From: Dehalococcoidia bacterium
GTDB taxonomy: Bacteria; Chloroflexota; Dehalococcoidia; GIF9; UBA5629
Length of the DNA stretch: 64,000 nt
Direction of reading: 5' to 3'
Assembly (NCBI GenBank): GCA_016930155.1
Contig: JAFGHL010000093.1
Span: forward strand, 38,339 to 102,338
The translations under genes were made by a program, and so were the position numbers. The notes below the pieces were generated by a model, which made no database searches, was not told where the DNA came from, and saw only the letters and a list, made by a program, of their open reading frames with translations. This document shows positions 1 to 64,000 of the stretch, one piece after another. Positions within the stretch are counted from its first letter, which is position 1; each line of letters begins with the position of its first letter.

Positions 1-117
1 GTGGTAACCAAGCAGACCGGCTTTGACCTTAAGACAATCTATACGCTTTTCCCGAGTGGACTGGCCAAAGGCGGATGCAAAATTGCAGGGCTGCCTAAAC
101 CCACCGGCTGCGTTTAA
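1..117 (+). CDS. 3' end of an unidentified CDS entering from upstream (...LFPSGLAKGGCKIAGLPKPTGCV*)
   Basis: Frame 1 is open from nt 1 to TAA at 115-117. Only 38 aa are visible and no family is recognised. Confidence 0.3.
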   Translation: MVTKQTGFDLKTIYTLFPSGLAKGGCKIAGLPKPTGCV

Positions 118-162
118 TATATACCTGTTCCCCCTGTTTCAAGCAATCAATTTATTGAGGTC

Positions 163-1560
163 GTGGTGGTCAATAAGCATTTTATCGATGTAAGTTGTTG
201 CCGGCTATGTGGCACCTGCCTTTCCAGTTGTCCCGTTTTGAATTACAGCCCGGAGCTTGCGCGCGCTGCCAAAGACCGGTTAAACCGCGGACTCGACATT
301 GATGTGCTTGATAGATGCACCACCTGCTTTTCATGTAACTCATACTGCCCCAATGACTGCCACCCTTATGAGTTGATCCTGTTGCGCTGGCATGAACGCT
401 ATTTGAGGCTGGGCCTGCCGGCCATCGCCCGCATGGTAATACCAGGCGATCAATCTTCCATCTGGAGCCAGCTGTACCCATTGCTTCCCTCCGATGAGAA
501 AGATCAGATAAGAGAATGGCGGAGGATGGAGGGCAAGCATGGCAGAGATATCCTGCTGACCGGGTGCTTCAGCTCTTTTTCTCCCTTCCTGGCTGCTAAC
601 TCCGTGCTGAAAGGCCTGACGGCCTATGGGGACGAGCGCCTCTGGTGCAGTGGCGGGCATATCTACCAGCTCGGGTTGCTGGATGTTGTGAAGAAGGCCG
701 GCCTGCGAATCAAAAAGGTGCTTGAGGAGTTGAAGCCCCTCCGTGTAGTGACCATGATGGCCGCAGAACACGCAATGCTGACCCGCATACTGCCTGAGAA
801 ATTCGGTATCAATATAAACACCGATGTCATCACGCTGGAACAATGGCTGCTTCAACAATTACAATCAGGCAATCTGCCGCTGAGCTCACCCGTACAGCGG
901 CGCATCGCCATACATGACAACTGCTTCTCTAAAAGTGAGGGAGACAGCCTGTGGCGGGCAGTCAGGGAAATAGCATCGGGCTGCGGGGCTGATCTGGTGG
1001 AGATGCCGCATAATCGCCGGGACGCCCTGTGCTGCGGGTTCGGCGCCGCCGCCGGTAAATTCAGCCTGCTGGACCTGATCGAACATGGTTCCAAACGTCT
1101 GAAGGAAGCCGAGCAGGCGGGCGCAGATTGTCTGGTGACATACTGCTCGGCATGTTATTTCATCTTCTCCGTGGTGAAGGAGCTTTACGGCAGCAGGCTG
1201 GAATTATATCACCTGCTTGAGCTGATTGATCTGGCCCGGGGAGATAAACCGCTGCACCGCACACGACAGCGGGCCTTTCAGATCATCGCTATCATAACGG
1301 CCAATATACTGCGCATGACCTTTAACAGCGCCGCCCGCCGCCGCTTTCATATCGATCTGAGCCTGTTTGACCGTGAGTTGTCACAGGATGATACAGGCAC
1401 GGAACCAGCACGCCTCGTAAGGTTTTTCAATACCCTCTATAATAGTGCGGCCTTTCGTAATGCGGTAGTTCTCGGCATTCTGCACTTTACCGTCAGGACG
1501 ATTATATATTTTCGCAGGAGGTTGAGCCATGACAGATACGGGGAAATATCAGTTTCATGA
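163..1560 (+). CDS. HdrD/GlcF-like (Fe-S)-binding protein with a CCG domain
   Basis: Two CxxCxxCxxxCP motifs (CRLCGTCLSSCP, CTTCFSCNSYCP). C-terminal CCG-domain signature DALCCGFG...YCSACYF. GTG start preceded by GAGG. Confidence 0.75.
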   Translation: MVVNKHFIDVSCCRLCGTCLSSCPVLNYSPELARAAKDRLNRGLDIDVLDRCTTCFSCNSYCPNDCHPYELILLRWHERYLRLGLPAIARMVIPGDQSSIWSQLYPLLPSDEKDQIREWRRMEGKHGRDILLTGCFSSFSPFLAANSVLKGLTAYGDERLWCSGGHIYQLGLLDVVKKAGLRIKKVLEELKPLRVVTMMAAEHAMLTRILPEKFGININTDVITLEQWLLQQLQSGNLPLSSPVQRRIAIHDNCFSKSEGDSLWRAVREIASGCGADLVEMPHNRRDALCCGFGAAAGKFSLLDLIEHGSKRLKEAEQAGADCLVTYCSACYFIFSVVKELYGSRLELYHLLELIDLARGDKPLHRTRQRAFQIIAIITANILRMTFNSAARRRFHIDLSLFDRELSQDDTGTEPARLVRFFNTLYNSAAFRNAVVLGILHFTVRTIIYFRRRLSHDRYGEISVS

Positions 1561-2728
1561 TGTGGAGAACTGCCAGCTTTGCGGAGAATGCCTGTCGCGC
1601 TGTCCCGAGCTTAACCTGCCGTTAGAGGTTGCCAAACGGGAGAAACTGAAAATCAACCGGGGAGAGATAAGCCATCACATATCAAAGGCATGCACGGGTT
1701 GTTTCAACTGCGACGCATACTGCCCAAACCAGGCCAATCCCTGCGAGACCATCGTCCATCACTGGTGGGAAGTATACCACAGCCGCGGCCTGCCGGAACG
1801 GGCACGCTACTTTCAACCGCTGGAGCCATTGAATTTCCGCAGCTATGTTACGCAACGTCTGCCGGCGGATGAAAAGGCCAGGCTGGCAAGCTGGGATGAT
1901 ATCGCTCCCTGTGAGGAATTCATCTACCCGGGCTGTAATGTCTGCACCGTTCCCTACCTCACAGAAACATCGCTATTGCCTAAAATACCCATTCGCGGCG
2001 GCCTCTCCTGGTGCTGCGCTGAAACCTATTTCCGCACCGGATGTTACGACCTGGCGGAAGCCCAGGGCAAACGCATGCAGGCACGTTTTAAAGAAATGGG
2101 AGCTAAAAACATTCTCATGATGTGCACAGCCGGCACCTTTGTCTTCACCAAAGTAATGCCCGAGCGCCTGGGCATTAAATTCGATGCTAAATTCAAACCT
2201 CTTGTGCGCTACCTCTGGGAAGAGCTGCAGAGCGGCAGGATCAAGATCGAGCGCAAGCTCAATATGTCTGCTACGGTGCAAGACTCCTGTTATTCCAAGT
2301 TTCTGGAACCGGACTATATCGAGCTTCCGCGCAAGATTCTCCAACATATAGGTATCGAAGTGATTGAGATGCCTCGCAGCCGGGATAGAATGGTATGCTG
2401 CGGCATCGGCGCCGGCTTCAGCATTGAGAGTAGTTACAACACTATAGAACTGACACGCTCCACGCTGAAGAGATTGGGTGAGGCCAAACGGACAAATGCG
2501 GAAATACTCTGCGTTTATTGCGCGGGCTGCCTGCAAATGCTTGGCTCCGGTTCGCTGCTGTACCCGGGAGCCCCGCAGATATACCATCTGCTCGAACTGG
2601 TGCAGATGGCAGCCGGCGAGACGCCTCAGCGTCGAATCAGGCAGAGGGCCCTGACCATGTTCAGCGGGACGCTGGTCAACCAGGCGCCTAAATTATTATC
2701 ACGCTCACGTTTCAGGCCCACCATATAG
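1529..2728 (+). CDS. HdrD/GlcF-like (Fe-S)-binding protein with a CCG domain (paralog)
   Basis: CQLCGECLSRCP and CTGCFNCDAYCP motifs, RMVCCGIGAG and YCAGCLQM. AGGAGG RBS. Overlaps the upstream gene by 32 nt. Confidence 0.8.
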   Translation: MTDTGKYQFHDVENCQLCGECLSRCPELNLPLEVAKREKLKINRGEISHHISKACTGCFNCDAYCPNQANPCETIVHHWWEVYHSRGLPERARYFQPLEPLNFRSYVTQRLPADEKARLASWDDIAPCEEFIYPGCNVCTVPYLTETSLLPKIPIRGGLSWCCAETYFRTGCYDLAEAQGKRMQARFKEMGAKNILMMCTAGTFVFTKVMPERLGIKFDAKFKPLVRYLWEELQSGRIKIERKLNMSATVQDSCYSKFLEPDYIELPRKILQHIGIEVIEMPRSRDRMVCCGIGAGFSIESSYNTIELTRSTLKRLGEAKRTNAEILCVYCAGCLQMLGSGSLLYPGAPQIYHLLELVQMAAGETPQRRIRQRALTMFSGTLVNQAPKLLSRSRFRPTI

Positions 2729-2798
2729 CACAGCAACAAAGCGTATAATAGGCATAATAATAAATACATGAGTCCGGACACAGGAGGTTAGTAGCGCC

Positions 2799-3848
2799 AT
2801 GCTTCAGCTTCGATTCGACAAAGACAAATGCGCAAAGTGCAAATCCGTGCCTTGCCTCACCAAATGCCAGTATATCAAGCTTGACGCAAAAGAGGCCAAA
2901 CAACAATGGTCGAAAATAATTAATGGGGAAAATTCATTTGTACTTGAAGCCTGCACTACCTGCTACGCCTGTGAAGAATACTGCCCGCACGGCAATCATC
3001 CATTCTACATGATCGTTGACAGGCAGGAAGAAAAAGGGATACTGCCTGCTCCCCGGCCGATAATCACCATGTGGGTAAACCAGTGCCAGCCCGTCGGCAG
3101 ATACATGGTGGGCATGCTGCAGGAAAAGGCGCTGTCCTACTGCCTGCTGCCGCAATTCAACATGCTTGCTCACGGCAAGCTGTTCCAGGAAATCGAATAT
3201 TCCGTAATAGTCGGCCAGGAGTTTTTCTGCAACGCTGTTTTCCTGCACTACGCAAAACTGTCGCTTATAAGAGAAAGGTTGCCGATCATCATGGAGAATA
3301 TAAAAAAGCTGGGTATTAAGGAACTGGTCTGCCTTCATGACGAATGCTACGCGACCTATACTTCGATTGCGCCCGCCTACGGCATAGAAGTGCCATTTAA
3401 GCCGGTGCACTATTACGAATACCTGCTGGAACGACTGAACAAACTCCAATCGCAGGTTAAGCCTCTGAATCTGAAAGCGGCCTACCAGAGAAACTGCTCC
3501 ACCAGATTGATACCGCAGATTGATCATTTTGTTGATGATATCTTCAATACTATCGGCGTTGAAAGGGTCAAGCGGAAATACGACAGACAGACAGCGCTTT
3601 GCTGTGGCGAGATCTTCAGAATGGGCATGGGACCTGACCTGGCCGATGATGTCCAGAAAAGAAACATAGACGACATGCTGGAATCAGGCGCCGAATACGT
3701 TGTTTTCAATTGCCCCGCCTGCTGGGATTCGCTGGCGGACAAGGTGGCCACGCGTGGACTAAAGCCCATCCACATGATCGATCTTTGCAGGCTGGCCATA
3801 GGGGAGGAACAGGGCCTTCAGATGTTTAAAATGGAAGCAGGGGTGTAA
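2799..3848 (+). CDS. HdrD/GlcF-like (Fe-S)-binding protein with a CCG domain (paralog; variant first cluster motif)
   Basis: CAKCKSVPCLTKC and CTTCYACEEYCP, TALCCGEIF...NCPACW. AGGAGG RBS. Confidence 0.75.
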   Translation: MLQLRFDKDKCAKCKSVPCLTKCQYIKLDAKEAKQQWSKIINGENSFVLEACTTCYACEEYCPHGNHPFYMIVDRQEEKGILPAPRPIITMWVNQCQPVGRYMVGMLQEKALSYCLLPQFNMLAHGKLFQEIEYSVIVGQEFFCNAVFLHYAKLSLIRERLPIIMENIKKLGIKELVCLHDECYATYTSIAPAYGIEVPFKPVHYYEYLLERLNKLQSQVKPLNLKAAYQRNCSTRLIPQIDHFVDDIFNTIGVERVKRKYDRQTALCCGEIFRMGMGPDLADDVQKRNIDDMLESGAEYVVFNCPACWDSLADKVATRGLKPIHMIDLCRLAIGEEQGLQMFKMEAGV

Positions 3849-3853
3849 ATGCG

Positions 3854-5239
3854 ATGATAGATATATTACAGGAACTCTGCAAGATCACCGATAAAGACTA
3901 CATATCCAACAATCAAGAGGAGCTCTACCTCTACGGGCGGGACCCGGGCTTGATGCCGCCTCATGAGCCTGATTATGTTGTCATGCCGTCAACGGTTGAT
4001 GAGATACAGGCCATAGTCAGACTGGCAAACAGAGAGAAAATTCCGATTATCCCCAAAGGCGGCGGCCTTTCTCTTACAGGACTGGTTATCCCGCAAAAAG
4101 GCGGTATCCTGCTGGACATGAAGCGGATGGGGAAAATACTGGAAGTAAACGAGTCGGCAGGATATGTGATAGTGGAAGGCGGTACCACGCACGGCGCATT
4201 GAAAAGCTACCTGTTAAAGAATTATCCGCATCTTCGTCACAGCATACCTGATTCTCCCCCGATAACAACAATCACAGCGAACGCGGTAATACACGGCCAG
4301 GGGCGCCTTACGCAGCAACACGGATTCAACTCCGACATGGTCTGCGGCCTGGAGGTGGTGCTGCCCACAGGGGAAAAATGCAAAATCGGCTCCTGCGCAG
4401 TCTCGACATACTGGTTCTCCAAGGGACCGCCTCTGCCTGACCTGAGCAGCCTGTTTTTCGGCTGGTTTGGCACCACCGGCATCATCACCAAGCTGGCGCT
4501 GAGACTCTATCCCTGCAAGAAGATTCGAGATGCCATGCTTTTCCTCACCGATGAGGCTGAACTGGTGCCCGAAATCATGCGCAAACTTGGCCGCACTGAA
4601 ATGGTAGAAGACCTGGTGGTGACCGCACAGCCGATACCGCTCAGGTTCAGGGGCAATTATTATATACTTTTCTATATAACAGGCGATACTGAAGAGGAAT
4701 TGGATTTCAAAAAGAAAATGGCCTGGCGTGCGCTATGGGAATACTTCGAAAGGAGGGAAGGCGGGTTTGTTAGCCTGCCCCCTGAAATGAAAGCGCCCAT
4801 GCTGGCCATGCCTTCAAAAGACACTACCAGGTTTGCGGATGTCAGTAAAGGCGGTGGATTTGAATACAGCGGCCCTATAGCCCCCCTGGAAAAGTATCCC
4901 GCATACGTTAAAAAGCTGGCTGAACTGGCTAATAAATACGACCTTTTCTATTCATCAGCCGCCCGTATGATCGACGGCGGGCACTGCATGATGTTTTCCT
5001 TCTCTTACACTTTTAACCGGGCTGACCCGGATACGATGAAAAGGGCCAAGCAGGCGCTTGATGAAGCCGCTGATTTTGCCCTGGAAAACGGCGGGGTTAT
5101 GTGGAAACCTAATATCGATGAACAACAAATGACCATGGCTAAAATGGATCCCGAAACACTCAATTTAATGATGAAGATTAAACATTTACTGGATCCCAAC
5201 GGCATTATGAATCCCGGTAACTGGGAGGTGTCCCGATGA
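3854..5239 (+). CDS. FAD-linked oxidase (GlcD / D-lactate dehydrogenase family)
   Basis: 461 aa. N-terminal FAD-binding PCMH-type pattern (VVMPSTVDEIQAIVRLANREKIPIIPKGGGLSLTG) and the C-terminal tail typical of the family (LLDPNGIMNPG). Confidence 0.85.
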   Translation: MIDILQELCKITDKDYISNNQEELYLYGRDPGLMPPHEPDYVVMPSTVDEIQAIVRLANREKIPIIPKGGGLSLTGLVIPQKGGILLDMKRMGKILEVNESAGYVIVEGGTTHGALKSYLLKNYPHLRHSIPDSPPITTITANAVIHGQGRLTQQHGFNSDMVCGLEVVLPTGEKCKIGSCAVSTYWFSKGPPLPDLSSLFFGWFGTTGIITKLALRLYPCKKIRDAMLFLTDEAELVPEIMRKLGRTEMVEDLVVTAQPIPLRFRGNYYILFYITGDTEEELDFKKKMAWRALWEYFERREGGFVSLPPEMKAPMLAMPSKDTTRFADVSKGGGFEYSGPIAPLEKYPAYVKKLAELANKYDLFYSSAARMIDGGHCMMFSFSYTFNRADPDTMKRAKQALDEAADFALENGGVMWKPNIDEQQMTMAKMDPETLNLMMKIKHLLDPNGIMNPGNWEVSR

Positions 5240-6393
5240 AGAAATACCAGGCCCAGATTCACAGGTGCTTCAGGTGCGGTTACTGCAAATTTCCCACTGA
5301 CTACTCAGCGATAAATTGCCCGTCATATAACAGGTTCAGGTTCGATACCTATTCCACGGGCGGCAGGTTGTGGCTGACACACGCTTGGTTGAAAGGCGAG
5401 CTGCCATGGTCGGAGCACCTTGCCGAGATACTCTACGCATGTACCAACTGCAATAACTGCAGCGAGCAGTGCCCGATGAAGTTTGCTCCCGACATCGTAG
5501 AATGGATCATCGGCGCCAGGAGCGATATGGTGGAGCAGGGGAAAATCCCCGCCAGGGTCAAGCGCTTCCTTGAAGCTGTTTACAACTATGGTAACCCGTT
5601 TAAAAACCTGCGGAATGAACGCGCCGCCTGGGCAAATGGCGCCAGGCTTTATGAGAAAGGCGACGATTTCCTGCTGTATATAGGCTGCCTTGGCTCCTAT
5701 GACGAAAATGGCCAGAAAATGGCCAGAAATCTGGTCAGCTTACTGGAAACGGCAGGAATATCCTTCGGTATACTCGGCAACGATGAGGAGTGCTGCGGGA
5801 ATGAAGTATATTCGTTGGGAGAGACCGAGTTATTCAACACGCTGGCAAAAAAGAATATCGATAAATTCAGGGAATTAGATATAAAAAAGGTTATCACGCT
5901 ATGCCCGCATGGTTACAACATTATGAAGAACCGCTACCAGGACATGGGTTATACCTTCGAGGTTTATCACTTTACACAGGTACTGGACAGCCTGCTAAGA
6001 GATAAGCTGCTCAAGCCGGAGGCGGGCAGGTTAAAAGTAACATACCATGATCCCTGTTTTCTGGGCAGGCACAATAAAGTTTATGATCCCCCTCGCAGTG
6101 CCCTGCGAAGCCTGAATGGAATCGATCTCATCGAGATGGGCAGAAATAAGGCCGATGCCTTTTGTTGTGGAGGCGGCAGCGGTAATTTTGTGACCGATTA
6201 CCTGGCCGGGGGACAGGACAGCCCGGCAAGGACGCGCATAAGAGAGGCTGCGCAGTCCGGGGCAGATATTCTGGCGCTGGCCTGTCCCGGATGCATGGTG
6301 ATGTTTCAGGATGCACTGAAGGCTGAAAACCTCGAAGGCAAGCTGCAGATAAAGGATATTGCCGCAATCATCAGCGAATCACTGGCTCATTAA
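5236..6393 (+). CDS. GlcF-like Fe-S subunit with two CCG domains
   Basis: CTNCNNCSEQCP, EECCGNE and AFCCGGGSG...CPGCMVMF. ATGA start/stop overlap with the flavoprotein gene, which suggests translational coupling. Confidence 0.85.
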   Translation: MKKYQAQIHRCFRCGYCKFPTDYSAINCPSYNRFRFDTYSTGGRLWLTHAWLKGELPWSEHLAEILYACTNCNNCSEQCPMKFAPDIVEWIIGARSDMVEQGKIPARVKRFLEAVYNYGNPFKNLRNERAAWANGARLYEKGDDFLLYIGCLGSYDENGQKMARNLVSLLETAGISFGILGNDEECCGNEVYSLGETELFNTLAKKNIDKFRELDIKKVITLCPHGYNIMKNRYQDMGYTFEVYHFTQVLDSLLRDKLLKPEAGRLKVTYHDPCFLGRHNKVYDPPRSALRSLNGIDLIEMGRNKADAFCCGGGSGNFVTDYLAGGQDSPARTRIREAAQSGADILALACPGCMVMFQDALKAENLEGKLQIKDIAAIISESLAH

Positions 6394-6453
6394 CAGCCGC
6401 GAGAAACCGCATAGACCGGTTAATTGGATGAGATTGCTGCTTCCGGGTTATTA

Positions 6454-6681
6454 TTATTTCCTGATCGTGGAGATTTTAAGTAATTTATATAAGCCGCAAA
6501 ATCCGGTTATTCCTGTGATAAGTGCGATCAGGCCTAAAATGATCAGTACTATCATAGCCACCAATCCCCATGAACTCTGAAAATAGATTCCCAATCCGAT
6601 CAGGATAATTCCAAGTATTATCCTGATAACCCGGTCAACCGTGCCCTCATTCTTCTCCATAGCATCACCTTCCCTGCGCAA
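6454..6681 (-). CDS. DUF2892 (YgaP-like) small membrane protein
   Basis: 75 aa. Has VDRVIRIILGIILIGLGIY followed by a second TM helix ending CGLYKLL, the typical DUF2892 pattern. Confidence 0.7.
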   Translation of the reverse strand: MRREGDAMEKNEGTVDRVIRIILGIILIGLGIYFQSSWGLVAMIVLIILGLIALITGITGFCGLYKLLKISTIRK

Positions 6682-6726
6682 ATTCTACTATTGTCCGTAT
6701 GATTTTCAATTACAGAAGCAGGCTTT

Positions 6727-7023
6727 TCAAAACCGGCCCTGGTTGACTCTGGACCTGAGCCTCTCAATACGCCTATCGAGGCTATCTATTCTAAGCTTTA
6801 ATGCGTTAATCGACTGTGCCAAGTCTGAGCCTGAAACCGGCGCAAGTTCTGTTAAGGCTCCCCGGGGGCAGACATCGATACAGAGGCGGCAATGATTGCA
6901 TCGGTTATGGTCTATCTGAACCCCATCCCGGCTTAGAGAGATAGCTCCCGTCGAGCAGATCTGCTCACATAGCCCGCATCCCAGGCATAGGGATTTCCTG
7001 ACTTCGACTACTGTATTATTCAC
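6727..7023 (-). CDS. 2x[4Fe-4S] ferredoxin-domain protein with a C-terminal coiled-coil tail
   Basis: CLGCGLCEQIC and CNHCRLCIDVCP, then a heptad-like tail DLAQSINALKLRIDSLDRRIERLRSRV. Confidence 0.75.
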   Translation of the reverse strand: MNNTVVEVRKSLCLGCGLCEQICSTGAISLSRDGVQIDHNRCNHCRLCIDVCPRGALTELAPVSGSDLAQSINALKLRIDSLDRRIERLRSRVNQGRF

Positions 7024-7176
7024 TTTGGCTGATTACTCCTTGAACATGTTTTACCTCTGGTATGGCCAGGGCCTCAACCCGATGTAGCATGTCTCGATTT
7101 GTGATATGACATGATCTGACCTGAACATTTTCACCTGTATAAATAGTTATTTTAATAGAGCGCGAGTCACGTTACT

Positions 7177-7911
7177 TCATCTATTTGCCTGTTTCAGCAT
7201 TGTGAGCTGTTGAATTCCTTTGATCTGGCGGTAGGTAGCCCCTTCGCCCACACAGCGAAGAGCTAACTCCGAATCGATCACCCTGGTGCCGGATATGGCA
7301 TTAACACCGTAATCAAACAGAACGGGCGATAAGGGAGAAGTGTCACCAAGTATAACCACATAGGCTTTTCGACTGCACAGTTGTAAAAGCAGCTCCACCG
7401 TGTGATTGGTGAAGGCAGTGCCGGTAATGGCTACAACGTCAGCTTGCGGTATAATTTCTGCCGCCTGATCCTCTGTAAGATCACCCTCACCCGGATTTTT
7501 CTCAATAACCCAGAGCTCTTTAACAATTCCGCGCAGTTTAGGTATAAAAGGGAAGTGCCCTACAATAGCTACTCTTTTAGCTCTCCCTTCCTCAGCAATA
7601 ATATCTCGGGCATTGATGTTCAGGCAATTGTCCTCATCTATTTGCATGAGGGAGTTAATGGCAGCCATACCGATAGCCGCCTCAAGAATGCTTTGAGAAT
7701 GGGCCATCAACACCAGCTCTGATGCGCTCTTCGTCAACAACAGACCGCTGTCTTTTACAGAACCGTGTTCCTGTCGAAGCGCATCACGTGGCAGCGTCGC
7801 TGCCAGTCCGCAGTTCCTGGTAAGCACGGCGGTGTGAAACAAGCCCTGGCGTATATCTTTTACGCTCGCATCCGTATTCAAACCGGATATCAGCTCTTCA
7901 AGGATTTTCAT
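7177..7911 (-). CDS. DUF4213/DUF364 protein (putative metal-chelating Rossmann-like protein)
   Basis: 244 aa. The N-terminal DIRQGLFHTAVLTRNCGLA and central VAIVGHFPFIP patterns match my memory of DUF364 family proteins. Confidence 0.65.
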   Translation of the reverse strand: MKILEELISGLNTDASVKDIRQGLFHTAVLTRNCGLAATLPRDALRQEHGSVKDSGLLLTKSASELVLMAHSQSILEAAIGMAAINSLMQIDEDNCLNINARDIIAEEGRAKRVAIVGHFPFIPKLRGIVKELWVIEKNPGEGDLTEDQAAEIIPQADVVAITGTAFTNHTVELLLQLCSRKAYVVILGDTSPLSPVLFDYGVNAISGTRVIDSELALRCVGEGATYRQIKGIQQLTMLKQANR

Positions 7912-8063
7912 TAAGTTCTACTCCCCGCACCGGACACTATTCAGTATTTTTACCTTCTCCACTTATCCTGGCTCAGACCTGTTCATGATATTGAATAAAC
8001 CAATATGTGGCGCGAAAGATGCCCACCTATGGACAGTGTGGTTTCCTGCAGTATACCCCTGCT

Positions 8064-8091
8064 AATGTAATGAGCATATGCTCATTACATT
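8064..8091. promoter_or_regulatory. Perfect 28-nt palindrome AATGTAATGAGCATATGCTCATTACATT (operator O1)
   Basis: Read directly; each half is the exact reverse complement of the other. Shares the 16-nt core ATGAGCATATGCTCAT with the palindrome at 10150-10169. Confidence 0.8.
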
Positions 8092-8117
8092 GTAATGCCG
8101 GCAGATCAGCCTGTCAA
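8089..8117 (-). promoter_or_regulatory. Sigma70-type promoter TTGACA-17 nt-TACAAT reading toward the DUF364 gene
   Basis: On the minus strand the -35 TTGACA lies at 8117-8112, the spacer is 17 nt and the -10 TACAAT lies at 8094-8089. The -10 overlaps the outer arm of palindrome O1. Confidence 0.6.
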
Positions 8118-8178
8118 AAACGCTGCGATTTGTACCGCGGGAACCAAGTACCTGATTAATTGATGCCACACCATATTG

Positions 8179-8460
8179 TTATTCTCCGATATGTACTCGT
8201 CCCCAAATAGCCAGTGACCTTGCCAGCGAGTCGATCTCCTCCGGCTTTTTCGCCTTAGCCGCGGAAAAACAAAACCTGAAATAGTTATTTAATACCAGTG
8301 CTCCGACATTTTCAATTGCGGAACGTACGGCAGCCAACTGAGTTAATATGCTCTCACAATCACGGCCATCCTCGATCATTTTCTGCAAGCCGCGTGACTG
8401 CCCCTCGATTTTTTTGAGCCGATTAATTAACTCATCCCTGGATATCTCTTTTCTAACCAT
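8179..8460 (-). CDS. CsoR/RcnR-family (DUF156) metal- or persulfide-sensing repressor, of the CstR-like C...C type
   Basis: 93 aa. LINRLKKIEGQSRGLQKMIEDGRDCESILTQLAAVRSAIENV is the family signature. Cysteines at positions 35 and 64, with Tyr rather than His at position 60. Confidence 0.8.
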   Translation of the reverse strand: MVRKEISRDELINRLKKIEGQSRGLQKMIEDGRDCESILTQLAAVRSAIENVGALVLNNYFRFCFSAAKAKKPEEIDSLARSLAIWGRVHIGE

Positions 8461-8489
8461 AAAAACTCCGCCTTATCCTAAATACGTTT

Positions 8490-8518
8490 TTGCTTACTAT
8501 ACCCCGGTAGGGTATAAT
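8490..8518 (+). promoter_or_regulatory. Promoter TTGCTT-17 nt-TATAAT for the oxidoreductase gene
   Basis: -35 at 8490-8495 and -10 at 8513-8518, with a spacer of exactly 17 nt. Confidence 0.55.
8498..8516. promoter_or_regulatory. CsoR-type operator, inverted repeat TATACCC-5 nt-GGGTATA
   Basis: 7-nt perfect arms in the divergent csoR-like/oxidoreductase intergenic region, overlapping the spacer and the -10 of the promoter at 8490-8518. Confidence 0.65.
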
Positions 8519-8571
8519 TCCCGAAGCCCATTTATATCACTATTATATTATGAGAAGGAGCTAACTATAAA

Positions 8572-9924
8572 ATGGAGAGACACGAACTGGTTATAGTGGG
8601 AGGCAGCGCCGGTGGTATTCAGGCATCGATTTGTGCTCAGCGGCATCACGGCCTGAAAGACATCCTGGTTATACGCATTGAAGAAAAAACAATGGTTCCC
8701 TGCGGCATCCCCTATATCTATGGAACTTTAGGCGCTGTAGAGAAAAATATCATGCCCGCTTCCCTCCTCGGAGAAGCAACGCTGAAAATAGGAGAGGTCG
8801 TATCTATTGATCGCAAAGCAAAGACAGTTTCGCTTAAAGATGGTGAAAAAATAGGCTATGACAAGTTGGTTTTGGCCACTGGGTCTGATCCTATGAAACC
8901 GCCTATACCGGGCATAGATAAAAAGAATGTCTGGTTTGCCTGGAAAAATACCGACTACCTTGGAGACCTTGCACAGGCAATTGAAAATATTGGTGATATT
9001 GTTGTTATCGGCGGCGGGTTCATAGGGTTGGAATTTGCTGACGAGTGCCGCAAAAAAGGACATAAGATAACCGTGGTAGAAATGCTGGAGCATTGCTTGC
9101 AGCAGGTATGTAACTCCGACCTGTGTATCCGGGCAGAGGAAGCGCTGAAAGGAACCGGCGTGAATATTATTACTTCCAACGGAGTGAAATCGATTAACGG
9201 CAAGAGTAAAGTTGAGTCGGTAACTTTACAAAACGGAGATACTGTCAAATGCGACCTGGTGATCAACGGCATCGGTGTGATTCCCAACGTAAAACTGGCA
9301 AAAGACGCAGGGCTGGAAATCGGCCCAACGGGTAGTATCAAAGTTGATGAGTTCCAAAGAACCACTGATACCAATATCTTTGCGGTCGGCGACTGCGCCG
9401 AAAAATACTCTTTCTTCAATGGATTGCCCGTGCCTATCAGATTAGCTTCTGTAGCGACGCGAGAGGCCAAAATAGCCGCAGCCAACCTTTATCAGCCGCA
9501 ATGGCGCAATATTGGAACGATCGGCGTATTTTCAACAGTTGTAGCCAATACAGCCATGGCCATGGCAGGCTTAACCGATACCAAAGCCCGCGAGTTAGGC
9601 TATGATGTTATTGTCGGTGAAGCCCAGGCTGCTTCCAAACATCCCGGCACCATGCCCGATGCGCATCCTATGAAAGTACGTCTGGCCTTTGACCGCAGGT
9701 CAGGTAAAATACTGGGGGGCTGCGCCTGCTGTACTCAAAGCGTCGGTGAAGTAGTGAATTTAATCGCATCTGCTATAGTTAACGAAATGACCATGGAACA
9801 AATTGCCATGTTCCCCATGGGAACCCATCCATGGCTCACCGCTTCACCTCTGGTCTATCAATTTACCGATGCTGCCAGCAACGCAATTCACAATGTAAAA
9901 AATTCAGCGCGGGTACAAACATAA
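8572..9924 (+). CDS. Pyridine nucleotide-disulfide oxidoreductase of the CoA-disulfide reductase / NADH oxidase type (single active-site Cys)
   Basis: VIVGGSAGG FAD motif, the single redox Cys in TMVPCGIPY, a second dinucleotide motif VVIGGGFIGLE, and GDCA. AGGAG RBS. Confidence 0.8.
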   Translation: MERHELVIVGGSAGGIQASICAQRHHGLKDILVIRIEEKTMVPCGIPYIYGTLGAVEKNIMPASLLGEATLKIGEVVSIDRKAKTVSLKDGEKIGYDKLVLATGSDPMKPPIPGIDKKNVWFAWKNTDYLGDLAQAIENIGDIVVIGGGFIGLEFADECRKKGHKITVVEMLEHCLQQVCNSDLCIRAEEALKGTGVNIITSNGVKSINGKSKVESVTLQNGDTVKCDLVINGIGVIPNVKLAKDAGLEIGPTGSIKVDEFQRTTDTNIFAVGDCAEKYSFFNGLPVPIRLASVATREAKIAAANLYQPQWRNIGTIGVFSTVVANTAMAMAGLTDTKARELGYDVIVGEAQAASKHPGTMPDAHPMKVRLAFDRRSGKILGGCACCTQSVGEVVNLIASAIVNEMTMEQIAMFPMGTHPWLTASPLVYQFTDAASNAIHNVKNSARVQT

Positions 9925-10118
9925 TCGTTATTGCCATTAACATTTTGTGTGTCCGTCCTGATCATATGTCTGATTAAGGCAAGTAAAATCGCTGGTTTGC
10001 CGGTATTCTGATTTGTCCATGGCAGGCATCTCTTTATGCACTGCCTTCAGCAAATCAAGAATGCCCCTTGCCTGTCCGACTCTATATTCAAATCTGCTTG
10101 AAACACATTATCATCGAT

Positions 10119-10147
10119 TTGACACGGCTATTAAGTCGATCTATACT
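10119..10147 (+). promoter_or_regulatory. Sigma70-type promoter TTGACA-17 nt-TATACT for the DUF134 operon
   Basis: -35 at 10119-10124, a 17-nt spacer, and -10 at 10142-10147. Confidence 0.65.
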
Positions 10148-10149
10148 CA

Positions 10150-10169
10150 TTATGAGCATATGCTCATAA
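10150..10169. promoter_or_regulatory. Perfect 20-nt palindrome TTATGAGCATATGCTCATAA (operator O2)
   Basis: Read directly. Begins 3 nt after the -10 hexamer and ends 20 nt before the DUF134 start codon. Confidence 0.8.
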
Positions 10170-10188
10170 TAAAGAGGATAAAACTGAT

Positions 10189-10662
10189 ATGCCGAGGCCG
10201 ATAATATGCCGCCGCGTTACCTTCCTTCCGGGAGCTACTTACTTTAAACCGGCGGGAATACCCCTGCAATTCCTGCAAGAGGTGCGCCTGTCGCTTGAAG
10301 AAGCTGAGGCCATCCGGCTCAAGGACATTGAAAACATGGATCAGGAGCAGGCGTCACTTCACATGAACGTATCACGGCCTACCTACCAGCGGATATTGGA
10401 ATCGGCCAGGAAAAAGTTAGCTGATGCACTGTTGCATAGCAAGGCCATCAGGATCGAGGGCGGCAATGTCGAAATTATACCGCAGCGTTACGTTTGCGAA
10501 AACGGCCACCAGTGGGATGTGCCTCTTGAACAGGCCATGGCGGAACCGCTGCAGGCATGCCCTGTTTGCAATACCACCGCACCAGGTTTGCTGACAGAGA
10601 TTAATTTAACCCGAGGGCGCGGAAGAGGGGGCAGGTGTCATCGAGGAGGACCAAGTCGCTGA
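10189..10662 (+). CDS. DUF134 (UPF0251) predicted DNA-binding protein with a C-terminal Zn-ribbon-like segment and an RG-rich tail
   Basis: The N-terminus MPRPIICRRVTFLPGATYFKPAGIPL and LSLEEAEAIRLKDIENMDQEQASLHMNVSRPTYQRIL are the classic DUF134 pattern. CENGH...CPVC follows, and the tail is RGRGRGGRCHRGG. Confidence 0.8.
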   Translation: MPRPIICRRVTFLPGATYFKPAGIPLQFLQEVRLSLEEAEAIRLKDIENMDQEQASLHMNVSRPTYQRILESARKKLADALLHSKAIRIEGGNVEIIPQRYVCENGHQWDVPLEQAMAEPLQACPVCNTTAPGLLTEINLTRGRGRGGRCHRGGPSR

Positions 10663-10706
10663 AATGGTCGGTCAGCGTGTATTGAGAATGCAAAAGGAGG
10701 TGAACA

Positions 10707-10973
10707 ATGCCCTACGGAAGAGGCTACGGAATGAGAGGAGGTTTCAGAGGAGCCTATGCTGCGTGGCCGTATATCGGCCGCGGGCGTGGAGGCCTTCCCA
10801 GGTGCGGGTATTACTTCGATTACCCGACTTACTATATGCCCGCTTATCAGGCTGAAGCGCCCGCTACCGCAAATTATGATCTGGGCGACCTGAAAAACAC
10901 CGTGGCCACCTTGAAAGAAAGGCTGGCACGGATGCAGGCAACGATCAGCGAGATAGAACGGCAGAGGTCTTAA
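10707..10973 (+). CDS. DUF5320-like small RG/Y-rich protein with a C-terminal coiled coil
   Basis: MPYGRGYGMRGGFRG...GGLPRCGYY with the tail LKNTVATLKERLARMQATISEIERQ. AGGAGG RBS. Confidence 0.7.
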   Translation: MPYGRGYGMRGGFRGAYAAWPYIGRGRGGLPRCGYYFDYPTYYMPAYQAEAPATANYDLGDLKNTVATLKERLARMQATISEIERQRS

Positions 10974-11036
10974 CCAGCCCAAATATTTTCACTTCCCACT
11001 ATTTCCTGAAAAAATAAAACCAAAGGAGGGTTTAAA

Positions 11037-11297
11037 ATGCCAGGATTTGATGGAACCGGGCCAAGGGGTCTTGGCCCCATGACAGGTGGAGGAAGGGGTT
11101 TTTGCGTAACACCGGCAGGCAATGTCGGCGCCTACGGGCGCGGCTTTGCATCCCGCGGCTACGGACCGGCTTATGGGCCGGTTTACCAGGCGCCTGCCAA
11201 TCAGCAGGAAATCGATCAGATTAGAAACGATTTTAACCAGTTGTTAAATGAGCTTCAAAATCTGGAGGCAAGGATCAATCAAATGGAGAAACGTTAA
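11037..11297 (+). CDS. DUF5320 family protein
   Basis: Canonical N-terminus MPGFDGTGPRGLGPMTGGGRGFC and a coiled-coil tail LLNELQNLEARINQMEK. AGGAGG RBS. Confidence 0.8.
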   Translation: MPGFDGTGPRGLGPMTGGGRGFCVTPAGNVGAYGRGFASRGYGPAYGPVYQAPANQQEIDQIRNDFNQLLNELQNLEARINQMEKR

Positions 11298-11345
11298 CCC
11301 GGGTATTGCCGGACGGGCTAAATAGACAGATAAAGGGGGTAAAAC

Positions 11346-11711
11346 ATGAAATTAGCAGTGACCGCCACCGGACCCGGTCTTGATGCCGATGTCGATCCGC
11401 GCTTCGGCAGGTGCAAATACTTCATTTTCGTTAACCCGGATACGCTGGAGTTTAAAGCAGTGGATAACACACCCGCCGGTGGAGGCGCCGGGATCGCCGC
11501 AGGCCAGCTTTTGGCATCACATGGGGCACAGGTATTGCTCACCGGTGATTGTGGTCCCAATGCCTATCAGGTCCTATCGGCGGCCAATATTCAGGTGATA
11601 ACCGGCATATCCGGCAAGGTTATGGACGCGATTAATGCGTACAAAGCCGGCCAATTCAAGGCCATCAGCCAGCCCAGCGTCCAGCCTCACCACGGTTTAA
11701 CTACTAAATAA
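11346..11711 (+). CDS. NifX/NifB-C-terminal-like (dinitrogenase FeMo-cofactor binding domain) protein
   Basis: MKLAVTATG...VDPRFGRCKYFIFVN...GAQVLLTGDCGPNAYQVL is typical of COG1433 proteins. Confidence 0.8.
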   Translation: MKLAVTATGPGLDADVDPRFGRCKYFIFVNPDTLEFKAVDNTPAGGGAGIAAGQLLASHGAQVLLTGDCGPNAYQVLSAANIQVITGISGKVMDAINAYKAGQFKAISQPSVQPHHGLTTK

Positions 11712-11746
11712 TACAGAGCATTGACTATTAATAAAGGAGGTTTATC

Positions 11747-11992
11747 ATGCCCAGAGGAGATATGACAGGACCGCCAGCCGGAGGCGGCAGAGGTGGAGGT
11801 CGCGGCGCCGGCCAGGGTGGAGGAGGCAGGGGAATGAGAAGCGGCGGCAGGATGGGTGGCAACCGTCCCGGAGCAGGGCCGGGCGGAGATTGCGTTTGCC
11901 CGAGCTGCGGCGCAAGAGCGCCGCACCAGGTAGGCCAGCCCTGCTACAGCATTAAATGCCCTAAATGCGGCGCCGCCATGGCGAGAGCATAG
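11747..11992 (+). CDS. DUF5320-like G/R-rich protein with a C-terminal Zn ribbon instead of a coiled coil
   Basis: MPRGDMTGPPAGGGRGGGRGAGQGGGGRG..., then CVCPSCG...CPKCG. AGGAGG RBS. Confidence 0.7.
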   Translation: MPRGDMTGPPAGGGRGGGRGAGQGGGGRGMRSGGRMGGNRPGAGPGGDCVCPSCGARAPHQVGQPCYSIKCPKCGAAMARA

Positions 11993-12835
11993 ATGATTAT
12001 ATCGGTTGCCAGCGGCAAGGGGGGAACGGGCAAGACACTGGTTGCCACCAGCCTTGCCCTTTCCCTCGGCAATACGTGCAGGGTTCAGTTGCTCGATTGT
12101 GACGTCGAGGAGCCCAACGACCACCTGTTTATCAGGCCTGTTATTACCGACCGCGAGACGGTCTGCATACCCGTGCCGAAGGTTGACTACAACAGGTGTA
12201 CTTTTTGCGGCGACTGCGCACGAATCTGCGCCTATAAGGCCATCGCCGTAGTGCCCAAAAGCGTTCTCGTGTTTGATCAGCTCTGCCACGGCTGCGGCGC
12301 CTGCAGCTACCTCTGCCCCGAAAAGGCTATCACGGAAGAGGGGCACGAAATCGGAGTGGTTGAGTCCGGCCGGGCCAATGGCATAGCGTTCGTCCAGGGC
12401 AGGTTGACCGTCGGCGAGGCCATGGCTACGCCGGTAATACGACGGGTCAAGACCAGGATCGATCACGCCGCAACAGCCATACTGGATGTGTCACCGGGCA
12501 CCTCCTGCCCCGTGGTAGAGGCTGTGCGGGACAGCGATTACTGCCTGCTCGTTACCGAACCCACCCCCTTTGGTCTGCACGACCTTGAGCTGGCGGTGCT
12601 AACGGTCAAACAATTGGGCATTCCCTGCGGCGTGATCGTCAACCGCGCTGTACCGGGAGAAGATATGGTGCAGTCTTACTGCTCCCGTGAAAATATTCCC
12701 GTTCTGCTTGAGATACCACTGGACAGGGATATCGCTCGCCTTTATTCGAATGGACAAACTCTGGCAGAGGGCATGCCTCAGTGGCAGGACAGGTTTAAAG
12801 ACGTTTACACCAGTATTACAAGGAGCCGTACATGA
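11993..12835 (+). CDS. MinD/ParA-superfamily P-loop ATPase with an inserted 2x[4Fe-4S] ferredoxin domain (COG1149-like)
   Basis: Deviant Walker A SGKGGTGKT. CTFCGDCARIC and CHGCGACSYLCP. Confidence 0.85.
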   Translation: MIISVASGKGGTGKTLVATSLALSLGNTCRVQLLDCDVEEPNDHLFIRPVITDRETVCIPVPKVDYNRCTFCGDCARICAYKAIAVVPKSVLVFDQLCHGCGACSYLCPEKAITEEGHEIGVVESGRANGIAFVQGRLTVGEAMATPVIRRVKTRIDHAATAILDVSPGTSCPVVEAVRDSDYCLLVTEPTPFGLHDLELAVLTVKQLGIPCGVIVNRAVPGEDMVQSYCSRENIPVLLEIPLDRDIARLYSNGQTLAEGMPQWQDRFKDVYTSITRSRT

Positions 12836-13689
12836 AAGAAGTCGTTGTACTTAGCGGCAAAGGCGGAACTGGGAAGACAAGCATTACCGGCTGTTTCGCA
12901 GTCCTGGCGCGCAATAAAGTGCTGGCGGATTGCGATGTGGACGCGGCCGACCTGCATCTGTTACTCAACCCTGAGGTCAGGCGCACGGAGGAGTTCTGGA
13001 GCGGCCAAAGCGCCTGTATCGACGAAAATATCTGCAACGGCTGCGGCCTGTGCGAGGAGATATGCCGTTTCGATGCTATCAGGAACCTGAAAGTGGATCC
13101 CACCGCCTGTGAGGGTTGCGGCTTTTGCTCCCGCATCTGCCCGGTCGAGGCTATCAGCATGCTGAACAACCTTGCAGGACACTGGTATATCTCCGATACA
13201 AAGTACGGATCCCTGGTGCATGCGCGACTGGGCATAGCACAGGAGAACTCGGGCAAGCTGGTGGCGCTGGTCCGGCAGCAGGCCAGGCAGCTTGCAGAAT
13301 CAGCACAGCACACATCTATTATCACAGACGGCCCCCCGGGCATCGGCTGCCCGGTGATATCTTCACTGTCCGGCGCCGACCTGGCGCTGCTGGTGACTGA
13401 GCCGACCGTATCAGGCATCCACGACCTGGAGCGTGTCATCGATGTCTGCCGGCATTTTCAAGTGCCGGCCACAGTATGCGTTAATAAATATGACATCAAT
13501 GAGGAAAAAGCCTCTGAGATCAAGCGGTATTGCACGAACAACGGCATCCAGGTTGCCGGGGAGATACCCTTTGATACCAGTGTAAACCAGGCGGTTACAC
13601 TCGGCCTGCCGCTGGTGGAGTATAATGATGGGCCGGCGTCCCGCGCCGTCAAACAGCTCTGGAATAATTTGGAAAAGTTTTTTCAATAA
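12832..13689 (+). CDS. MinD/ParA-superfamily P-loop ATPase with an inserted ferredoxin domain (paralog)
   Basis: SGKGGTGKT, CNGCGLCEEIC and CEGCGFCSRICP. 4-nt overlap with the previous gene. Confidence 0.85.
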   Translation: MKEVVVLSGKGGTGKTSITGCFAVLARNKVLADCDVDAADLHLLLNPEVRRTEEFWSGQSACIDENICNGCGLCEEICRFDAIRNLKVDPTACEGCGFCSRICPVEAISMLNNLAGHWYISDTKYGSLVHARLGIAQENSGKLVALVRQQARQLAESAQHTSIITDGPPGIGCPVISSLSGADLALLVTEPTVSGIHDLERVIDVCRHFQVPATVCVNKYDINEEKASEIKRYCTNNGIQVAGEIPFDTSVNQAVTLGLPLVEYNDGPASRAVKQLWNNLEKFFQ

Positions 13690-13710
13690 ATTAATTTAGG
13701 GGAGCCATAT

Positions 13711-13956
13711 ATGCCTATTTATGACTATGCCTGCGCCGCCTGCGGTACCCGCTTTGAGCATATGCAATCGGGCGCGGAAATCAAAGGCCTTACCTGCCCC
13801 TCCTGCGGAAGCGGTTCCGTGAGCAAACTCATTTCCATCCCCGGTTTAATTAAAGCAGGCAGTGAACCGCGCGGGGGAAAGACTTGCTGCGGCCGGGAGG
13901 AACGCTGTGATAAGCCCCCATGCTCCAACGAGGGCAGTTGCTATCGCGGCCTTTAA
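13711..13956 (+). CDS. FmdB-family zinc-ribbon protein with a Cys-rich tail
   Basis: MPIYDYACAACGTRFE...CPSCGS is the FmdB signature. The tail is TCCGREERCDKPPCS. Confidence 0.8.
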   Translation: MPIYDYACAACGTRFEHMQSGAEIKGLTCPSCGSGSVSKLISIPGLIKAGSEPRGGKTCCGREERCDKPPCSNEGSCYRGL

Positions 13957-14052
13957 CCGTCTCACCTGAACAACAGTCTTTCATGATGATAGAATGCTGC
14001 TCTTTTATATTAAAGGCGCATAGCGATATCAAATAAACTTAGGAGATATATT

Positions 14053-14391
14053 ATGAAATTTGCCATACCGGTAAACAACGGCGTTCTATCGGCGCACTTC
14101 GGCCATTGCGAGCAATTTGCGCTGATCGAAGTTGATGAAAAAAATAAGAGCATACTTCACAAGGAATTGGTTGCCTCACCAGGGCATCAGCCGGGATTTT
14201 TGCCTCCGTGGCTGGCCAAGCAAGGTGTACAGGTGGTCATCGCCGGCGGCATGGGCGGCAGCGCCATATCTCTCTTTCAGCAAAACGGCATCAACGTACT
14301 GCTGGGAGCGCCGGCTATCGATCCTGAAAAAGTCGTGATCGACTATCTAAATGGCAACCTGGTGTCTGGCGACAACCGTTGCGACCATTAG
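14053..14391 (+). CDS. NifX/NifB-C-terminal-like cofactor-binding domain protein (paralog)
   Basis: MKFAIPV...SAHFGHCEQFALIEVD...GVQVVIAGGMG. Confidence 0.8.
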   Translation: MKFAIPVNNGVLSAHFGHCEQFALIEVDEKNKSILHKELVASPGHQPGFLPPWLAKQGVQVVIAGGMGGSAISLFQQNGINVLLGAPAIDPEKVVIDYLNGNLVSGDNRCDH

Positions 14392-14443
14392 TCTCGCTGC
14401 CAAAGAAGCACGCCCCTGAAAAAAATTAAACAGAAGGCATACA

Positions 14444-14896
14444 ATGCGCGTCAGCAGGGAAGAATATCAGCAGATACTTGAATCAGAGCTACACAAAACT
14501 TGCAGCGAGAAGACTGTAGACCATGCTCTAAAGCCAAGGAACATGGGTAGTATAGAGGTCGCCAGCGGTTACGCTTATATAACAGGCCCCTGTGGAGATA
14601 CCATGGAGATCTGGCTGAGCGTTGATAACCAGATCATAGAGCAAGCCACTTTCATAACTGATGGCTGCATAACCACCATAGCTGCAGGAAGCATGATCAC
14701 GGAGATGGCTAAAGGCAAGCCGGTGGAAGAAGCCATGCAGATCGGCCAGCAGGATATATTAAAGGCTTTAGACGGCCTGCCGGAGGAAAGCGAGCATTGT
14801 GCCCTGCTGGCGGCCAACACGCTCAAAGAAGCAATCCTGGATTATTATGAGTACAGCCGCGATAAGTGGAAACGCAATTATAAGAAACAATGGTAG
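14444..14896 (+). CDS. IscU/NifU-N-terminal-like Fe-S scaffold protein
   Basis: Three scaffold Cys in the conserved contexts GPCGDTM, DGCITT and EHCALLA. Confidence 0.8.
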   Translation: MRVSREEYQQILESELHKTCSEKTVDHALKPRNMGSIEVASGYAYITGPCGDTMEIWLSVDNQIIEQATFITDGCITTIAAGSMITEMAKGKPVEEAMQIGQQDILKALDGLPEESEHCALLAANTLKEAILDYYEYSRDKWKRNYKKQW

Positions 14897-14913
14897 CGTT
14901 TGATGTGTCGATT

Positions 14914-15038
14914 ATGTACGATCCGGTTCCATCATGGCGTTTGGGAAGGTCCCGCGGTATTGACATGGCGTACACCCGCTAAAAACCTGCTCCTTCGATT
15001 GCTTTTACTTCTCAGGTGATGCCCGGTCAAATCGTTAA
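14914..15038 (+). pseudogene. Relic of the 5' end of a radical SAM gene (frameshifted, with a degraded CxxxCxxC motif)
   Basis: MYDPVPSWRLGRSRGID at 14914-14964 matches the conserved GPVPSRRLGRSLGI N-terminus of a radical SAM family. A stop follows at 14980. A shifted frame then reads KTCSFDCFYFSG, where the third Cys of the motif is replaced by Phe, with a stop at 15036. Confidence 0.5.
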
Positions 15039-15177
15039 ATTCATCAGTGCGATCTCAAATAAGGAGGGATTTTTCCGGCTTCAAGCACGTTATTGAGCTC
15101 TACGAATCTGCAAAGGCGGTTGCACTACCACTAAATCAGCAGCAAACGAAACGCCGCAGACCGGAAGCGTATCAAAT

Positions 15178-15627
15178 ATGGACGGCATAAATCAGACATT
15201 TAATCGCAGGGAAATCCGCATTAACGACCTTTCTGCGTTTGTCTGCTTTTCACACATAGAGTACAATTCGATAATGCCGATGTCCATCCTGAGCGACTCT
15301 ATCGGCAAAATTAAGCAGGTGACGGTAACTGAAATGGAAAGGATCAACCTTGAGCCCAGTTATACTTCTAACGAGGTGCCGGGCAAGTGCTTGAAGTGCC
15401 TGGCGGAGAAAGAGCTGAACAACTGCCTTTTCGCGTTGCTCAGTGAGCAATCCAGCGATGAGGAACTGCAACAACGCTATGAGGCGCTGCTCTCACTGCT
15501 GCAATCTCCCGACTTTGAAATGTTGCGGAGCAAGGTTGAGAGACTGCTGTCCGAAGGCAAGCAGGTCAGGGTGAAGGTAGACCATGATGATGCAGGCAAC
15601 CTGCAGTATAAACTGATTATTGATTGA
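15178..15627 (+). CDS. Hypothetical protein whose C-terminal ~65 aa are paralogous to ORF 17177-17449 (start codon uncertain)
   Basis: ORF track. The C-terminus LLSEQSSDEELQQRYEALLSLLQSPDFEMLRSKVERLLSEGKQVRVKV aligns with MLSDAAGNEQLNQRLELLTIVLKEIDFKHLRLESEKYMVQGKKVKVIF. No clear RBS at any of the candidate ATGs. Confidence 0.45.
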   Translation: MDGINQTFNRREIRINDLSAFVCFSHIEYNSIMPMSILSDSIGKIKQVTVTEMERINLEPSYTSNEVPGKCLKCLAEKELNNCLFALLSEQSSDEELQQRYEALLSLLQSPDFEMLRSKVERLLSEGKQVRVKVDHDDAGNLQYKLIID

Positions 15628-15736
15628 AACAGGGCTAATAGAGTGAGAATGCATTCGTAGTATTTGCGGGGAGTAAGCTATCCAACCCACTAGACTGCTT
15701 ACATTGAACAAAATCATACATTGAGGAGAAAACGAT

Positions 15737-16753
15737 ATGATAACTGCGGAACAAGTAAAGGACAGGCTCGATGAGGTCATCATTCCTCACGTTATACGTA
15801 GCCTGACTTTAATGAATCTGATACGTGATATCACAATAACTGATGACTCGGTAAAAATCGCTCTGGCTTCAGCCGGACTGGATGAATATTCGCAGAAATG
15901 GATTACAGAAAAAATCGAAGAATCTTTGAAAGGCCTGCACGATATAAAAAACATCAGCATCGACTATATTGATTCCAAACCCCTTGATTTAAATAAAGTC
16001 GGCAGTGTAATAGCCGTAATGAGTGGCAAAGGCGGTGTAGGCAAGTCGCTGGTCAGCAGCATCACAGCCGTCGCACTGAGAAGGGAGGGATTTGAAGTCG
16101 GGATACTCGATGCTGATATTACCGGCGCCAGTATACCAAAGATGTTCGGTATAACGGAGCGGCCTGGAGGAAACGAGAGCGGCATATTGCCGGTAACGTC
16201 CAAATCAGGTATTGAGATCATGTCGATTAATCTTCTATTGCCCAGCGAAGATGAAGCTGTCATATGGCGCGGTCCGCTTATAGGCAAGGCCATCACGCAA
16301 TTCTGGGAAGAAGTTCTCTGGGGCCGTCTGGACTATTTAATTGTCGACCTGCCACCCGGCACTGCCGATGCCCCGCTTACCGTAATGCAATCACTGCCGA
16401 TCTCGGGTGTTATAGTCGTGTTTACGCCGCAGGATTTGACGGCTATGATCGTGAGGAAGGCGGTTAAGATGGCCAGGCAGATGAATAAAAAGATACTGGG
16501 TGTCGTCGAGAATATGAGCTACCTTTACGTCAAGGAGATCGATAAGAAAATTGAGCTTTTCGGAAAAAGCAGGGGAGAAGAAATGGCAACAGAGGCGGGG
16601 GCGCCGTTGCTGGGGAAAATACCGGTTGATCCCGATTTGGCCGCCCTTTGCGACGCCGGGCATATCGAGCAATACCAATCCGATCTCGTTGAGCAAATAG
16701 GCAAGTCGCTTCTGTCGTCACTCTCCTTGAAATCTTCCGAAACCGGGAGATAA
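15737..16753 (+). CDS. apbC: Mrp/NBP35 (ApbC) Fe-S cluster carrier ATPase with an N-terminal DUF59 domain
   Basis: VMSGKGGVGKS Walker A, DLPPGT, and the Mrp signature region VVENMSY. The N-terminal ~80 aa are DUF59-like. Confidence 0.85.
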   Translation: MITAEQVKDRLDEVIIPHVIRSLTLMNLIRDITITDDSVKIALASAGLDEYSQKWITEKIEESLKGLHDIKNISIDYIDSKPLDLNKVGSVIAVMSGKGGVGKSLVSSITAVALRREGFEVGILDADITGASIPKMFGITERPGGNESGILPVTSKSGIEIMSINLLLPSEDEAVIWRGPLIGKAITQFWEEVLWGRLDYLIVDLPPGTADAPLTVMQSLPISGVIVVFTPQDLTAMIVRKAVKMARQMNKKILGVVENMSYLYVKEIDKKIELFGKSRGEEMATEAGAPLLGKIPVDPDLAALCDAGHIEQYQSDLVEQIGKSLLSSLSLKSSETGR

Positions 16754-16766
16754 CACGACGGCAAAG

Positions 16767-17186
16767 ATGTCACAACAGGAAAATACCGACAAGAGTGATT
16801 GGCCTCCCGTTTTTTCGGCCGACGCCATTGAGCATATGGAACGCCCGCGAAATGTAGGCAGTTTAGCTCGTCCCGACGGCGTGGCCATTATCACCGGATC
16901 ATGTGGTGATACCATGGAATTCTGGCTCCGCATCAATAACGGTAGTATCAGCGATATCAAGTTCTGGACGGATGGCTGCGAGACCACTGTAGCAGCAGGC
17001 AGCATAACCACACTACTGGCAAAAGATAAGCCTGTTGGCGAAGCATTCAAGATAAATCAATATGACATCTTAGACGCTCTGGGCGGGCTGCCCGGGGGCA
17101 GTGAACACTGCGCAGCGCTGGCTGCCAAAACACTAAAAGCTGCGCTGTCAGATTACCTGGAGTTTAAAAACGATCCATGGCAATGA
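16767..17186 (+). CDS. IscU/NifU-N-terminal-like Fe-S scaffold protein (paralog)
   Basis: GSCGDTM, DGCETT and EHCAALA. Confidence 0.8.
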   Translation: MSQQENTDKSDWPPVFSADAIEHMERPRNVGSLARPDGVAIITGSCGDTMEFWLRINNGSISDIKFWTDGCETTVAAGSITTLLAKDKPVGEAFKINQYDILDALGGLPGGSEHCAALAAKTLKAALSDYLEFKNDPWQ

Positions 17187-17449
17187 TTGAATTGATACCC
17201 AGCCTGACACATTGTATTCATACTATCACCAAAAGGGAATATGAGGATACCCTCCGACAGATGTTATCAGACGCAGCCGGGAACGAGCAACTTAATCAAA
17301 GGCTGGAATTGCTCACAATCGTATTGAAAGAAATCGATTTCAAACATCTGCGTCTCGAGTCTGAAAAATACATGGTACAGGGCAAAAAGGTCAAAGTTAT
17401 TTTCTTCCTGGAAAACAATACTCCCGGATACGAAATACAGGTTCTATAA
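17177..17449 (+). CDS. Hypothetical 90-aa protein, paralog of the C-terminus of ORF 15178-15627
   Basis: Overlaps the IscU-like gene by 10 nt. Similarity to the other small ORF is listed above. Confidence 0.55.
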   Translation: MAMIELIPSLTHCIHTITKREYEDTLRQMLSDAAGNEQLNQRLELLTIVLKEIDFKHLRLESEKYMVQGKKVKVIFFLENNTPGYEIQVL

Positions 17450-17633
17450 TCAGTCGGATACTCTGATCCTACACATGGCACATCAAAATCCACATATAAC
17501 CTTATAATTCACGCCTGGTTGTGTCGTTTTCAAGTCCTCCGTCACCTGTTCAATACTCGCTGTCAAAAAAAGTATATAATAGCCCTGATAAATACGCGCC
17601 GAGAATCAGAATACGGCATAGCGATAACCACAA

Positions 17634-18221
17634 ATGGCTACGACTCAGATAAACAAAGTTCCGCGAAAAGAGCAAATAGTCAATGCTGCGAGGAAACTGG
17701 TCATAGAAGTCGGCAGCGAAAATGTTACAGTCAGGAGGATCGCCGAAGAAGTCGGGTTTACCGAGGCGGCGGTTTACCGGCATTTCAAAAGCAAAAGGGA
17801 CATCCTTTACCTGCTGGTTGAAAATATCGAGCGAAGTTTGCTCTTGGATCTAACGATCAAAATTGATCACCGCGGCGATGTGCTTGAGACTCTCCTTATG
17901 CGCCATCTTTCTGCAATTGAAATGCGGCGCGGCATATCTTTCCAGGTCATCGCGGAAATAATCAGCCTCGGTGACGGCAAATTGAACAGCCGCATATATG
18001 ACACCATTGTAATTTATATAGAAAAACTGAAAACGATATTGCAGAAAGAAATCAGCCGGGGTGAATTGCGGAAAGATGTAGATATCGAGGCAACAGCTTT
18101 CTTGATGTTCAGTGTTATGCAGGGAATATCCAATGTCTGGACCTTGAGCAATTACAGCTTCGACCCCAAGAAGAAGTTCAACGCAGTTCTTAAAACACTG
18201 AGAAAAGGACTGCAGGATTAA
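17634..18221 (+). CDS. TetR/AcrR family transcriptional regulator
   Basis: N-terminal HTH IVNAARKLVIEVGSENVTVRRIAEEVGFTEAAVYRHFKSKRDIL. Confidence 0.85.
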   Translation: MATTQINKVPRKEQIVNAARKLVIEVGSENVTVRRIAEEVGFTEAAVYRHFKSKRDILYLLVENIERSLLLDLTIKIDHRGDVLETLLMRHLSAIEMRRGISFQVIAEIISLGDGKLNSRIYDTIVIYIEKLKTILQKEISRGELRKDVDIEATAFLMFSVMQGISNVWTLSNYSFDPKKKFNAVLKTLRKGLQD

Positions 18222-18234
18222 AGAGATTTAGTGC

Positions 18235-19437
18235 ATGTCTGTCATAGAAGTATTCGGTCTGATTGGAGGTCTGCTTGTCCTGGGGTTTCTGGCGGACTTC
18301 CTTTTTAAGAAAACTTATTTCCCTGACATATTAATTCTTCTGGCGCTGGGTTTTCTGATAGGGCCTGTCCTCAAATGGGTTGATCCTGCTCAGATAGCGC
18401 CTTTTTCTCAGCTGATTGCCAGCCTGGCTCTGGTTGTCATTGTATTTAACGCCGGTGTAGAACTGGAATTTGCCAGGGTTATATCCAGCGCTCCTCGAAC
18501 GCTGATCCTAGTATTTCTTGGCGTGTCATTCAGCATGGTGGCCGTAGCTGCCCCGGCCTATTATCTACTGGGCTGGAAGCTAATGGACAGCATCCTCCTC
18601 GGAACTATCGTGGGGGGGACGAGCTCGGCCATAGTAATGCCGCTTATGAGCCGGGCCAGGGTGCCTGAACAGGTTTCTACCCTGCTGTATCTTGAGTCCG
18701 TATTTAACAGCCCGGTTATTATCGTGATAGCGCTGGTGCTACTGGAATCCATTGTAGCCGGGGAGGCAGGCATTTCGCTATCAACTGTCGGCGTAGGTAT
18801 AGTTACACAATTTCTTTTAGGGCTATCCGTGGGAATAATTGCAGGCTTGTTTTGGCTGTGGATACTGACGTTGCTGCAAAACGAAGACTACAACGATATT
18901 GTTACCCTGGCAATTGTATTTCTTCTTTATTATGCCGTTGAACAAATAAACGGCAGTGGTGTTATAGCCGCTCTGGTCTTCGGTTTAATTCTGGGAAACG
19001 GAGTAGCAGCAGGTAAAATGCTTAAACTGAAATGCACAGCTGAAGCTACCGGCATTATGAAGAAATTTACTGCTGAAATTTATTTCTTTATAAAAACGTT
19101 CTTCTTTATATATCTCGGGCTAATAATCTCCTTCAAAGATCCAATGTTGGTCATACTGGGCGTCGTTTTCTCACTGATATTGGTGCTGGCACGATATTTC
19201 GCAGTACTTCTCACCTCTATTGGTAATCATCCGCTGTTCTCACACAGGGGTATACTGGCGACAATGTTGGCCAGAGGGGAGTCGGCGGCTGTCCTCGTAC
19301 AGATAGTAATTGCCGCAGGTATAATAAATGCTGCCGTTTATCCCGATATGGTTATGTCCATTATTATTACTACGGTCATCATATCAGCTCTAAGTGTCCT
19401 TATTTATGGCAGAAACACAGATGAAGAAGCAACTTGA
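18235..19437 (+). CDS. Cation:proton antiporter (Na+/H+ exchanger family)
   Basis: 400 aa with roughly 11-12 hydrophobic segments. The N-terminus LADFLFKKTYFPDILILLALGFLIGP is typical of CPA-family exchangers. Confidence 0.75.
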   Translation: MSVIEVFGLIGGLLVLGFLADFLFKKTYFPDILILLALGFLIGPVLKWVDPAQIAPFSQLIASLALVVIVFNAGVELEFARVISSAPRTLILVFLGVSFSMVAVAAPAYYLLGWKLMDSILLGTIVGGTSSAIVMPLMSRARVPEQVSTLLYLESVFNSPVIIVIALVLLESIVAGEAGISLSTVGVGIVTQFLLGLSVGIIAGLFWLWILTLLQNEDYNDIVTLAIVFLLYYAVEQINGSGVIAALVFGLILGNGVAAGKMLKLKCTAEATGIMKKFTAEIYFFIKTFFFIYLGLIISFKDPMLVILGVVFSLILVLARYFAVLLTSIGNHPLFSHRGILATMLARGESAAVLVQIVIAAGIINAAVYPDMVMSIIITTVIISALSVLIYGRNTDEEAT

Positions 19438-19597
19438 TCAAATCCAACCTGAACCGATAATCCTACGCTATACAATATTGTCACTTACAGCCGAGGCACG
19501 GATTTGAAGAAAATTGTAAAATGTCCCTGGCTTAAATGCTGAAACCAATGTGCAGCAATAGAAAATTGATCACGTTGGAGAAAGGTCACTACATATA

Positions 19598-20860
19598 ATG
19601 CATGATGCAGCTCTTGTCATCGGATTAGTCGGAGTACTGATCTTTGCCGCCCATCTGTTCGAGGCGATATTCAGGCACACCAGGATACCGGATGTACTGC
19701 CCCTGGTGGTCATCGGCATCCTGCTGGGGCCCCTTTTAGGCATAGCCACGCCTACGAGTTTCGGTGCGGTTGGTCCCATCTTCACTGTAGTCACCTTCGT
19801 GTTAATCCTGTTCGAAGCAGGAACTGGCCTCAGCATTTCGTCTTTGCGGAAAACTTATAAAGAGACGTTAATACTGACTACAGTTACCTTCATATTGAAC
19901 GTGGCGCTGATCGGCGTTGCCGCCCATTATCTGACGGGATTGGGATGGGTCAGGTCATTTATTCTCGCATCGGTAGTAGGGGGAATATCGTCCGCCATTA
20001 TAGCGCCCATGCTGGGTCAACTTAATATGCAGGCAGATGGGAAGGCCGTACTGCTATTGGAATCATCGATTACCGATGTATTTTGTGTGATAGCTGCCCT
20101 CAGTTTTATTGACATTTCCGACCTTGGCGATATAACGCAGTTTGATATCGGGCTTGCGATGGGTAAGATGATTGCGTCATTTTTACTTGCTGCCATGATG
20201 GGCACCGTCGGAGCATTCGGCTGGTCATATATATTCAACAAAGTGCGTGGCCTGCAAAACTCGATGTTCACCACCGCGGCCATTGTTTTCGTTATCTTCG
20301 GCCTCGCTGAATGGCTGGGTTACAGCGGCGCGATAGCGGCCCTGGCCTTTGGCATCACGCTGGGAAACATCAGTTCATTGAGATTGCCCAAGCTTTATAG
20401 TGGTTTTAATACCGACTTCAGCGGCCTTAATATCTCGGAGAGAGCGTTCTTTGCTGAGCTGGTATTCATTCTTAAAACGTTTTTCTTCGTCTATATCGGT
20501 ATATCCCTGCAACTGGCGAACTGGTGGCTGATAGTGGTTGGACTTATTCTGACCGTCCTCATTTTCATAATACGCCCGCCGGTTGTGAAATTCACTGTGC
20601 ATAAATCCACGCCGGTGACGGATGCCTCGATGCTGGCGATTGTTATTCCCCGGGGACTGGCGGCGGCCGTCCTCGCGTCCATCCCTTTTCAACAGGGCAT
20701 GGAGGGCGGGGATATCATCCAGAATGTTGCGTATGCAATAATATTGGTCAGCATCATTATCACTTCTTTGCTCGTTTTACTCGTCGATAAAACCCGATTC
20801 AGCAGATTCTATGCCTGGTTTTTTTCCAATCTCGGAAAACAATCTAAAGCTGTTGATTAA
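19598..20860 (+). CDS. Cation:proton antiporter (paralog)
   Basis: 420 aa and polytopic. Clear similarity to the previous gene (LFEAIFRHTRIPDVLPLVVIGILLGP, LESSITDVF, FILKTFFFVYIG). Confidence 0.75.
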   Translation: MHDAALVIGLVGVLIFAAHLFEAIFRHTRIPDVLPLVVIGILLGPLLGIATPTSFGAVGPIFTVVTFVLILFEAGTGLSISSLRKTYKETLILTTVTFILNVALIGVAAHYLTGLGWVRSFILASVVGGISSAIIAPMLGQLNMQADGKAVLLLESSITDVFCVIAALSFIDISDLGDITQFDIGLAMGKMIASFLLAAMMGTVGAFGWSYIFNKVRGLQNSMFTTAAIVFVIFGLAEWLGYSGAIAALAFGITLGNISSLRLPKLYSGFNTDFSGLNISERAFFAELVFILKTFFFVYIGISLQLANWWLIVVGLILTVLIFIIRPPVVKFTVHKSTPVTDASMLAIVIPRGLAAAVLASIPFQQGMEGGDIIQNVAYAIILVSIIITSLLVLLVDKTRFSRFYAWFFSNLGKQSKAVD

Positions 20861-21148
20861 CCCGGGCGGTGGTGCAGTTACCGGGCAGAAATACGGCCGG
20901 TAACCCACCTGTTGAAAACAAAAATATATTTAATAGTGTAAAATAGTATGTAACCGTTCACTAACCTATTCCCGGATACAAAACGGATATACAGCTCCAT
21001 ACCGATGACCGGTAATCTACATCCAAATATCTTCCAACATCTATCCATGACAAAGCGTTGCGGCTGAAGCTCACAGGAAACGGCCTGGCGATAGCCGGGA
21101 AATGTGGATGAAATTGTAGTACTGATCAATTAGAAGGGGAGATGTCCC

Positions 21149-22621
21149 ATGTTTAAGCAAATTGATTTACAGAGACTGGTCAAAGAAAAGCTTGCCGATT
21201 ACGTTTTTGTCGTTGTTTCAAACAGGCAGCCCTACATACATACTTATGTCGGCGATAAAATCGAGTGCTCCGTGCCGGCCAGCGGCCTGACGACGGCACT
21301 TGACCCTGTCATGCAGGCTTGCGGGGGAATCTGGGTAGCTCACGGCAACGGAAACGCCGACAGGGAGGTGGTGGACAGCAAGAACAGGGTATCGGTCCCG
21401 CCTGAATCCGGCAGCTATAAACTCAAGCGTGTATGGTTGTCGGAGGAAGAGGTCGACAGGTATTACCTGGGTTTTTCGAACGAGGCCATGTGGCCGCTCT
21501 GCCATATAGTTTTCCAGCGTCCCAAATTTGATGACGAGGACTGGTATACTTATAAAAACGTCAACAGGCGTTTCGCCGATGCTGTTCTCGATGAAATAGG
21601 GAATCGTAAAGCTTTTGTCTTTATACAGGATTATCATCTCACACTTGTATCGCGGCTGATCAAAGCCAAAAATCCACGAGCCATCACCGCTCAATTCTGG
21701 CACATCCCCTGGCCCAACAGGGAGGCATTCAGGGTCTGTCCATGGCAAAATGAAATACTCTACGGGCTGCTCGGCAATGACCTGCTCGGTTTTCATATTG
21801 CGTACCATCGCCACAACTTCCTCGATACCGTAGACCGGGCACTGGAGTGCAGGATCGATAATGAGAAGTTCTCGGTCACCCACGGCAATCATACAACATA
21901 TGTCAGGCCGTTTCCCATCAGCGTGGATTTTGAGTCCATCACTGAAAGAAGCCAGGCGACTGAAGTTGAACGTGAGATGGCGGCCATTAAAAATAAATAC
22001 GGCATCACAGATGAGATAATCGGTATCGGCCTGGACAGGATCGATTACACCAAGGGCATACCGGAAAGGCTGATGGCCATCGATCAGCTGCTGACCAAAT
22101 ATCCCAAGTACAAGTTCAGCAAAAGAGTGGTCTTTTTTCAACTGGGTGAACCAAGCCGCCTGAAAATCAAGAAATACGAGGATCTTAATGTCGAGATCGA
22201 AAGGCTGATCGCCGATATTAACGGCAGGCATGAGACCGACGGGTGGCGGCCTATAATATATATTAAGGAGCATAAATCGCCCGTTACATTGCTGGCGTTT
22301 AACAGGCTTGCGCACTTCTGCCTTGTCAGCTCCCTCCATGATGGTATGAACCTGGTCGCGAAGGAGTTCATATCCAGCAGGTTGGATGGGGACGGTGTCC
22401 TTATTTTGAGCCGGTTTACCGGCGCATCCAGGGAGCTGGAGGATGCGCTCATGATTAACCCGTTTGCATTGGAAGAGCTCGCAGAAACCATTCAAGCAGC
22501 GATAGAGATGCCTGAAGAGCAGCGTCGTAAGAGGATGGATAGATTGCGCGAAAAAGTTCGCGAATACAATGTCTATCGATGGGCTGCCGATATTATCACG
22601 GCCATGGTAGATATTAAATAA
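21149..22621 (+). CDS. otsA: Alpha,alpha-trehalose-phosphate synthase (GT20)
   Basis: VVVSNRQPY, FSNEAMWPLCH, IQDYHL, HIPWP, LGVDRIDYTKGI-type (GLDRIDYTKGIPERL) and SLHDGMNLVAKE. Confidence 0.9.
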   Translation: MFKQIDLQRLVKEKLADYVFVVVSNRQPYIHTYVGDKIECSVPASGLTTALDPVMQACGGIWVAHGNGNADREVVDSKNRVSVPPESGSYKLKRVWLSEEEVDRYYLGFSNEAMWPLCHIVFQRPKFDDEDWYTYKNVNRRFADAVLDEIGNRKAFVFIQDYHLTLVSRLIKAKNPRAITAQFWHIPWPNREAFRVCPWQNEILYGLLGNDLLGFHIAYHRHNFLDTVDRALECRIDNEKFSVTHGNHTTYVRPFPISVDFESITERSQATEVEREMAAIKNKYGITDEIIGIGLDRIDYTKGIPERLMAIDQLLTKYPKYKFSKRVVFFQLGEPSRLKIKKYEDLNVEIERLIADINGRHETDGWRPIIYIKEHKSPVTLLAFNRLAHFCLVSSLHDGMNLVAKEFISSRLDGDGVLILSRFTGASRELEDALMINPFALEELAETIQAAIEMPEEQRRKRMDRLREKVREYNVYRWAADIITAMVDIK

Positions 22622-22636
22622 ATAGTCTCAGGATAA

Positions 22637-23437
22637 ATGGAATACCTTTTTAACGATTGGAACAGCATCTGGAAGCAGTTGAAGGCCGCGAAACATAAGG
22701 TGATTTTATTCGACTACGACGGCACATTGACACCGATAGTGGACCGGCCGGAGATTGCACGCCTGCCGGGTGAAGTTAAAGTTTTGCTGGAAAAATTGAC
22801 TCACAAGCAGGGCATAACAGTCGGTATTATCAGCGGACGGGCGATCTCGGATATACGGGAGAAGGTAGGCATAGACAGTATTATTTTCGCCGGAAATCAC
22901 GGTTTGGAGATCGAGGGGCCGGGCATAAGGTTTATCCATCCTCTGACCGATGAAATTGAATCGCTGATGCATGTTATAGGTATTGTTTTAACCAAGGCCC
23001 TGTCCAGAATAAGAGGAGCGATGGTCGAAGATAAAGGCCTGAGCCTCAGCGTTCATTACAGGCAGGTTGATTCCGAGCAACTGCCGCAGGTCGACGCCAT
23101 ATTTAACAATACCGTTGATATCGGCAGAAAGAGGGGCAAGATCAGGACTTCATCGGGGAAAAAAGTGCACGAGGTAAGACCCGCCGTACCCTGGAACAAA
23201 GGAAAGGCTGTGCAGATGATCATGGAGAAGTTCCTTCCTAAAAATGTGCGAGGTTCATATCTATCCATGTATGTCGGGGATGATTTAACGGATGAGGATG
23301 CTTTTCAGGCGATCAACAATGCAGGAGGGATATCGGTATTCGTTGGAGATGCCGGTCAAAAGTCCGCCGCCGCATATTATTTAAATGATACGTCAGAGGT
23401 AAGCAGTTTACTTGCTGAAGTACTTAAGATTGCGTAG
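22637..23437 (+). CDS. otsB: Trehalose-6-phosphate phosphatase (HAD family)
   Basis: The HAD motif I LFDYDGTL, ISGR, and the GDDLTDEDAF motif. Confidence 0.85.
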   Translation: MEYLFNDWNSIWKQLKAAKHKVILFDYDGTLTPIVDRPEIARLPGEVKVLLEKLTHKQGITVGIISGRAISDIREKVGIDSIIFAGNHGLEIEGPGIRFIHPLTDEIESLMHVIGIVLTKALSRIRGAMVEDKGLSLSVHYRQVDSEQLPQVDAIFNNTVDIGRKRGKIRTSSGKKVHEVRPAVPWNKGKAVQMIMEKFLPKNVRGSYLSMYVGDDLTDEDAFQAINNAGGISVFVGDAGQKSAAAYYLNDTSEVSSLLAEVLKIA

Positions 23438-23446
23438 GATAAAAAT

Positions 23447-24820
23447 ATGATTGAATGGTTTCAACAAAACTGGCTGCTTGTAGTGGTGCCGCTTGCGCTG
23501 TTTCTGGCCTTCTGTATTATCGGCTTGTGGGCGAGACGCGTTCTCTATTTCAATCTGGACAGGCACCTGACCAGATCGGGATGGGGTGGCCGGGATGTGC
23601 TTATTCAGACTTCACGCGGGCCTTTCTTCTTCTGGTTCGTTCTGCTCGGTTTATACGTTGCTATAGCATTCTCCAGCATCCAGGATGACCACAAGGCCCT
23701 GATCATCAAAATCATCGCCAGCGTATTCATTATCTCCATAATCTGGCTGCTTATCATCCTCAGCGAAAGGCTGCTGAGCATTTACCTGAGCGAATACAAA
23801 AGCGTAGAAAGGACTGCGAAACATGTGATGACCGCTCTGCGTTCAACGCTTATTATCATCGGATTATTGATACTGCTTGATTACTGGGGCTGGCCGCTCA
23901 CACCCTTAATACTGCTGATCGCCGTAGTCATGCTTGTAGTCATCATAGCCTCACGTGACGCGATACTGAATATTTTCTCGGGATTCGAGATCTCAGCCAG
24001 CCGTCTGGTTAAAGAGGGTGACTTTATTAAAATCGGCTCCGGCGACGCAGGCTATGTGACCGATATGGGATGGAGAAATCTAATCGTCAGGACACCCGAT
24101 CAACACACCATCGTAATACCGAATAGCAAGCTGGTCAGGGAAACCATCGTCAATTATGGCCGCCCGCTGAAAAAAACTGAGGAGCCGTTCCATTTCTATA
24201 CCAGGCTTAGTCTCAAGGAGCTGACCGGGCTGAAAGCAACGAATTTGATCGCACTGGTAAATATACTCAAGGCGGCGCCGGACTCTATAGTCTATTACCA
24301 CACGCATCATTTTCTGGAGGAGTTCCAGTACCTTACGCCTGAGCCCGCCAATGATTTCGCCTTATGGATCGGCGATGCGCTGGACAATCCTGTGTTGTCT
24401 GAAAAACTCGCCAATATCGACACCTTTGAGTTCACCAGCCTGGGCTCTTTAAAGGCCGCATTGATCTCGGTTATCGAGCAGTATATGGCAGAGAATCCGG
24501 ATATAAGGTTTACCCAGGCCGAGCGCGATTTTCATTTCATTAAAGTAGTCAACGTCATCGCGCCGACACCTTACTTCGCCTCCGACCTGCGCGAGTTCGT
24601 CGAGGTGCTGCGCAAGATTACTCTGGATTCGCTTTACTATCATGTATTCGAATCGAGGTTGAGGCTGCAAAGACGTTCCAACGATTTCTCCGTATGGATC
24701 AGGGACTCATTTGAGGAGGATGATCTTGCTGAGAAGATCGACAATCTCGTGCCTTATACTACAACCCTCGAGGGTTTAAGGTCAGTCATTATTCAGCTCA
24801 TCGAGAAACGAATTAAGTAG
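23447..24820 (+). CDS. MscS-type mechanosensitive channel fused to two tandem copies of a ~100-aa uncharacterised domain (DUF5752-like)
   Basis: TM helices followed by the MscS beta-domain (GDFIKIGSGDAGYVTDMGWRNLIVRTPDQHTIVIPNSKL). Two repeats follow, each with FHF...YYH...NDF.(L/V)WI...L.EK. Confidence 0.75.
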   Translation: MIEWFQQNWLLVVVPLALFLAFCIIGLWARRVLYFNLDRHLTRSGWGGRDVLIQTSRGPFFFWFVLLGLYVAIAFSSIQDDHKALIIKIIASVFIISIIWLLIILSERLLSIYLSEYKSVERTAKHVMTALRSTLIIIGLLILLDYWGWPLTPLILLIAVVMLVVIIASRDAILNIFSGFEISASRLVKEGDFIKIGSGDAGYVTDMGWRNLIVRTPDQHTIVIPNSKLVRETIVNYGRPLKKTEEPFHFYTRLSLKELTGLKATNLIALVNILKAAPDSIVYYHTHHFLEEFQYLTPEPANDFALWIGDALDNPVLSEKLANIDTFEFTSLGSLKAALISVIEQYMAENPDIRFTQAERDFHFIKVVNVIAPTPYFASDLREFVEVLRKITLDSLYYHVFESRLRLQRRSNDFSVWIRDSFEEDDLAEKIDNLVPYTTTLEGLRSVIIQLIEKRIK

Positions 24821-24828
24821 GAAACACC

Positions 24829-26076
24829 ATGAATGATACGGTAATCAGCCATTATAAGACCAGGTTAGAGGAGTACCAGCCGATCGTAGGCAGTAATATA
24901 ATCGATGAACTGAAGCTACTTGGTTCACACCTTGCCGGCAGGAAGGTACAAAACATCAATTCCACATTCTCCGGCGGCGGCGTGGCGGAGATACTGGCGC
25001 GTATCGTCCCGCTTCTGCAACAACTGGGCATCGATGCCACCTGGGATGTGATCCAGGGTGACGATGCATTTTTCAATGTTACCAAGAAATTCCACAACGC
25101 CCTGCACGGTAGGGATGAGAGCATCACCACGGACGACCTGGATATCTTCATGGAGACAAGTCGCAGGAACAACGAAAGCACGGCTTTAGATGCGGACATA
25201 TTCTATATCCATGATCCGCAACCCATCATGCTTATCGAGAGAAAAAAATCGCTGGGCGGCAAATGGATCTGGCGTTGTCATGTCGACGTTTCGCATCCGG
25301 ATAAAGTGGTGTGGAAATTCTTAAGAAAATATGTGGTTGGATACGATGCCACGGTATTCTCTTCCCCCGAATTTTCTCAGCAGTTGCCATCCCGGCAATA
25401 CATGATCTCCCCTTCCATCGATCCGCTGAGCGATAAAAACAGGGAGATATCGCAATCTGTAATTCAATCGGTACTGGACAAATACGGCCTGGACAACGGC
25501 AAGCCGATGGTGGTTCAAATATCCCGTTTTGATTATTTAAAAGACCCGCTGGGCGTTATACAGGCTTTCAGGATGGTCAGGAAAGGCATCGACTGCCAGT
25601 TGGTCCTGGCTGGAGGAACGGCCACCGACGATCCAGAGTCGACTCAGGTGCTGGAAGAAGTCAGGGAGAATGCCGGCAATGACCCGGATATCAAGATACT
25701 CCCCATCCCACCCGGCAGCGACCTTGAGATTAACGCTTTGCAGAGGGCCGCCACAGTGGTGTTTCAAAAATCGCTCAAAGAGGGCTTCGGCCTGACTATC
25801 AGCGAAGCGCTATGGAAAAGCAAGCCCGTGGTGGCGACCGCCGTGGGGGGAATACCGCAGCAGGTAAGAAACAAGGTAACAGGGCTTCTCTGCCATAGCG
25901 TCGACGGCGCGGCCTATGCTCTGAAGCAGTTGCTGAGCAATCCCGACTACGCCGCATGGCTGGGTAAAAACGGACATGAGCATGTGAAACAGAACTTCCT
26001 AATAACCCGGCATGTAAAAGAATACCTTCTTCTATTCTTAGCCGTGGATAATCCGTCAGAAATCATAAATCTGTAG
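24829..26076 (+). CDS. treT: Trehalose glycosyltransferring synthase TreT (GT4)
   Basis: INSTFSGGGVAEIL...FFNVTKKFHNALHG...HDPQP...WRCHVD...SPSIDPLSDKN...QISRFDYLKDP...SLKEGFGLTISEALWKSKPVV closely follows the archaeal TreT sequences I recall. Confidence 0.8.
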   Translation: MNDTVISHYKTRLEEYQPIVGSNIIDELKLLGSHLAGRKVQNINSTFSGGGVAEILARIVPLLQQLGIDATWDVIQGDDAFFNVTKKFHNALHGRDESITTDDLDIFMETSRRNNESTALDADIFYIHDPQPIMLIERKKSLGGKWIWRCHVDVSHPDKVVWKFLRKYVVGYDATVFSSPEFSQQLPSRQYMISPSIDPLSDKNREISQSVIQSVLDKYGLDNGKPMVVQISRFDYLKDPLGVIQAFRMVRKGIDCQLVLAGGTATDDPESTQVLEEVRENAGNDPDIKILPIPPGSDLEINALQRAATVVFQKSLKEGFGLTISEALWKSKPVVATAVGGIPQQVRNKVTGLLCHSVDGAAYALKQLLSNPDYAAWLGKNGHEHVKQNFLITRHVKEYLLLFLAVDNPSEIINL

Positions 26077-26210
26077 ATGTGCCGGCATAGCACAGCCAAA
26101 TATGACCAGCGATAGACGCCTCCGAGCGGAACTGGAATTATGGTCGATCCCATCGTCACGCAGTCTACAAACGTTATCCATTGACAACTCTGATATGCTT
26201 TTATAGCTGA

Positions 26211-26435
26211 GCGGAGGTTGTAGCCATAAACAACCCTGCCGAGCGAGAGGCGACTTACAAGTTTTTCGTGGAGCAGGCTTATGCCGTGGGCAAGGGCTTA
26301 AATATGGCATCGTATATGGAAATCGATGCAGTGATTGATCCCGCTGAGACACGCCGCTGGATAATGCGCAGCCTTAACTCGATTCAGGAAAAGACTCCTA
26401 AGAAATCCGCACGAACGTTTATCGACCCCTTGTAA
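26211..26435 (+). pseudogene. Orphan C-terminal fragment (74 aa) of an acyl-CoA carboxylase carboxyltransferase (PccB/MmdA-like)
   Basis: AEVVAINNPAEREATYKFFVEQAYAVGKGLNMASYMEIDAVIDPAETRRWIMRSLNSI...FIDPL* matches the conserved C-terminus (..iDxVIdPxeTR..). An in-frame TGA lies at 26208-26210, and I recognised no upstream carboxyltransferase sequence. Confidence 0.6.
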
Positions 26436-26439
26436 GCCT

Positions 26440-27633
26440 CTATTTAATCAGCCTGCGCGCCTCAGCCTCCACAGTCCTGTAAACATCTCTTAAAGGGACG
26501 CCCTTGCCGGCAGCTATCTTTTTGCATTCATCGTATTCAGGGGAGACACTGACAATTTCATCCTCGAAGCGTTTAACCTTTACCCTGACCTTGCCATAGC
26601 TCGATTCAAACTCGACGATATCGCGATCGGCGATGTGCCTGTACACAGGCCGGACCCTTATGCCCAGCGTTGACGTTTCGCGCATGATGGTTTCCGCCAG
26701 CTTCGACTCGGCATCAGCGGGGGAAAGCACGCTCATCATCACAGCCGGACGGTTCTTCTTCATCTGAATGTGTGTGAACCAGACATCCAGCGCGCCCTGC
26801 GCGAACAACCTCTCCATCACATAGTCGTAAATCTGCGGGTTCATATCGTCGATATTCGTCTCCAGCAGCACCATACTCTCATGACCGTTATGTTCAGACG
26901 ACTTCCCTATCCACAATCGCATGATATTGGGGTACTCATCTGCATTCATGCTGCCTGCGCCGTAGCCGACCTTTTCCAGGTTCAGCCCCGGCCGGCTAAA
27001 AGCAGCCAGCGTTGTTACGATTGCAGCGCCGGTGGGCGTCACCAGCTCCCTCCCCTGCATGGCAGCATGACAGGGTTTCACCACAGGCGCCTGCCTGCGG
27101 GCTATAAGTTCTATGGTAGCCGGCGCGGGCAAAGGCAGCGCGCCGTGGCGGCACTCGACCGAGCCTTCCGCCACAGGAAACGGCGACGCATAACTCCGAT
27201 TTATCCCCATTAGGCCCAACCCGATCACTGTTCCCACTATATCCACGATGGAATCCACCGATCCGATCTCGTGAAAGTGCACCAGCTCCAGCTTCGTCCC
27301 GTGGATTTTAGCCTCCACCTCTCCCATGTTACGAAAGATATCCAGCGCCTTTTTCTTTAATTCATCGCCCAGCCGGCTGCCTGCGATCAAATCCACTATA
27401 TCGCTGTAGGAGCGGTCGGGTTGCTTAACCCCTTCATCAAGTATGACCCTGGCCCATGTCGCTCTCAGGGCGCCTCTTTTGACCTTTTCAGCCGTGATCC
27501 TGTATCCCTCCAAAGGGAGCTTGGCCAGTTCTTTCTCAAGGTCCGCCCTGGGCAGCCCCGCATCCATCAATGCGCCCAGTATCATATCGCCGCTGCAGCC
27601 GGCGTAAAGGTCGAAATATGCTGTATTACCCAT
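26440..27633 (-). CDS. larC: Nickel-pincer cofactor biosynthesis protein LarC (nickel insertion; DUF111), uninterrupted
   Basis: N-terminus YFDLYAGCSGDMILGALMDAGL and HFHEIGSVDSIVDIVG. Confidence 0.9.
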   Translation of the reverse strand: MGNTAYFDLYAGCSGDMILGALMDAGLPRADLEKELAKLPLEGYRITAEKVKRGALRATWARVILDEGVKQPDRSYSDIVDLIAGSRLGDELKKKALDIFRNMGEVEAKIHGTKLELVHFHEIGSVDSIVDIVGTVIGLGLMGINRSYASPFPVAEGSVECRHGALPLPAPATIELIARRQAPVVKPCHAAMQGRELVTPTGAAIVTTLAAFSRPGLNLEKVGYGAGSMNADEYPNIMRLWIGKSSEHNGHESMVLLETNIDDMNPQIYDYVMERLFAQGALDVWFTHIQMKKNRPAVMMSVLSPADAESKLAETIMRETSTLGIRVRPVYRHIADRDIVEFESSYGKVRVKVKRFEDEIVSVSPEYDECKKIAAGKGVPLRDVYRTVEAEARRLIK

Positions 27634-27647
27634 TTGAATCCTTGCTT

Positions 27648-28481
27648 TCAGGCAGCCTGCCTGCTCATGCTTCCCATCTGGTAGCCTGTCAGATCGACGG
27701 TGATATGTTTGTAGCCGAGTTTCTTGAGAGCTTCGACGGCCGCCTGCCGGTTGTCCTTCTTTAACAGCGTAGCTAATCCTTTCTGATCGACCTCGATCCT
27801 GGCTATATTACGGTGGTGCCTCAGTCTGACATGCTCGATTCCCAGCCCTTTGATGAAGGCCTCTCCCGACGATACCTTACCTATCAGCTCGCGCGTGATG
27901 GGCATGCGATGGGGTATCCTGGTAGCAAGGCAGGCTATGGCCGGCTTCTTCCAGTTCGGCAGCCCCCTCTTTCTGGCCAGTGACCTGATCTCCTGCTTGG
28001 TCAGAAATGATTCCGCCAGCGGGCTGCGCACACCGAGCTCGGCTATGGCAACCAGGCCCGGACGAAAATCGCTGAGGTCATCGTAGTTGGTGCCATCGCA
28101 GACATATCTGATGTGCCTGGCGCGAGCCGTCTCATTCAAGATCCCAAGCATGTTCAACTTGCAATGGTAGCAACGGTCTTTGTTATTGACGGCAAAGTCC
28201 GGTATATCAAGCTGGTTGAACTCTACCACCATCAGCTTTAATCTGAGCCCGGACGCCAGCTTTTCAGCAGCATTGACCTCCCCGCCTTCCATCAGAGGCG
28301 ATTTGGCCAGCACGATCAGCACACTGCCTTTCAATATATCGGCGGCCGTTACAGCCAGGTACGTACTATCCACTCCCCCCGAATACGCTACAACAGCGGA
28401 ACCCATCCTGTCGATGATGCCCTCCAGATGGCCGACTTTGTCCGCGGTTTTGCTCTCAATATTCAATTTACGTGCTTTCAT
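27648..28481 (-). CDS. larE: LarE, an ATP-dependent sacrificial sulfur transferase (PP-loop ATPase)
   Basis: PP-loop VVAYSGGVDSTYL. The conserved Cys context in KKPAIACLATRIP. Confidence 0.85.
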   Translation of the reverse strand: MKARKLNIESKTADKVGHLEGIIDRMGSAVVAYSGGVDSTYLAVTAADILKGSVLIVLAKSPLMEGGEVNAAEKLASGLRLKLMVVEFNQLDIPDFAVNNKDRCYHCKLNMLGILNETARARHIRYVCDGTNYDDLSDFRPGLVAIAELGVRSPLAESFLTKQEIRSLARKRGLPNWKKPAIACLATRIPHRMPITRELIGKVSSGEAFIKGLGIEHVRLRHHRNIARIEVDQKGLATLLKKDNRQAAVEALKKLGYKHITVDLTGYQMGSMSRQAA

Positions 28482-29266
28482 CTATTGATCAGGCCGGCAA
28501 GATAGCCTGCATTGAATCCTCCATCGATATTGACCACGGCAATGCCCGGCGCGCAGCTGTTGAGCATGGTCAGCAACGGCGCAATGCCCTTGAAGCAGGC
28601 CCCGTAGCCGACGCTGGTGGGTACCGCTATGACGGGACAGGTCACCAGCCCGCCCAGCACTGCGGGAAGCACGCCATCCATACCGGCCACGGCGATGATC
28701 ACACTGGCGCTCCTGATCTGCTCCATATGATCGAAAAGACGGTGTATGCCGGCCACGCCTACATCGAAAATGCGCTCGACTTTATTGCCCATCATCTCGG
28801 CAGTGACTGCGGCCTCCTCGGCAACGGGTATATCCGCCGTACCTCCCGTTACAATCGTTATGCCCGGTTTGCCCGCCTTTTTCACCCTACTGTCTATGAT
28901 GACTGCGCGGGCGGCTGCGTTATATCTGGCGTCCGGCAAACTCTTCTTGACCGCCCTGAATGCATCGCCATCGACACGTGTAATCAACACCCTGCCCGAA
29001 TGCGCTGCCAGACTATTTGCAATGCTGACCAGTTGCTCACGGGTCTTGCCCGGCCCGAAGACTACCTCGGGAAAGCCCGTGCGCAGGCTGCGGTGGTGGT
29101 CGAGCTTGGCATGCATCATATCTTCGTAAGGCAGGACGCTTAGTTGACTGACTGCATCCTGCACAGACAACTCGCCAGACCTGACCTTCTTGAGCAAACC
29201 GGTCACCCATCGTTGACTAAACTTCTGTCCGCCCGACTTAGTCTCTTGATAATCGCCTTTTCTCAT
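28478..29266 (-). CDS. larB: LarB, a nicotinic acid adenine dinucleotide carboxylase/hydrolase (AIR-carboxylase-like)
   Basis: The C-terminal 262 aa of the 636-aa ORF. GITIVTGGTADIPVAEEA...IIAVAGMDGVLPAVLGGLV..PVIAVPTSVGYG. ATG at 29266-29264. Confidence 0.85.
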   Translation of the reverse strand: MRKGDYQETKSGGQKFSQRWVTGLLKKVRSGELSVQDAVSQLSVLPYEDMMHAKLDHHRSLRTGFPEVVFGPGKTREQLVSIANSLAAHSGRVLITRVDGDAFRAVKKSLPDARYNAAARAVIIDSRVKKAGKPGITIVTGGTADIPVAEEAAVTAEMMGNKVERIFDVGVAGIHRLFDHMEQIRSASVIIAVAGMDGVLPAVLGGLVTCPVIAVPTSVGYGACFKGIAPLLTMLNSCAPGIAVVNIDGGFNAGYLAGLINR

Positions 29267-29449
29267 CCATTTTCCCACGCAGAGCGTTATCGTAAGTATA
29301 ACGCAGCCAAAGATGCAGTACAATATGGACGCTGAAGCTGCGGTTAAACAATTTATACAAAAAGGTTGTTTTTTGTAACACCGTGGTTTAAAATGGTGGC
29401 GTCCGCCGCCTGCAAGGCCATCCGGCCAGGCGGATGAAGGGGGGTGAAA

Positions 29450-30793
29450 ATGAGCATACCTAAACTGAGCGACGAGAAGTATAAAGAAGTCATAGCTGCC
29501 TACGAGAAAAAGACCTCTAAATCCAAAAAACTGATCGAAGAATCCCGCAAATATATAGTACCCATGGGCGCACCCGCTTACATGATCTGGCACAGGCCCT
29601 ATCCTCTCTTTATCGACAACGCCAAAGGCTCCAGGCTGTACGACGTGGACGGCAATGAGTACATCGACATGTTCATAGACCAGGGCATTTCCTATATCGG
29701 ACATAAGGCGCCGGCCATCCGCAAGGCCATCGACAAGGCGCTGGATAAATACGGCTTCCACCTGGAGATGTGCGAGGAGCTTGCCACCAGGTGGGCGCAG
29801 AAGGTCATTCAGCATTATCCCTCCATCAAGAAGATCAAAATAGTCAACTCCGGCAACGAGGCCACCGAACTGGTCTGCCAGATCGCGAGGGCCTTCACCG
29901 GAAAAAACAAAATCATCAAATTCGCCGGACACCATCACGGCTGGAACGGCGTGCTGTCCTACGACGCGCTGGCGGCAGGATCGGGCACCCTTTTCACACT
30001 GGGCATACCCAACAACCACTGGGACAACCTGATCAACCTGCCGCCCAACGATATAGCTATCGTAGAGAAGGCTCTTCAGGATAACAAGGACGAGGTGGCG
30101 GCCGTCGTGCTGGAGCCGTTGGGCGCTTCCTCCGGGGCCAAGCCGCTCAACGAAGGTTTCCAGAAGCAATTGCGCGATCTCACGACAAAGTACAACGTGC
30201 TGCTGGCTTTCGACGAGGTGGCCACGAGCTTCAGAGTGGCCATCGGCGGCGCGCAGCAGGTGCTGGGTGTAACTCCGGACCTTACCTGCCTGGGCAAGCC
30301 GATCGGCGGCGGCCTTCCCATCGGAGCGGTGGGCGGGCGCGAGGACGTGATGTCGGTGGTGGGCGCGCTGGACCCCAGGGCCGAGCATTTCGGGCCGCTC
30401 TTCCCCATGGGCTCATTCTGCGCTCACCCGCTGGCCATGGCGGCCGGTATCGCCTTCATCGAGGAGCTCGAGAAAGGCAATTATATACAGAACTCCATCG
30501 ATCGAGCCGCCGACCTGGCCAGGCTGATCAACGAGGTAGCCGCCGGGCTCAAGATGGATGTCTCTGCCCATGCCATCTACAGTATCGTGCACTTCGGCCT
30601 TAACGGAAAGTTCGATATGAGCCAGGTATTGGAGGTCTACGAGTTCGACCTGATGATACGGCTGGCCCTGCTGCTGGGCGATCCGGGCCTGGTGGTGCTG
30701 CCCGGCCATGTTTATATGTCGGGCGTTATGACCGAGAAGGACATACAGAAAAGCCGTCAGGCTTTCGAGACGGCTTTCAGTATCTACAAATAG
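29450..30793 (+). CDS. Class III aminotransferase, a paralog of glutamate-1-semialdehyde aminomutase (HemL-like)
   Basis: IKFAGHHHGW and FDEVATSFRVAIGGAQ...DLTCLGKPIGGGLPIGAVGG, with the PLP lysine in LGK. Parallels the HemL encoded at 46014-47306. GTG at 29444 is an alternative start. Confidence 0.8.
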   Translation: MSIPKLSDEKYKEVIAAYEKKTSKSKKLIEESRKYIVPMGAPAYMIWHRPYPLFIDNAKGSRLYDVDGNEYIDMFIDQGISYIGHKAPAIRKAIDKALDKYGFHLEMCEELATRWAQKVIQHYPSIKKIKIVNSGNEATELVCQIARAFTGKNKIIKFAGHHHGWNGVLSYDALAAGSGTLFTLGIPNNHWDNLINLPPNDIAIVEKALQDNKDEVAAVVLEPLGASSGAKPLNEGFQKQLRDLTTKYNVLLAFDEVATSFRVAIGGAQQVLGVTPDLTCLGKPIGGGLPIGAVGGREDVMSVVGALDPRAEHFGPLFPMGSFCAHPLAMAAGIAFIEELEKGNYIQNSIDRAADLARLINEVAAGLKMDVSAHAIYSIVHFGLNGKFDMSQVLEVYEFDLMIRLALLLGDPGLVVLPGHVYMSGVMTEKDIQKSRQAFETAFSIYK

Positions 30794-30822
30794 TGACTAT
30801 AGAGACGTATTTTATCAGTCTG

Positions 30823-30850
30823 TTGACAGGGGTAACGGAAATTGTATAAT
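30823..30850 (+). promoter_or_regulatory. Promoter TTGACA-16 nt-TATAAT upstream of the APC permease gene
   Basis: Consensus hexamers read directly at 30823-30828 and 30845-30850. Confidence 0.55.
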
Positions 30851-30907
30851 GCCTTACCAGCTTTCATCCTAGGCTTATACAAATAAAACTGTTAGGAGAA
30901 GATAGGG

Positions 30908-32332
30908 ATGACAGAAGAAACACCGCAAGGTCAAGGCATACTCAGAAAAGAACTCACACTGGTGCTGCTGATCTTTCTCATGATCGGCCTCAACATAGGC
31001 GGCTCCCTGTTCACACTGACCAATGTCGCCGCGGGCCTGACCGGCCCATCGCTCATCATCGCGCAGATCATCTGCGCCATACCCGTTTTCCTGGCCATCA
31101 TACCCTACATGCTGCTGACCTCCATCGCGCCCAAGTCGGCGGCCAGCTACCAGTACGGCAAGCTCGCCTCCTATCCCATGGCAGTGGCGGGCGTGATCGT
31201 GCTGCTGGTGGCCATGCCGCTGGGCGGCCTGCCCCTGTTCGCCATCACCAACGGCCGCTTCATCATGATGCTGTTCCCGGATGCGCCCGCCATGGTGCCC
31301 GGCCTGGGCATATCGTGGGTGGTGCTGATCGCCATTATCACCATCACCATTTTTTACATCATCAACGTCGTGGGCATCAAGCCCTCTGCCTGGGTGCAGT
31401 TCGCCATGGTGTTCCTCCTGATCTCCGCCCTGCTGGCGTTCATTTTCGGAGGATTCCCCCAGATAGAATGGTCCAATTTTTCGAATATGTTCACGGGCAA
31501 CCTGAAATTCCCCGCTATGTCCCCCGTGCTGGGGCAGACGGTCGGCGTGATAGCGGCGGCGGCCATATGCTATACGCTGCTGGCCGGCGGTCTGTTCGGC
31601 ATCGAGCTGGGCGACGAGGTTAAAAAGGCCGGCGTCACCATACCGCGAGGATTGCTCATCGCCATCATCGGCGCTTTCGCCCTGACCTGGCTGGTCGAGA
31701 TTGTCGCCATCGGCGTCATGAACTGGGAACAGCTTGCCGCATCCAAGGACCTGGGCGCCGCGTGCAAACTGATCTTCGGCGCCAATTCGTTCTGGTTCTA
31801 TTACTTCATCATCGGCGGCGCCGTGATGGCCTGTATCTCCACCGTGCATGCTGTAATGACTATCGCCGGACGCTACGTCATGGCCTACGCCAATGACGGC
31901 TTCTTCCCCAGGTTCTTGGCCGATATCAACAAGCGCTGGGGCACGCCCCACTGGGGACTCACGCTGCCCTGGGCGCTGTGCGTGATCATGCTCTTGCTGG
32001 CCGGCGAAAGCCTCGGCATCTACGGGGCCATGCTCAACTTCGGCATGCTGTGGATGGTCACACTGGTATTGATCGCGGCTGCCCGGCTGCACAAGACGCA
32101 TCCCGAGGAGTTCAAGCTGTCGCAATTCAAGTTTAAACCGGGCCTGGTCTCCTTCGCTGCCATCACCGCCGCAGTTCTTAATATAATATTCATGCTGCTG
32201 CTGGTGGTCTTCCTGCTGATGCAGAAGGTCACCTGGCCGATCATACTGTTCGTTATCGCCATCATCGTCGGGCTGGGACTCTACTATATCCAGAAAGCGA
32301 GAAAGAAGGTCAAGCCGGCGACGCTTTTATAA
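30908..32332 (+). CDS. APC-superfamily amino acid/polyamine permease
   Basis: 474 aa, about 12 TM segments, and an N-terminal pattern typical of the APC family (LRKELTLVLLIFLMIGLNIGGSLF). Confidence 0.8.
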   Translation: MTEETPQGQGILRKELTLVLLIFLMIGLNIGGSLFTLTNVAAGLTGPSLIIAQIICAIPVFLAIIPYMLLTSIAPKSAASYQYGKLASYPMAVAGVIVLLVAMPLGGLPLFAITNGRFIMMLFPDAPAMVPGLGISWVVLIAIITITIFYIINVVGIKPSAWVQFAMVFLLISALLAFIFGGFPQIEWSNFSNMFTGNLKFPAMSPVLGQTVGVIAAAAICYTLLAGGLFGIELGDEVKKAGVTIPRGLLIAIIGAFALTWLVEIVAIGVMNWEQLAASKDLGAACKLIFGANSFWFYYFIIGGAVMACISTVHAVMTIAGRYVMAYANDGFFPRFLADINKRWGTPHWGLTLPWALCVIMLLLAGESLGIYGAMLNFGMLWMVTLVLIAAARLHKTHPEEFKLSQFKFKPGLVSFAAITAAVLNIIFMLLLVVFLLMQKVTWPIILFVIAIIVGLGLYYIQKARKKVKPATLL

Positions 32333-32362
32333 TCCGGTTTGAAATGGAGCAGCCAGGAAAAA

Positions 32363-33334
32363 ATGCCCGGAACTAAACGTATTGCCGTCATCGGGGCGGG
32401 CGTAATGGGCCCGGGTATCGCCATATCTTTCTCCCGCCACGGTTTCCCCGTTGCGCTGGCCGACATAGATCCCGCGGCCCTTGAGCGCGCAGAAACGAGC
32501 ATCCATTCAATGGCCTGTTTGTTCAATAGCAGTCCTGCTGCGGATAAAGACGGCGGTAAAGATATCGCGGCCGGGATAAGCCTGACTACATCGATAGAGG
32601 AGGCCACCACCAAAGCCGACTTTATCCTTGAGGCTGTCAAGGAGGAGCTGTCCGTTAAAAGCCGCGTGTTCGCCGAACTGGAGAAGGTCTGCCCGCCGCA
32701 CGCCATTCTGGCCAGTAACTCCTCGACGCTCTCCATCGATAGCATAGCGGAAAAGGTCTCTCATAAGGAGCGGACTATCCTGACACACTTTGTCAACCCG
32801 CCCGAGGTCATGCCCGTCGTGGAGGTGGCGCGCGGCAGCGCTACTTCGAATAAAACATACGCGGATACCGTAAACCTGATAAAGTTAATCGGCAAGAATG
32901 CTATTATCTGCGACAAGGTGGTACCCGGCTATCTGGTCAACTCGTTCAACATGGCCATCATGGCTGCAGCGCTCGATTTTCTGGGGAACGGGGTGGCCAC
33001 ACTGGAGGAGATCGATTTCGCCTTTACCCGCGGCCTGGGCCCGCGCCTGTCTATAATGGGACCTTTCAAGACCATGGACCTGATCGGCCTGGACCTGATC
33101 TGGCAGGCCGTTCTCAGCTTTGATCCCAACGCCCACAGCGATCCGCGCGCAGCACGCCTCCGCGAACTGGTGCAGGCAGGCCATTTCGGCATGAAAACGG
33201 GCAGGGGATTCTACGATTACGGCGGGCGCAGCCGTGACGAAGTAATGCAGGAGATCGATCGTCAACTTTTAGAGATCGTGACAAACCGTCCCGCCGGGAC
33301 GAAAGGAGGTACTCACACCCATGGGATTCAATAA
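32363..33334 (+). CDS. 3-hydroxyacyl-CoA dehydrogenase-family NAD-dependent dehydrogenase
   Basis: RIAVIGAGVMGPGIA Rossmann motif, SNSSTLSI, HFVNPP and the C-terminal GMKTGRGFYDY. TTG at 32339 is an alternative start. Confidence 0.8.
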   Translation: MPGTKRIAVIGAGVMGPGIAISFSRHGFPVALADIDPAALERAETSIHSMACLFNSSPAADKDGGKDIAAGISLTTSIEEATTKADFILEAVKEELSVKSRVFAELEKVCPPHAILASNSSTLSIDSIAEKVSHKERTILTHFVNPPEVMPVVEVARGSATSNKTYADTVNLIKLIGKNAIICDKVVPGYLVNSFNMAIMAAALDFLGNGVATLEEIDFAFTRGLGPRLSIMGPFKTMDLIGLDLIWQAVLSFDPNAHSDPRAARLRELVQAGHFGMKTGRGFYDYGGRSRDEVMQEIDRQLLEIVTNRPAGTKGGTHTHGIQ

Positions 33335-34355
33335 TATTTTAGTGGTCGGCGGCGGCGCCATCGGCGGCATCACCGCAGCGCTGCTGACCAAACAGGGATT
33401 GAACATTATAGTGCTGGACGCCGACAAAGAGCACGTCAAGCGGATGAACAGCGGCCTGGAGATAAGTGGCTTCAGAGAGACGACCGTTCCGGTCAAGGCC
33501 ATGCTGCCCGGCGACTTCGTCGGCGCACAAAACGCGGGCTGGGCCGATATCGTCCTGCTGGCGGTCAAGGGACTGCATACTGAAAATGCGCTGAAATCCG
33601 TATTACCTGTGATATCAAAGACTGCCCCGGTCGTATCGCTGCAGAACGGCATCAACGAGGAGACCATCTCCAAAGTCGTGGGCGTTGAACGCACCATCGC
33701 CTGCAGCATCACCTGGGGAAGCACCAACAAAGGGCCGGGCCAGCTAATGCAGACAACCGACGGCGGGTTCATCATCGGACAATGGCCGACCGGCAAAAGC
33801 AAGATCGTGGATGAAACAGCTACGCTGCTCTCTAAAGCATTCACCACCGAGGTTTCCGATAATATCATCGGGGACCGCTGGACCAAGCTGCTGATCACCG
33901 TCTCACTGACCGGGGTAGGCACCACGGCCGGGCTGACTTACGGAGGTGTGATAGAAAACGAGTCGGCCCGCAAGGTGGCGCTGACTGTGATCACCGAGAC
34001 CTACGACGTGGGCATCAAGGCGGGAGTCAAGTTCGCCGACCTGATGGGCGTGTCACCGTCCATCGTACTGGTGCGCAACAGGGAGGACTTTGAGAAGGCG
34101 TCCCAGTTGATGGAGATCGGGTTCGCCAACCATAAGGCCACCAAGCCATCCATGTGGCAGGATATCGAAAAAGGGCGCAAGACCGAAGTGGATTTCGTCA
34201 ACGGCTACGTGGTCAGGAAGGGCAAAGAGGTCGGTTTGAAAACGCCGGCCAACGAGCTGGTGACCAGAGTAATAAAGGAGATAGAGGACGGCAAAAGAAA
34301 ACCCTCCCTGGAGAATATCAAAGAATTCAACGGCATCACGGCTTATATTAAATAA
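33321..34355 (+). CDS. Ketopantoate reductase (PanE/ApbA) family oxidoreductase
   Basis: ILVVGGGAIGG, LLAVKGLHT, QNGI and the PSMWQDIEKGRKTEVDFVNG signature. AGGAGG RBS. Confidence 0.8.
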   Translation: MGFNNILVVGGGAIGGITAALLTKQGLNIIVLDADKEHVKRMNSGLEISGFRETTVPVKAMLPGDFVGAQNAGWADIVLLAVKGLHTENALKSVLPVISKTAPVVSLQNGINEETISKVVGVERTIACSITWGSTNKGPGQLMQTTDGGFIIGQWPTGKSKIVDETATLLSKAFTTEVSDNIIGDRWTKLLITVSLTGVGTTAGLTYGGVIENESARKVALTVITETYDVGIKAGVKFADLMGVSPSIVLVRNREDFEKASQLMEIGFANHKATKPSMWQDIEKGRKTEVDFVNGYVVRKGKEVGLKTPANELVTRVIKEIEDGKRKPSLENIKEFNGITAYIK

Positions 34356-34379
34356 ATGCATTAAGGAGGTATTTCATTC

Positions 34380-35303
34380 ATGGCAAAAAAGTTGATCATC
34401 CAGGTGGCGCCTTTCGGATCAAACACTCTACACGAAAATACACCAAACCTTCCCAACCTCGGCAAAAGGACGCCTTACCTGCCGATTACGCCTGAAGAGG
34501 TCGCAGAGGAGGCTCTTCGCTCATATAATGCGGGTGCAACCCTGTGTCATATCCATGCCAGGGACCCCGTACACATGCTGGCCACTCCTGATATCAAGGT
34601 CTGGGGTGACGTGGTGGCGCGCATACGGGAGAAGTGCCCGATATTAATCGAGGCCGGCGGCGGCATCGGCGCCTGGGTAGATACGACCACATGGCAGATC
34701 ATCCCGGCGTCCGAAGAACAGAAACTGGCACTGCTGGACATCAAGCCCGAGCCTGACATGCTTACGCTCAATATGGGCACGTTTGATATGTCGGTCGGCA
34801 AGTACGGTTTTTCCACTTTCAGCAATACCCCACCCTTCCAGAGGAAGATCATCAAGGGCATCCTGGAAAGGGGCTGGGGCATGGAACTGGAGATCTGGGA
34901 CGTAAGCCACCTGTACAATACCATGGCCCTGTGCGAGGAGGGGATATTCGACAAAGATATGGTCTTCCACATCGATTACCCTCTGGGTGTAGCCGGCGGC
35001 CAGCCCGCTACAGCCAAACAGCTTATGTATATCTCGGAAGAGGGCAAGAGGATGTTCCCCAATTCCAAGTGGCAGGCCCTGGGCATCGGCAAGGATGAAT
35101 TCCCCATGATCACGATGGCCATGCTGCTGGGCGCCGACAGCGTCCGGGTGGGCCTCGAAGATAACATCTATATTTCGCATGGCGAACTGGCTAAATCCAA
35201 CGCTGAACTGGTGGAAAAAGCGGTCAGAATCGCCCGCGAGCTGGATTTCGAGATCGCTACCGTGGAAGAAGCCAGGGAATTGCTTCACCTCAAGAAAAAA
35301 TAA
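34380..35303 (+). CDS. BKACE-family beta-keto acid cleavage enzyme (3-keto-5-aminohexanoate cleavage enzyme-like, DUF849)
   Basis: Zn-ligand motif CHIHARD, and VRVGLEDNIY. Length 307 aa. AGGAGG RBS. Confidence 0.85.
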   Translation: MAKKLIIQVAPFGSNTLHENTPNLPNLGKRTPYLPITPEEVAEEALRSYNAGATLCHIHARDPVHMLATPDIKVWGDVVARIREKCPILIEAGGGIGAWVDTTTWQIIPASEEQKLALLDIKPEPDMLTLNMGTFDMSVGKYGFSTFSNTPPFQRKIIKGILERGWGMELEIWDVSHLYNTMALCEEGIFDKDMVFHIDYPLGVAGGQPATAKQLMYISEEGKRMFPNSKWQALGIGKDEFPMITMAMLLGADSVRVGLEDNIYISHGELAKSNAELVEKAVRIARELDFEIATVEEARELLHLKKK

Positions 35304-35323
35304 ATAGAGATCGGAGGAGCAGG

Positions 35324-36619
35324 ATGGATAGTAAGCCAGCTATAAAGCGGTACCAGTTATCGTCATCTTCCCGGATGTACATATTCGTCCTGCTCTTCCT
35401 GCTTTATTTCTTCGACTACGTAGACCGCACCGTGGTCACCTCCCTCTTCCCCTTTATACAGAGAGACTGGGGCATCTCTGACGCTGAGTGCGGCATGCTG
35501 GTTTCAGCCGTCTACTGGTCCATCCTAATCTTCACCTTCCCCGTTTCCGTACTGGTAGACCGCTGGAGCCGCAAGAAGACTATTGGGTTAATGGCCGTGT
35601 TCTGGAGTCTGGCCACGGCGGCCTGCGCCTTCATGCCCAACTTCAAAGCACTCTTCGGCGCAAGGACCGCCATCGGCGTCGGCGAGGCGGGCTACGCCCC
35701 GGGCGGGTCCGCCATGATATCAGGGCTTTATCCCGAGGAGAAGCGTGCCCGCATGTTCGGCATCTGGAACGCCTCCATACCGCTGGGCAGCGCCGTAGGC
35801 ATCGCCCTGGGCGGCATCATCGCCAAGTCACTGGGATGGCAACACGCCTTCGGCCTGGTGGCCATACCCGGCCTGATCGTGGCCATCATGTTTTTCTTCG
35901 TAAAAGACTACAAAACCGTGGAACTGGTCAAAACGGTGGACGAAAGCAAGGGCGCAGGCAAGAAGAAAATGAGCTTCGGCGATATCAGCAGGGAGTTCCT
36001 TCAAACTCCGAGCCTGTGGTTCACATACCTTGGATTCGCCGCCGTCGTATTTGTAACCACCTCGATCATCACCTGGCTGCCGACCTACTTTTATCGTGCG
36101 GGTGGTATCGCTGAGGATCAGGCCGGCCTGCGTGCCAGCGCGATCATGGCGCTGGCAATCATCGGCGCGCCGCTGGGCGGCTTCCTGGCCGATCTATGGT
36201 ATAAGAAAGACCTGAGGGCCCGGCTGCTGTTCTGTGCCATATCCATCCTGATCACGGCAGTATTCGTTTATCTGGCGTTTTCATTTTTCGAAGGGATGTA
36301 CCAGTACCTCATGCTGCTGCTGGTAGGTATCGCCATCACCAGCTTCATCCCTGCCGCGCTGGCCGTCTGCCAGGACGTGGTGCACGCCGGGCTGCGCGCT
36401 ACTTCCGTGGCCCTGGCGGTTGTCATCCAGCACCTGCTGGGCTCATCGCTTGGCCCCATAGTAACAGGGGCTTTTTCCGACGCCTACGGCATACACACGG
36501 CCATGACATTTTTGCCCATTTACCTGATCGTCGCCGCAGCTCTCTTCTTCGCCGGCTCTTTCTTCTACAAGAAAGACTACGCCAAGGTGGAGAAAATAGA
36601 ACTCCAGATGGAATCCTGA
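35324..36619 (+). CDS. MFS transporter
   Basis: 431 aa with 12 predicted TM segments. MFS loop 2-3 motif LVDRWSRKKT. Confidence 0.8.
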   Translation: MDSKPAIKRYQLSSSSRMYIFVLLFLLYFFDYVDRTVVTSLFPFIQRDWGISDAECGMLVSAVYWSILIFTFPVSVLVDRWSRKKTIGLMAVFWSLATAACAFMPNFKALFGARTAIGVGEAGYAPGGSAMISGLYPEEKRARMFGIWNASIPLGSAVGIALGGIIAKSLGWQHAFGLVAIPGLIVAIMFFFVKDYKTVELVKTVDESKGAGKKKMSFGDISREFLQTPSLWFTYLGFAAVVFVTTSIITWLPTYFYRAGGIAEDQAGLRASAIMALAIIGAPLGGFLADLWYKKDLRARLLFCAISILITAVFVYLAFSFFEGMYQYLMLLLVGIAITSFIPAALAVCQDVVHAGLRATSVALAVVIQHLLGSSLGPIVTGAFSDAYGIHTAMTFLPIYLIVAAALFFAGSFFYKKDYAKVEKIELQMES

Positions 36620-36673
36620 TTTCATCTCCGGGTTGACTGCACCGGCGCCATCGCTAATCTCCACACTCTTCAG

Positions 36674-36705
36674 ATTATATAGAATATTGCATATTTCTAT
36701 ATAAT
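36674..36705. promoter_or_regulatory. AT-rich inverted repeat ATTATATAGAA-10 nt-TTCTATATAAT upstream of the regulator/heme operon
   Basis: Perfect 11-nt arms read directly, about 60 nt upstream of the ATG at 36763. Confidence 0.55.
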
Positions 36706-36762
36706 TCTATACCATATATTTTCAGGCGTTTGCATTCCACGCAGATATCAAGAGCGGTTACA

Positions 36763-37401
36763 ATGAAGAATAAAGACCTGATCAGCATCAGCGAAGCCAG
36801 CCAGATACTCGGTGTCAATGAAGCTACGTTGCGTCAGTGGACGGATGAGGGCAAGCTCAATGCGTTCGTGACGCCGGGCGGACACAGGCGCTACTCGAAA
36901 TCCGACCTGCGAAACCTCACACGCTCCGGCCAAAAAGTACTGGGCATCAAAGACCTGGTGAACGAGCTGGAAGATACAACGCCCCGTCACAGGGAGATTG
37001 CGCGCGGATTCTTCGAAAGGTCGCCACAAATAATAAAACCCTGCCGGGAACACCAGCAGCAGCTGGCCGAACTGGGCCGCCATTTGCTCAACCTGACAGC
37101 CAGATACGTTAGCGAGCCGGCCAGAAGGGCGGAATGCCTATCCGCAGCCCGCGATACGGGCAGAAGTTTCGGACGCCTGCTGGCTGAAATGGGTATGCCG
37201 CTGACCGAGACGACGGAGGCTTTTCTCATGCATCGTGAGTTGATCATGCAGGCAGCAGCCGGCCTTGCCGGAAAGCGCCAGGCCCGCGGAGGGCGCATCG
37301 CAGAGGCCATACCGCTTGCCAACCGTTTGATCGACGTAACTCTTGTAGCCATGATAGACGAACACCAGAAGAATGCAGGTAAAGGAGCAGGCCGCTTATG
37401 A
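36763..37401 (+). CDS. MerR/excisionase-type HTH regulator with an all-helical C-terminal sensor-like domain
   Basis: ISISEASQILGVNEATLRQWTDEGKLNAFVTPGGHRRYSKSDL (HTH_17/MerR-like). The stop overlaps the next gene as ATGA. TTG at 36730 is an alternative start. Confidence 0.7.
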   Translation: MKNKDLISISEASQILGVNEATLRQWTDEGKLNAFVTPGGHRRYSKSDLRNLTRSGQKVLGIKDLVNELEDTTPRHREIARGFFERSPQIIKPCREHQQQLAELGRHLLNLTARYVSEPARRAECLSAARDTGRSFGRLLAEMGMPLTETTEAFLMHRELIMQAAAGLAGKRQARGGRIAEAIPLANRLIDVTLVAMIDEHQKNAGKGAGRL

Positions 37402-38570
37402 TATCAATATCCCGCCTGCTCTGCGGCGCCGTAAGCCCCGGCGACAGCCTGCGCTACCCGGACTCCGCACAGGCCCATAAGGGCGCTGCAGAGCCCGGAC
37501 CGGTGGTCGTCTGGAACTGCACCCGCCAGTGTAACCTGCACTGCATCCACTGCTACGCCGGCGCCGGCAGTCGGGCGGAAGCACCCTCCATGAACACGAA
37601 GCAGGGCATGCAGTTTATCGATGACCTGGTTGAATTCAAGGTGCCGGTTATCCTCTTCTCGGGCGGGGAACCCCTGTTGAGAGACGACCTTTTCGATCTG
37701 GCCGGATATGCAGTAAGCCGTGGCCTGCGCATTGCTCTTTCCACCAACGGCACACTCATCAACGGGCCAGCCGCAGATAGGATCGAGAGAATAGGTTTCG
37801 CAGAGGTGGGCATCAGCATTGACGGCACAAGTTCAACCAACGACCGATTCCGTGGCAGGGACGGCGCCTACCGGCAGGCCCTCGAAGGCATACGCGCATG
37901 CGTGGCCAGGGGCATCAGGGTATCCCTCAGGCTGACTATAACCAGGTATAACCACATCGAAATACCCGACATCTTCTCGCTAATAGAACAGGAGAACATA
38001 AACCGTGTCTGTTTCTATCACCTGGCATATTCCGGGCGGGGCAACAGCCTCAGGGAACAGGACCTCCCTCACTCTCAAAAGCGCCGGGTTGTGGACATGA
38101 TCTGTGAACGTACACTCGATATGCACAGGAGGGGACACCCCATTGAGGTATTAACGGTGGGCAACCACGCGGACGGAGTATACCTGTACCTGAGGGCGCG
38201 TGAGCAAGGGCATAAGGATGCCGCACGAATACGGGATTTGCTTAAAATGAACGGGGGCAATAACTCGGGGATAAGAATAGGGGCCGTTGATGATAAGGGA
38301 GACGTGCACCCGGACCAGTTCTGGCAGAGCTATTCACCCGGCAACATTTTGCAACGTAAGTTCGGCGACATCTGGATGGACCTGTCACAGCCCGTAATGA
38401 AGGGCCTGAAAAACCGCAAGCATCTGCTCAAAGGGCGCTGTGCCCGCTGTGCATATCTCGACCTGTGCAACGGCAACCTGCGCGTGCGCGCCGAGGCCGT
38501 GCATGGAGATATATGGGCCGAAGATCCGGCCTGTTACCTGAGCGACAGAGAGATCGGTTTAATAAAATGA
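37398..38570 (+). CDS. Radical SAM/SPASM enzyme of the alternative heme pathway (AhbC/AhbD, NirJ family; tentatively NirJ2/AhbD-like)
   Basis: CNLHCIHCY radical SAM motif, ILFSGGEPLL, and a C-terminal Cys cluster CARCAYLDLCNG. Gene context with ahbAB. Confidence 0.75.
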   Translation: MISISRLLCGAVSPGDSLRYPDSAQAHKGAAEPGPVVVWNCTRQCNLHCIHCYAGAGSRAEAPSMNTKQGMQFIDDLVEFKVPVILFSGGEPLLRDDLFDLAGYAVSRGLRIALSTNGTLINGPAADRIERIGFAEVGISIDGTSSTNDRFRGRDGAYRQALEGIRACVARGIRVSLRLTITRYNHIEIPDIFSLIEQENINRVCFYHLAYSGRGNSLREQDLPHSQKRRVVDMICERTLDMHRRGHPIEVLTVGNHADGVYLYLRAREQGHKDAARIRDLLKMNGGNNSGIRIGAVDDKGDVHPDQFWQSYSPGNILQRKFGDIWMDLSQPVMKGLKNRKHLLKGRCARCAYLDLCNGNLRVRAEAVHGDIWAEDPACYLSDREIGLIK

Positions 38571-39691
38571 GTCACGACCATTTAAATTCGACTTTAATCC
38601 AACCGCGGCTGCAGCTCGTGGCATGGGAGATCACGCGCTCATGCAACCTGCATTGCGCGCACTGCCGCGCATCGTCCTCCGCAGACGAGTACGCGGGTGA
38701 ACTAACCACTCAGGAGGCGTTCCGCCTGATCGACCAGATAAACGAGGCAGGCAACCCCATCATCATTCTCACAGGAGGGGAGCCACTGGCGCGCGCCGAC
38801 GTGTATTCCCTGGCCGAATATGCAAAACGTAAGGGTCTGCGTGTGGTCATGGGCACCAACGGGACACTGGTCACACCGCAGGTCGCAGCCCGGCTGAAAG
38901 CCTCTGGCCTCTCTCGCATCTCGGTCAGCCTGGATTTTCCCACAGCGGAGATGCAGGATAAATTTCGCGGGCAGCGGGGTGCGTTTGAGGCAGCCGTGGC
39001 GGGTATCCGCAACATCCGCGAGGCCGGCATGGAGCTCCAGATCAACTGCACGCTGACCAGACTGAATATCGCCTATCTGAACGATCTGCTTTGCCTGGCG
39101 CTGCATGAGGGGGCGGTAGCCTTCCACCCCTTTTTCCTGGTGCCCACGGGCAGGGGCAAGGGGCTGAGCGATGTCGAACTCAGCGCCGGGGAATACGAGA
39201 GCGCCTTAAACTGGATATACGATAAACAACTTGAACTGGGGGATAAAATATTCTTCAAACCGACTGACGCGCCGCATTACCTGCGCATATTGAGACAACG
39301 CGGCGGAAACGAAGCTTTGCTATCAGGCCCTTCACCTGCAGCGCGCCGTCGCCACGGGGGTGAAGATTCTATCAGCCGCGGATGTATGGCCGGTACCGGA
39401 TTCTGCTTTATATCTCACACAGGCCGGGTGCAGGGGTGCGGCTACCTGGATCTCGAGGCAGGCAATATCAGAAATCAGCCGTTCGGCGATATCTGGCGCG
39501 ATTCTCCGCTGTTCAAGCAGCTACGCGACCTCAGCGCCATCAAAGGGAAGTGCGGGGCCTGTGAATACAAACAGATCTGCGGCGGCTGCCGGGCCCGCGC
39601 TCTGGAGACCACGGGCGATCACCTGGAGTCCGAGCCGTATTGTATTTATCAGCCGCGCGGCGCAACAGGAGAACGCGTAAATGCCGGATAG
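38567..39691 (+). CDS. Radical SAM/SPASM enzyme of the alternative heme pathway (AhbC/AhbD, NirJ family; tentatively NirJ1/AhbC-like)
   Basis: CNLHCAHCR, IILTGGEPLA, and the C-terminal CGACEYKQICGGCRARA. The internal ATG at 38567 overlaps the previous stop as ATGA. Confidence 0.75.
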   Translation: MSHDHLNSTLIQPRLQLVAWEITRSCNLHCAHCRASSSADEYAGELTTQEAFRLIDQINEAGNPIIILTGGEPLARADVYSLAEYAKRKGLRVVMGTNGTLVTPQVAARLKASGLSRISVSLDFPTAEMQDKFRGQRGAFEAAVAGIRNIREAGMELQINCTLTRLNIAYLNDLLCLALHEGAVAFHPFFLVPTGRGKGLSDVELSAGEYESALNWIYDKQLELGDKIFFKPTDAPHYLRILRQRGGNEALLSGPSPAARRRHGGEDSISRGCMAGTGFCFISHTGRVQGCGYLDLEAGNIRNQPFGDIWRDSPLFKQLRDLSAIKGKCGACEYKQICGGCRARALETTGDHLESEPYCIYQPRGATGERVNAG

Positions 39692-40667
39692 CGCGCATGT
39701 AACTCCCGAAAACAGGCTGCTTGGCATGCTCCAATCGGGCTTCCCCCTGTGCAGGGAACCATACGATGAAATGGGTGCCGGGCTGGGAATAAGCGGCGAT
39801 GCCGTGATCATAAGAATAGTCAATTTAAAGAAGCAGGGTATCGTACGCCAGATCAGCCCGGTGCTGGATGCCAGAAAACTGGGTTTCCAGAGTACGCTGA
39901 TTGCCATGAAGGTGGATTCATCCCACACAAAAAGCGCTGAAGATTACCTGATGGCACATTCCGGCATAAGCCACGGTTATGAGAGGGAGCACGAATTCAA
40001 TATCTGGGTGACACTGTCTGTGCCCCCGCGAGCAGATTTGCAGGCGGAGGTTACGAACATCTCTGCCGGTTCCCATGCGCGGGAAACAATCGCCCTGCCG
40101 GCCGTTAAGGTATTCAAGCTGAGGACCAATTTCAGCCATAATGAAGATACTTCAGAGGAAGAGGATGTTCTGAGCGGGAACGGACTGCCCGTCAGGGCCC
40201 GATTATCAAAGGCCGACAAACAGATCATCAACGGTCTTCAGCATGACCTGCCGCTGAGCGCCGACCCTTTTACTCCGCTGGCGCGCAGCCTGGGGATGGA
40301 CGTAGATGAAATGCTGGCGCACAGCCGCGCGCTGCTGCGCCGCGGCATAATAAGGCGCTATGGCGCTTCCATCAACCACCGCAATGCCGGATACCGGGCC
40401 AACGCCATGACGTGCTGGTATGCCCCGGCCGGCAGGGTGGATGAGTTGGGACGACTGCTGGCTTCGGACAGGCATGTCAGCCATTGCTATGAGAGGCTGA
40501 CTATTAAGCCCTGGCATTATAACCTGTTCGCCATGGTGCACAGCCGTGATAAGGCGGCCTGCCTTCAAATAATCGAAAGGATGGCGGCAGTAACTGGACT
40601 CACAAAATACGTTGTGCTGTTCAGCATAAAAGAGTTTAAAAAGACGAGAATACTGTACAGAGTTTAA
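39681..40667 (+). CDS. ahbAB: Siroheme decarboxylase, fused AhbA/AhbB (NirD/L/G/H-like, two Lrp/AsnC-type halves)
   Basis: 328 aa with two repeats of the LQ.(G/D).PL...P(Y/F) ... GI(V/I)R(Q/R) pattern (LQSGFPLCREPY...GIVRQISPV and LQHDLPLSADPF...GIIRRYGAS). Confidence 0.75.
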   Translation: MPDSAHVTPENRLLGMLQSGFPLCREPYDEMGAGLGISGDAVIIRIVNLKKQGIVRQISPVLDARKLGFQSTLIAMKVDSSHTKSAEDYLMAHSGISHGYEREHEFNIWVTLSVPPRADLQAEVTNISAGSHARETIALPAVKVFKLRTNFSHNEDTSEEEDVLSGNGLPVRARLSKADKQIINGLQHDLPLSADPFTPLARSLGMDVDEMLAHSRALLRRGIIRRYGASINHRNAGYRANAMTCWYAPAGRVDELGRLLASDRHVSHCYERLTIKPWHYNLFAMVHSRDKAACLQIIERMAAVTGLTKYVVLFSIKEFKKTRILYRV

Positions 40668-40671
40668 CCAA

Positions 40672-41313
40672 ATGATGGCGGCGTATTATCCGGTTTACCT
40701 CAACCTTCAGGGCAGGAGATGCCTTATCGCCGGAGGGGGCCAGGTAGCTTTGCGCAAGGCTGCCGCGATGCTGGAACACGGCGCCGAGGTAACAATCGTC
40801 AGCCCCCGGCTTTGCACAGGTCTGCGCAAGCTTGCGCATGAGGGCAAGATACAAGCTGTCAACAGGCCCTATCGCGCCGGAGATCTGAAGGGCGTATCTA
40901 TCGCCATCGTAGCCACCAGCAATCGCAGAATAAACCGCAGCGCAGCGGAAGATGCTAAAAAACACAGGGTGCCGGTCAACGTGGTGGATGACCCTGTGTT
41001 GTCGGATTTCATAGTCCCGTCCATCTTGCGCAGGGGTGATCTTTCCATCGCTGTCTCAACCTCCGCTAGAAGCCCGGCGCTGGCGCGCAAAATCCGCAGC
41101 AGGCTGGAAAACTCATTCGACAAAGAATATGCCCCACTGGTTGCTATAATCGATGAGGTCCGCCGCCATGTTAAGAGACAGGGATTGAAGGTAAGCAGCA
41201 GCGATTGGCAACAGGCTATTGATATTGACTCTATGATCGGGCTCATCAGGCAAGGGCGAGGGCAAGAGGCGGGGGAAGACCTGATACAGAAACTAAGGAA
41301 ATGCGCAAAATGA
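40672..41313 (+). CDS. sirC: Precorrin-2 dehydrogenase / sirohydrochlorin ferrochelatase (SirC/Met8/CysG-N-like)
   Basis: YPVYLNLQGRRCLIAGGGQVALRK, VNVVDDP..SDFIVPSI.RGDL.IAVST.G.SPALAR. Confidence 0.8.
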   Translation: MMAAYYPVYLNLQGRRCLIAGGGQVALRKAAAMLEHGAEVTIVSPRLCTGLRKLAHEGKIQAVNRPYRAGDLKGVSIAIVATSNRRINRSAAEDAKKHRVPVNVVDDPVLSDFIVPSILRRGDLSIAVSTSARSPALARKIRSRLENSFDKEYAPLVAIIDEVRRHVKRQGLKVSSSDWQQAIDIDSMIGLIRQGRGQEAGEDLIQKLRKCAK

Positions 41314-41334
41314 TCTCACAGGCGGAAGTTACCC

Positions 41335-42591
41335 ATGCATGTTAGTCTGGTCGGCATAAACCACCGCACGGCGCCTATTGAAATGCGTGAAAAAGCCGCT
41401 ATCGGCCCGGACAGCCTGCACGCATATCTTCATCTTCTGCGACGGCATCTACAACACGGTGTCATTCTCTCAACCTGCAACCGCACAGAGGTATATTCCA
41501 CGGGTAGCCGGGCCGGAGATGTTGATCAGGCCTGCGTCGATTTCCTGGGCAATAGCATGGGTCTGACGGAGAGCGCCACCACCTGTTTCTACGTGATGAG
41601 CGACCGGGTCGCCCTCGAACATCTTTTCGATGTGTCCTGCGGCCTGGATTCAATGATAATCGGTGAATATGAAGTACTGGGCCAGGTGAGTCAGGCGCTG
41701 GAGGCGGCGGAGAAGTCGGGTACGGTCAACCTGCCATTGAGACGTATTTTTGAGAGCGCGATAAGGACCGGCAGGCGGGCCCGCAACGAGACGGGTATCA
41801 GCAGAAATCCTCTGTCCATCAGCTCTATAGCGGTCAACAAAGCCCTGGATATCGTGGATGATATCGGCAGATGTAAGATTGTTATCATAGGGGCGGGCGA
41901 GGCAGGCAGGCTTGCGTTGAGGGTGGCCAGCGGCAGGGGCGCCGCCGATATGGCGGTGGTCAGCAGAACGCTGGAGCGCGCCGTACGGATAACAGGCACT
42001 TGTGGAGGACGTCCCGTCGGCCCTGATAAGCTGGCGGTGGAGTTGCGCGACGCCGACATCGTTATCGCCTGCGCGGCATCGCCCCACCCGGTGCTCCACC
42101 ACAGGCAGGTAAGCGATGTTATGAACACGAGGCCGCAACGACCCCTGATCATCATTGATATCGCCCTGCCCCGCAATGTCGAGCCGGACGTCGGCAGCAT
42201 ATACAACGTGCATCTATACAATATAGACGACCTTAATAAGCTCGCCGATAACCATCGCCAGGAAAGGGAAGCGGAGGCGGCGGCCGTCAAAGAGATCATA
42301 GCGGAAGAGGCCGAAATACTTATGAACTGGTTGCTGGCGTACAGCGCCCGCCCGGCTATCAAGTCCCTCATGGTCAGGGCCGAGAAAATCCGCGCGGCGC
42401 AATACCACAATTCCATAAAGAAAATGGCGTCATTATCGGAGGAAGAGAAACAACATATCGACCTGCTCACCAGGTCGATCGTGGACAAGATATTGAGGTA
42501 CCCGATACTGTACCTCAAGGAAGGCGGGGACGCAGACCGGATGAAATCAATCAACCGCATTTTTGGATTGGACGATGGTAAGGAACTGTGA
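41335..42591 (+). CDS. hemA: Glutamyl-tRNA reductase
   Basis: VGINHRTAPIEMREK, STCNRTEVY, GEYEVLGQV and IIGAGEAG. Confidence 0.9.
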   Translation: MHVSLVGINHRTAPIEMREKAAIGPDSLHAYLHLLRRHLQHGVILSTCNRTEVYSTGSRAGDVDQACVDFLGNSMGLTESATTCFYVMSDRVALEHLFDVSCGLDSMIIGEYEVLGQVSQALEAAEKSGTVNLPLRRIFESAIRTGRRARNETGISRNPLSISSIAVNKALDIVDDIGRCKIVIIGAGEAGRLALRVASGRGAADMAVVSRTLERAVRITGTCGGRPVGPDKLAVELRDADIVIACAASPHPVLHHRQVSDVMNTRPQRPLIIIDIALPRNVEPDVGSIYNVHLYNIDDLNKLADNHRQEREAEAAAVKEIIAEEAEILMNWLLAYSARPAIKSLMVRAEKIRAAQYHNSIKKMASLSEEEKQHIDLLTRSIVDKILRYPILYLKEGGDADRMKSINRIFGLDDGKEL

Positions 42592-43508
42592 ATAATAAAA
42601 TTGTGATCGGCTCCCGGGGAAGCAGGCTGGCCATGATACAGGCGGAGTCGGTAGCTCGTGAGATCAAGCAGGTTTGCCCCGGGATCGAGATCGAGATCGT
42701 CAAGATTGTGACAGAGGGCGACCGCAACCGCAGCTTGAGCATCGACCCGACCGGCGACATCGGTATATTCGTCAAAGCGCTGGAGGAAGCTCTGCTGAAC
42801 CGCAGCATAGATATAGCCGTGCACAGCCTCAAGGACCTGCCGACCATTCTGCCGCAGCAATTATGCCTGGCCGCCGTGACTGAGAGGCTGGACCCACGAG
42901 ATGCAATGGTCGCCTGTTCACCGCTGGCTGACCTGTATCCCGGCTCTAAAATAGGCACCGGAAGCCTGCGACGTGCTGCGCAGCTCAAACACTTACGCCC
43001 GGACCTGGTGGTCTGCGGCATACGAGGAAATGTGGATAGCCGCCTGCGCCGTGTGAGCTCCGGTCAACTGCAGGGTGTGATCGTCGCCGCAGCAGCGCTG
43101 CTCAGGCTTGGGTTGAGTGGTAAAATAACCGGGTACCTTCCCCTGGAATCATTCCTGCCGGCCGCCGGTCAGGGCGCACTGGCTATAGAGGCCAGGGAGG
43201 GCGACGGAAGAGTGGAGGAGATCATCGGACCGATCAACCATTTGCCCACCTGGCGGGCGATAACTGCTGAACGGGCTTTTGTGCATACAGTTGAGGGAGG
43301 CTGCCGCGCGCCCATTGCAGCTCTGGCCACAGAGCATGGTGATATCATGCAGATTCAGGCCATGGTATCGGACAGGGAAGGGGATGTAATAATGAGAGAC
43401 ACGTATCAGGGTCCGGCAAATCTGCCCCAGGAAGCCGGCGAAAAGCTGGCGCGAAGGATGCTGAAGGCAGGCGCCGCCGGCCTGATAAAGGATGCGAGAT
43501 GCCGCTGA
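42588..43508 (+). CDS. hemC: Hydroxymethylbilane synthase (porphobilinogen deaminase)
   Basis: IGSRGSRLAMIQA, DIAVHSLKDLP, RGNVDSRL and AAGQGALAIE. GTG start overlapping the hemA stop. Confidence 0.9.
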   Translation: MNNKIVIGSRGSRLAMIQAESVAREIKQVCPGIEIEIVKIVTEGDRNRSLSIDPTGDIGIFVKALEEALLNRSIDIAVHSLKDLPTILPQQLCLAAVTERLDPRDAMVACSPLADLYPGSKIGTGSLRRAAQLKHLRPDLVVCGIRGNVDSRLRRVSSGQLQGVIVAAAALLRLGLSGKITGYLPLESFLPAAGQGALAIEAREGDGRVEEIIGPINHLPTWRAITAERAFVHTVEGGCRAPIAALATEHGDIMQIQAMVSDREGDVIMRDTYQGPANLPQEAGEKLARRMLKAGAAGLIKDARCR

Positions 43509-45025
43509 AGAAAGGCAAGGTCTACCTGGTTGGTGCAGGCCCGGGCGATCCAGGTCTGTTTACCCTCAAGGGAGTTGAGTGCATGGCCGGGGCGGATGTG
43601 GTCGTCTACGATCACCTGATCAACAACTTAATCCTTGATCATGCGCCGGCGGCGGCTGAAAAAACCTATGTCGGCAAGAGAGGCGGAAGTTACCATGTCG
43701 GACAGGATGAGATCAGTCAGCTTCTGGTGAGGCTGGCTCGTGGCGGAAAGACGGTGGTGCGCCTTAAAGGGGGCGACCCGTATATCCTGGGCAGAGGAAG
43801 CGAAGAGGCCGCAGCGTTGGGGGCCGCAGGTATCGCCTTTGAAGTGGTGCCAGGCATCTCATCTGCGGTAGCTGTGCCGGCCTATGCCGGAATTCCGGTT
43901 ACCCAGCGAGGGCTTTCATCCTCACTCACCATAGTCACCGGCCACGAGGATCCCACCAAGCACGGTTCCCATATCCGCTGGGACATGCTGGCAAAAATGA
44001 GCGGCACGCTTGTTATTTTAATGGGAATGCAAAACCTGCACCTGATTACAGCGCTCCTCTTAAAATACGGTATGAAGCCGGTTACCCCGGTGGCCGTCAT
44101 CAGAGACGGCACACTGCCGACGCAGTTCACAATAACCGGCACACTGAAAAATATCGCGCAAAAGGCCGCAAAGGCCGGCTTGACTGCGCCGGCCGTAGTC
44201 GTCATCGGCCGCGTGGTAGAGATGCGCCGGGACTTGCGCTGGTTCGAGATGTTCCCCCTTTTCGGCAAACGTGTGCTGGTCACGCGTGCAGGCATCCAGG
44301 CGGGCGGCCTGGAAAGGCTGCTCATACAGCACGGCGCACAGCCCGTGCGTTTCTCATCCATCCAGATATGTCCTATCAGAGCAAAGCACAAACTGGACCG
44401 CAGCATCTCACATTTGCACGAATACGACTGGCTGGCCTTCACCAGCGCCAACGGAGTCCAGGCATTTTTCCATCGCATGAGTGAGATGCAGACAGATTCC
44501 CGCGCTCTGGCCGGCCTCAGGATAGGCGCCATCGGGCCGATGACAGCGAGGGCGCTCAATGCGTACGGTATCACGGCGGACTACATCCCCGCAGTCCATA
44601 CCGGGAAGGGTTTCCTCAGGGATTTGACTGAAGCTGATATTAACGGAAAACGCTTCCTGCTGCCGCGCGCCGACATAGCCGACGATGAGCTTACACAAGG
44701 TCTGAGAAAGCTGGGTGCGCGCGTTGACGATATAGCCGTCTATCATACCATCAGTCCCCGCCGAAACCTGGCACGGTTGAAAGATCTGCTGTTGCCCGGC
44801 AACCTCGATGTAATCATGTTTACCAGCTCATCGACCGTGACAAACCTGCTGGTGGGACTTAGCGATAAAGAGATCAAGCAGATCGAAGCTAAAATAGCCT
44901 GCATAGGCCCCAAGACTGCGGCGACAGCGAAAAAATCAGGATTAAAAGTGGATATCCTCGCCAAGGAACAGACAATGGCGGGATTAATTGAAGCCTTGGA
45001 AAAACACTTCCGCAAGGAGGCCTGA
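43499..45025 (+). CDS. cobA/hemD: Fused uroporphyrinogen-III C-methyltransferase / uroporphyrinogen-III synthase
   Basis: The N-terminal half carries VYLVGAGPGDPGL.T.KG, VVRLKGGDPYILGRG and VPGISS. The C-terminal ~250 aa is HemD-like (VLVTR...FTSANGV...FTSSSTV). Confidence 0.9.
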   Translation: MPLKKGKVYLVGAGPGDPGLFTLKGVECMAGADVVVYDHLINNLILDHAPAAAEKTYVGKRGGSYHVGQDEISQLLVRLARGGKTVVRLKGGDPYILGRGSEEAAALGAAGIAFEVVPGISSAVAVPAYAGIPVTQRGLSSSLTIVTGHEDPTKHGSHIRWDMLAKMSGTLVILMGMQNLHLITALLLKYGMKPVTPVAVIRDGTLPTQFTITGTLKNIAQKAAKAGLTAPAVVVIGRVVEMRRDLRWFEMFPLFGKRVLVTRAGIQAGGLERLLIQHGAQPVRFSSIQICPIRAKHKLDRSISHLHEYDWLAFTSANGVQAFFHRMSEMQTDSRALAGLRIGAIGPMTARALNAYGITADYIPAVHTGKGFLRDLTEADINGKRFLLPRADIADDELTQGLRKLGARVDDIAVYHTISPRRNLARLKDLLLPGNLDVIMFTSSSTVTNLLVGLSDKEIKQIEAKIACIGPKTAATAKKSGLKVDILAKEQTMAGLIEALEKHFRKEA

Positions 45026-46003
45026 ATGTCCGTATTTCCGGAATTACGTATGCGCAGACTGAGAAAAAGCCCGGCGCTGAGGTCGCTGGTGAGGGAAAGC
45101 CAGCTGGATGCCGGCGACCTCGTCTTCCCTCTGTTCGTCGTGGAAGGCAAAGCTATAAAGAGGGAGATCGATGCCATGCCCGGTATCTTCCATTTCTCCG
45201 TGGACAGGCTGGCCGCCGAGGTCGATGAATTGGTCCGGCTTAAAGTGCCCGCAGTGCTGCTATTCGGCGTGGTAGATAAGAAGGACGAGAGAGGCTCGGC
45301 CGCCCTTGATCCGAAAGGCGTTGTTCAGCGGGCCGTGCTGACCATAAAGAAAGCCGCCCCGCAGATGATAGTGATCACCGATATTTGCCTGTGTGAGTAC
45401 ACCGACCACGGGCATTGCGGACTCATAGCCGACGGAGATGTCGATAATGACAACACACTGCCGCTGCTGGCCGCGATGGCCCTTTCCCATGCTTCCTCCG
45501 GTGCTGATATGGTTGCCCCTTCAGACATGATGGACGGGCGGGTTATGACTATTAGAAAAGCGCTGGATGCCAACGGTTTCAGCCGCATACCGATATTGTC
45601 TTACGCGGCCAAATACGCCTCCGCCTTTTACGGGCCCTTCCGGGAGGCGGTGGGCTCAGCTCCCCGGTTCGGTGATCGCAGGTCCTACCAGATGGACCCT
45701 CCCAACGTGCGTGAGGCGCTCAGAGAGATAGAAGAGGACATCAAGGAGGGCGCCGATATCGTCATGGTCAAACCGGCGCTGGCGTACCTCGACGTTATCC
45801 GCCGGGCGCGGGACAGTTTCAATTGCCCGCTGGCTGCCTATAATGTGAGCGGCGAATATGCCATGGTCAAAGCCGCCGCCTCACGCGGATGGATCGATGG
45901 GAAAAAGGTCACTCTGGAGATACTCGGCTCCATCAAAAGGGCGGGAGCGGATATTATCATCAGCTACCATGCCAGGGAAGCCGCTGCATGGCTTGCCGCA
46001 TAG
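45026..46003 (+). CDS. hemB: Porphobilinogen synthase (delta-aminolevulinate dehydratase)
   Basis: RMRRLR, FPLFV, the Zn-site Cys pattern DICLCEYTDHGHCG, and MVKPALAYLD. Confidence 0.9.
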   Translation: MSVFPELRMRRLRKSPALRSLVRESQLDAGDLVFPLFVVEGKAIKREIDAMPGIFHFSVDRLAAEVDELVRLKVPAVLLFGVVDKKDERGSAALDPKGVVQRAVLTIKKAAPQMIVITDICLCEYTDHGHCGLIADGDVDNDNTLPLLAAMALSHASSGADMVAPSDMMDGRVMTIRKALDANGFSRIPILSYAAKYASAFYGPFREAVGSAPRFGDRRSYQMDPPNVREALREIEEDIKEGADIVMVKPALAYLDVIRRARDSFNCPLAAYNVSGEYAMVKAAASRGWIDGKKVTLEILGSIKRAGADIIISYHAREAAAWLAA

Positions 46004-46013
46004 ATATAATGAG

Positions 46014-47306
46014 ATGAGGACAACTAAAAATTCTGAGCGCCTGTTCAAACTTGCCCGGCGCTACCTGCCGGGAGGTGTGGACAGCCCGGTCAGGGCCTTT
46101 GGAGCCGTTGAAAGCATACCCCGCTTCATAGTTGAGGGCAACGGCTCAAAAATCCGTGATGCCGACGGCAACAGCTATATCGACTATGTCTGTTCCTGGG
46201 GTCCGCTGATACTGGGGCACGCAGAGCGGCGCATAGTCGAAGCATTGAGACACGCGGCGGGAAAGGGCACGAGCTTCGGAGCTGTCACGGAACTGGAGAC
46301 GCGGCTGGCTGCGATGATATGCAAAGCCTTGCCCTCAATGGAGATGGTGCGTTTCGTCAGCTCGGGTACCGAGGCAGCCATGAGCGCCATCCGCCTGGCC
46401 CGCGCTTTCACCGGCAGGGACAGGATCATCAAGTTCGCCGGATGCTATCACGGGCACTGCGATAGCCTGCTGGTCAGCGGCGGCTCCGGCATGGCCACGC
46501 TCGGCATACCTGACTCTCCCGGCGTGACAGCATCCACTGCCCGGGATACGCTGGTGGCCGGCTACAACGATCTGGACTCGGTGCGCAGGCTGTTCGCCGG
46601 GTATCCGGACAGTGTCGCCGCCGTTATAGTTGAGCCCATAGCCGCCAATATGGGTCTGGTGCATCCCGCCAGTGGCTTCCTTAGCGGCCTGCAGCGCCTG
46701 GCCAGGGCAAATGGAGCGCTGCTCATCTTCGATGAGGTCATAACCGGTTTTAGAGTAGCCTACGGCGGCGCCCAGCAGCTTTATAAAATAAGGCCGGATC
46801 TCACCTGCCTGGGGAAAATCATCGGAGGTGGCCTGCCGGTGGGCGCCTACGGGGGACGGCGTGACATCATGCAGATGGTTGCGCCGTCTGGAAAGGTTTA
46901 CCAGGCGGGCACACTCTCCGGCAACCCGCTGGCCGTGACTGCCGGTATAACCACACTCGAGATACTGAGAGACCCGTCCATCTATAAGCAGCTTGAGGAT
47001 AAGGGAGATCTCCTGCAGGAAGGGCTGGCCGCCTCCGCCTGCGACGCTTGCATGCCGCTGTCCATAGCACGCCAGGGATCTCTGCTCACCGTATTTTTCA
47101 GCGCACAGGCCATCACGGATTATACCGCCGCCCGCAGCTGCGACACGGCCGTCTTCGGGCGTTTCTTCAGGGGAATGCTGGAGCAGGGTATCTACTGGCC
47201 GCCCTCCCAGTTCGAAGCAGCCTTCCTGTCGCTGGCCCACAGCCGACAGGACATCTCCGTCACAGTCAAAGCAGCGCGACAGGTCCTCAAACAGATACAG
47301 GATTAA
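46014..47306 (+). CDS. hemL: Glutamate-1-semialdehyde 2,1-aminomutase
   Basis: LPGGVDSPVRAF, SWGPLILGH, FAGCYHGH, DEVITGFRV and LGKIIGGGLPVGAYGG. The internal ATG at 46014 lies just after the hemB stop. Confidence 0.9.
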   Translation: MRTTKNSERLFKLARRYLPGGVDSPVRAFGAVESIPRFIVEGNGSKIRDADGNSYIDYVCSWGPLILGHAERRIVEALRHAAGKGTSFGAVTELETRLAAMICKALPSMEMVRFVSSGTEAAMSAIRLARAFTGRDRIIKFAGCYHGHCDSLLVSGGSGMATLGIPDSPGVTASTARDTLVAGYNDLDSVRRLFAGYPDSVAAVIVEPIAANMGLVHPASGFLSGLQRLARANGALLIFDEVITGFRVAYGGAQQLYKIRPDLTCLGKIIGGGLPVGAYGGRRDIMQMVAPSGKVYQAGTLSGNPLAVTAGITTLEILRDPSIYKQLEDKGDLLQEGLAASACDACMPLSIARQGSLLTVFFSAQAITDYTAARSCDTAVFGRFFRGMLEQGIYWPPSQFEAAFLSLAHSRQDISVTVKAARQVLKQIQD

Positions 47307-47308
47307 GA

Positions 47309-47701
47309 CTATTTAATGGCGATAGCCTCTACCTTGAGCTGGAAATTGCCGGGCACCTCTTTGACGGCCACACAGGTGCGTGCGGGCGGCTGCTCGGTGA
47401 AGTACCTTGCATAGACCTCATTCAATTTGGCAAAATCGTTCATATCGCGCATAAAAACGGTCACCTTCACCACCTTCGCCAGGCTGCTGCCCACCGATTC
47501 CAGAGACCGTTTCATGTTCTCCATGACGATTTCGGTGGCCTTGCCGATATCATCCGTGATAATAAGTCCCTTCTCCAGATCCATGGGATCGATGCCCGTA
47601 AGAAAGAGGAATCCACCGGCCTCGACAATGTGTGAATAGGGCCCCGCTTTCAGCAGGAAATCATTATCCATGCACTTCTTTTGCAAAGCAGTTACCTCCA
47701 C
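47309..47701 (-). CDS. ridA: RidA/YjgF/UK114-family reactive-intermediate deaminase
   Basis: GPYSHIVEAGGFLFLTG...ARTCVAVKEVP...VEAIAI. The start is uncertain (GTG at 47701, or ATG 30 nt downstream). Confidence 0.8.
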   Translation of the reverse strand: MEVTALQKKCMDNDFLLKAGPYSHIVEAGGFLFLTGIDPMDLEKGLIITDDIGKATEIVMENMKRSLESVGSSLAKVVKVTVFMRDMNDFAKLNEVYARYFTEQPPARTCVAVKEVPGNFQLKVEAIAIK

Positions 47702-47745
47702 TTAAATCAGTAGTCAAATGTTACAAGTTATGTTAATATCATACC

Positions 47746-48342
47746 ATGTCTGAATACAACCAGACCGAGGAGAAGATCGTTGACGCCGCCCTGTACGTTC
47801 TCCTTGCTCACGGCATCAAGAAAACCACTATCGAGGATGTTGCGGCGCGCTGCGGACTGACGCGGGCCACCGTGTACCGCTACTTTAAAGACAAGAGGCG
47901 CCTGATAAGGGCCAGCATTCTGCACATGGTGAGCGTGCTTGACGAGGCGCTGGGCAGCATGGACAAACACAGGTACTACGATACCGAGAAATCCGCCACG
48001 CTGATCAAGGAGGCGGTGTCTCTAATGCCCAAAGGGGACATTTCCACACGCATTATCGAGCTCAAGCAGCTTTATCCGGAGATATTCGCAGAGTACCAGA
48101 TCGCTCGTCTGGCCTCGATCCGGGGGATATACAGGCGTGTTTTTAACGCGGCTAAGCGGGAGGGACTGATCACCCCTTCTGAGACAGACTGGAACCTGGT
48201 GCAGACGATTCTTTCAGAGGCGACGCTCTACGTTGCCGAGAGCCCGCTGGTGCTGTCGTACGGCACGTCGGTGGGACACATATACTCGGCCGTGCTGGAT
48301 ATCATGCTCTACGGCATCATGGGCAGGCGCAAGAAACGTTAA
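47746..48342 (+). CDS. TetR/AcrR family transcriptional regulator
   Basis: HTH region IVDAALYVLLAHGIKKTTIEDVAARCGLTRATVYRYFKDKRRL. Confidence 0.85.
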   Translation: MSEYNQTEEKIVDAALYVLLAHGIKKTTIEDVAARCGLTRATVYRYFKDKRRLIRASILHMVSVLDEALGSMDKHRYYDTEKSATLIKEAVSLMPKGDISTRIIELKQLYPEIFAEYQIARLASIRGIYRRVFNAAKREGLITPSETDWNLVQTILSEATLYVAESPLVLSYGTSVGHIYSAVLDIMLYGIMGRRKKR

Positions 48343-48346
48343 CCGT

Positions 48347-49567
48347 TTAACGTCTGCGTGTGCCCGCTGCCCGCTGCGGCTGCGTTCTTCGCCCCCCGAA
48401 ACCGGAGCGGCGTTGGCTTCCTTCCTCAGATACTGCGGGGACCGGAGCATCGTAATCGAAACCCTGAAGCTTGCGACGTTCCAGCGGTGTTTTGAGCACC
48501 TTCTCTATCTCTTTAACCAGGTCGGCGTCAGCGGCGGTCACGAATGTCAGTGCATCACCCTTCTGATCAATGCGTCCGGTGCGCCCGATGCGATGTGTGT
48601 AGGCATCCACGCTTTCCGGCATATCAACGTTGATAACGTGCGAGATGCTCAGCACGTCTATTCCACGCGCCGCGATGTCCGTGGCCACCAGTATCTTAAC
48701 CGTGCCGTCGCGGAAGTCGTCCAGCGCCGCCTGACGCCTGTTTTGCGCCAGGTCGCCGTGCAAAGCCGTAGCCCTGAAGCCCGACCTTTTCAATTGCAGT
48801 GCAACGCGATCGGCGCGGTGCTTGGTGCGGGTGAAGACCAGCACCGAGTCGGTCTCGAAACTGCGCAGCACTGCGCTCAACAACTTTATTTTAAGGTGCT
48901 GTTTCACGGGATAGATGCTGTGCGACACGGTATCAGCCGGAGCAGCATGCCCGATCTGCACTGTAACAGGAATTCGCAAAGCCTCCTGCACCAGCCTGCG
49001 TATGTCGGGTGGCATGGTTGCGGAGAAAAGCATGGTCTGCCTGGGCCTGACAAGGCACCTTAAGATGCTCCTGATATCGGGTAGAAAACCCATATCGAAC
49101 ATGCGGTCGGCTTCGTCAATGACCAGCATCTCAACGAAGGAAAGGTCTATAGTGCTTTTCCATATATGGTCGAGCAGGCGGCCCGGGCAGGCAACTATGA
49201 TATCGACGCCGCTGCGCAGCCTGCGTATCTGCTGTTCCATGCCCACACCTCCGTAAATGGAGATGCTCTTCAGGCCGGTGTACTGTCCCAGCGCATCGAT
49301 GGCCTCGCAAGTTTGTTCGGCCAGCTCCCGCGTGGGCGAGATGACCGCGGCGCCGATGCGCCCGCGCGGCAGTTTCAGCAGACGGTCCATCACCGGCAGC
49401 AGGAAGGCTGCCGTTTTGCCTGTGCCGGTCTGCGCCAGCCCAATGATGTCACGCCCCTGCATGATGGGAGGTATAGCCTGTATCTGTATGGGTGTAGGCT
49501 CGGTATAACCCTGTGCCCGTACACCCTGCATAATGTTTGGATCAAGATTGAAATTTTCGAAACTCAA
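48347..49567 (-). CDS. DEAD-box ATP-dependent RNA helicase (RhlE-like) with an RG-rich tail
   Basis: Q-motif GYTEPTPIQ, AQTGTGKT, PTRELA, DEAD (VIDEADRM), SAT, ARGID and HRIGRTGR. Confidence 0.9.
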   Translation of the reverse strand: MSFENFNLDPNIMQGVRAQGYTEPTPIQIQAIPPIMQGRDIIGLAQTGTGKTAAFLLPVMDRLLKLPRGRIGAAVISPTRELAEQTCEAIDALGQYTGLKSISIYGGVGMEQQIRRLRSGVDIIVACPGRLLDHIWKSTIDLSFVEMLVIDEADRMFDMGFLPDIRSILRCLVRPRQTMLFSATMPPDIRRLVQEALRIPVTVQIGHAAPADTVSHSIYPVKQHLKIKLLSAVLRSFETDSVLVFTRTKHRADRVALQLKRSGFRATALHGDLAQNRRQAALDDFRDGTVKILVATDIAARGIDVLSISHVINVDMPESVDAYTHRIGRTGRIDQKGDALTFVTAADADLVKEIEKVLKTPLERRKLQGFDYDAPVPAVSEEGSQRRSGFGGRRTQPQRAAGTRRR

Positions 49568-49616
49568 TGAATGCCCTCTTTAAATAGTCTATTTAGCGGG
49601 GTTCGGGCCATCCGAG

Positions 49617-49658
49617 GCTTGTGATAATTCTGGAAGGATTATAATAAGCTTGTGATAA
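49617..49658. repeat. Two direct copies of GCTTGTGATAA spaced 31 nt start to start
   Basis: Copies at 49617-49627 and 49648-49658, in the divergent helicase/diguanylate cyclase intergenic region. Confidence 0.6.
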
Positions 49659-49803
49659 CCTAAACTTGAACTATTGATCTATTATACAATAAAGATTGAC
49701 AAACAACCTAATAAATACTAAATTGAAATTGCAGGCCGCCTTGGGGGAACATATCCGCAATATGTCGTAACGGATCAGCTTCTAAGAATATACGGAGGTA
49801 TCT

Positions 49804-50808
49804 ATGCCGGAAGAAGAGGCCAAAACCAAGAAACAACTTATCGCTGAATTGCAGAAACTACGCAAGCAGATCAACCAGCTTAAAGCTCTGGAAAGCGAAT
49901 TCAAAGCCATCGAGAAGGAACTGAGGAACTCCGAGCATCAATACAAACAGCTATTTGAGCATGCGCAGCACGGGATTGTGATACTGGATGCGGATACGGG
50001 GCACATTCAGCGCGCCAATCCCCACCTGTTAAAGATGCTGGGCTATTCGCATGATGATCTGCTGGGAAAAAACCTGTGGGACATCGAGGCGTTCATAGAT
50101 ACCGAGAAAAGCAGAGCCGCGGCGCACCATCTGAAACAGAAGGACCACTTGCGCTATGAGGATTTCCCTCTGGAGACGAGAAACGGGCGGCGGCTGGATG
50201 TGGAGATAGAATCCACCGTATGTAAGATCAATGACAACCGCGTCGTCCACTGCAATATCCGCGATACGTCGGAGCGAAAGCGCCTGGAGCGGGAATTACG
50301 GCTGGTAGCCACACACGACGCGATGACCGGGCTGCCCAACAGGACGCTCTTCCGCGACCGTGCGCAGTTAGCAGTATTACATGCTCAGCGCCGGAAAAGG
50401 AAAGTGGCCATACTGTCGCTTGACCTCGATAAGTTCAACACTGTGAACGAAACCATGGGCAACGCGGTGGGAGATAATTTATTGAAGGCCGCCGCCGATC
50501 GCATGACGGCTTTGCTGCGTAAGAGCGACACAGTGGCGCGCGTGGGCGGAGATGAGTTCGCAATGGTAATACCTGAGATCGATGATGTCGGCAGTGTGGA
50601 CAAGGTCAACCACAAGATTGTAGACGCCTTCAGACATCATTTCCTGGTAAACGGCCACAAAATACTGGTCACCATCAGCATCGGCACAGCTGTATTTCCC
50701 GATGATGGAAGGGATATCGATACGCTGATAAATTGCGCCGACAAGTGCATGTACTACGTGCGCTCAAATGGCTGCAACAACTACAAGATATCCTCAGGCC
50801 AGAAGTGA
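49804..50808 (+). CDS. Diguanylate cyclase with an N-terminal coiled coil, a PAS domain and a GGDEF domain carrying an I-site
   Basis: The PAS-like region begins around YKQLFEHAQHGIVILD. GGDEF domain contains THDAMTGLPNR and RVGGDEFAM, with RKSD (RxxD) five residues upstream of GGDEF. Confidence 0.85.
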   Translation: MPEEEAKTKKQLIAELQKLRKQINQLKALESEFKAIEKELRNSEHQYKQLFEHAQHGIVILDADTGHIQRANPHLLKMLGYSHDDLLGKNLWDIEAFIDTEKSRAAAHHLKQKDHLRYEDFPLETRNGRRLDVEIESTVCKINDNRVVHCNIRDTSERKRLERELRLVATHDAMTGLPNRTLFRDRAQLAVLHAQRRKRKVAILSLDLDKFNTVNETMGNAVGDNLLKAAADRMTALLRKSDTVARVGGDEFAMVIPEIDDVGSVDKVNHKIVDAFRHHFLVNGHKILVTISIGTAVFPDDGRDIDTLINCADKCMYYVRSNGCNNYKISSGQK

Positions 50809-50829
50809 GTTCCTCCCATTTTCACCTGA

Positions 50830-51945
50830 TCAGACCTGCGGCATAACATCACGGATATCTCCAAAACAGGTCCCCACCGACCTGGCCGAGACTATTAAAG
50901 CGTCGCCGACGGGCACACGCCTCTGTCCGCGCGCAACTTCCTCCAGAGACACTTCCACCAGGTCGTTGCCCTTAACCCCAACCATCTGGCCGAAGCGGCC
51001 TTCCATCAGCATATCCACAGCCTTCGTACCCAACCTGGTGGCGAGCACCCTGTCGAAGGGAGTGGGCACGCCACCCCGCTGCAGGTGGCCAAGGACAACC
51101 GTACGTGTTTCAATCCCCGTCTCAGCTTCAATTTCAGATCCCAGCACAAAGCCAATACCGCCGAGTCGTATCGGATCCGTGCTTTCCTTGACGATCCGCT
51201 GAACCACCTTTTCCCCTCCCTTGGGCCTGGCGCCCTCAGAGATAACCGTGATGGTAAATCTCTTGCCCCGGCAGTCTCTGTCATTCACTTTTTCAGCGAT
51301 GATATCGAGGTCATAGGGGATCTCAGGGATAAGTATAACGTCCGCCCCGCTGGCGATACCTGCTTGCAGAGCGATCCAGCCGGCGTTGCGCCCCATCACT
51401 TCCACGATCATCACACGGTGATGCGACTGCGCGGTGGTGCGCACACGGTCCAGCCCTTCCGTGGCAACGTACACTGCAGAATCGAAGCCGAATGTGATAT
51501 CCGTGCCCCTAATATCATTATCGATGGTCTTGGGTATGCCGATCACAGGCAGTCCGTCCTTATACAACCTGTTAGCTATGCTCAGAGTGCCGTCGCCGCC
51601 GATACACACCAGGCATTCAACCTCCAGACGGACGAAATTATCAATAACGGCCTGCGACAAATCCTTGAACTCCAGGGAGCCCTCTTTTTTAACCGGACAC
51701 CTGTAGGGGTTAGCTTTATTGGATGTGCCCAGTATGGTTCCGCCCAAATTGATAATGCCGGACACATCCTCGTAATGTAGTATCCGGTGCCGGTTGTGCA
51801 GCAACCCCTCGTAACCATCCGATATCCCCACCACTTCCAGCCCCAGCTCGAGCATGGCCTTCTTGGCCACTGCGCGGATAACAGCGTTTATTCCCGGGCA
51901 ATCACCTCCACCCGTCAGGATGGCTATTTTGCTTTTTTTTGCCAC
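50830..51945 (-). CDS. pfkA: 6-phosphofructokinase (PfkA family)
   Basis: IAILTGGGDCPGINAVIR, CIGGDGTLS and IGIPKTIDNDI. Confidence 0.9.
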   Translation of the reverse strand: MAKKSKIAILTGGGDCPGINAVIRAVAKKAMLELGLEVVGISDGYEGLLHNRHRILHYEDVSGIINLGGTILGTSNKANPYRCPVKKEGSLEFKDLSQAVIDNFVRLEVECLVCIGGDGTLSIANRLYKDGLPVIGIPKTIDNDIRGTDITFGFDSAVYVATEGLDRVRTTAQSHHRVMIVEVMGRNAGWIALQAGIASGADVILIPEIPYDLDIIAEKVNDRDCRGKRFTITVISEGARPKGGEKVVQRIVKESTDPIRLGGIGFVLGSEIEAETGIETRTVVLGHLQRGGVPTPFDRVLATRLGTKAVDMLMEGRFGQMVGVKGNDLVEVSLEEVARGQRRVPVGDALIVSARSVGTCFGDIRDVMPQV

Positions 51946-51965
51946 AGATTAATATCCCGGATTGC

Positions 51966-52154
51966 TTACTTCTTTCCGCAGGATTGGGCGCTGAACATTG
52001 TCAGCAATATCCCAAGCCCGAGCGCCGCAAGCGCCACCGGGCAGGGCAGCGGCCAGCCGAATAAAGGATTGGGAATTCCGGCAGCCATCAGAACGGCATC
52101 GAGTATGAGCAGGAAACCGGCGATGATCAGCAATATTTTACCAGCTTTAAACAT
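51966..52154 (-). CDS. Small hypothetical membrane protein (2 TM segments)
   Basis: 62-aa ORF ending 20 nt upstream of pfk on the same strand. A G-rich RBS-like GGGGGTG precedes the ATG. Confidence 0.45.
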   Translation of the reverse strand: MFKAGKILLIIAGFLLILDAVLMAAGIPNPLFGWPLPCPVALAALGLGILLTMFSAQSCGKK

Positions 52155-52304
52155 ACAGCACCCCCCATGTTGATTTGCCTTATCATTAGAGTATCACGTT
52201 GGAAATTCACAGTCCATATCAAAGGTTGTACAATCTAAATACGGGACTGAAAAATATGATAGCGTCAACGGTTTCAACAGTCATTAAAGCAAAGGAGGTG
52301 CGCT

Positions 52305-52721
52305 ATGTCAGGTAAATTTGCACTTACCCTCGGCGGATGGGTGCTTGGCCTTATCATTTCAGCCATAGTCATTGTCCTGGCCGCTGCATTGCTCGGCGGA
52401 TACCTGTGGGGCAACGGCAGCGGATATCAGTCAGGCTACGACCGGGGAAAAATCGATGGAGACAAGGCCGGTTTCACCAGGGGATACGAGAACGGGCAAA
52501 AAATCGGATATGACCTGGGATTCCAAGCCGGCGACAAAGCGGGATATGACAAGGGAAACAAGGCCGGCTATGACGAAGGCTATACCAAGGGCAAGGACCA
52601 GGGCTATCAGGAAGGAGAAACGACTGGATACAATAAGGGGCTGCGGGAAGGATACAATTCCTGCATAACACCCTATTATTACTATCCCTGGTACTTCAGA
52701 GGCGGGCCCTTTTATTATTGA
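52305..52721 (+). CDS. Membrane-anchored protein with 22 consecutive GX3 repeats and a Tyr/Pro-rich C-terminus
   Basis: N-terminal TM segment (LGGWVLGLIISAIVIVLAAALLGG), then Gly at every 4th residue from G32 to G116. AGGAGG RBS. Confidence 0.7.
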   Translation: MSGKFALTLGGWVLGLIISAIVIVLAAALLGGYLWGNGSGYQSGYDRGKIDGDKAGFTRGYENGQKIGYDLGFQAGDKAGYDKGNKAGYDEGYTKGKDQGYQEGETTGYNKGLREGYNSCITPYYYYPWYFRGGPFYY

Positions 52722-52757
52722 TGACGAAAGGATTTTGATATTCGGAAACGCGACGGG

Positions 52758-53495
52758 GTGTTGTCCAACAGGCTGCTGCTGGTCTGTATCATAGTCGCCC
52801 TGATCCTGCTGGCAGCAATAGCCGCGGCTACTGTTTTTTTTAAAGATGCGGCCGCTGTGCAGTGGATCTTCAGGGCTGCGGATATCGTTCTTCACATCGA
52901 TATTTACCTTGAGGCGCTTATTCAGCAGTATGGCCCTTTTGTCTATGGCCTGCTGTTCCTCGTCATATTCTGCGAGACAGGCCTGGTGGTTACGCCCTTC
53001 CTCCCCGGGGATTCGTTGCTTTTCGCGGTGGGCGGATTTGCAGCGCTCGGCGCGCTGAATTTATGGTTATTGATTCTGTTGATGTGGCTGGCCGCCGCGC
53101 TTGGTGACAGCTTCAATTACTTCATTGGCAACCGTATCGGTGAACAGGTCTATATCAGGGACTATAAATATATCAAGAGGGAATATATCGACCGGACTCA
53201 CGCTTTTTTTGAAAAATACGGCGGCTGGGCCATAGTGCTGGCCCGATTTGCACCGATCCTCCGAACTTTCACTCCTTTCGTGGCAGGCGTCGGCAAAATG
53301 AACTACCCCAGGTTCCTTTTCTACAATGTAACGGGCGGCCTGTTATGGGTAACGGTCTTTATATTGTGCGGCTACTTCTTCGGCAACCTGCCTTTCGTGC
53401 GAGATAACTTCTCCATTTTTATACTGGCCATAATCGTCGTCTCTCTGATCCCGGCGGCAGTTGAACTTTTCAAACACTGGAGGGCCAACCGCTGA
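52758..53495 (+). CDS. DedA/VTT-domain membrane protein with an extra N-terminal TM segment
   Basis: LHIDIYLEALIQQYGPFVYGLLFLVIFCETGLVVTPFLPGDSLLF closely follows E. coli DedA-family proteins. Confidence 0.85.
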   Translation: MLSNRLLLVCIIVALILLAAIAAATVFFKDAAAVQWIFRAADIVLHIDIYLEALIQQYGPFVYGLLFLVIFCETGLVVTPFLPGDSLLFAVGGFAALGALNLWLLILLMWLAAALGDSFNYFIGNRIGEQVYIRDYKYIKREYIDRTHAFFEKYGGWAIVLARFAPILRTFTPFVAGVGKMNYPRFLFYNVTGGLLWVTVFILCGYFFGNLPFVRDNFSIFILAIIVVSLIPAAVELFKHWRANR

Positions 53496-53587
53496 AGCCG
53501 CTCAAGTGGTACAAAGAGCTGTCGGCCCATAAAAGCAGGCTGGCAACGGGCGCATTTCTGCTGGAAGGTCCGCGCGCCGTCGACCAG

Positions 53588-54235
53588 GTGGTCGAAAGCA
53601 GTCCCGGCAGTATATTGGAGATACTGTACACAGGGGATCCGCCCTCCGGCTATGGTCGCTATGCGCTGCGATGTCTGACACCCGCCCAGATGAAATCCAT
53701 CAGTTCCACCGTCGTATCTCAGGGAATCACAGCGGTGGTACAGCTTCCGCCTGATACATATTCCGATAGGCTGCCCTTTGATGCCGGTAATAGAATCCTG
53801 CTGCTGGAGGATATACAGGATCCCGGCAACATGGGCACTCTTATCCGCACTGCGGCTGCTTTCGATTACTCGGGAATTATACTGACCGGGAAATGCGCCG
53901 ATCCCTTCTCTCCCAAGTGCATACAATCTACAGCGGGAACTGCCCTGTCTCTCTGGATCAGGAGGACATCTGCTTATCTCGACATCGTAGACGATCTGAG
54001 GAAGGGAGGATATATCCTGGCGGCGGCCGATCTGCGGGGAACGCAGGTACCTTCGATACTGAAAGAGCCTGACAGGCTGGTGCTTGCGCTGGGCAACGAG
54101 GCGGCGGGACTGTCAGAAGCGCTGCTCAAGAAGGCCTATTATAGAGTGCGAATACCCATAGCCGGTACGAAGGCGGAGTCCCTGAATGTCGCCGTCTGCG
54201 GCGCCATATGTATGTATTTAAGCAGCCTTGAATAA
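53588..54235 (+). CDS. TrmH/SpoU-family RNA 2'-O-methyltransferase (the true N-terminus probably lies upstream; see findings)
   Basis: LLLEDIQDPGNMGTLIRTAAAF, LALGNEAAGLS and ESLNVAVCGAICMY. Confidence 0.8.
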   Translation: MVESSPGSILEILYTGDPPSGYGRYALRCLTPAQMKSISSTVVSQGITAVVQLPPDTYSDRLPFDAGNRILLLEDIQDPGNMGTLIRTAAAFDYSGIILTGKCADPFSPKCIQSTAGTALSLWIRRTSAYLDIVDDLRKGGYILAAADLRGTQVPSILKEPDRLVLALGNEAAGLSEALLKKAYYRVRIPIAGTKAESLNVAVCGAICMYLSSLE

Positions 54236-54357
54236 CAGCCCTCAAAAAGACTAAGAGAACCTTTTACTACTTCTTCAACAGGTCGGCGATGATCATACGG
54301 CAATGAACTTCTCTGCCATCCTCTGTATCTGTTTGTTCGAAATATTCAGCCTCCACC

Positions 54358-54765
54358 TCAGGGTGTTTTTTGATGAAGGATTACGTAGAAAGGCATTTTC
54401 TTTTGTTTCCAGTACTGCGCCGAAGAATCGAATATTCGCTCCGCCGTCTGCGCTTCGGATGGGTTCTTTACGGCGAAAGATCGATGGTTTTTCAACAAAA
54501 TAACGTATCCCGCGGCCGGCCTCCACGACATGTCCGTCAGGCAGTCGCTGAACGCGTCCCAGTTCATGCCAAAATATGAAGGAAAGCCGAGTGCTGCAGC
54601 TGTCGTTTTGAGAAAGCCCCGTTTATCCTTCACCCCTTTTAAATCAACCTCCGCAAATTCCAGGCCACCGGCCCGGGCGGCATCGCGGATATCGGCGTCG
54701 GCAGCCGGAGCCAGGTAAACTCCCGAGTTCAAATACGTACTGAATATGACTTCCCAGTCTTCCAT
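54358..54765 (-). CDS. Barstar-family ribonuclease inhibitor (extended C-terminus)
   Basis: FLKTTAAALGFPSYFGMNWDAFSDCLTDMSW matches the barstar pattern (..fP.yfG.N.DAl.D.L.D). Lies 4 nt downstream of the RNase gene. Confidence 0.75.
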   Translation of the reverse strand: MEDWEVIFSTYLNSGVYLAPAADADIRDAARAGGLEFAEVDLKGVKDKRGFLKTTAAALGFPSYFGMNWDAFSDCLTDMSWRPAAGYVILLKNHRSFAVKNPSEAQTAERIFDSSAQYWKQKKMPFYVILHQKTP

Positions 54766-54768
54766 TCC

Positions 54769-55227
54769 TCACTCCTGTATCAGCTTGAATGATCTGTAGT
54801 GATCATCCGTATAATAGTATTCCCCGCTAACGCCCGCGACAATGCGTCGCGCGCCCCGGTCGTGCGAGCCCGGCGTGATAACCGTGTACTCGTGGTAGTA
54901 TCCGCCCGATTTGGCCGGCAGCAGCCCCTCGTAGTTGCTGAATACCGTGCCGTCCTTGGAATAGGGGAAGGGGCCCCCGCTCTTGATCAGCGCCAGCGTG
55001 GTCCTGCCTTCGGGAGGCAGGTCGGCGACGGAGATTACTTCTATACCGGTGGGTATATTATCCTGGTTTCCGGTTGCGGCAGTGGTTGCCTGCTCAAGGG
55101 GAGATGCGGGCTGTGCGCAGTTGAAAAGGGCATTGTTACCGCTTAATAAATTGAAGAGCAAGTAAGCCGCGGCAAGGACGGCCAGATAAAGAATGACCTG
55201 TTTCCAGGACGCTGGTTTGATCCCCAT
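54769..55227 (-). CDS. Secreted guanyl-specific ribonuclease of the RNase Sa/barnase (N1/T1) family
   Basis: N-terminal signal/anchor. GGPFPYSKDGTVFSNYEGLLPAKSGGYYHEYTVITPGSHDRGARRIV...YYTDDHYRSFKLI is near-collinear with RNase Sa, including the catalytic E (HEYTV), R and H (DHY). Confidence 0.85.
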   Translation of the reverse strand: MGIKPASWKQVILYLAVLAAAYLLFNLLSGNNALFNCAQPASPLEQATTAATGNQDNIPTGIEVISVADLPPEGRTTLALIKSGGPFPYSKDGTVFSNYEGLLPAKSGGYYHEYTVITPGSHDRGARRIVAGVSGEYYYTDDHYRSFKLIQE

Positions 55228-55298
55228 ACGGAAAGTATATTACAGATATAAATATTTCTGAAAGCGCGGCTTAGTTATTTAGATATCAGCTGTCTGAT

Positions 55299-55550
55299 TT
55301 ACTGGCCTTTCAGCAGGCTCTCCCATATCCTCACGATGGAATTAATGCGGTGCTCGTTCTGTTTGATATATTCCTCTACATCATCGCTCAGCCTCCACAG
55401 GGAGTATACAATCGCCGGAATCACCAGAAAGATCCCAACAAAGTGCAGAACGAACTTGTCATTGGCAAAACAATCATGAATAAAAAGCACCAGCATCACG
55501 AGCAATCCCAACGCCAGATAAATATTGCCCAACAATTTGAGTAACTTCAT
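55299..55550 (-). CDS. Small hypothetical membrane protein (2 TM segments plus a helical tail)
   Basis: 83-aa ORF with a perfect AGGAGG 5 nt (spacer GACGGC... read on the minus strand) upstream of the ATG. Lies upstream of the RNase gene on the same strand. Confidence 0.55.
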   Translation of the reverse strand: MKLLKLLGNIYLALGLLVMLVLFIHDCFANDKFVLHFVGIFLVIPAIVYSLWRLSDDVEEYIKQNEHRINSIVRIWESLLKGQ

Positions 55551-55732
55551 GCCGTCCTCCTCAGGATAGGGTGCTCGAATACCAACCCGGCAGCACTTCC
55601 GACAAATTCAGTATACTCCACTGTTTTTTTCTTTCCAAATCAAATATAAAATGGTCTCGCGGATACTCGTCAGGCCTGTGGTGGTCAACCATATCTGTTA
55701 CGGCAATCATCCATATAAAATGATATATTATT

Positions 55733-56020
55733 GTGAGCATGGGTGAAGAGATGGCGAGGACTTCGGATAGATATCCCGGTGTGGAATGGATCGGGGATAC
55801 GGGCGCCTTTATAACTATAGATGAAAATAGATGCACGGGATGTGGAAACTGTATAAAGGTTTGCCTGGGCCGCTGTTTCGAGATGGAAAAGAAGCTGGCC
55901 CGGATCAAAAGCCTGGCTGAATGCATGGAATGCGCTTCCTGCTGGTATGTCTGCGGGGAAGAGGCGATAAGTTTCCGCTGGCCTCCGGGCGGCACCGGAT
56001 ACAGGAGCGACTGGGGTTAG
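55733..56020 (+). CDS. FixX-like ferredoxin-like protein
   Basis: CTGCGNCIKVC and CMECASCWYVC, with the C-terminal FRWPPGGTGYRSDWG resembling the FixX tail (W.yP.GG.G..yr.G). Start uncertain (GTG 55733, ATG 55739 or ATG 55751). Confidence 0.7.
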   Translation: MSMGEEMARTSDRYPGVEWIGDTGAFITIDENRCTGCGNCIKVCLGRCFEMEKKLARIKSLAECMECASCWYVCGEEAISFRWPPGGTGYRSDWG

Positions 56021-56021
56021 G

Positions 56022-57710
56022 ATGACTCAACGGGAATACGATGTTATTGTAATCGGGGCGGGGTTTGGTGGACCCGTAGCGGCCAAAAAGTGTGCCGACG
56101 CCGGCCTGAGAACACTCATGCTGGAAAGGTCGGAGAACCCCGGGGAAAAAGTTATCTCCGGCCTCACCATTCCTATCTACGGCTTCTTATTCGGCCCCGC
56201 TTTCATACGGGACGGCAATCCGCCTGTGGAGAGGCCGGTGGACGGTATCAGGAACTACGTTATTTATGACGTGAAAAGCGGGGATATCGAGGTTCTCGAA
56301 CTGAGGATACCCCGGCCTCTTTCTCCCATCATCGCGTTCGGCTACAATGCGTACTGCAAGCCATTCTGCGCCTGGGAAGCGGAACAGGCCGTTAAAGCCG
56401 GGGCTGAACTGCTGACCAGCACTACTGCGGTGGACGTTATTAAAAACAACGGGCGTATCGCAGGTATTGTAACTGAAAGAGGTGAAGAGCTAAGGTCGAG
56501 TATTGTGATCAACTGCGAGGGATCGCAGGGCATACTGGCGATCAAGGCCGGTGTCAGAGATAAATATCCTCCCCGGACGATCTCACTGGCCGATACATAT
56601 GATTACGAGTGCCCCAAAGAGGTTATTGACAGCGTTTTTGGACACAGCCTGCGGTTCTGCTGGGGATTCGATGAGCAGAAGTTAGCTCCACCACTGGGCC
56701 ACGGCAACGGGCTGATGGCCTGGCCCTATAAGAACAGCATTCACTGGATGCAGGACCAGTGTCTGGCGCTGGATGACGGACAGGTGCCTAACCTGAGGCG
56801 GTTATTTGATGAGTACCACGAGAATATCACCACGCAGCTTCCCTGGTGGAGAGACGAGATAGCGCCCCGGGTCAGGTTGCGGGCCAGGATGTGGGAGGGA
56901 TTCGGAATATACGTCGGACTGGACGATAAGCTGCGCAACATACCAAACTATACCGACGGAATGATTCTTGCAGGAGATGTGGCCGGGCTGGAGAGCACAG
57001 GGCTGTGCGACGGGGTGCCGACCGCCTGGTTCTCGGCGGATATCGCCGCGGATACAGCCGTTGAGGCCATTAAGGCCAACGACACGTCAGCCGCCTTTCT
57101 GGAGAGATACAACCGCAGGATTCGAGCGCACGGCATTATCCAGTGGGCGATCACCTGTAACGGCAGGTGGAACCTGCGTAAAGCACAGGAAAGCCATGAC
57201 CGCAAGGACTTGAAGCGAAGGATCAATTACCAGTTCGGACCGGGAATTCTGACACATGCCGGCACTCCTCTTGTCAAGAGCATTTTGAATGCCATCAGAA
57301 TAGACCCCTTTGTATTAAAGAAATGGGCCAGGATGTTTCTGAGGTACTACTACAACTGGGCAAATGATTGCGCGAGCCCGGCTGCGCCGGCTGAGGATCA
57401 TAAAAAGAAGACAAACCTGAGTCTGGACCTGATAATTCTGGACGCTCTGATGATACTGTTCAGCCCGCTCAACTGGATACTGGCCTGCCTGCTGGGGCCA
57501 CTGTCCGGTGCGGTAAACCCCCTGATTAAATTCTTCCTCCCGGTGATCGAGATCGCATTACGTGCAGGCGTCAAAATGGAGCCGCTGTTTAAACCTCTAT
57601 CCCAGTGGACGATCGATTATGTTAAGCGGGCGGAGCCTGCGATGCTGATCAGCGGCTCTTCTGAACAGTCTCCAGGACAACCTCGTAAATCTCGAGCTTC
57701 TCTTTCTTGA
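56022..57710 (+). CDS. FixC/ETF-QO-like FAD-dependent oxidoreductase with a ~130-aa hydrophobic C-terminal extension
   Basis: YDVIVIGAGFGGPVAAKKCADAGL..LMLER FAD motif, and GDVAG. The C-terminus contains LSLDLIILDALMILFSPLNWILACLLGPL. Confidence 0.75.
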   Translation: MTQREYDVIVIGAGFGGPVAAKKCADAGLRTLMLERSENPGEKVISGLTIPIYGFLFGPAFIRDGNPPVERPVDGIRNYVIYDVKSGDIEVLELRIPRPLSPIIAFGYNAYCKPFCAWEAEQAVKAGAELLTSTTAVDVIKNNGRIAGIVTERGEELRSSIVINCEGSQGILAIKAGVRDKYPPRTISLADTYDYECPKEVIDSVFGHSLRFCWGFDEQKLAPPLGHGNGLMAWPYKNSIHWMQDQCLALDDGQVPNLRRLFDEYHENITTQLPWWRDEIAPRVRLRARMWEGFGIYVGLDDKLRNIPNYTDGMILAGDVAGLESTGLCDGVPTAWFSADIAADTAVEAIKANDTSAAFLERYNRRIRAHGIIQWAITCNGRWNLRKAQESHDRKDLKRRINYQFGPGILTHAGTPLVKSILNAIRIDPFVLKKWARMFLRYYYNWANDCASPAAPAEDHKKKTNLSLDLIILDALMILFSPLNWILACLLGPLSGAVNPLIKFFLPVIEIALRAGVKMEPLFKPLSQWTIDYVKRAEPAMLISGSSEQSPGQPRKSRASLS

Positions 57711-57828
57711 GCAGGTCTTCGATCTTCTTCTTGATGACCAGCGCCTTCTCCATAGACTTGCTTTGTTCCTCGTCCGGAAAAGTCGCCTGTACTTTGAGAT
57801 AAGCGGTATTTAACCGTGCGTGTGGCAT
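57649..57828 (-). CDS. Unlisted 59-aa K/E-rich hypothetical protein (MPHARLNTAYLKVQATFPDEEQSKSMEKALVIKKKIEDLLKKEKLEIYEVVLETVQKSR)
   Basis: My own translation. AAAGGAGGAAAG Shine-Dalgarno ends about 8 nt before the ATG at 57828-57826. Lies 41 nt downstream of the glpX stop on the same strand. One residue below the ORF-track cutoff. Confidence 0.5.
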   Translation of the reverse strand: MPHARLNTAYLKVQATFPDEEQSKSMEKALVIKKKIEDLLKKEKLEIYEVVLETVQKSR

Positions 57829-57869
57829 TTAAACTTTCCTCCTTTTGATCAGCACCGACTGAACATCTT

Positions 57870-58871
57870 TCAATGTACTTCAAAGAAACTGAGTTTGTCC
57901 AGTCGATCGAAGTTGTGCTGGGCGTCGATCCAGCGCACCGTGCCGGAGCGGCAGCGCATGGCAATGGACTGCGTCCGCGCCCCTCCGCTGAAATAGCGCA
58001 CCCCTTTGAGCAGTTCACCGCTGCTGATGCCGGTGGCGGCGAAAAAGACATCATCGCTGTCTATGAGGTCCTGCGTCTTATAAACCTTGTCGATATCTAT
58101 TCCGGCGGCCAGGGCCGCCTCTTTCTCACCGCTGTCGCGCATCCATGCCTTGCATTGAATGGCGCCCCCGATGCAGTGAATTGCGGCGGCCGAGAGAACC
58201 CCCTCAGGTGTGCCGCCGATGCCCATCAGGACATCGACCTCTCTCTCCGGCAGAGCCGCATCTATGCTGGCTGCGATATCGCCGTCGGTGATCAGTTTAA
58301 CCCTGGCGCCGGCGCTTCTGATCTCCGATATCAATCGCTCATGGCGCGGCCTGTCCAGTACTACAACAGTCAGCTCGGATATCTTCCTTCTCTTGGCGAC
58401 GGCAATGTTCTTCAGATTATTGGATACGGGCGCGTTTATATCAATGCAATCTTTAGCCTCGGGGCCGGTCACGATCTTATCCATATAAACGAATTGCCTG
58501 GGCCAGTGTATTGTGCCCCTGGCGGAAAGCGCCACGACGGCGATGGCGCCGGGCAGGCCCCTGGCAACCAGGTTGGTACCGTCCACAGGATCCACGGCGA
58601 TGTCCACCTTCAGACCCGACCCACCGCCTATATGCTCGCCTATGTACAGCATGGGAGCATGGTCCTTCTCCCCTTCCCCTATGATCACGATCCCGTCCAT
58701 ATGCACATAGCCCAGCACGTAACGCATGGCATTTACTGCGGTCGCATCGACAATCGTTTTATCGCCCCTGCCCAGGTAGCGCGCCGAAGCCAGGGCGGCG
58801 GCCTCGGTGACGCGCACCAGCTCCATAGCGATGTTGCGTTCGATCGGTATATTTGAATGCCCGGATTTCAT
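57870..58871 (-). CDS. glpX: Class II fructose-1,6-bisphosphatase (GlpX)
   Basis: LVRVTEAAALASARYLGRGDK, GEGEKDHAPMLYIGE, DPVDGT and GIGGTPEGVLSAAA. The ATG at 58871 has GGGGAGG 9 nt upstream and is preferred over GTG at 58880. Confidence 0.9.
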   Translation of the reverse strand: MKSGHSNIPIERNIAMELVRVTEAAALASARYLGRGDKTIVDATAVNAMRYVLGYVHMDGIVIIGEGEKDHAPMLYIGEHIGGGSGLKVDIAVDPVDGTNLVARGLPGAIAVVALSARGTIHWPRQFVYMDKIVTGPEAKDCIDINAPVSNNLKNIAVAKRRKISELTVVVLDRPRHERLISEIRSAGARVKLITDGDIAASIDAALPEREVDVLMGIGGTPEGVLSAAAIHCIGGAIQCKAWMRDSGEKEAALAAGIDIDKVYKTQDLIDSDDVFFAATGISSGELLKGVRYFSGGARTQSIAMRCRSGTVRWIDAQHNFDRLDKLSFFEVH

Positions 58872-59074
58872 ACTGCACAACCTCCCCTTCCAATAAGACT
58901 ATTACATTGTCCATGAGTTCGTCAATGCAATTTATGGTTCGGCGCCGGTGAGAGGCAAACGATATCGTGTTAAATTTGAAATTTTATGTTAAGTATCGTA
59001 TAATTTAATTACGGCTACAAGTTCAGAAAAGCTCTGCTTGCAAATATCGTCCGCGTTAGGGAAGGAGTAACTCC

Positions 59075-59353
59075 ATGGCATCCAATCAATTTGCAGATAT
59101 CAGCAAGGATCTGTTCAATCAGATCAAATTCATTGAAAGCAGAGTGAAGGACGATTCATTTAAAGACGCGGTCAAGCTGCTGGCGACTGCTGAAAAAACC
59201 TGTGAACATCTCGAGTCCCTGATGACACCGGACAACCAGTTACAAACACATATAATCAGTAACCGCCGGCTTGAGATAGGCTGGCTGCATGACAACATTC
59301 AACAGGGCCTGCAGAAGAAGAAAAAGCCGGCAAAGAAGCGCGCCTCTAAATAG
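59075..59353 (+). CDS. Hypothetical helical protein with a Lys-rich tail
   Basis: 92-aa ORF with a GAAGGAG RBS, followed by a clean terminator. Confidence 0.55.
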   Translation: MASNQFADISKDLFNQIKFIESRVKDDSFKDAVKLLATAEKTCEHLESLMTPDNQLQTHIISNRRLEIGWLHDNIQQGLQKKKKPAKKRASK

Positions 59354-59390
59354 AAAGCGGTACTTTTTAAAAACTCCATTTAACCAAGAA

Positions 59391-59434
59391 AGCACACACT
59401 GTCCCGGTCTTCGGCCCGTGTGTGCTCTTTTATT
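59391..59434 (+). terminator. Rho-independent terminator
   Basis: Stem AGCACACAC (59391-59399) pairs with GTGTGTGCT (59418-59426), followed by CTTTTATT. Confidence 0.7.
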
Positions 59435-59550
59435 GCCTGCCTGACATACATAATCCAAACTGGCCCCCGGATATCCGGTTTACCTGTTTCCTGCTCAAAC
59501 ACGATACAATAATAAAAGTTGAAATAGTATGGATAGAGGAGAAGCGTTAT

Positions 59551-59928
59551 ATGGAAAAGAAAGTCCACAATGTTGAAGGGCAGGCAAAAGCCGGCCCGTA
59601 TTCCCACGCGGTTGAGGCCGGCGGGTTTATCTTTGTGTCGGGCACGGGCCCCGTCGATCTCGAACGAAGCCTTTTCGAGCTTGAAGACGTGAAAAAAGCC
59701 ACCGTTATTACCCTCGATAACATACGTAGAATTCTAAAAACCGCCGGCAGCGACTTGGACAAAGTGGTCAAGGCCAACGTATATCTGCGCGACATGGCCG
59801 ATTTCAACCTGATGAACGAAGTTTACGCGACTTATTTCCCCGATAATCAGCCGGCCAGGACCTGCATCGCAGCCAAACAACTGCCCGCCAACATACCAGT
59901 CGAGATCGAGGTTATCGCCATCAAATAA
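59551..59928 (+). CDS. ridA: RidA/YjgF-family protein (second paralog)
   Basis: AGPYSHAVEAGGFIFVSG...ARTCIAAKQLP...IEVIAIK. The internal ATG at 59551 has a GAGGAG RBS. The upstream part of the listed ORF looks non-coding. Confidence 0.85.
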   Translation: MEKKVHNVEGQAKAGPYSHAVEAGGFIFVSGTGPVDLERSLFELEDVKKATVITLDNIRRILKTAGSDLDKVVKANVYLRDMADFNLMNEVYATYFPDNQPARTCIAAKQLPANIPVEIEVIAIK

Positions 59929-59977
59929 TCGCTTTTTAAACGACTACGCTTAATGGCCGAGAGCGCAACAGGGTGCT

Positions 59978-62215
59978 TTAGTCATTCTTTAGACCAAACA
60001 GGCGCATCCCGAGTTCCTCGTCCAATCTATCAGGGTGCCCCTGGGGATGAGGGGGGTGCGCGAACGCGTCTTTATAGGTATTCCTTGCCAGCGTTTTACC
60101 TGCTACATCCTCAAGCTGCAATATCACATTATAATGCGCCTTCGCTTCCAGCTTAAAGGAAAAATCGCAAACTCTTATCGCGCTGTCGCTGCCGACATCG
60201 ATAGTCTTCGATCCCTCCATCAAACTATTCCCATCATCGTCGCACACAGTCCATTTCAGAACACATTTGGGGAAAGCCTGCAGCAGGTCGTTCACCACCC
60301 AGATGGCCACCGGTTCGATCTTATACTCCATAAAGACTCCAAGCGGTTGACTGCTTTCCTCGAATGCCCTGAGGCCTTCCTTGGGCAATCCCCACCAGTC
60401 ATATACACCGAAAAAGCTCTGCGGCAACATATCAGTGAACATAAACTGGAAATACCCGCCGCACGGGTTATATTTCTGCATTCGGTAGTGTTCAATAAAG
60501 TACTTTAACAGCCTGTACTGATAATACTGCAGCTCTTTTATGTATTCCCCTGGATTTTCCAACTTGATGAATTTTGCGAACGGTTTGGGCATTTTATAAA
60601 GATTTTCGATACATGCCGGCGCATCGAATCCGAACTCGATATTAAGTTTTTCAGTGGTGCCGAAAATATCGGTATAATGCGTTTCGGCCCCGTCCATCGA
60701 GCCATAATAGTTGTGGCTGTCGCCGCTTTCGGGATCATCGTCGTACCACGAACCTTTTATGTACGGCCGTGTGGGATCGAGTTTTTTGATCGCCTCTACA
60801 AGCTGCGGCCCGGGGATTACATTCATCAGCGAAACGGGCCTCTCCAGGTTGGGAAACATGCCTTTTCTAACCCCGATCATCCATACGTCCGGTTCATTTA
60901 TCACTCCCCAGCATATAATGGACGCATAGTTACGCAGGTTGACGATCATATCACCGACAACTTTGACCGCCCTGTCTTTGAATTCCTCGGTCGTGGGTAT
61001 AGCCCACCTAAGGTCTGAATCCTGCATTATAGCTATTCCCAGCTCATCGCACAGGTCATAAAGCTCAGGCCTGGCGACGTGGATATGAATCCTGATTGCA
61101 TTGCATCCCGCGTCCTTTATTGCTTTCAGATCACGCAGGTAATGCTCCCTGTTCACTCTCGAAATATATACGTCCGGAAAATATGTTGTCCCTCTAATAT
61201 ACAATTTATTTCCATTCAAAATGAACGCAACTTCTTTTTCGGTCCGTACAATACCTATTTCTCTGATGCCGAATCTATATTTCCGGCGCTCCAGACAGTT
61301 TTTTCCAGACCAAATCTCAATCACTGCACCATACAGATCGGGATTTCCCCGGTCCCAGGTATTCCAGAGCCTTGGATTTTCCAGGTTGATGCTGAGTTTA
61401 TGTTCGGATATACCTGGCCCCGGTTTAACCTGTTTTTCAACGGATTCCACCTGTAAACCCGTGGATTCATCCATAATTCTGCAGCGTAAGACCACGGAGC
61501 TATCCTTCTCCTGTGCCGTAATCGGGATATTAATATCTACTTTTGCCTGCCCTTTTTTACTCATGATTTGCGTTCGGATACAGGGCTTGTCATGAAAGCG
61601 TATTCCATCATGAGAAATCAGCTTCACTTCCCTCCAGATGCCCACCGGGTTGATGTCCCTCTGGATACATGCCAGGGTGTGTTCGTAAGTACCTTTGATC
61701 ATATTCCTGATAACCGTAAGCCCGTTGAAGTAAATCCCTAAATCCATTCCGCTATCGCGTACAATGAGAGTTTCCGTATCCCAGGGTGACCATACCCTGA
61801 CCACCAGCAAATTTACCCCATCGCGCTTCAAATAATCCCCGACCTCGAATTCAAATGGAGACGAATATCCCTCATGCTCACCCAGCAGATGACCGTTAAG
61901 CCAGACCCTGCAGTAATAATCCACACCTTCAAAACGAAGAACCGTGTACTTTCCATTCATATCTTCCGGCACGACGAATTCTTTTTTATACCACCATGGA
62001 GCATTATTGAACTGCCTCAGTTCCCTGCCGTAATTGGGATTGTTGGCGAAAAGCAATTGGAGATGCTCGAGGCGGTCAATAGGCTGCCAGGCCGAGAATC
62101 CCTGCATTACTCCTGAAACCGGGTCCCAATTCACCTGATGTGCGCCCAGTTTTTCGCCCATATCAAGAACATCCTGCAATACATACCATCCCCTGGCAAA
62201 ATTCAGCTCTTTCAT
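59978..62215 (-). CDS. Glycoside hydrolase family 2 (beta-mannosidase / exo-beta-glucosaminidase-like), with no signal peptide
   Basis: 745 aa. FEGVDYYCRVWLNGHLLGEHEGYSSPFEFEV (sugar-binding domain) and CNAIRIHIHVARPELYDLCDELGIAIMQD...WGVINEP (TIM barrel with the acid/base NE). Confidence 0.8.
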   Translation of the reverse strand: MKELNFARGWYVLQDVLDMGEKLGAHQVNWDPVSGVMQGFSAWQPIDRLEHLQLLFANNPNYGRELRQFNNAPWWYKKEFVVPEDMNGKYTVLRFEGVDYYCRVWLNGHLLGEHEGYSSPFEFEVGDYLKRDGVNLLVVRVWSPWDTETLIVRDSGMDLGIYFNGLTVIRNMIKGTYEHTLACIQRDINPVGIWREVKLISHDGIRFHDKPCIRTQIMSKKGQAKVDINIPITAQEKDSSVVLRCRIMDESTGLQVESVEKQVKPGPGISEHKLSINLENPRLWNTWDRGNPDLYGAVIEIWSGKNCLERRKYRFGIREIGIVRTEKEVAFILNGNKLYIRGTTYFPDVYISRVNREHYLRDLKAIKDAGCNAIRIHIHVARPELYDLCDELGIAIMQDSDLRWAIPTTEEFKDRAVKVVGDMIVNLRNYASIICWGVINEPDVWMIGVRKGMFPNLERPVSLMNVIPGPQLVEAIKKLDPTRPYIKGSWYDDDPESGDSHNYYGSMDGAETHYTDIFGTTEKLNIEFGFDAPACIENLYKMPKPFAKFIKLENPGEYIKELQYYQYRLLKYFIEHYRMQKYNPCGGYFQFMFTDMLPQSFFGVYDWWGLPKEGLRAFEESSQPLGVFMEYKIEPVAIWVVNDLLQAFPKCVLKWTVCDDDGNSLMEGSKTIDVGSDSAIRVCDFSFKLEAKAHYNVILQLEDVAGKTLARNTYKDAFAHPPHPQGHPDRLDEELGMRLFGLKND

Positions 62216-62480
62216 AACAATCCACCTCCAAATATTACGGCTCGTAGAATGAATCGTAATTTATACATGATATTGTTTCGAACGACTTAAATCCAGAATC
62301 TGTATTCTCGCACGTTTGTTCCTATGTATAAACTCAGTTATCTACCTCACTATTTTGAATGACCTGTGGTCAATAATGTTATGTACAACTCTAATTAAAA
62401 ATTCCGTATACCGGCGGCTTGACAGCCTCCAAAAAGACACAGGCGCACTACGATGATAAAATTGCTGTAAATTCAGTATA

Positions 62481-63176
62481 GTGGCAACGATAGGGACTTT
62501 GGGGGCAGCCGCTTTGAAAGAAGACCTGAAATTAAACGACTTTAGAAACATCTTTCTTGCTGGACGTGAAACGCTGACTGCCAACCGCAACTATCTGTGT
62601 GAACTCGATTCCGTGATAGGCGACGGCGATCACGGTATAACCATTTCCTCCGGATTCGAAAAGATCGTTAAAACAATCGAAGGCAGGGATTTCACCGATA
62701 GCGCCGAACTGCTTAAGGCCGCCGGGGCCAGCTTTATGTCCACGGTAGGCGGAACCACGGGCCCGATCTTCGGTTATCTTTTTATCGAAATGGGCAATAA
62801 ACTCAAGGAAATTTCAAAGGGAGAAACCATCACCGTCGGGACTGATGAGTTTTATATTATGGCTGAAGCGGCGATGGAGAAGATAATGAAGCTCGGGGGA
62901 GCCAAGCCGGGCGATAAAACCATGATCGATGCATTATATCCTGCTGTAAACTCTCTTCAGCAGTCCGTTAAAGAAAGACTGGCGTTAGGGCAAGCGTTCA
63001 GCTTGATGGCTGAGGCAGCTTTGTCAGGGGCGCAGTCCACTAAAAATCTAATAGCCGGTAAGGGCAGGGCAAGATATGCGGGGGAAAGAGCGATCGGTTA
63101 TCAAGATGCAGGCGCCACATCGCTGTACCTGATATTAAATGAATTCAATAAATATGTTAATAGCTTCTATTCATAA
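62481..63176 (+). CDS. dhaL: Dihydroxyacetone kinase, ADP-binding subunit DhaL
   Basis: LCELDSVIGDGDHGITISSGF and GGTTGPIFG. Non-ATG start (GTG 62481 or TTG 62514). Confidence 0.85.
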   Translation: MATIGTLGAAALKEDLKLNDFRNIFLAGRETLTANRNYLCELDSVIGDGDHGITISSGFEKIVKTIEGRDFTDSAELLKAAGASFMSTVGGTTGPIFGYLFIEMGNKLKEISKGETITVGTDEFYIMAEAAMEKIMKLGGAKPGDKTMIDALYPAVNSLQQSVKERLALGQAFSLMAEAALSGAQSTKNLIAGKGRARYAGERAIGYQDAGATSLYLILNEFNKYVNSFYS

Positions 63177-63193
63177 AAAAAAGAGGCGGAATA

Positions 63194-64000
63194 ATGGTTA
63201 AAAAACTTATAAATAATCCTGACAATATAGTTAATGAGCTCATAGAAGGTTTTGTACTGATCAATGCCTCCAAGGTCAAAAGAATAGGCAACTCAACGGC
63301 TGTAGCAAGGATAGACGCTCCGATTAAAGGCAAGGTCGGAATAGTCATCGGCGGGGGAGCCGGACACGAGCCATTATTTCTCGAATACATAGGAGAAGGA
63401 ATGGCCGACGCGGAGGCACACGGGCAGATATTCGCAGCGCCAGCTCCCGACATCGTAATGGATGCCATAAGGGCTGCCGACGGAGGCAGGGGCGTCATCC
63501 TGCTTTACAACAATTATGCCGGAGACGTACTGAACTTCGGCATTGCTCAGGATATGGCCAGGGAAGAAGGCATCGAAATTGAAACAGTACTTATAAATGA
63601 TGAGATCTCCTCGGCGCCGCTTGAAAGAATGGAAGACAGGAGAGGAACAACCTCTGACCATGTAATTATTAAAATCGCAGGCGCTGCTTCATCTGCCGGA
63701 TTGGATTTGCCGGGCCTGGTCAAGCTTCTCAGAAAAGCGATATTCAATTCACGTTCGTTGGGCGTTTCATTATCCGCATGCTCGCTTCCCCAGACAGGAC
63801 TGGCAACATTCTCACTGGAAGAGGGAAAAATCGAGTTCGGCATGGGACTTCATGGTGAAGCAGGAGTGAAGAAAGTCGATTATATGAGTGCCGATGCAAC
63901 AACAAAAACCATACTCGACTATTTGATCGATGATCTCCCATACAAATCGGGCGATGAGGTTATTGTCGTATTAAACGGCTACGGCTCCACCACCAGGATG
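63194..64000 (+). CDS. dhaK: Dihydroxyacetone kinase, dihydroxyacetone-binding subunit DhaK (5' partial, runs off the window)
   Basis: My own translation: MVKKLINNPDNIVNELIEGF...GGGAGHEPLF...NYAGDVLNF...GMGLHGEAG. Open to nt 64000. GAGG RBS. Confidence 0.85.
   Translation, partial: MVKKLINNPDNIVNELIEGFVLINASKVKRIGNSTAVARIDAPIKGKVGIVIGGGAGHEPLFLEYIGEGMADAEAHGQIFAAPAPDIVMDAIRAADGGRGVILLYNNYAGDVLNFGIAQDMAREEGIEIETVLINDEISSAPLERMEDRRGTTSDHVIIKIAGAASSAGLDLPGLVKLLRKAIFNSRSLGVSLSACSLPQTGLATFSLEEGKIEFGMGLHGEAGVKKVDYMSADATTKTILDYLIDDLPYKSGDEVIVVLNGYGSTTRM

Follow-up and report, generated by a model that had tools for sequence, protein, structure and literature searches.

What does an OrfY/DUF5752 domain do at the end of a predicted MscS-type channel whose gene lies among genes for trehalose synthesis? 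In textbooks, MscS channels figure as the emergency valves of the bacterial cell, with a cytoplasmic cage that is taken to be an invariable part of their fold. In the window, the 64,000-nucleotide stretch of Dehalococcoidia DNA analysed here, one reading frame joins the two kinds of module, and it does so within a tight operon of gene order otsA-otsB-mscS::orfY-treT, in which the intergenic gaps are 15 nt (otsA/otsB), 9 nt (otsB/fusion) and 8 nt (fusion/treT). The genes of this operon, and the parts into which we divide the fusion protein, are as follows.

21149..22621, + strand: otsA, trehalose-6-phosphate synthase (GT20), operon gene 1 (Pfam Glyco_transf_20, E 1.8e-118)
22637..23437, + strand: otsB, trehalose-6-phosphate phosphatase (Pfam Trehalose_PPase, E 3e-44)
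23447..24820, + strand: mscS::orfY fusion gene, 457 aa plus stop (ORF, Pfam, orthologues, AlphaFold model)
23447..23899, + strand: N-terminal membrane part, aa 1-151, four predicted TM helices (AlphaFold helices, hydropathy, charge counts, alignments)
23900..23998, + strand: predicted pore-lining helix, TM3a and TM3b (alignments to YnaI/MscS, family composition)
23957..24160, + strand: MscS beta-domain, aa 171-238 (PF00924, MS_channel_2nd, E 1.1e-15, 58 bits against a cut-off of 20.2)
24161..24181, + strand: conserved linker, aa 239-245, RPLKKTE, with P240 invariant (alignments)
24182..24517, + strand: OrfY/DUF5752 repeat 1, aa 246-357 (Pfam, BLASTP, alignments, AlphaFold)
24518..24817, + strand: OrfY/DUF5752 repeat 2, aa 358-457 (Pfam, BLASTP, alignments, AlphaFold)
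24829..26076, + strand: treT-like trehalose synthase (GT4) (Pfam TreT_GT1, PF21269, E 1.3e-53)

The otsA product scores 425-480 bits against the NCBIfam OtsA models, under their equivalog cut-offs, and the otsB product reaches 167 bits against TIGR00685 (cut-off 68). In the product of the last gene, a TreT-specific N-terminal GT domain is followed by the GT4 catalytic domain Glycos_transf_1 (PF00534, E 1.8e-24), and the protein is 45-47% identical to Thermoproteus TreT homologues; we call it TreT-like because its score of 366 bits against NF041139, the NCBIfam model of Thermococcales TreT, lies below the equivalog cut-off of 775. The fused reading frame is no assembly artefact, since an identical protein exists, as do at least 80 orthologues that are collinear with it and 454-464 aa long. 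Searches for regulatory signals returned little: Rfam found no riboswitch or leader RNA at gathering thresholds in the whole 64-kb window and no leader RNA upstream of otsA (20800-21200) even at E up to 5, blastn matched the 288-nt otsA leader to none of 80 related loci, and a promoter and terminator scan gave counts not above those of shuffled sequence. Elsewhere in the genome, which is 98% complete, the fusion is the only PF00924 match and MscL is also encoded. Neither a GH37 trehalase nor a GH65 enzyme was found there for the breakdown of trehalose, which fits release, not breakdown, as the way in which trehalose is disposed of.

By alignment and helix prediction, the N-terminal part of the fusion belongs to the MscS channel family and, with five predicted TM helices, resembles YnaI. 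Its membrane part, with TM helices predicted at about aa 9-30, 59-76, 87-106 and 131-146, aligns over its whole length with YnaI and with the unfused MscS proteins of related operons, and the K/R-rich loops at aa 30-58 and 106-130 are predicted to be cytoplasmic, giving an N-out, C-in topology as in YnaI. TM3b (aa 170-184) carries the motif RDAILNIFSG, which aligns with both YnaI and MscS and in which N175 hardly varies and G179 does not vary (the equivalents of N117 and G121). TM3a (aa 152-169, TPLILLIAVVMLVVIIAS) contains 0 Gly, 2 Ala and 13 bulky aliphatic residues out of 18, and the Gly/Ala-rich packing surface typical of MscS is absent from it. This holds across the fused family, where the mean number of TM3a glycines per 18 residues is 0.22, compared with 2.91 in unfused operon-linked MscS. 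The TM2/3 model PF21088 has no match in the window protein, whereas the unfused homologues do match it. Fold matches of the channel part include structures of T. cruzi MscS, one of the MscS-like channels that have no cage domain and still conduct. With Ala in place of G101, G104 and G108, E. coli MscS opens only at higher tension (Edwards et al. 2005, as cited in PMC2442180); since TM3a of the fusion protein is without the glycines needed for normal gating of a canonical MscS, conduction by it is not certain. The AlphaFold model of the full-length fusion monomer reached a pTM of only 0.57.

Homology to MscS and YnaI spans residues 29 to about 185 of E. coli MscS, that is, to the end of the beta-domain. 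In the unfused operon-linked homologues, MS_channel_3rd (the alpha-beta domain, PF21082) begins at aa 251-253, the same junction at which OrfY begins in the fusion, and the linker RPLKKTE sits where canonical MscS proteins run on into that domain; the fusion protein itself has no Pfam match to PF21082. These comparisons show that the MscS alpha-beta cage and C-terminal barrel have been replaced, exactly at the boundary of the beta-domain, by one OrfY/DUF5752 module.

That module, the 212 aa encoded at 24182-24817, consists of two homologous repeats of about 100 aa (aa 246-358 against aa 358-457, 28% identity over 100 residues), and both repeats together form one DUF5752 unit: the Pfam family (PF19027) matches aa 246-453 with 206.7 bits (cut-off 23) over model positions 2-208 of 208. 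The internal duplication is family-wide: OrfY proteins that stand alone have it, and so does the crystal structure 4CSO, the OrfY of Thermoproteus tenax, deposited under the molecule name "ORFY PROTEIN, TRANSCRIPTION FACTOR". Repeat 1 combines a long beta-hairpin with five helices and carries the motifs F248-x-F250, H285 and N302-D303-F304..W307; repeat 2 has the same topology, with F362-x-F364, H399 and N412-D413-F414..W417. Among 23 fused and 75 mixed sequences the F-x-F, H and D-F..W residues vary hardly or not at all, and they recur in 4CSO. An AlphaFold model of the domain (pLDDT 95, pTM 0.88) matches 4CSO in Foldseek with a TM-score of 0.83-0.84, an rmsd of 2.7 Å, E 4e-17 and 26% identity; 4CSO is the sole match in the PDB, the next entry having E 0.7, and phmmer links the two by sequence at E 4e-19. 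OrfY is a pseudo-two-fold, tandem-duplicated domain, and it is the best-conserved half of the fusion protein, with a mean identity to the window protein of 68% compared with 53% for the channel half. The literature searched contained no mention of DUF5752, or of OrfY together with T. tenax or trehalose, and no relevant paper on 4CSO; a paper on trehalose in S. acidocaldarius, which has an orfY homologue beside treT (saci_1827), does not mention OrfY.

The original prediction, made from the DNA letters alone, had placed an MscS channel with an altered cytoplasmic end here, and much of it stands. Its coordinates, 24182-24817, are exact, because 24182 opens codon 246 and 24817 closes codon 457, and every motif it quoted is present in the 457-aa translation. 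It rightly saw two repeats of about 100 aa after the MscS beta-domain (aa 171-238), which BLASTP aligns to each other at E 6e-12, and its assignment of the region to DUF5752 is borne out by the profile search of the domain (E 3.3e-61), although it was unaware that the family has a solved structure, 4CSO. Its description of a tandem duplicated domain needs amending, however: the duplication is real, but it is internal to a single DUF5752 rather than a doubling of one. Similarly, of the two options that it left side by side for the cytoplasmic end, the alignments settle on replacement at the end of the beta-domain, not extension. The region could also have been a divergent canonical alpha-beta domain with no significant repeat, as the prediction itself had considered, and this was tested and excluded by the absence of a PF21082 match and by a domain model that resembles no MscS structure.

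The MscS::OrfY fusion is already catalogued but uncharacterised. It is widespread in Dehalococcoidia, Nitrospirota and Thermodesulfobacteriota, and has been kept at near-constant length in hundreds of species from at least three phyla. DUF5752 nevertheless occurs mostly on its own, as a protein of about 220 aa, in line with the prediction (116 of the 150 best cluster representatives), and the proximity to trehalose and glycosyltransferase genes that it had proposed proved just as accurate. In locus searches that used a narrower alignment where others were too diverse, a treT homologue lay directly downstream of OrfY, fused or free, in 160 of 161 loci: 70 of 70 with the MscS fusion, 72 of 73 with a free OrfY, 14 of 14 with a maltokinase-OrfY fusion and 4 of 4 in Thermoproteus. 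Furthermore, otsA/otsB were found within 5 kb of a stand-alone OrfY in 42 of 43 cases, and within the genus the fusion and treT share one and the same set of 6 species out of 16. A separate full-length MscS is encoded in the same cluster in 24 of 80 free-OrfY operons, so that, by the Rosetta-stone argument, the fusion joins two operon partners. OrfY is also fused to maltokinase, in NC10/Methylomirabilota and Rokubacteria, and to TPP (P0205). All 16 fused representatives fall inside one 23-row clade of the OrfY tree, which suggests one fusion event or a small number of them, starting from a free OrfY gene; the conclusion is provisional because the tree is a quick IQ-TREE one.

The explanation that we prefer, tentatively and with slightly less than an even chance of being right, is that OrfY is a regulatory module that partners TreT and couples the channel to trehalose synthesis. 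The fusion protein would assemble as an MscS-type oligomer with its OrfY modules in the cytoplasm below the pore, and OrfY would act as a regulatory partner subunit of TreT, by analogy with the small regulatory subunits encoded beside catalytic ones. Grafted onto a channel, it would tether TreT to the valve or let each sense the state of the other, such that trehalose would be synthesized while the channel is closed under hyperosmotic conditions and released when it opens upon downshock, both coordinated at one membrane complex. For regulatory complexes and a channel in a trehalose operon there is precedent in the msc-gt-tpsp operon of T. tenax (PMC3634074), described in the only paper that our literature search matched for TreT together with a mechanosensitive channel. 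Against this reading it must be said that adjacency and co-inheritance are no proof of contact between OrfY and TreT, that the pore helix has no gating glycines and may not conduct, and that MscL could vent trehalose alone. Neighbouring genes also tend to fuse, so that operon order, rather than function, may partly explain why OrfY has such varied partners (MscS, maltokinase, TPP). An elaborated form of the idea, in which the fusion would be a trehalose "osmostat" whose seven OrfY modules dock TreT and transmit membrane tension to switch it, with trehalose optionally biasing the pore, seems to us unlikely.

OrfY could instead be a sensor of trehalose, trehalose-6-phosphate, glucose or NDP-glucose, the ligand biasing gating so that the valve would read the solute pool as well as tension, and this we regard as possible, though on the unlikely side. 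The same polar and aromatic residues (F-x-F, H, N-D-F..W) stand at equivalent positions in both repeats, and a composition of this kind is typical of sugar-binding sites. The fold is pseudo-two-fold, as trehalose is a two-fold-symmetric disaccharide; it is unique in the PDB, without enzyme or DNA-binding relatives, and it is attached to several outputs, namely a channel, a maltokinase and a phosphatase. Every one of these partners, however, is encoded by the gene upstream in an orfY-treT unit, and fusions to mere upstream neighbours weaken the case for a generic sensor domain. That treT accompanies OrfY almost without exception, regardless of the fusion partner, makes a protein partner linked to TreT likelier than a free-standing small-molecule sensor. 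The two are compatible, and OrfY may also bind a metabolite of the trehalose pathway; the sensor model fits the regulatory partnership with TreT if OrfY is an allosteric subunit.

Other readings give the channel, or OrfY, a different part. It is doubtful that the channel half is no longer a release valve and serves as membrane anchor or tension sensor, the signal running from membrane to OrfY to TreT as in a mechanosensitive enzyme regulator. Cage-less MscS-like channels such as T. cruzi MscS are generally known to conduct, and a conserved TM3b motif (N175, G179), a conserved beta-domain and the status of the fusion as the sole MscS-type gene in its genome all speak for a working channel; yet the TM3a glycines have been lost (none in the window protein, few in the family), PF21088 matches the unfused homologues alone, MscL is available as a general valve, and Ala at the E. 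coli MscS glycines already raises opening tension (Edwards et al. 2005, as cited in PMC2442180). Quite unlikely, in our view, is a purely passive role, with OrfY a structural stand-in for the lost vestibule or the fusion a neutral accident of adjacency. Adjacent genes do fuse easily, and the TPP-OrfY fusion (P0205) is what the gene order otsB-orfY predicts, but the OrfY half is conserved above the channel half, the fusion has been retained at near-constant length across its hundreds of species and at least three phyla, and a precise swap of about 100 aa is not a simple read-through of a stop codon. The name under which the depositors of 4CSO filed OrfY, which also counts against our preferred partnership with TreT, would make it a DNA-binding transcription factor and the fusion a membrane-tethered regulator of the trehalose operon. 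We judge this highly unlikely: the fold resembles no DNA-binding protein, 4CSO being its only PDB match, no HTH or other DNA-binding Pfam domain was found in the fusion protein, and seven copies below a pore, or a copy fused to maltokinase, are improbable settings for binding an operator.

A large natural family of cage-swapped MscS proteins is a ready-made experiment on the role of the cage. For OrfY, whose structure has been solved since 2014 with no function assigned, the link to a channel and the pairing with treT narrow the hypotheses to ones that can be assayed, and the fusion offers a testable idea of how cells link the making and the venting of trehalose, a protective sugar. Should one complex indeed couple the synthesis of a compatible solute to its release, this would be a new principle of osmoregulation, and the T. 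tenax model of 2013 would reach beyond a few archaea to many anaerobic bacteria; the "osmostat", if true, would be the first tension-to-enzyme transducer of the MscS family and the first function for the OrfY family.

Among known systems, E. coli MscS and YnaI have in common with the window protein the TM helices, TM3b and the beta-domain, with a YnaI-like predicted N-out/C-in arrangement of five TM helices, but where they continue into an alpha-beta domain and a C-terminal beta-barrel the window protein has OrfY, and its TM3a is free of glycine. The mscS-otsA-otsB-orfY-treT clusters of Omnitrophota and Planctomycetota have the same gene set as the window operon, and their channels are homologues of its channel half, 26-33% identical along aa ~7-237; each of these, however, is a complete MscS of about 350 aa in which all three Pfam domains of the family are present and TM3a is rich in Gly, and OrfY is a separate protein there. 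Extra C-terminal modules on an MscS core are familiar from the bCNG channels, with their cNMP-binding domain, and from the glutamate exporter MscCG of Corynebacterium glutamicum, in which the module changes how the channel gates or commits it to a single solute. There it follows a complete MscS cytoplasmic domain, whereas in the window protein the cage itself is replaced by OrfY; Pfam found neither a cNMP-binding domain nor a complete MscS cytoplasmic domain in it, which sets it apart from the bCNG type. The maltokinase-OrfY fusions of NC10/Methylomirabilota and Rokubacteria resemble the window protein in their C-terminal OrfY and in the treT that follows, but they have a soluble Mak/Pep2-type maltokinase as N-terminal partner and make up a clade of their own in the OrfY tree.

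The closest parallels come from T. tenax. Its OrfY (4CSO) is of the same family by sequence and fold, with the same tandem-repeat build and the same motifs in both halves, and its gene adjoins treT directly upstream, as the OrfY module of the window does; there, however, OrfY is a free, soluble protein of 216 aa, and here it is the C-terminal domain of a predicted membrane channel. In the msc-gt-tpsp operon of the same organism, a mechanosensitive-channel gene is co-transcribed with genes for trehalose synthesis and a GT4 glycosyltransferase (Zaparty et al. 2013, PMC3634074), and its authors proposed that trehalose is made under stress and released through the channel on stress relief (PMC3634074). 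The T. tenax MSC has 197 aa, comprising the TM region only and no OrfY, whereas the window channel carries OrfY; TPS and TPP are fused there and the GT is an activator of TPSP, whereas otsA and otsB are separate in the window and the GT is TreT-like. Finally, the msc-gt-tpsp type of operon was stated to be unique to Thermoproteales (PMC3634074), whereas the type of operon found in the window is widespread in bacteria.

The 457-residue mscS::orfY product belongs to two families at once, MscS (by its core only) and OrfY (DUF5752, PF19027). Pfam places the MscS β-domain at residues 171–238, followed at residues 246–453 by a DUF5752 match that covers the whole 208-position model (E 3.3e-61), so that the family named in the original prediction was correct, as was its interval of 24182–24817, which spans precisely codons 246–457. 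The proposed tandem duplication holds in part: the internal repeat is real, with halves that align at 28% identity (BLASTP E 6e-12), but both repeats jointly form one DUF5752 unit, and this duplication is a trait of the entire family.

Modelled with 75 diverse homologues (pLDDT 95, pTM 0.88), residues 240–457 form two copies of a long β-hairpin followed by five helices. Foldseek found one relative of this model in the PDB, OrfY from Thermoproteus tenax (4CSO; TM 0.83, rmsd 2.7 Å, 26% identity), beyond which the next PDB match reached only E 0.7. The relationship is backed by phmmer (E 4e-19), and F-x-F, H and N-D-F..W are conserved in repeat 1, repeat 2 and 4CSO alike. The depositors of 4CSO named the molecule 'ORFY PROTEIN, TRANSCRIPTION FACTOR'; a role as a transcription factor is unlikely, however, as the OrfY fold is without DNA-binding relatives.

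Sequence searches against solved structures align residues 84–243 with YnaI, MSL1 and MscS, and the MscS homology stops at about residue 185 of E. coli MscS, the end of the β-domain. An AlphaFold model (pLDDT 82) has five long hydrophobic helices ahead of TM3b, and hydropathy and K/R distribution predict a YnaI-like, five-TM, N-out, C-in topology. Whether the cytoplasmic end was replaced or extended had been left undecided. Unfused channels of about 350 residues, encoded in Omnitrophota and Planctomycetota operons with a separate MscS gene, are homologous to the window protein over its residues ~7–237, and their MS_channel_3rd (α–β) domain starts at residues 251–253, the same junction at which OrfY begins here. 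Because Pfam also finds no MS_channel_3rd match in the window protein, the cage domain has been replaced, not extended.

The pore-lining helix has changed as well, which was unexpected:

23900–23953 (residues 152–169): TM3a, which has lost the glycine-rich packing face that MscS channels typically have.

This helix has no glycine, and bulky aliphatics occupy 13 of its 18 positions; 23 fused proteins average 0.22 glycines per 18 residues, and 22 unfused operon-linked homologues 2.91. E. coli MscS with alanine at G101, G104 and G108 is described in PMC2442180, citing Edwards et al. 2005, as opening at higher tension only. Together with the loss of the hallmark glycines, this suggests that gating of the fused channel is non-canonical, the canonical mechanism being altered or lost.

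The fusion lies within a compact trehalose operon, with spacers of 15, 9 and 8 nt between its four genes.

Genes around the fusion in the window
17634–20860, operon's strand: TetR-family regulator and two tandem Na+/H+ exchanger (PF00999) genes, directly upstream of the operon
21149–22621, same strand as the next three genes: otsA (Pfam/NCBIfam; GT20, E 2e-118)
22637–23437, co-oriented: otsB (Pfam/NCBIfam; Trehalose_PPase, E 3e-44)
23447–24820, co-oriented: 457-aa mscS::orfY ORF (Pfam MscS β-domain and DUF5752)
24829–26076, co-oriented: TreT-like GT4 glycosyltransferase (TreT_GT1, E 1e-53; Glycos_transf_1)
26440–30388, minus, convergent: LarC (Ni_insertion, E 7e-134), an ORF without Pfam match and a 635-aa protein that ends in an AIRC/LarB-like domain (region of the lar cofactor genes)

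The upstream genes and the operon make up a salt and osmotic stress neighbourhood; the minus-strand genes are unrelated to the operon. For the 288-nt leader before otsA (20861–21148), Rfam gives nothing even with hits admitted up to E 5, and its DNA does not resemble the equivalent region of 80 related loci. In the bacterium's own 98%-complete genome (G000), the fusion is the sole PF00924 (MscS-type) match, and a single-copy mscL lies 4.6 kb past the window end (G000:C9:106951–107346). Neither a GH37 trehalase nor a GH65 enzyme was found in this genome; a 541-aa TreS-like GH13 protein (G000:C109:2000–3457) scores 268 + 77 bits with the TreS N-terminal model, far under the cut-off of 678.

Linkage to treT extends well beyond this operon. 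The next gene after OrfY, in the same orientation, is a treT homologue at 70/70 MscS-fused, 72/73 free-OrfY and 14/14 maltokinase–OrfY loci, and likewise at all four Thermoproteus loci, whose OrfY is 73–82% identical to the crystallised protein. Around MscS-fused and free OrfY loci, otsA and otsB nearly always lie within 5–6 kb, in variable gene order. In the window's genus (relatives G301–G314 and G078), the fusion occurs in 6 of 16 species, treT in exactly the same 6, and neither in the other 10; this patchy yet perfectly matched distribution indicates that the two form an accessory, probably mobile, module.

Scanning 1.84 billion cluster representatives with HMMER yielded 715 DUF5752 clusters, the best 150 of which include 116 free proteins of about 220 residues and 17 MscS fusions; other N-terminal partners are trehalose phosphatase or Mak/Pep2-type maltokinase. 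The full-length window protein has at least 871 relatives in a word-index search, with both Pfam domains in all 120 among the matches listed. Relatives are encoded by 559 stretches in species-representative genomes. Every one of the best 80 is a collinear fusion; their hosts are Dehalococcoidia, other Chloroflexota, Nitrospirota/Thermodesulfovibrionia and Thermodesulfobacteriota. All 16 fused representatives fall in a single 23-row clade of the OrfY-domain tree (quick maximum-likelihood search), which fits one or a few fusion events. Databases name these proteins 'DUF5752 family protein' or 'mechanosensitive ion channel family protein', and we found no paper on the architecture, though public databases catalogue it: the fusion is widespread, catalogued and uncharacterised.

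The maltokinase–OrfY fusions (loci L180–L193) come from NC10/Methylomirabilota, Rokubacteria and relatives, and three of these loci (L180, L181, L189) carry a second, free OrfY–treT pair a few kb further on. The window's own genome also encodes two paralogous single-repeat 'half-OrfY' proteins of 100–116 residues with an H..NDFxRWV motif, just below the PF19027 cut-off at 21–22 bits:

G000:C102:19655–19954 (locus L178, 1453–1803): half-OrfY gene
G000:C13:13623–13922 (locus L179, 1501–1803): half-OrfY gene

Each is followed by an unknown 251–263-aa ORF and an AAA_5/MoxR-like ATPase gene, not a trehalose context. In the representative library, the 6781-residue P0196 contains 27 separate stretches that match the YYH..NDFxxW half of the domain, and is apparently a giant repeat protein of half-OrfY-like units.

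OrfY behaves genomically like a dedicated TreT partner subunit, and its N-terminal partner in fusions is whichever gene stands upstream of the orfY–treT unit. The MscS–OrfY fusion is nevertheless not a trivial read-through, because it cost about 100 residues of cage domain, its length is near-constant across phyla, and of its two halves OrfY is the better conserved, with 68% mean identity to the window protein vs 53% for the channel. Given these two points, we favour a model in which OrfY modules positioned beneath the pore would dock or sense TreT, and one membrane complex would coordinate trehalose synthesis with trehalose release. The originally predicted role of OrfY as a sensor of trehalose or a nucleotide sugar that gates solute efflux would be compatible with such coupling and may hold as well. 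Alternatively, the channel half may chiefly sense tension or act as an anchor, and in that way regulate TreT, a reading to which the highly unusual pore helix lends weight.

This protein differs from other channels in its architecture. Canonical MscS has an α–β cage domain and a Gly-rich TM3a, and the window protein has neither. In bCNG- and MscCG-type channels an extra module is appended to a complete MscS, whereas here the cage domain is replaced. The T. tenax MSC is without any cytoplasmic domain, unlike the window protein with its OrfY half; for the msc-gt-tpsp genes of T. tenax, a stress model uniting a channel with trehalose genes has already been proposed (PMC3634074), and it is this model that OrfY–TreT coupling would extend.

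Follow-up and report, generated by a model that had tools for sequence, protein, structure and literature searches.

A stretch of 64,000 nucleotides from a Dehalococcoidia bacterium (the window) carries six neighbouring genes in which a BKACE enzyme is accompanied by an aminotransferase, two dehydrogenase-type proteins and two transporters. Which kind of compound would such a cluster handle, and do all six genes serve one pathway? The cluster probably imports a small amino or hydroxy acid, converts it to a beta-keto acid and splits this with acetyl-CoA; its enzymatic theme is known, its combination of genes is new.

Layout of the cluster and its transcription signals

All six genes were confirmed between positions 29450 and 36619 on the + strand, where the original prediction had placed them, and its motifs, gene overlap and promoter were each found correct when the locus was re-examined. 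The first gene (29450–30793) encodes a class III PLP aminotransferase (AT, or AT1; PF00202) with the motifs FAGHHHGW and LGKPIGGG. It is followed by an APC-superfamily permease of amino-acid type (30908–32332; PF13520, PF00324), a HADH-family gene (32339–33334; PF02737, PF00725), a PanE-like gene that overlaps the HADH gene by 14 nt (33321–34355; PF02558, PF08546), the BKACE gene (34380–35303; PF05853; motifs CHIHARD and GLEDN) and an MFS gene of the anion:cation symporter (D-galactonate transporter) type (35324–36619; PF07690). Upstream of the cluster are trehalose genes and a gene for an MscS-type channel.

A sigma-70-type promoter (TTGACA-16-TATAAT; 30823–30850, + strand), matching at 12/12 hexamer positions, is placed to drive APC-HADH-PanE-BKACE-MFS. 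It is the sole perfect match in the window (0 in 100 shuffles) and one of 16 across the 2.6-Mb genome, and almost every related locus keeps it, in front of either APC or PanE. The gene-to-gene gaps that follow it are 6, −14, 24 and 20 nt, and no terminator-like site was found on the + strand inside the cluster, including after AT. A perfect palindrome (TACAAAAA-N6-TTTTTGTA; 29356–29377, no strand assigned), which as an exact match is unique in the window and in the whole genome, falls in the best-conserved block of the larB-AT intergenic region among 14 related loci compared. It shares bases with the probable −35 region of the promoter of AT and may serve as the operator of some regulator. Given this separate promoter/operator region and the conserved strong promoter after AT, co-expression of AT with the remaining genes is not a given.

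Enzyme and transporter families

The BKACE protein matches PF05853 with 247.9 bits (gathering score 24.8), covering profile positions 1–274. The reference residues used were Kce E143 / BKACE15 E171 as catalytic Glu, together with Arg226 and Asp231, and their catalytic roles were taken from PMC11961710 and PMC10470551. The catalytic set is intact, with Zn ligands H57, H59 and E260, the base E171, and R256 and D261, each being the same residue in 110 or 111 of the 111 aligned homologues. An inactive G7-type enzyme (judged from the NetSyn description) was rejected, as all catalytic residues are present, and the originally proposed transporter-linked catabolic module around a BKACE, predicted from these residues to be functional, is supported. 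Kce Glu14, which binds the 5-amino group, corresponds to Asn15 in an alignment that uses a presumed sequence for residues 1–19 of Kce; TAL has Trp16 at this position. Kce Tyr145, which stands beside the catalytic Glu and is a proposed contact of the CoA sulfur, corresponds to Trp173, a position held by Trp in 29 and Tyr in 15 of 45 close homologues, and by Phe in BsfD and RaKce (bioRxiv 10.64898/2026.01.15.699783).

Every NCBIfam equivalog model scored below its cut-off (KCE, NF052387, 208/382 bits; TAL 175/430; 3-oxoadipate enzyme 147/350), and the best solved structures reach only about 125–143 bits; the protein falls outside any subfamily with a defined substrate. Identity as Kce was rejected on the KCE score, on Asn15 in place of Glu14 and on a cluster without kam or kdd genes. 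The polar Asn15 and bulky Trp173, together with the anion-type transporter, suggest a small polar C4–C7 acid over a fatty or aromatic substrate.

The aminotransferase scores 165 bits on PF00202 and, among solved structures, is closest to GSAM (226 bits), D-phenylglycine AT (201) and the Sphaerobacter beta/gamma-transaminase 6K8H (184), with VpAT (164) and MesAT (152) lower. Its Lys283, within LGKPIGGG, aligns with the Schiff-base lysine of GSAM. Its clade is compact, with identities of at least 50% inside and of at most 43% for the next sequences, and AT is assigned to a distinct subfamily of glutamate-1-semialdehyde-aminomutase-like class III PLP enzymes. HemL was rejected, with 264 bits on TIGR00713 against a cut-off of 527 and with the arginine of the GGVNSPVR motif replaced (GAPAYMIW); a genuine hemL, scoring 602 bits on this model, lies 15 kb downstream at 45858–47306.

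Counterparts of the N-terminal arginine are Ala for MesAT R54 (gap-free alignment), Ile for D-PhgAT R34 and Tyr for GSAM R32 (HMMER alignment), where R54 is presumably the arginine of the GGNTR motif, as placed by the chain offset. AT does not have this P-pocket arginine, which marks free-acid beta-transaminases of the MesAT/VpAT type, and the C-terminal 127 residues (the switching arginine region) gave no usable alignment to beta-transaminases. Lacking the carboxylate-binding Arg of MesAT, D-PhgAT and GSAM, AT may have a substrate other than a simple beta-amino acid. It shares the GSAM-like fold subgroup with MesAT, VpAT and StoTA (2YKU, 4AO9, 6K8H; 152–184 bits) and an HRP(F/Y)P motif with MesAT. 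Characterised GSAM-like aminotransferases, such as MesAT, VpAT, StoTA and Kat, are often beta-acting (PMC10589169; PMC3149608). Kat, for which a reference sequence was recovered from a metagenome contig via a published primer, scores similarly on the HemL model (271 bits) and has the carboxylate-binding Arg that AT lacks. Membership of Kat was defined by close relation to CLOAM0809, whose homologues share at least 60%, and by a lysine-fermentation context; AT was rejected as Kat, with 32% identity over 331 residues and no such context.

The PanE-like protein scores 189 bits on the TIGR00745 subfamily model (cut-off 141), belongs to a tight clade (at least 52% identity within, next at most 47%) and is classed as a ketopantoate-reductase (KPR)-family NAD(P) oxidoreductase. 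Its WTK (WTK189), PSMWQD (S277) and TEVD (E289) motifs align with those of solved KPRs, and Thr replaces Asn at K+4 and K+8, two KPR positions past the catalytic Lys; the roles of these residues (catalytic Lys, Glu and Ser, substrate-binding Asn) are presumably those of E. coli KPR. Pantothenate synthesis was rejected as its function, given that PanC was not found in the genome, PanB is present only as a 72-residue fragment and the substrate-binding Asn is replaced by Thr. To our knowledge, the characterised KPR-family enzymes all act on 2-oxo acids and none on 3-oxo acids. The HADH-family protein, one of nine such paralogues in the genome, has 3-hydroxybutyryl-CoA dehydrogenases as its best solved relatives (158 bits) and is below the cut-off of all NCBIfam models (best 211 vs 508), including those for carnitine dehydrogenase (105–114 bits vs 414–592). 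The MFS protein matches PF07690 with 203 bits and TIGR00893 with 192 (cut-off 395), and has at least 12 paralogues in the genome. The APC permease shows only 27–31% identity to perm2, another APC permease, which accompanies AT/BKACE elsewhere and takes the MFS position in L006 and L012.

A conserved core in modular architectures

Across a comparison set of about 35 related loci, the same gene order was found in about 20 species-level MAGs, far beyond chance, and the cluster is restricted to a single Dehalococcoidia family. The conserved core consists of the GSAM-like AT, the PanE-like protein, BKACE and a transporter, while APC and HADH form a variable two-gene insert downstream of the conserved internal promoter, the permease being absent from L002, L006, L007, L008, L014, L019 and L026. 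HADH and APC had been taken as integral members, with HADH as the dehydrogenase partner of BKACE; neither view holds, as many loci that are the same in other respects lack both genes and it is the PanE-like gene that travels with BKACE, adjoining it in 24/24 A- and C-type loci covering that position.

Three architectures were distinguished, and one BKACE clade (at least 64% identity) spans them all. The A-type (about 17 loci) reads AT-[APC-HADH]-PanE-BKACE-MFS or perm2; the B-type (L029/L030, L035/L036) reads AT-BKACE-amino-acid permease, without a dehydrogenase; and the C-type (L013, L015, L018) reads [HADH]-PanE-BKACE-MFS, without AT. Within the B-type, L029/L030 carry two ATs and L035/L036 are arranged MFS-AT-BKACE-permease. 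The A- and C-type BKACEs have identical pocket-loop residues (GS-NTLH), and Trp173 is common to the A-type, L013 and L015, with Tyr in L018. AT adjoins BKACE in unrelated contexts and orders (L029, L035; 63–65% identity), and the orthologous perm2 connects AT, BKACE and AT2 over six loci. An AT of 79% identity in L033/L034 is accompanied by a permease and another AT (AT2), and no BKACE was found in the 8 kb on either side of it. The distribution over A, B and C is the pattern expected if either AT or PanE can supply the keto acid; L035/L036 would suffice by themselves as a minimal route only if their beta-keto acid comes from AT.

Possible routes through the beta-keto acid

The modular architectures are fitted best by two entries, one for an amino and one for a hydroxy acid, that converge on a beta-keto acid cleaved by BKACE, a reading held tentatively and rated possible, short of probable. 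The MFS protein would import a 3-hydroxy acid as an anion, and the PanE-like enzyme would oxidise this anion to the 3-keto acid; a second, optional dehydrogenase would be the HADH-family enzyme. An APC permease would import the matching 3-amino acid, which AT would transaminate to that 3-keto acid or to a close relative of it. With acetyl-CoA, BKACE would then transfer the acyl part of the unstable beta-keto acid to CoA, giving acetoacetate and an acyl-CoA two carbons shorter, and AtoDA-type CoA-transferases encoded in the genome could activate the acetoacetate. Gene families, catalytic residues of BKACE, gene order, architectures and promoters are observed directly; the step order, the catabolic direction and the regiochemistry of both AT and the PanE-like protein are what we infer. 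The complete catalytic set of BKACE, the distribution over the three architectures, the likeness of A- and C-type BKACEs in the pocket loop, the beta-acting relatives of AT and the CoA-transferases argue for the two entries; against them are the missing carboxylate-binding Arg of AT, the action of characterised KPR-family enzymes on 2-oxo acids, the L033/L034 AT with no BKACE nearby and the strong promoter that splits AT from the other genes.

These last observations would also be expected of two independent syntenic units, in which promoter-[APC-HADH]-PanE-BKACE-MFS handles a hydroxy acid and AT, under its own operator, belongs to an unrelated amino-compound pathway. The conserved consensus promoter, the separate conserved palindrome of AT, the C-type loci without AT and the existence of AT-permease-AT2 without BKACE all point this way. 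Such independence is nonetheless quite improbable in view of the recurrent AT-BKACE adjacency in L029 and L035, the perm2 ties in six loci and the lack of a + strand terminator past AT. Slightly less doubtful, though still unlikely, is that AT acts after the cleavage: the PanE-like or HADH enzyme would oxidise an imported amino-hydroxy acid at C3, BKACE would yield acetoacetate and an aminoacyl-CoA, and AT would deaminate the thioester. Kat is itself a HemL-like class III AT that acts after Kce, on 3-aminobutyryl-CoA (PMC3149608), and its near-equal HemL-model score, the missing free-acid Arg of AT and the two-AT loci L029/L030, which would suit a diamino acid with one AT on either side of BKACE, are consistent with this order. 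However, AT is distant from Kat, which retains the Arg; Asn replaces the amino-binding Glu14 of Kce; the C-type loci have an identical BKACE pocket and no AT; and L035/L036 encode no enzyme that could introduce the keto group.

BKACE catalysis can proceed both ways (PMC10470551, PMC11961710), and the cluster might run in the biosynthetic direction, with BKACE joining an acyl-CoA and acetoacetate, AT aminating or PanE reducing the product, and MFS exporting a beta-amino or beta-hydroxy acid, e.g., as an osmolyte or building block. The two KamA-family aminomutase / ATP-grasp / GNAT operons of this organism, and the trehalose and channel genes upstream, would suit such a role. It is very unlikely, however, as uptake-type amino-acid permeases accompany the module in several architectures, the genome, as is typical of scavengers, holds numerous paralogues of uptake-type MFS genes and of dehydrogenase/BKACE pairs, and the cluster has no ligase or tailoring gene.

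The two-entry reading has partial counterparts among known systems. A GSAM-like enzyme beside a BKACE is closer to known pathways than originally stated: the alternative lysine fermentation of Candidatus Cloacimonas acidaminovorans (PMC3149608) likewise pairs a zinc BKACE (Kce) with a HemL-like, non-HemL class III AT (Kat), though AT is only 32% identical to Kat, and its products are acetoacetate and an acyl-CoA, as proposed here. Unlike that system, the window cluster lacks kamA, kamDE and kdd, has a KPR-like dehydrogenase instead of Kdd, and includes transporters. The carnitine and phloroglucinol routes, the latter with TfD/TAL of Clostridium scatologenes (PMC10470551), combine a HADH-family dehydrogenase with a BKACE (and MFS); they share with the present proposal the conversion of a 3-hydroxy to a 3-keto acid, cleavage with acetyl-CoA and an MFS gene in the cluster, whereas in the window the conserved dehydrogenase is of the KPR family, HADH is optional and an AT is part of the module.

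A transaminase-plus-cleavage logic has an older biochemical parallel. Beta-lysine degradation in Pseudomonas B4 (Barker laboratory, about 1979–81) reportedly uses an N6-acetyl-beta-lysine transaminase and then an acetyl-CoA-dependent 3-keto-6-acetamidohexanoate cleavage enzyme, taking a beta-amino acid through a beta-keto acid to acetoacetate and an acyl-CoA, and is said to need a second transaminase downstream, which the two-AT loci echo. We know of no genes assigned to that pathway. The window differs in having no acetyltransferase or deacetylase, and its PanE-like dehydrogenase would have no role there. That AT-BKACE-permease is the missing genetic basis of such a route for beta-lysine, N-acetyl-beta-lysine or beta-glutamate-type acids, with the PanE-like protein as the first KPR-family 3-hydroxy acid dehydrogenase, is distinctly improbable. 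If the beta-amino acid route were true, these sediment Dehalococcoidia could recycle their own beta-amino acid derivatives or eat beta-amino acid osmolytes released by neighbouring methanogens, gaining an acyl-CoA with no ATP spent. BKACE modules turn free keto acids into CoA esters without an ATP, CoA-transferase or CoA-ligase step, which is valuable to energy-limited anaerobes. Here, BKACE is paired with two subfamilies without a characterised member, an Arg-less GSAM-like PLP enzyme and a non-pantothenate KPR-like dehydrogenase. Knowing the substrate would give a function to three protein clades that carry the labels HemL, PanE and Kce in uncultured Dehalococcoidia and reveal the diet of these widespread sediment bacteria, and might fill in genes of beta-amino acid pathways that are still orphans.

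Elsewhere in the 2.6-Mb genome, CoA-transferase family I has 13 matches, nine of them strong, and this complement, several members being AtoDA-type, indicates that the organism can, by prediction, use acetoacetate. PF09043 (KamD) had no match in the genome, and the control genomes were likewise without a match. There are five BKACE modules in all, and one paralogue (C24) adjoins an SDR gene. The oxidative deoxyribonate pathway, in the part of its description drawn on here, proceeds by uptake of the hydroxy acid, C3 oxidation by an SDR dehydrogenase and BKACE cleavage to acetoacetate and a CoA ester (bioRxiv 10.1101/205583). As far as that part goes, it has no aminotransferase, unlike the window cluster with its KPR-family dehydrogenase and AT, and its arrangement is more closely resembled by C24 and the adjoining SDR gene.

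Organisation of the cluster and candidate control elements

The cluster lies in a Dehalococcoidia MAG of 2.6 Mb and comprises six co-directional genes on the + strand: a class III PLP-dependent aminotransferase (AT, 29450-30793), an APC permease (30908-32332; PF13520, PF00324), a dehydrogenase of the 3-hydroxyacyl-CoA dehydrogenase family (HADH, 32339-33334; PF02737, PF00725), a PanE/ApbA-like reductase (33321-34355), a BKACE enzyme (34380-35303; PF05853, 248 bits) and an MFS transporter of the anion:cation symporter type (35324-36619). All six genes of the original prediction were recovered, with every motif quoted for them, the 14 nt overlap between the HADH and PanE-like genes, and the promoter TTGACA-16-TATAAT (30823-30850, + strand). 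This promoter has no TGn extended -10 and is the sole perfect match in the window; there are 16 matches across the whole genome and none in 100 shuffled sequences. No terminator-like site was found on the + strand inside the cluster, nor any riboswitch or leader RNA of an Rfam family (no match at E < 0.9). In almost all related loci the consensus promoter is kept directly 5′ of the APC gene or, where that gene is missing, of the PanE-like gene. The unit thus reads promoter-[APC-HADH]-PanE-BKACE-transporter, with AT upstream of it behind its own region.

Upstream of AT is a perfect 8-6-8 palindrome, TACAAAAA-GGTTGT-TTTTTGTA (29356-29377). As TACAAAAA-N6-TTTTTGTA it is kept in 14 of the loci compared and has no second match in the genome, suggesting a candidate dedicated operator. 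The downstream flank is separate from the cluster and carries a MerR-like gene and an ahb/hem operon ending in a genuine hemL. The MerR-like gene is preceded by a different, AT-rich palindrome (ATTATATAGAA-N10-TTCTATATAAT, 36674-36705); nothing therefore points to a common regulator, and regulation of the cluster by this gene finds no support. The upstream flank is a separate, divergent larB-larE-larC unit (26440-29266). LarA-type genes (PF09861) elsewhere in the genome (C104:5454-6026, L042; C9:20645-21256, L043) provide potential user enzymes for it; since these exist, and since related loci without a dehydrogenase or without AT carry no lar genes, a functional link to the cluster was judged unlikely.

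Architectures of related loci

Scanning with each species represented by a single genome gave 26 loci, onto which the window proteins were mapped, and more distant clade members were found by identity-based look-ups. Lake sediment and peat are among the sources of the related MAGs. The window-type arrangement (A-type) occurs in about 17 Dehalococcoidia MAGs as a six-gene form and as a four-gene form, AT-PanE-BKACE-transporter, without APC and HADH (e.g., loci L002, L006-L008, L019 and L026). The two coexist in one genus with BKACE identities of 93-97%, and two loci (L003, L020) keep APC and have no HADH. The 3′ transporter is exchangeable, being the MFS of the window, an MFS 55-65% identical to it, or a distinct APC-type permease, perm2 (L006, L012). 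In L014, from a long-read MAG (G225:C10), the AT of the window-type copy is frameshifted, its PanE match is shortened and a TAA lies within its BKACE gene, reflecting either decay or an assembly error; a second PanE-BKACE copy in that genome (L015) is intact.

Loci of a second kind have AT, BKACE and an amino-acid permease, and no dehydrogenase (B-type). L029/L030 read AT-BKACE-perm2-AT2 with two SCFA-type transporters (BKACE 65% and AT 64% identity), L035/L036 read MFS-AT-BKACE-perm2, and L016 reads BKACE-perm2-AT2. AT-less loci (C-type; L013, L015, L018) read [HADH]-PanE-BKACE-MFS or PanE-PanE-BKACE, and L013 and L015 are second copies in genomes that also carry the window type. From these gene contents, the partners of BKACE are AT with an amino-acid permease, PanE with an MFS, or both. 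As a correction to the original prediction, the core partner of BKACE is the PanE-like enzyme, which adjoins it in 24 of the 24 A- and C-type loci covering that position.

The perm2 permeases (L006:8980-10389, L012:7836-9239, L016:1283-2692, L029:8016-9362, L033:9399-10802, L035:10116-11459) are orthologous, with 52-85% identity among themselves and only 27-31% to the APC permease of the window. They accompany AT, BKACE and AT2 in differing gene orders and stand in for the MFS in some window-type loci. AT2 (L029:9397-10755, L033:10820-12178) is a second clade of GSAM-like aminotransferases, 62% identical between these two loci and 31-36% identical to AT. Like AT, it has no N-terminal arginine (motif PDGGGGDMQCY), and it always adjoins perm2. 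In L015, a fused aconitase-X-family gene (10397-12199) lies 3′ of HADH-PanE-BKACE-MFS, between MFS genes, and a Crp-like regulator is found upstream.

Predicted properties of the enzymes

Alignment of the window BKACE to Kce (2Y7D) and BsfD (9ZSC) places its Zn ligands at H57, H59 and E260 (Kce H46, H48 and E230) and its base at E171 (Kce E143), and retains the conserved residues R256 and D261 (Kce R226 and D231). Where Kce has Glu14 the window enzyme has Asn15, a position within the first 19 residues of Kce, for which the alignment used a presumed Kce sequence. Mutagenesis of BKACE15 established the base at the Kce E143 position (PMC11961710), and Kce Glu14 contacts the 5-amino group of the substrate (PMC10470551). 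The loop following strand 1 exceeds that of Kce by about 10 residues, and Tyr145 of Kce is replaced by Trp173, a position that is Trp in 29 and Tyr in 15 of 45 close homologues. A- and C-type BKACEs have in common the N-terminal pocket loop GS-NTLH. Trp173 is found in the A-type and in the C-type enzymes of L013 and L015, while L018 has Tyr. B-type enzymes have Val or Leu in the pocket loop (L029, L035) and Tyr at position 173 in all three cases (L029, L035, L016). The enzyme scores below every curated equivalog cut-off, with 208 vs 382 for Kce, 175 vs 430 for TAL and 147 vs 350 for the 3-oxoadipate enzyme. A Kce identity in lysine fermentation was rejected on its score, the absence of Glu14 and the absence of kam/kdd neighbours; a KamD search of the genome gave no match, but neither did control genomes. 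The TAL, 3-oxoadipate and carnitine routes were likewise rejected, every curated model being far under its cut-off.

AT belongs to a GSAM-like subgroup and is not HemL, scoring 264 bits on the HemL model (cut-off 527), compared with 602 bits for the true hemL of the window. That AT might serve the neighbouring ahb heme operon as an additional HemL was rejected on this score and the missing motif Arg; in addition, the real hemL closes that operon and B-type loci have no heme genes. Near the N-terminus, VPMGAPAYMIWHRPYPLF matches MPGGNTRSILFHRPFPLV of MesAT in an ungapped alignment and has Ala at the carboxylate-binding R54. The position of D-PhgAT R34 is Ile, and that of GSAM R32 is Tyr (HMMER alignment). 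The C-terminal region gave no usable alignment to beta-transaminases. The AT clade is sharply bounded, with at least 50% identity within and at most 43% outside.

The PanE-like clade is also sharply bounded. The window protein scores above the cut-off of the KPR subfamily model and retains the motifs with Lys, Ser and Glu, but has Thr in place of two Asn after Lys. PanC was not found in the genome and PanB only as a fragment, so a housekeeping PanE function in pantothenate synthesis was judged unlikely, with a remote chance at best. The same holds for a pantothenate, beta-alanine or malonate-semialdehyde reading of the cluster, since PanC is absent and there is no amidase. Distant PanE homologues, including Thermoplasmata forms of ~530 residues, had uninformative gene contexts. 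The nearest relatives of HADH are 3-hydroxybutyryl-CoA dehydrogenases (158 bits), and HADH itself scores below all curated cut-offs.

Proposed route, alternatives and lineage context

Given the modular architectures, AT and the PanE-like enzyme are most simply explained as alternative makers of the BKACE substrate. AT would supply it from an amino compound and the PanE-like enzyme from a hydroxy compound, and the six-gene form would bring in one more permease and one more dehydrogenase. The MFS-AT-BKACE-permease loci (L035/L036) make sense only if the keto group is created by AT. Three points count against this model: AT lacks the arginine of free-acid beta-transaminases, the known KPR enzymes act at C2 rather than C3, and one close AT (L033/L034, 79% identity; AT-perm2-AT2) has no BKACE within 8 kb upstream or downstream.

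The main rival is that AT acts after BKACE, on its aminoacyl-CoA product, as in the Kat/Kce precedent, where a GSAM-like aminotransferase also lies beside a BKACE. That precedent corrects the original prediction that such a combination matches no familiar pathway; the interpretation given there is supported in part. The sequence of Kat (CLOAM0809) was obtained from a metagenome contig via the published forward primer, and its end matches the reverse primer. Kat has the arginine and is only 32% identical to AT, which was rejected as its orthologue. The Kat-type step order also fails on loci without a dehydrogenase and on loci without AT. It is possible, at lower odds, that AT and the BKACE unit are merely neighbours, or that the cluster runs in a biosynthetic direction.

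Candidate substrates are of the beta-lysine or beta-glutamate type, or small, polar acids with a hydroxy or amino group. N-acetyl-beta-lysine is a common osmolyte of methanogens from similar habitats (PMC12776343, PMC9128505), and a link to the substrate of the cluster is speculative. Two copies of an operon (C13:6660-10424, L061; C102:13931-17702, L062) encode a KamA-family 2,3-aminomutase, two D-Ala-D-Ala-ligase-like ATP-grasp proteins and a GNAT. The organism itself probably produces a derivative of a beta-amino acid, and the product of this operon may be a beta-amino acid peptide or osmolyte. The KamA-family protein scores 472 bits on the AblA model (cut-off 525) and 425 on that of Glu-2,3-aminomutase (cut-off 650).

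In all, the genome holds five BKACE genes with differing sets of partners, unusually many modules for 2.6 Mb. Around the four further paralogues (C17:3035-4057, C45:21403-22329, C34:3170-4042, C24:138-926), one set each has an enoyl-CoA hydratase; a CoA-transferase together with an acyl-CoA dehydrogenase and a protein resembling 4-hydroxybutyryl-CoA dehydratase; an HADH-family enzyme, a B12-binding protein and an MFS; and an SDR and an epimerase. There are also nine HADH paralogues, at least 12 ACS-type MFS and thirteen CoA-transferase family I matches, nine of them strong. The cluster is a lineage-restricted variant of the BKACE catabolic theme. Within the genus, 15 of 17 genomes have an orthologue of this BKACE; within the family, 21 of 77 genomes do, representing 5 of 25 genera, and in the class as a whole, sampled evenly, it occurs in only one of 142 genera.

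Follow-up and report, generated by a model that had tools for sequence, protein, structure and literature searches.

A membrane-anchored protein with 22 uninterrupted GX3 units from a Dehalococcoidia bacterium: a possible glycine-stripe rod of the cell envelope

The stretch of DNA that was analysed (64,000 nucleotides, here called the window) contains a short gene for a protein of 138 amino acids in which glycine returns at every fourth residue, i.e. a GX3 repeat. The features of the gene and its surroundings are collected in Table 1. The gene order is PAS-GGDEF cyclase, phosphofructokinase (minus strand), a 62-aa protein with two transmembrane (TM) segments (minus strand), the GX3 gene, a DedA/VTT gene and a SpoU methyltransferase. 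The DedA gene follows the GX3 gene on the same strand after a gap of 37 nt without a terminator-like site, and the two are possibly co-transcribed.

Table 1. Features at the GX3 locus (positions are those of the window)
Feature	Position	Strand	Basis
Promoter-like site TTCACA-17-TACAAT, about 70 nt 5' of the start codon	52206..52234	+	consensus scan, 10/12 matches
Shine-Dalgarno sequence AAGGAGGT, 6 nt 5' of the ATG	52292..52299	+	read from sequence
Gene of the GX3 protein, 138 aa, stop codon included	52305..52721	+	ORF list
N-terminal transmembrane anchor, about residues 6-31, ALTLGGWVLGLIISAIVIVLAAALLG	52320..52397	+	Kyte-Doolittle and AF2
Period-4 array of 22 Gly, G32-G116	52398..52652	+	sequence; Pfam Yae1_N above threshold
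C-terminal tail, aromatic/proline-rich, YNSCITPYYYYPWYFRGGPFYY	52653..52718	+	sequence
154-aa antisense ORF over the repeat and the DedA start (shadow frame, not a gene)	52431..52895	-	187 synonymous vs 1277 non-synonymous differences
DedA/VTT-family membrane protein gene, downstream	52758..53495	+	Pfam VTT_dom, 1.8e-23

Glycine occupies all 22 positions 32, 36 and so on to 116, and the sole off-register glycine within the run is G38. The codon of G32 begins at 52398 and that of G116 ends at 52652, exactly as the initial annotation had it, while the final unit, GYNS, extends to 52661. After the glycine (position x1), 11 of the 22 units have Tyr and 2 have Phe, so that 13/22 or 59% have one of the two, and unit by unit the sequence agrees with the list in the initial annotation. 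Also confirmed are the other two elements described there, the N-terminal TM helix before the run (a hydrophobic segment at about residues 6-31, with a peak mean of 2.91 in a 19-residue Kyte-Doolittle window) and the aromatic tail after it, which is present as ITPYYYYPWYFRGGPFYY and ends in ...RGGPFYY. Residues 32-138 are composed of Gly to 23% and Tyr to 17%, and carry 13 acidic and 13 basic residues. When these residues were shuffled 100,000 times the longest in-register glycine run was 9, with a mean of 2.9, and the probability of 22 in-register glycines from a given start is about 1e-14 at fG = 0.23. Tandem Repeats Finder detected no DNA-level repeat, thus the period is maintained in the protein sequence rather than produced by recent slippage.

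Since a 154-aa ORF overlaps the gene in antisense, the coding frame needed testing. Among 10 orthologues the variable sites are distributed over codon positions 1, 2 and 3 of the plus frame as 29, 10 and 95, and the pair-summed codon differences amount to 1640 synonymous vs 557 non-synonymous. The GX3 ORF is a real gene under purifying selection. In the antisense frame the proportion is reversed (Table 1), and in L007, one of the orthologues, the frame is broken by a stop codon; taken together these exclude the antisense ORF as a gene. One could still suppose that there is no gene at all, i.e. that the periodic frame is a mere side effect of the antisense ORF or of repetitive DNA that is non-coding. 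The sheer length of the overlapping frame would fit this, and so would two empty searches: an exact look-up in a collection of 15 billion proteins, in which neither the window protein nor the antisense ORF is present, and a word-index homologue search with 145 candidates and zero significant ones. However, the codon differences, with purifying selection in the plus frame and none in antisense, already refute the supposition, and the conserved ribosome-binding site and promoter-like box as well as the existence of paralogues and 1,446 database relatives also stand against it, so that we give it practically no weight. In the search of representative proteins this gene family was represented by one 49-aa fragment only. 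A general lesson for annotation is that antisense frames of such repeats yield long false ORFs.

The upstream signals are well conserved. GGAGGTG ahead of the ATG is invariant in six orthologous loci, and the block ATCACGTTGGAAATTCACAGTCCATATCAAAGGTTGTACAATCTAAATAC (about 50 nt, within 52180-52240), which holds the promoter-like hexamers, is near-invariant in six genomes, whereas the flanking intergenic DNA diverges. We infer a promoter function for TTCACA-17-TACAAT from its sequence and conservation. The block has additional conserved bases upstream of the hexamers, which could be an operator. An Rfam scan of 51900-52900 gave no match, hence no riboswitch clue.

The neighbour survey that the initial annotation proposed brought out a stable order, DedA adjacency included, in the orthologous loci that were checked, but no specific functional clue. 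The block of phosphofructokinase, 62-aa protein, GX3 and DedA genes (about 2.7 kb, window 50830-53500) is wholly missing in a more divergent sub-clade or sister clade of the genus, where SpoU stands directly after the GGDEF gene (L027) and the sole phosphofructokinase, 43% identical, is found elsewhere in the genome. The four-gene block has no GC anomaly. Because it is missing as a whole, the GX3 gene is clade-specific and its neighbours offer no specific hint of function. A functional link between GX3 and DedA from their co-occurrence was considered and rejected, as the whole block comes and goes together and not just the pair.

The homologue survey, likewise proposed at the outset, returned the 10 orthologues, paralogues and the database relatives. 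The orthologues come from genomes of the same genus and are 84-94% identical. Loss of repeat length or period among homologues had been named as a reason to abandon the original reading; exactly 22 units are found in 10/10 orthologues and the register is preserved among homologues too, so that the reading withstands this check. In the tail, which keeps its character among the orthologues, P123, Y127, P128, Y130, R132 and P135 vary little or not at all. The closest relatives outside this group are P0004 (52% local identity) and P0006 (46%), which have comparable tails, ...SPWPYFRYFRTLP and ...FWPFPFHHFWPQP respectively, and the indels within the repeat relative to these two are exactly 4 residues long, with no others. 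Conservation by repeat position follows the order G (0.99) > x1 (0.89) > x2 (0.84) > x3 (0.73). The fixed unit number, the four-residue indels, this order and the absence of a DNA repeat are counted here in favour of a structural constraint that would act on the protein.

The repeat itself is not new. Pfam Yae1_N (PF09811) matches the window protein in two stretches with 33.3 bits vs a gathering score of 27.5 (E = 4e-08), which bears out the original comparison with the GX3-type repeat of Yae1/Lto1. The hmmscan of the window protein gave no Pfam family besides Yae1_N and a weak Ses_B, and no Gly-zipper family turned up, even with E values as high as 10 allowed. NCBIfam FliH models reach 25-39 bits vs cut-offs of 180-293 with the alignment confined to the repeat, and the FliH domain PF02108 is absent from the window protein, from its own genome and from 10 genomes of the genus. 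The initial annotation had known of no characterised bacterial counterpart, and here it has to be corrected: the GxxxG repeat segment of FliH/YscL is such a counterpart (PMC2674601, PMC4523923), and NCBIfam FliH models match the repeat of the window protein. What is uncharacterised is the membrane-anchored architecture, not the motif.

The two known systems are both cytoplasmic. The primary glycine-repeat segment of FliH/YscL has the form AxxxG(xxxG)m xxxA, in which m averages 2-10 (Trost & Moore 2009, PMC2674601), its x1 residue is Tyr or Phe in more than 45% and the repeat is predicted to be helical (PMC2674601). Two different eukaryotic proteins form a heterodimer through their deca-GX3 motifs, and in yeast less Yae1-Lto1 complex is formed when glycines in the deca-GX3 motif of Lto1 are mutated (PMC4523923). 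A Yae1-type pair has been modelled by AlphaFold as an intertwined coiled coil in which the Gly interface is unbroken (PMC12810181), and the C-terminal Trp of Lto1, within the tripeptide [LIM]-[DES]-[WF], docks on the CIA targeting complex (PMC4523923, PMC10245660). The window protein resembles Yae1/Lto1 in having Gly at every fourth residue, often an aromatic residue next to it, and a score beyond the Pfam gathering score. However, Yae1/Lto1 are soluble cytosolic adaptors of eukaryotic Fe-S assembly with 10 units, while the window protein is bacterial, membrane-anchored, probably extracytoplasmic and has 22; Lto1 ends in Trp, the window protein in ...GGPFYY. With FliH/YscL it shares a bacterial GxxxG array, Tyr/Phe at x1 and Glu, Gln and Ala as common residues at x3, but FliH regulates the flagellar ATPase in the cytoplasm and has a C-terminal FliH domain, and the window protein has a TM anchor and no such domain. 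As the remaining defining features of both families all failed, the window protein, judged by its sequence, shares the repeat pattern of Yae1_N and FliH and is a member of neither protein family. Matches to FliH or Yae1 models that cover the repeat alone are thus not to be taken as FliH or Yae1. The same pattern is found here in another setting, i.e. membrane-anchored, probably outward-facing and with 22 units under purifying selection.

Among 1.84 billion representative proteins, searched exhaustively with HMMER, 1,446 matched at E <= 1e-3, of which 123 were at E <= 1e-10. Among the best 150 of the 1,446, uninterrupted runs go up to 92 units and at least 30 units are present in 48 proteins. 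The length stressed originally, i.e. twice that of the Yae1 motif, is therefore unexceptional in this company. The x1 residue is Tyr or Phe in 57% of 4,842 units of database relatives, and a hydrophobic N-terminal segment precedes the repeat in 86 proteins of the best 150 plus P0151, a protein of the same genome described below. Pfam Yae1_N was matched by 106 out of 114 relatives scanned. The same 114 show sporadic co-domains, i.e. Phage_tail_C (5), zf-AN1 (3) and single instances of FliH, LRR_5, Lcl_C, CBM_5_12, JAB and others. In Chloroflexota the motif is rare (8/301 genomes), and it was absent from 14 model genomes at the thresholds used. A tblastn search against phage genomes gave a single short match, so few because the low-complexity filter strips the repeat, and PHROGs matches were solely to families of unknown function.

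The public names of those relatives that were looked up are "hypothetical protein" or "FliH". The latter label (in IMG, 'flagellar biosynthesis/type III secretory pathway protein FliH') is wrong for P0019, a TM protein, and for the P0026 cluster, a lipoprotein, and in both cases it was given because of the repeat alone. In the titles and abstracts of the papers that a search for PF09811/Yae1_N returned, no treatment of such proteins is apparent. The window protein is thus one of more than 1,000 GX3 proteins that recur in metagenomes, and among those found here none has been studied.

On which side of the membrane the repeat lies is a question that the window protein answers poorly by itself. 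Its flanks are near-neutral, with one Lys in the N-flank and zero Lys+Arg in the first 15 residues after the TM segment, and so the topology rests on relatives. Flank charges were compared in 37 proteins in which a hydrophobic segment immediately precedes the repeat (33 database hits plus the window protein, its two paralogues and P0151), and Lys+Arg was higher in the N-flank than in the C-flank in 23/37 and lower in 5/37. In the closest relatives, i.e. P0004, P0006 and the G020 paralogue, the N-flank is strongly basic, e.g. PRKKNEATGITLSK. Moreover, P0026 carries a lipoprotein signal, P0002 a signal peptide and P0058 a Zn-ribbon before the TM segment. Given the basic flanks, lipoboxes, signal peptides and a cytoplasmic Zn-ribbon of the relatives, the repeat is most likely outside the membrane and the N-terminus cytoplasmic. 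The co-domains Phage_tail_C, LRR_5, Lcl_C and CBM_5_12 are counted for the outside location as well, with the qualification that zf-AN1, FliH and JAB occur too.

The opposite orientation would make the protein a cytoplasmic stator or peripheral stalk, with the helix pointing inward and holding or regulating a soluble partner, e.g. an ATPase. Precedents are FliH for FliI and the membrane-anchored b subunit for the F-type ATP synthase. Subunit b has one N-terminal TM helix followed by a very long helix, and its dimer is an unusual right-handed coiled coil. The overall build of the window protein, i.e. one N-terminal TM segment and one long helix in about 140 aa, is like that of subunit b, and the indecisive flank charges of the window protein itself leave room for this orientation. 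FliH-type repeats also operate in the cytoplasm (PMC2674601). However, subunit b has no glycine repeat and its helix is cytoplasmic, whereas the relatives of the window protein point outward by their basic N-flanks and, in many cases, by the signal peptides or lipoboxes that precede the repeat. The tails of the paralogues, rich in Cys and Pro, have an extracytoplasmic look, too, and the FliH domain is absent from the genome and genus, the hmmscan having given only Yae1_N and the weak Ses_B. On balance the stator appears very improbable to us.

The AF2 monomer model has helix at residues 4-75, 78-82 and 86-120, with a mean pLDDT of 49 and a pTM of 0.25; pLDDT is highest in the TM anchor (71-73) and below 55 over the repeat. 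In other words, the monomer prediction that had been recommended gave a helix, but at low confidence, and the repeat is to be regarded as helical with this reservation. Low confidence is expected for an isolated long helix. It would also be expected for a largely unstructured, low-complexity Gly/Tyr polymer at the surface, i.e. a flexible linker, a hydrogel or a cross-linkable matrix reminiscent of plant glycine-rich wall proteins or adhesive Tyr-rich proteins. The Gly and Tyr content fits this alternative, glycine usually breaks helices, and the HMMER search also retrieves low-complexity inserts such as that of the Plasmodium pyridoxal kinase. Nevertheless, disordered linkers do not hold a perfect period of 4 across 88 residues, nor are indels in multiples of four, a fixed unit number and the conservation order G > x1 > x2 > x3 linker-like. 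As the repeat of FliH is predicted to be helical (PMC2674601) and the Yae1-type AlphaFold models are helical coils (PMC12810181), we think a disordered polymer distinctly unlikely.

No comparable solved repeat structure was found by sequence and profile searches of the PDB. The matches to OCM3, to the insert of Plasmodium pyridoxal kinase and to an archaeal pilin N-terminus (E = 0.33) were discarded as low-complexity or chance, and a type IV pilin-like N-terminus was rejected in view of the missing G/F-T-L-I-E-type cleavage motif. The lack of an experimental structure of a long array was remarked upon in 2009 already (PMC2674601). The 107-residue soluble part of the window protein would be a convenient target for the structure of a continuous GxxxG coiled coil.

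Our preferred reading, which we hold as quite possible though short of probable, is a glycine-stripe rod outside the membrane that pairs with itself or with a paralogue and serves as a stalk or spacer in an envelope probably without peptidoglycan. Within it, the structural part deserves more confidence than the whole and the envelope role less. The protein would be a bitopic envelope protein with its N-terminus in the cytoplasm and its C-terminus outside, and residues 32-119 would form a single continuous alpha-helix, on which the 22 glycines make a stripe free of side chains, alongside which the x1 residues form a Tyr/Phe stripe. Pairs or larger groups of such helices would pack stripe to stripe, an arrangement also proposed for FliH dimers and Yae1-Lto1, with partners that are further copies of the same protein or paralogous GX3 membrane proteins of the same genome. 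On a helix of 3.6 residues per turn a period of 4.0 makes the Gly stripe drift by 40 degrees per unit. Because the period is 4.0 and not 3.6, stripe contact would demand a tight right-handed supercoil, with a pitch of about 50 Å and a continuous contact of the glycophorin type. The 88 residues would then give a stiff rod of about 12 nm that stands on the membrane and keeps the aromatic/proline-rich tail at a fixed distance from it. The tail probably contacts another envelope component, e.g. the S-layer, which is named here as a candidate partner only. While the topology is taken from relatives, we infer the pairing, the supercoil geometry, the rod length and the spacer role. Fibres, sheets or a docking rail had been suggested at the outset; a paired rod or stalk outside the membrane fits the evidence better than a sheet.

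It is useful to compare such a rod with membrane systems in which glycines are spaced alike. Small residues four apart allow a close approach of helices at a right-handed crossing angle. Judged by geometry, the GX3 array would be the close GxxxG contact of glycophorin A ('GAS-right') repeated continuously. However, glycophorin A has one or two units inside the membrane among hydrophobic neighbours, whereas the window protein has 22 in a polar, charged and water-exposed segment. Transmembrane glycine zippers, too, sit in a hydrophobic, membrane-embedded segment, in contrast to the window repeat region with its equal numbers of acidic and basic residues.

The question of partners leads to the paralogues. 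One paralogue type, with a TM segment and 25-26 units, shares about 40% identity over residues 2-120; its last units read GWxxGWxxGWxxGWWQGCxxCWQ and a Pro-rich tail follows. Nearly all genomes of the genus have it, as do other genera of the family, and more distant genera have 15-16 units. The genome of the window encodes four membrane-anchored GX3 proteins, with 22, 25, 25 and 11 units. The two 25-unit paralogues, C78:13970-14515 (-) and C25:10108-10629 (-) (loci L009 and L010), have the Trp stripe, the CxxC and the Pro-rich tail. Both adjoin a gene of the histone-deacetylase family, and the C78 paralogue also adjoins a membrane protein of about 105 aa and a PBP_like_2 ABC transporter. The C78 and C25 copies are near-identical, which may partly reflect the 8% contamination of the MAG. 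In genome G008 the paralogue is followed in tandem by another GX3 gene, of 199 aa.

The fourth protein, P0151, is encoded at C79:17580-18128 (+) (L011:3081-3629) and has 183 aa, which comprise a TM anchor, 11 GX3 units and, at the C-terminus, a domain that no Pfam family matched. It was modelled by AF2 with pLDDT 70-87, and the best Foldseek match was the MOA protease domain (E = 3e-3, probability 1.0), followed by Mac-1/IdeS, staphopain, vasohibin, protein glutaminase and TgpA. The model is best aligned with a papain/transglutaminase-like cysteine peptidase fold, and a Cys/His/Asp set is conserved in 4/5 relatives. Several of these relatives are dense in N-x-S/T sequons. On the strength of the predicted fold, the combination of TM anchor, 11 GX3 units and a papain/transglutaminase-like domain is counted in favour of the use of GX3 arrays as stalks in this very genome.

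The presence of four such proteins could also mean that the window protein acts as a heteromeric adaptor in the manner of Yae1-Lto1, i.e. that it pairs with the 25-unit GW/CxxC paralogues or with the 11-unit papain-like protein and joins different tails or domains at the cell surface. The heterodimerisation of two different deca-GX3 proteins in eukaryotes (PMC4523923) is a model for this, and in some relatives two GX3 genes stand in tandem (L017). But the unit numbers 22, 25 and 11 differ and the GX3 genes are unlinked in the genome. Furthermore, the sister clade keeps the 25/26-unit paralogue without a window-type gene, so the paralogue can do without the window-type protein. We consider an obligate adaptor of this kind rather unlikely.

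The envelope in which the preferred rod would stand is itself poorly understood in Dehalococcoidia. Dehalococcoides and Dehalogenimonas have been reported to be without peptidoglycan, and an S-layer is found in some cultivated Dehalococcoidaceae (PMC10284905). The PBP transpeptidase domain (PF00905) was detected in 0/17 genomes of this Dehalococcoidales lineage (the genome of the window and 16 relatives), compared with 10/14 control genomes. By this measure the envelope of the lineage is probably without peptidoglycan, and the absence of PF00905 and PF02108 is consistent with a non-flagellated cell of that kind. The GX3 protein is a candidate for a role in envelope architecture. We see its relevance as moderate, chiefly for structural biology and for the envelope of Dehalococcoidia.

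The GX3 repeat was so far known from FliH/YscL and Yae1/Lto1, and a class may be proposed beside these, in which an unbroken array of 8 or more GX3 units begins right after an N-terminal TM segment or signal peptide, with the N-terminus inside. The window protein has the anchor and the array, and with own flanks of 1 vs 0 Lys+Arg its orientation is probable on the strength of the relatives. A wider and speculative generalisation, which we put forward as doubtful, is that surface proteins of prokaryotes and phages contain in long GX3 arrays, of 8 to more than 90 units, a structural element that has gone unrecognised. Such arrays would pack continuously by GxxxG contacts into a tightly right-handed coiled-coil rod, its length adjustable in four-residue steps of about 0.55 nm, and the Dehalococcoidales rods of 22, 25-26 and 11 units would fix or span the distance from membrane to S-layer and present tails or enzymes at defined heights.

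A further glycine-periodic frame of the same genome was recorded at C37:25954-26649 (-). It is an unannotated open frame of 232 aa with a central run of about ten GMGR units and 12 Gly in period-4 register, and it is probably unrelated to the GY-type repeat because its composition differs.
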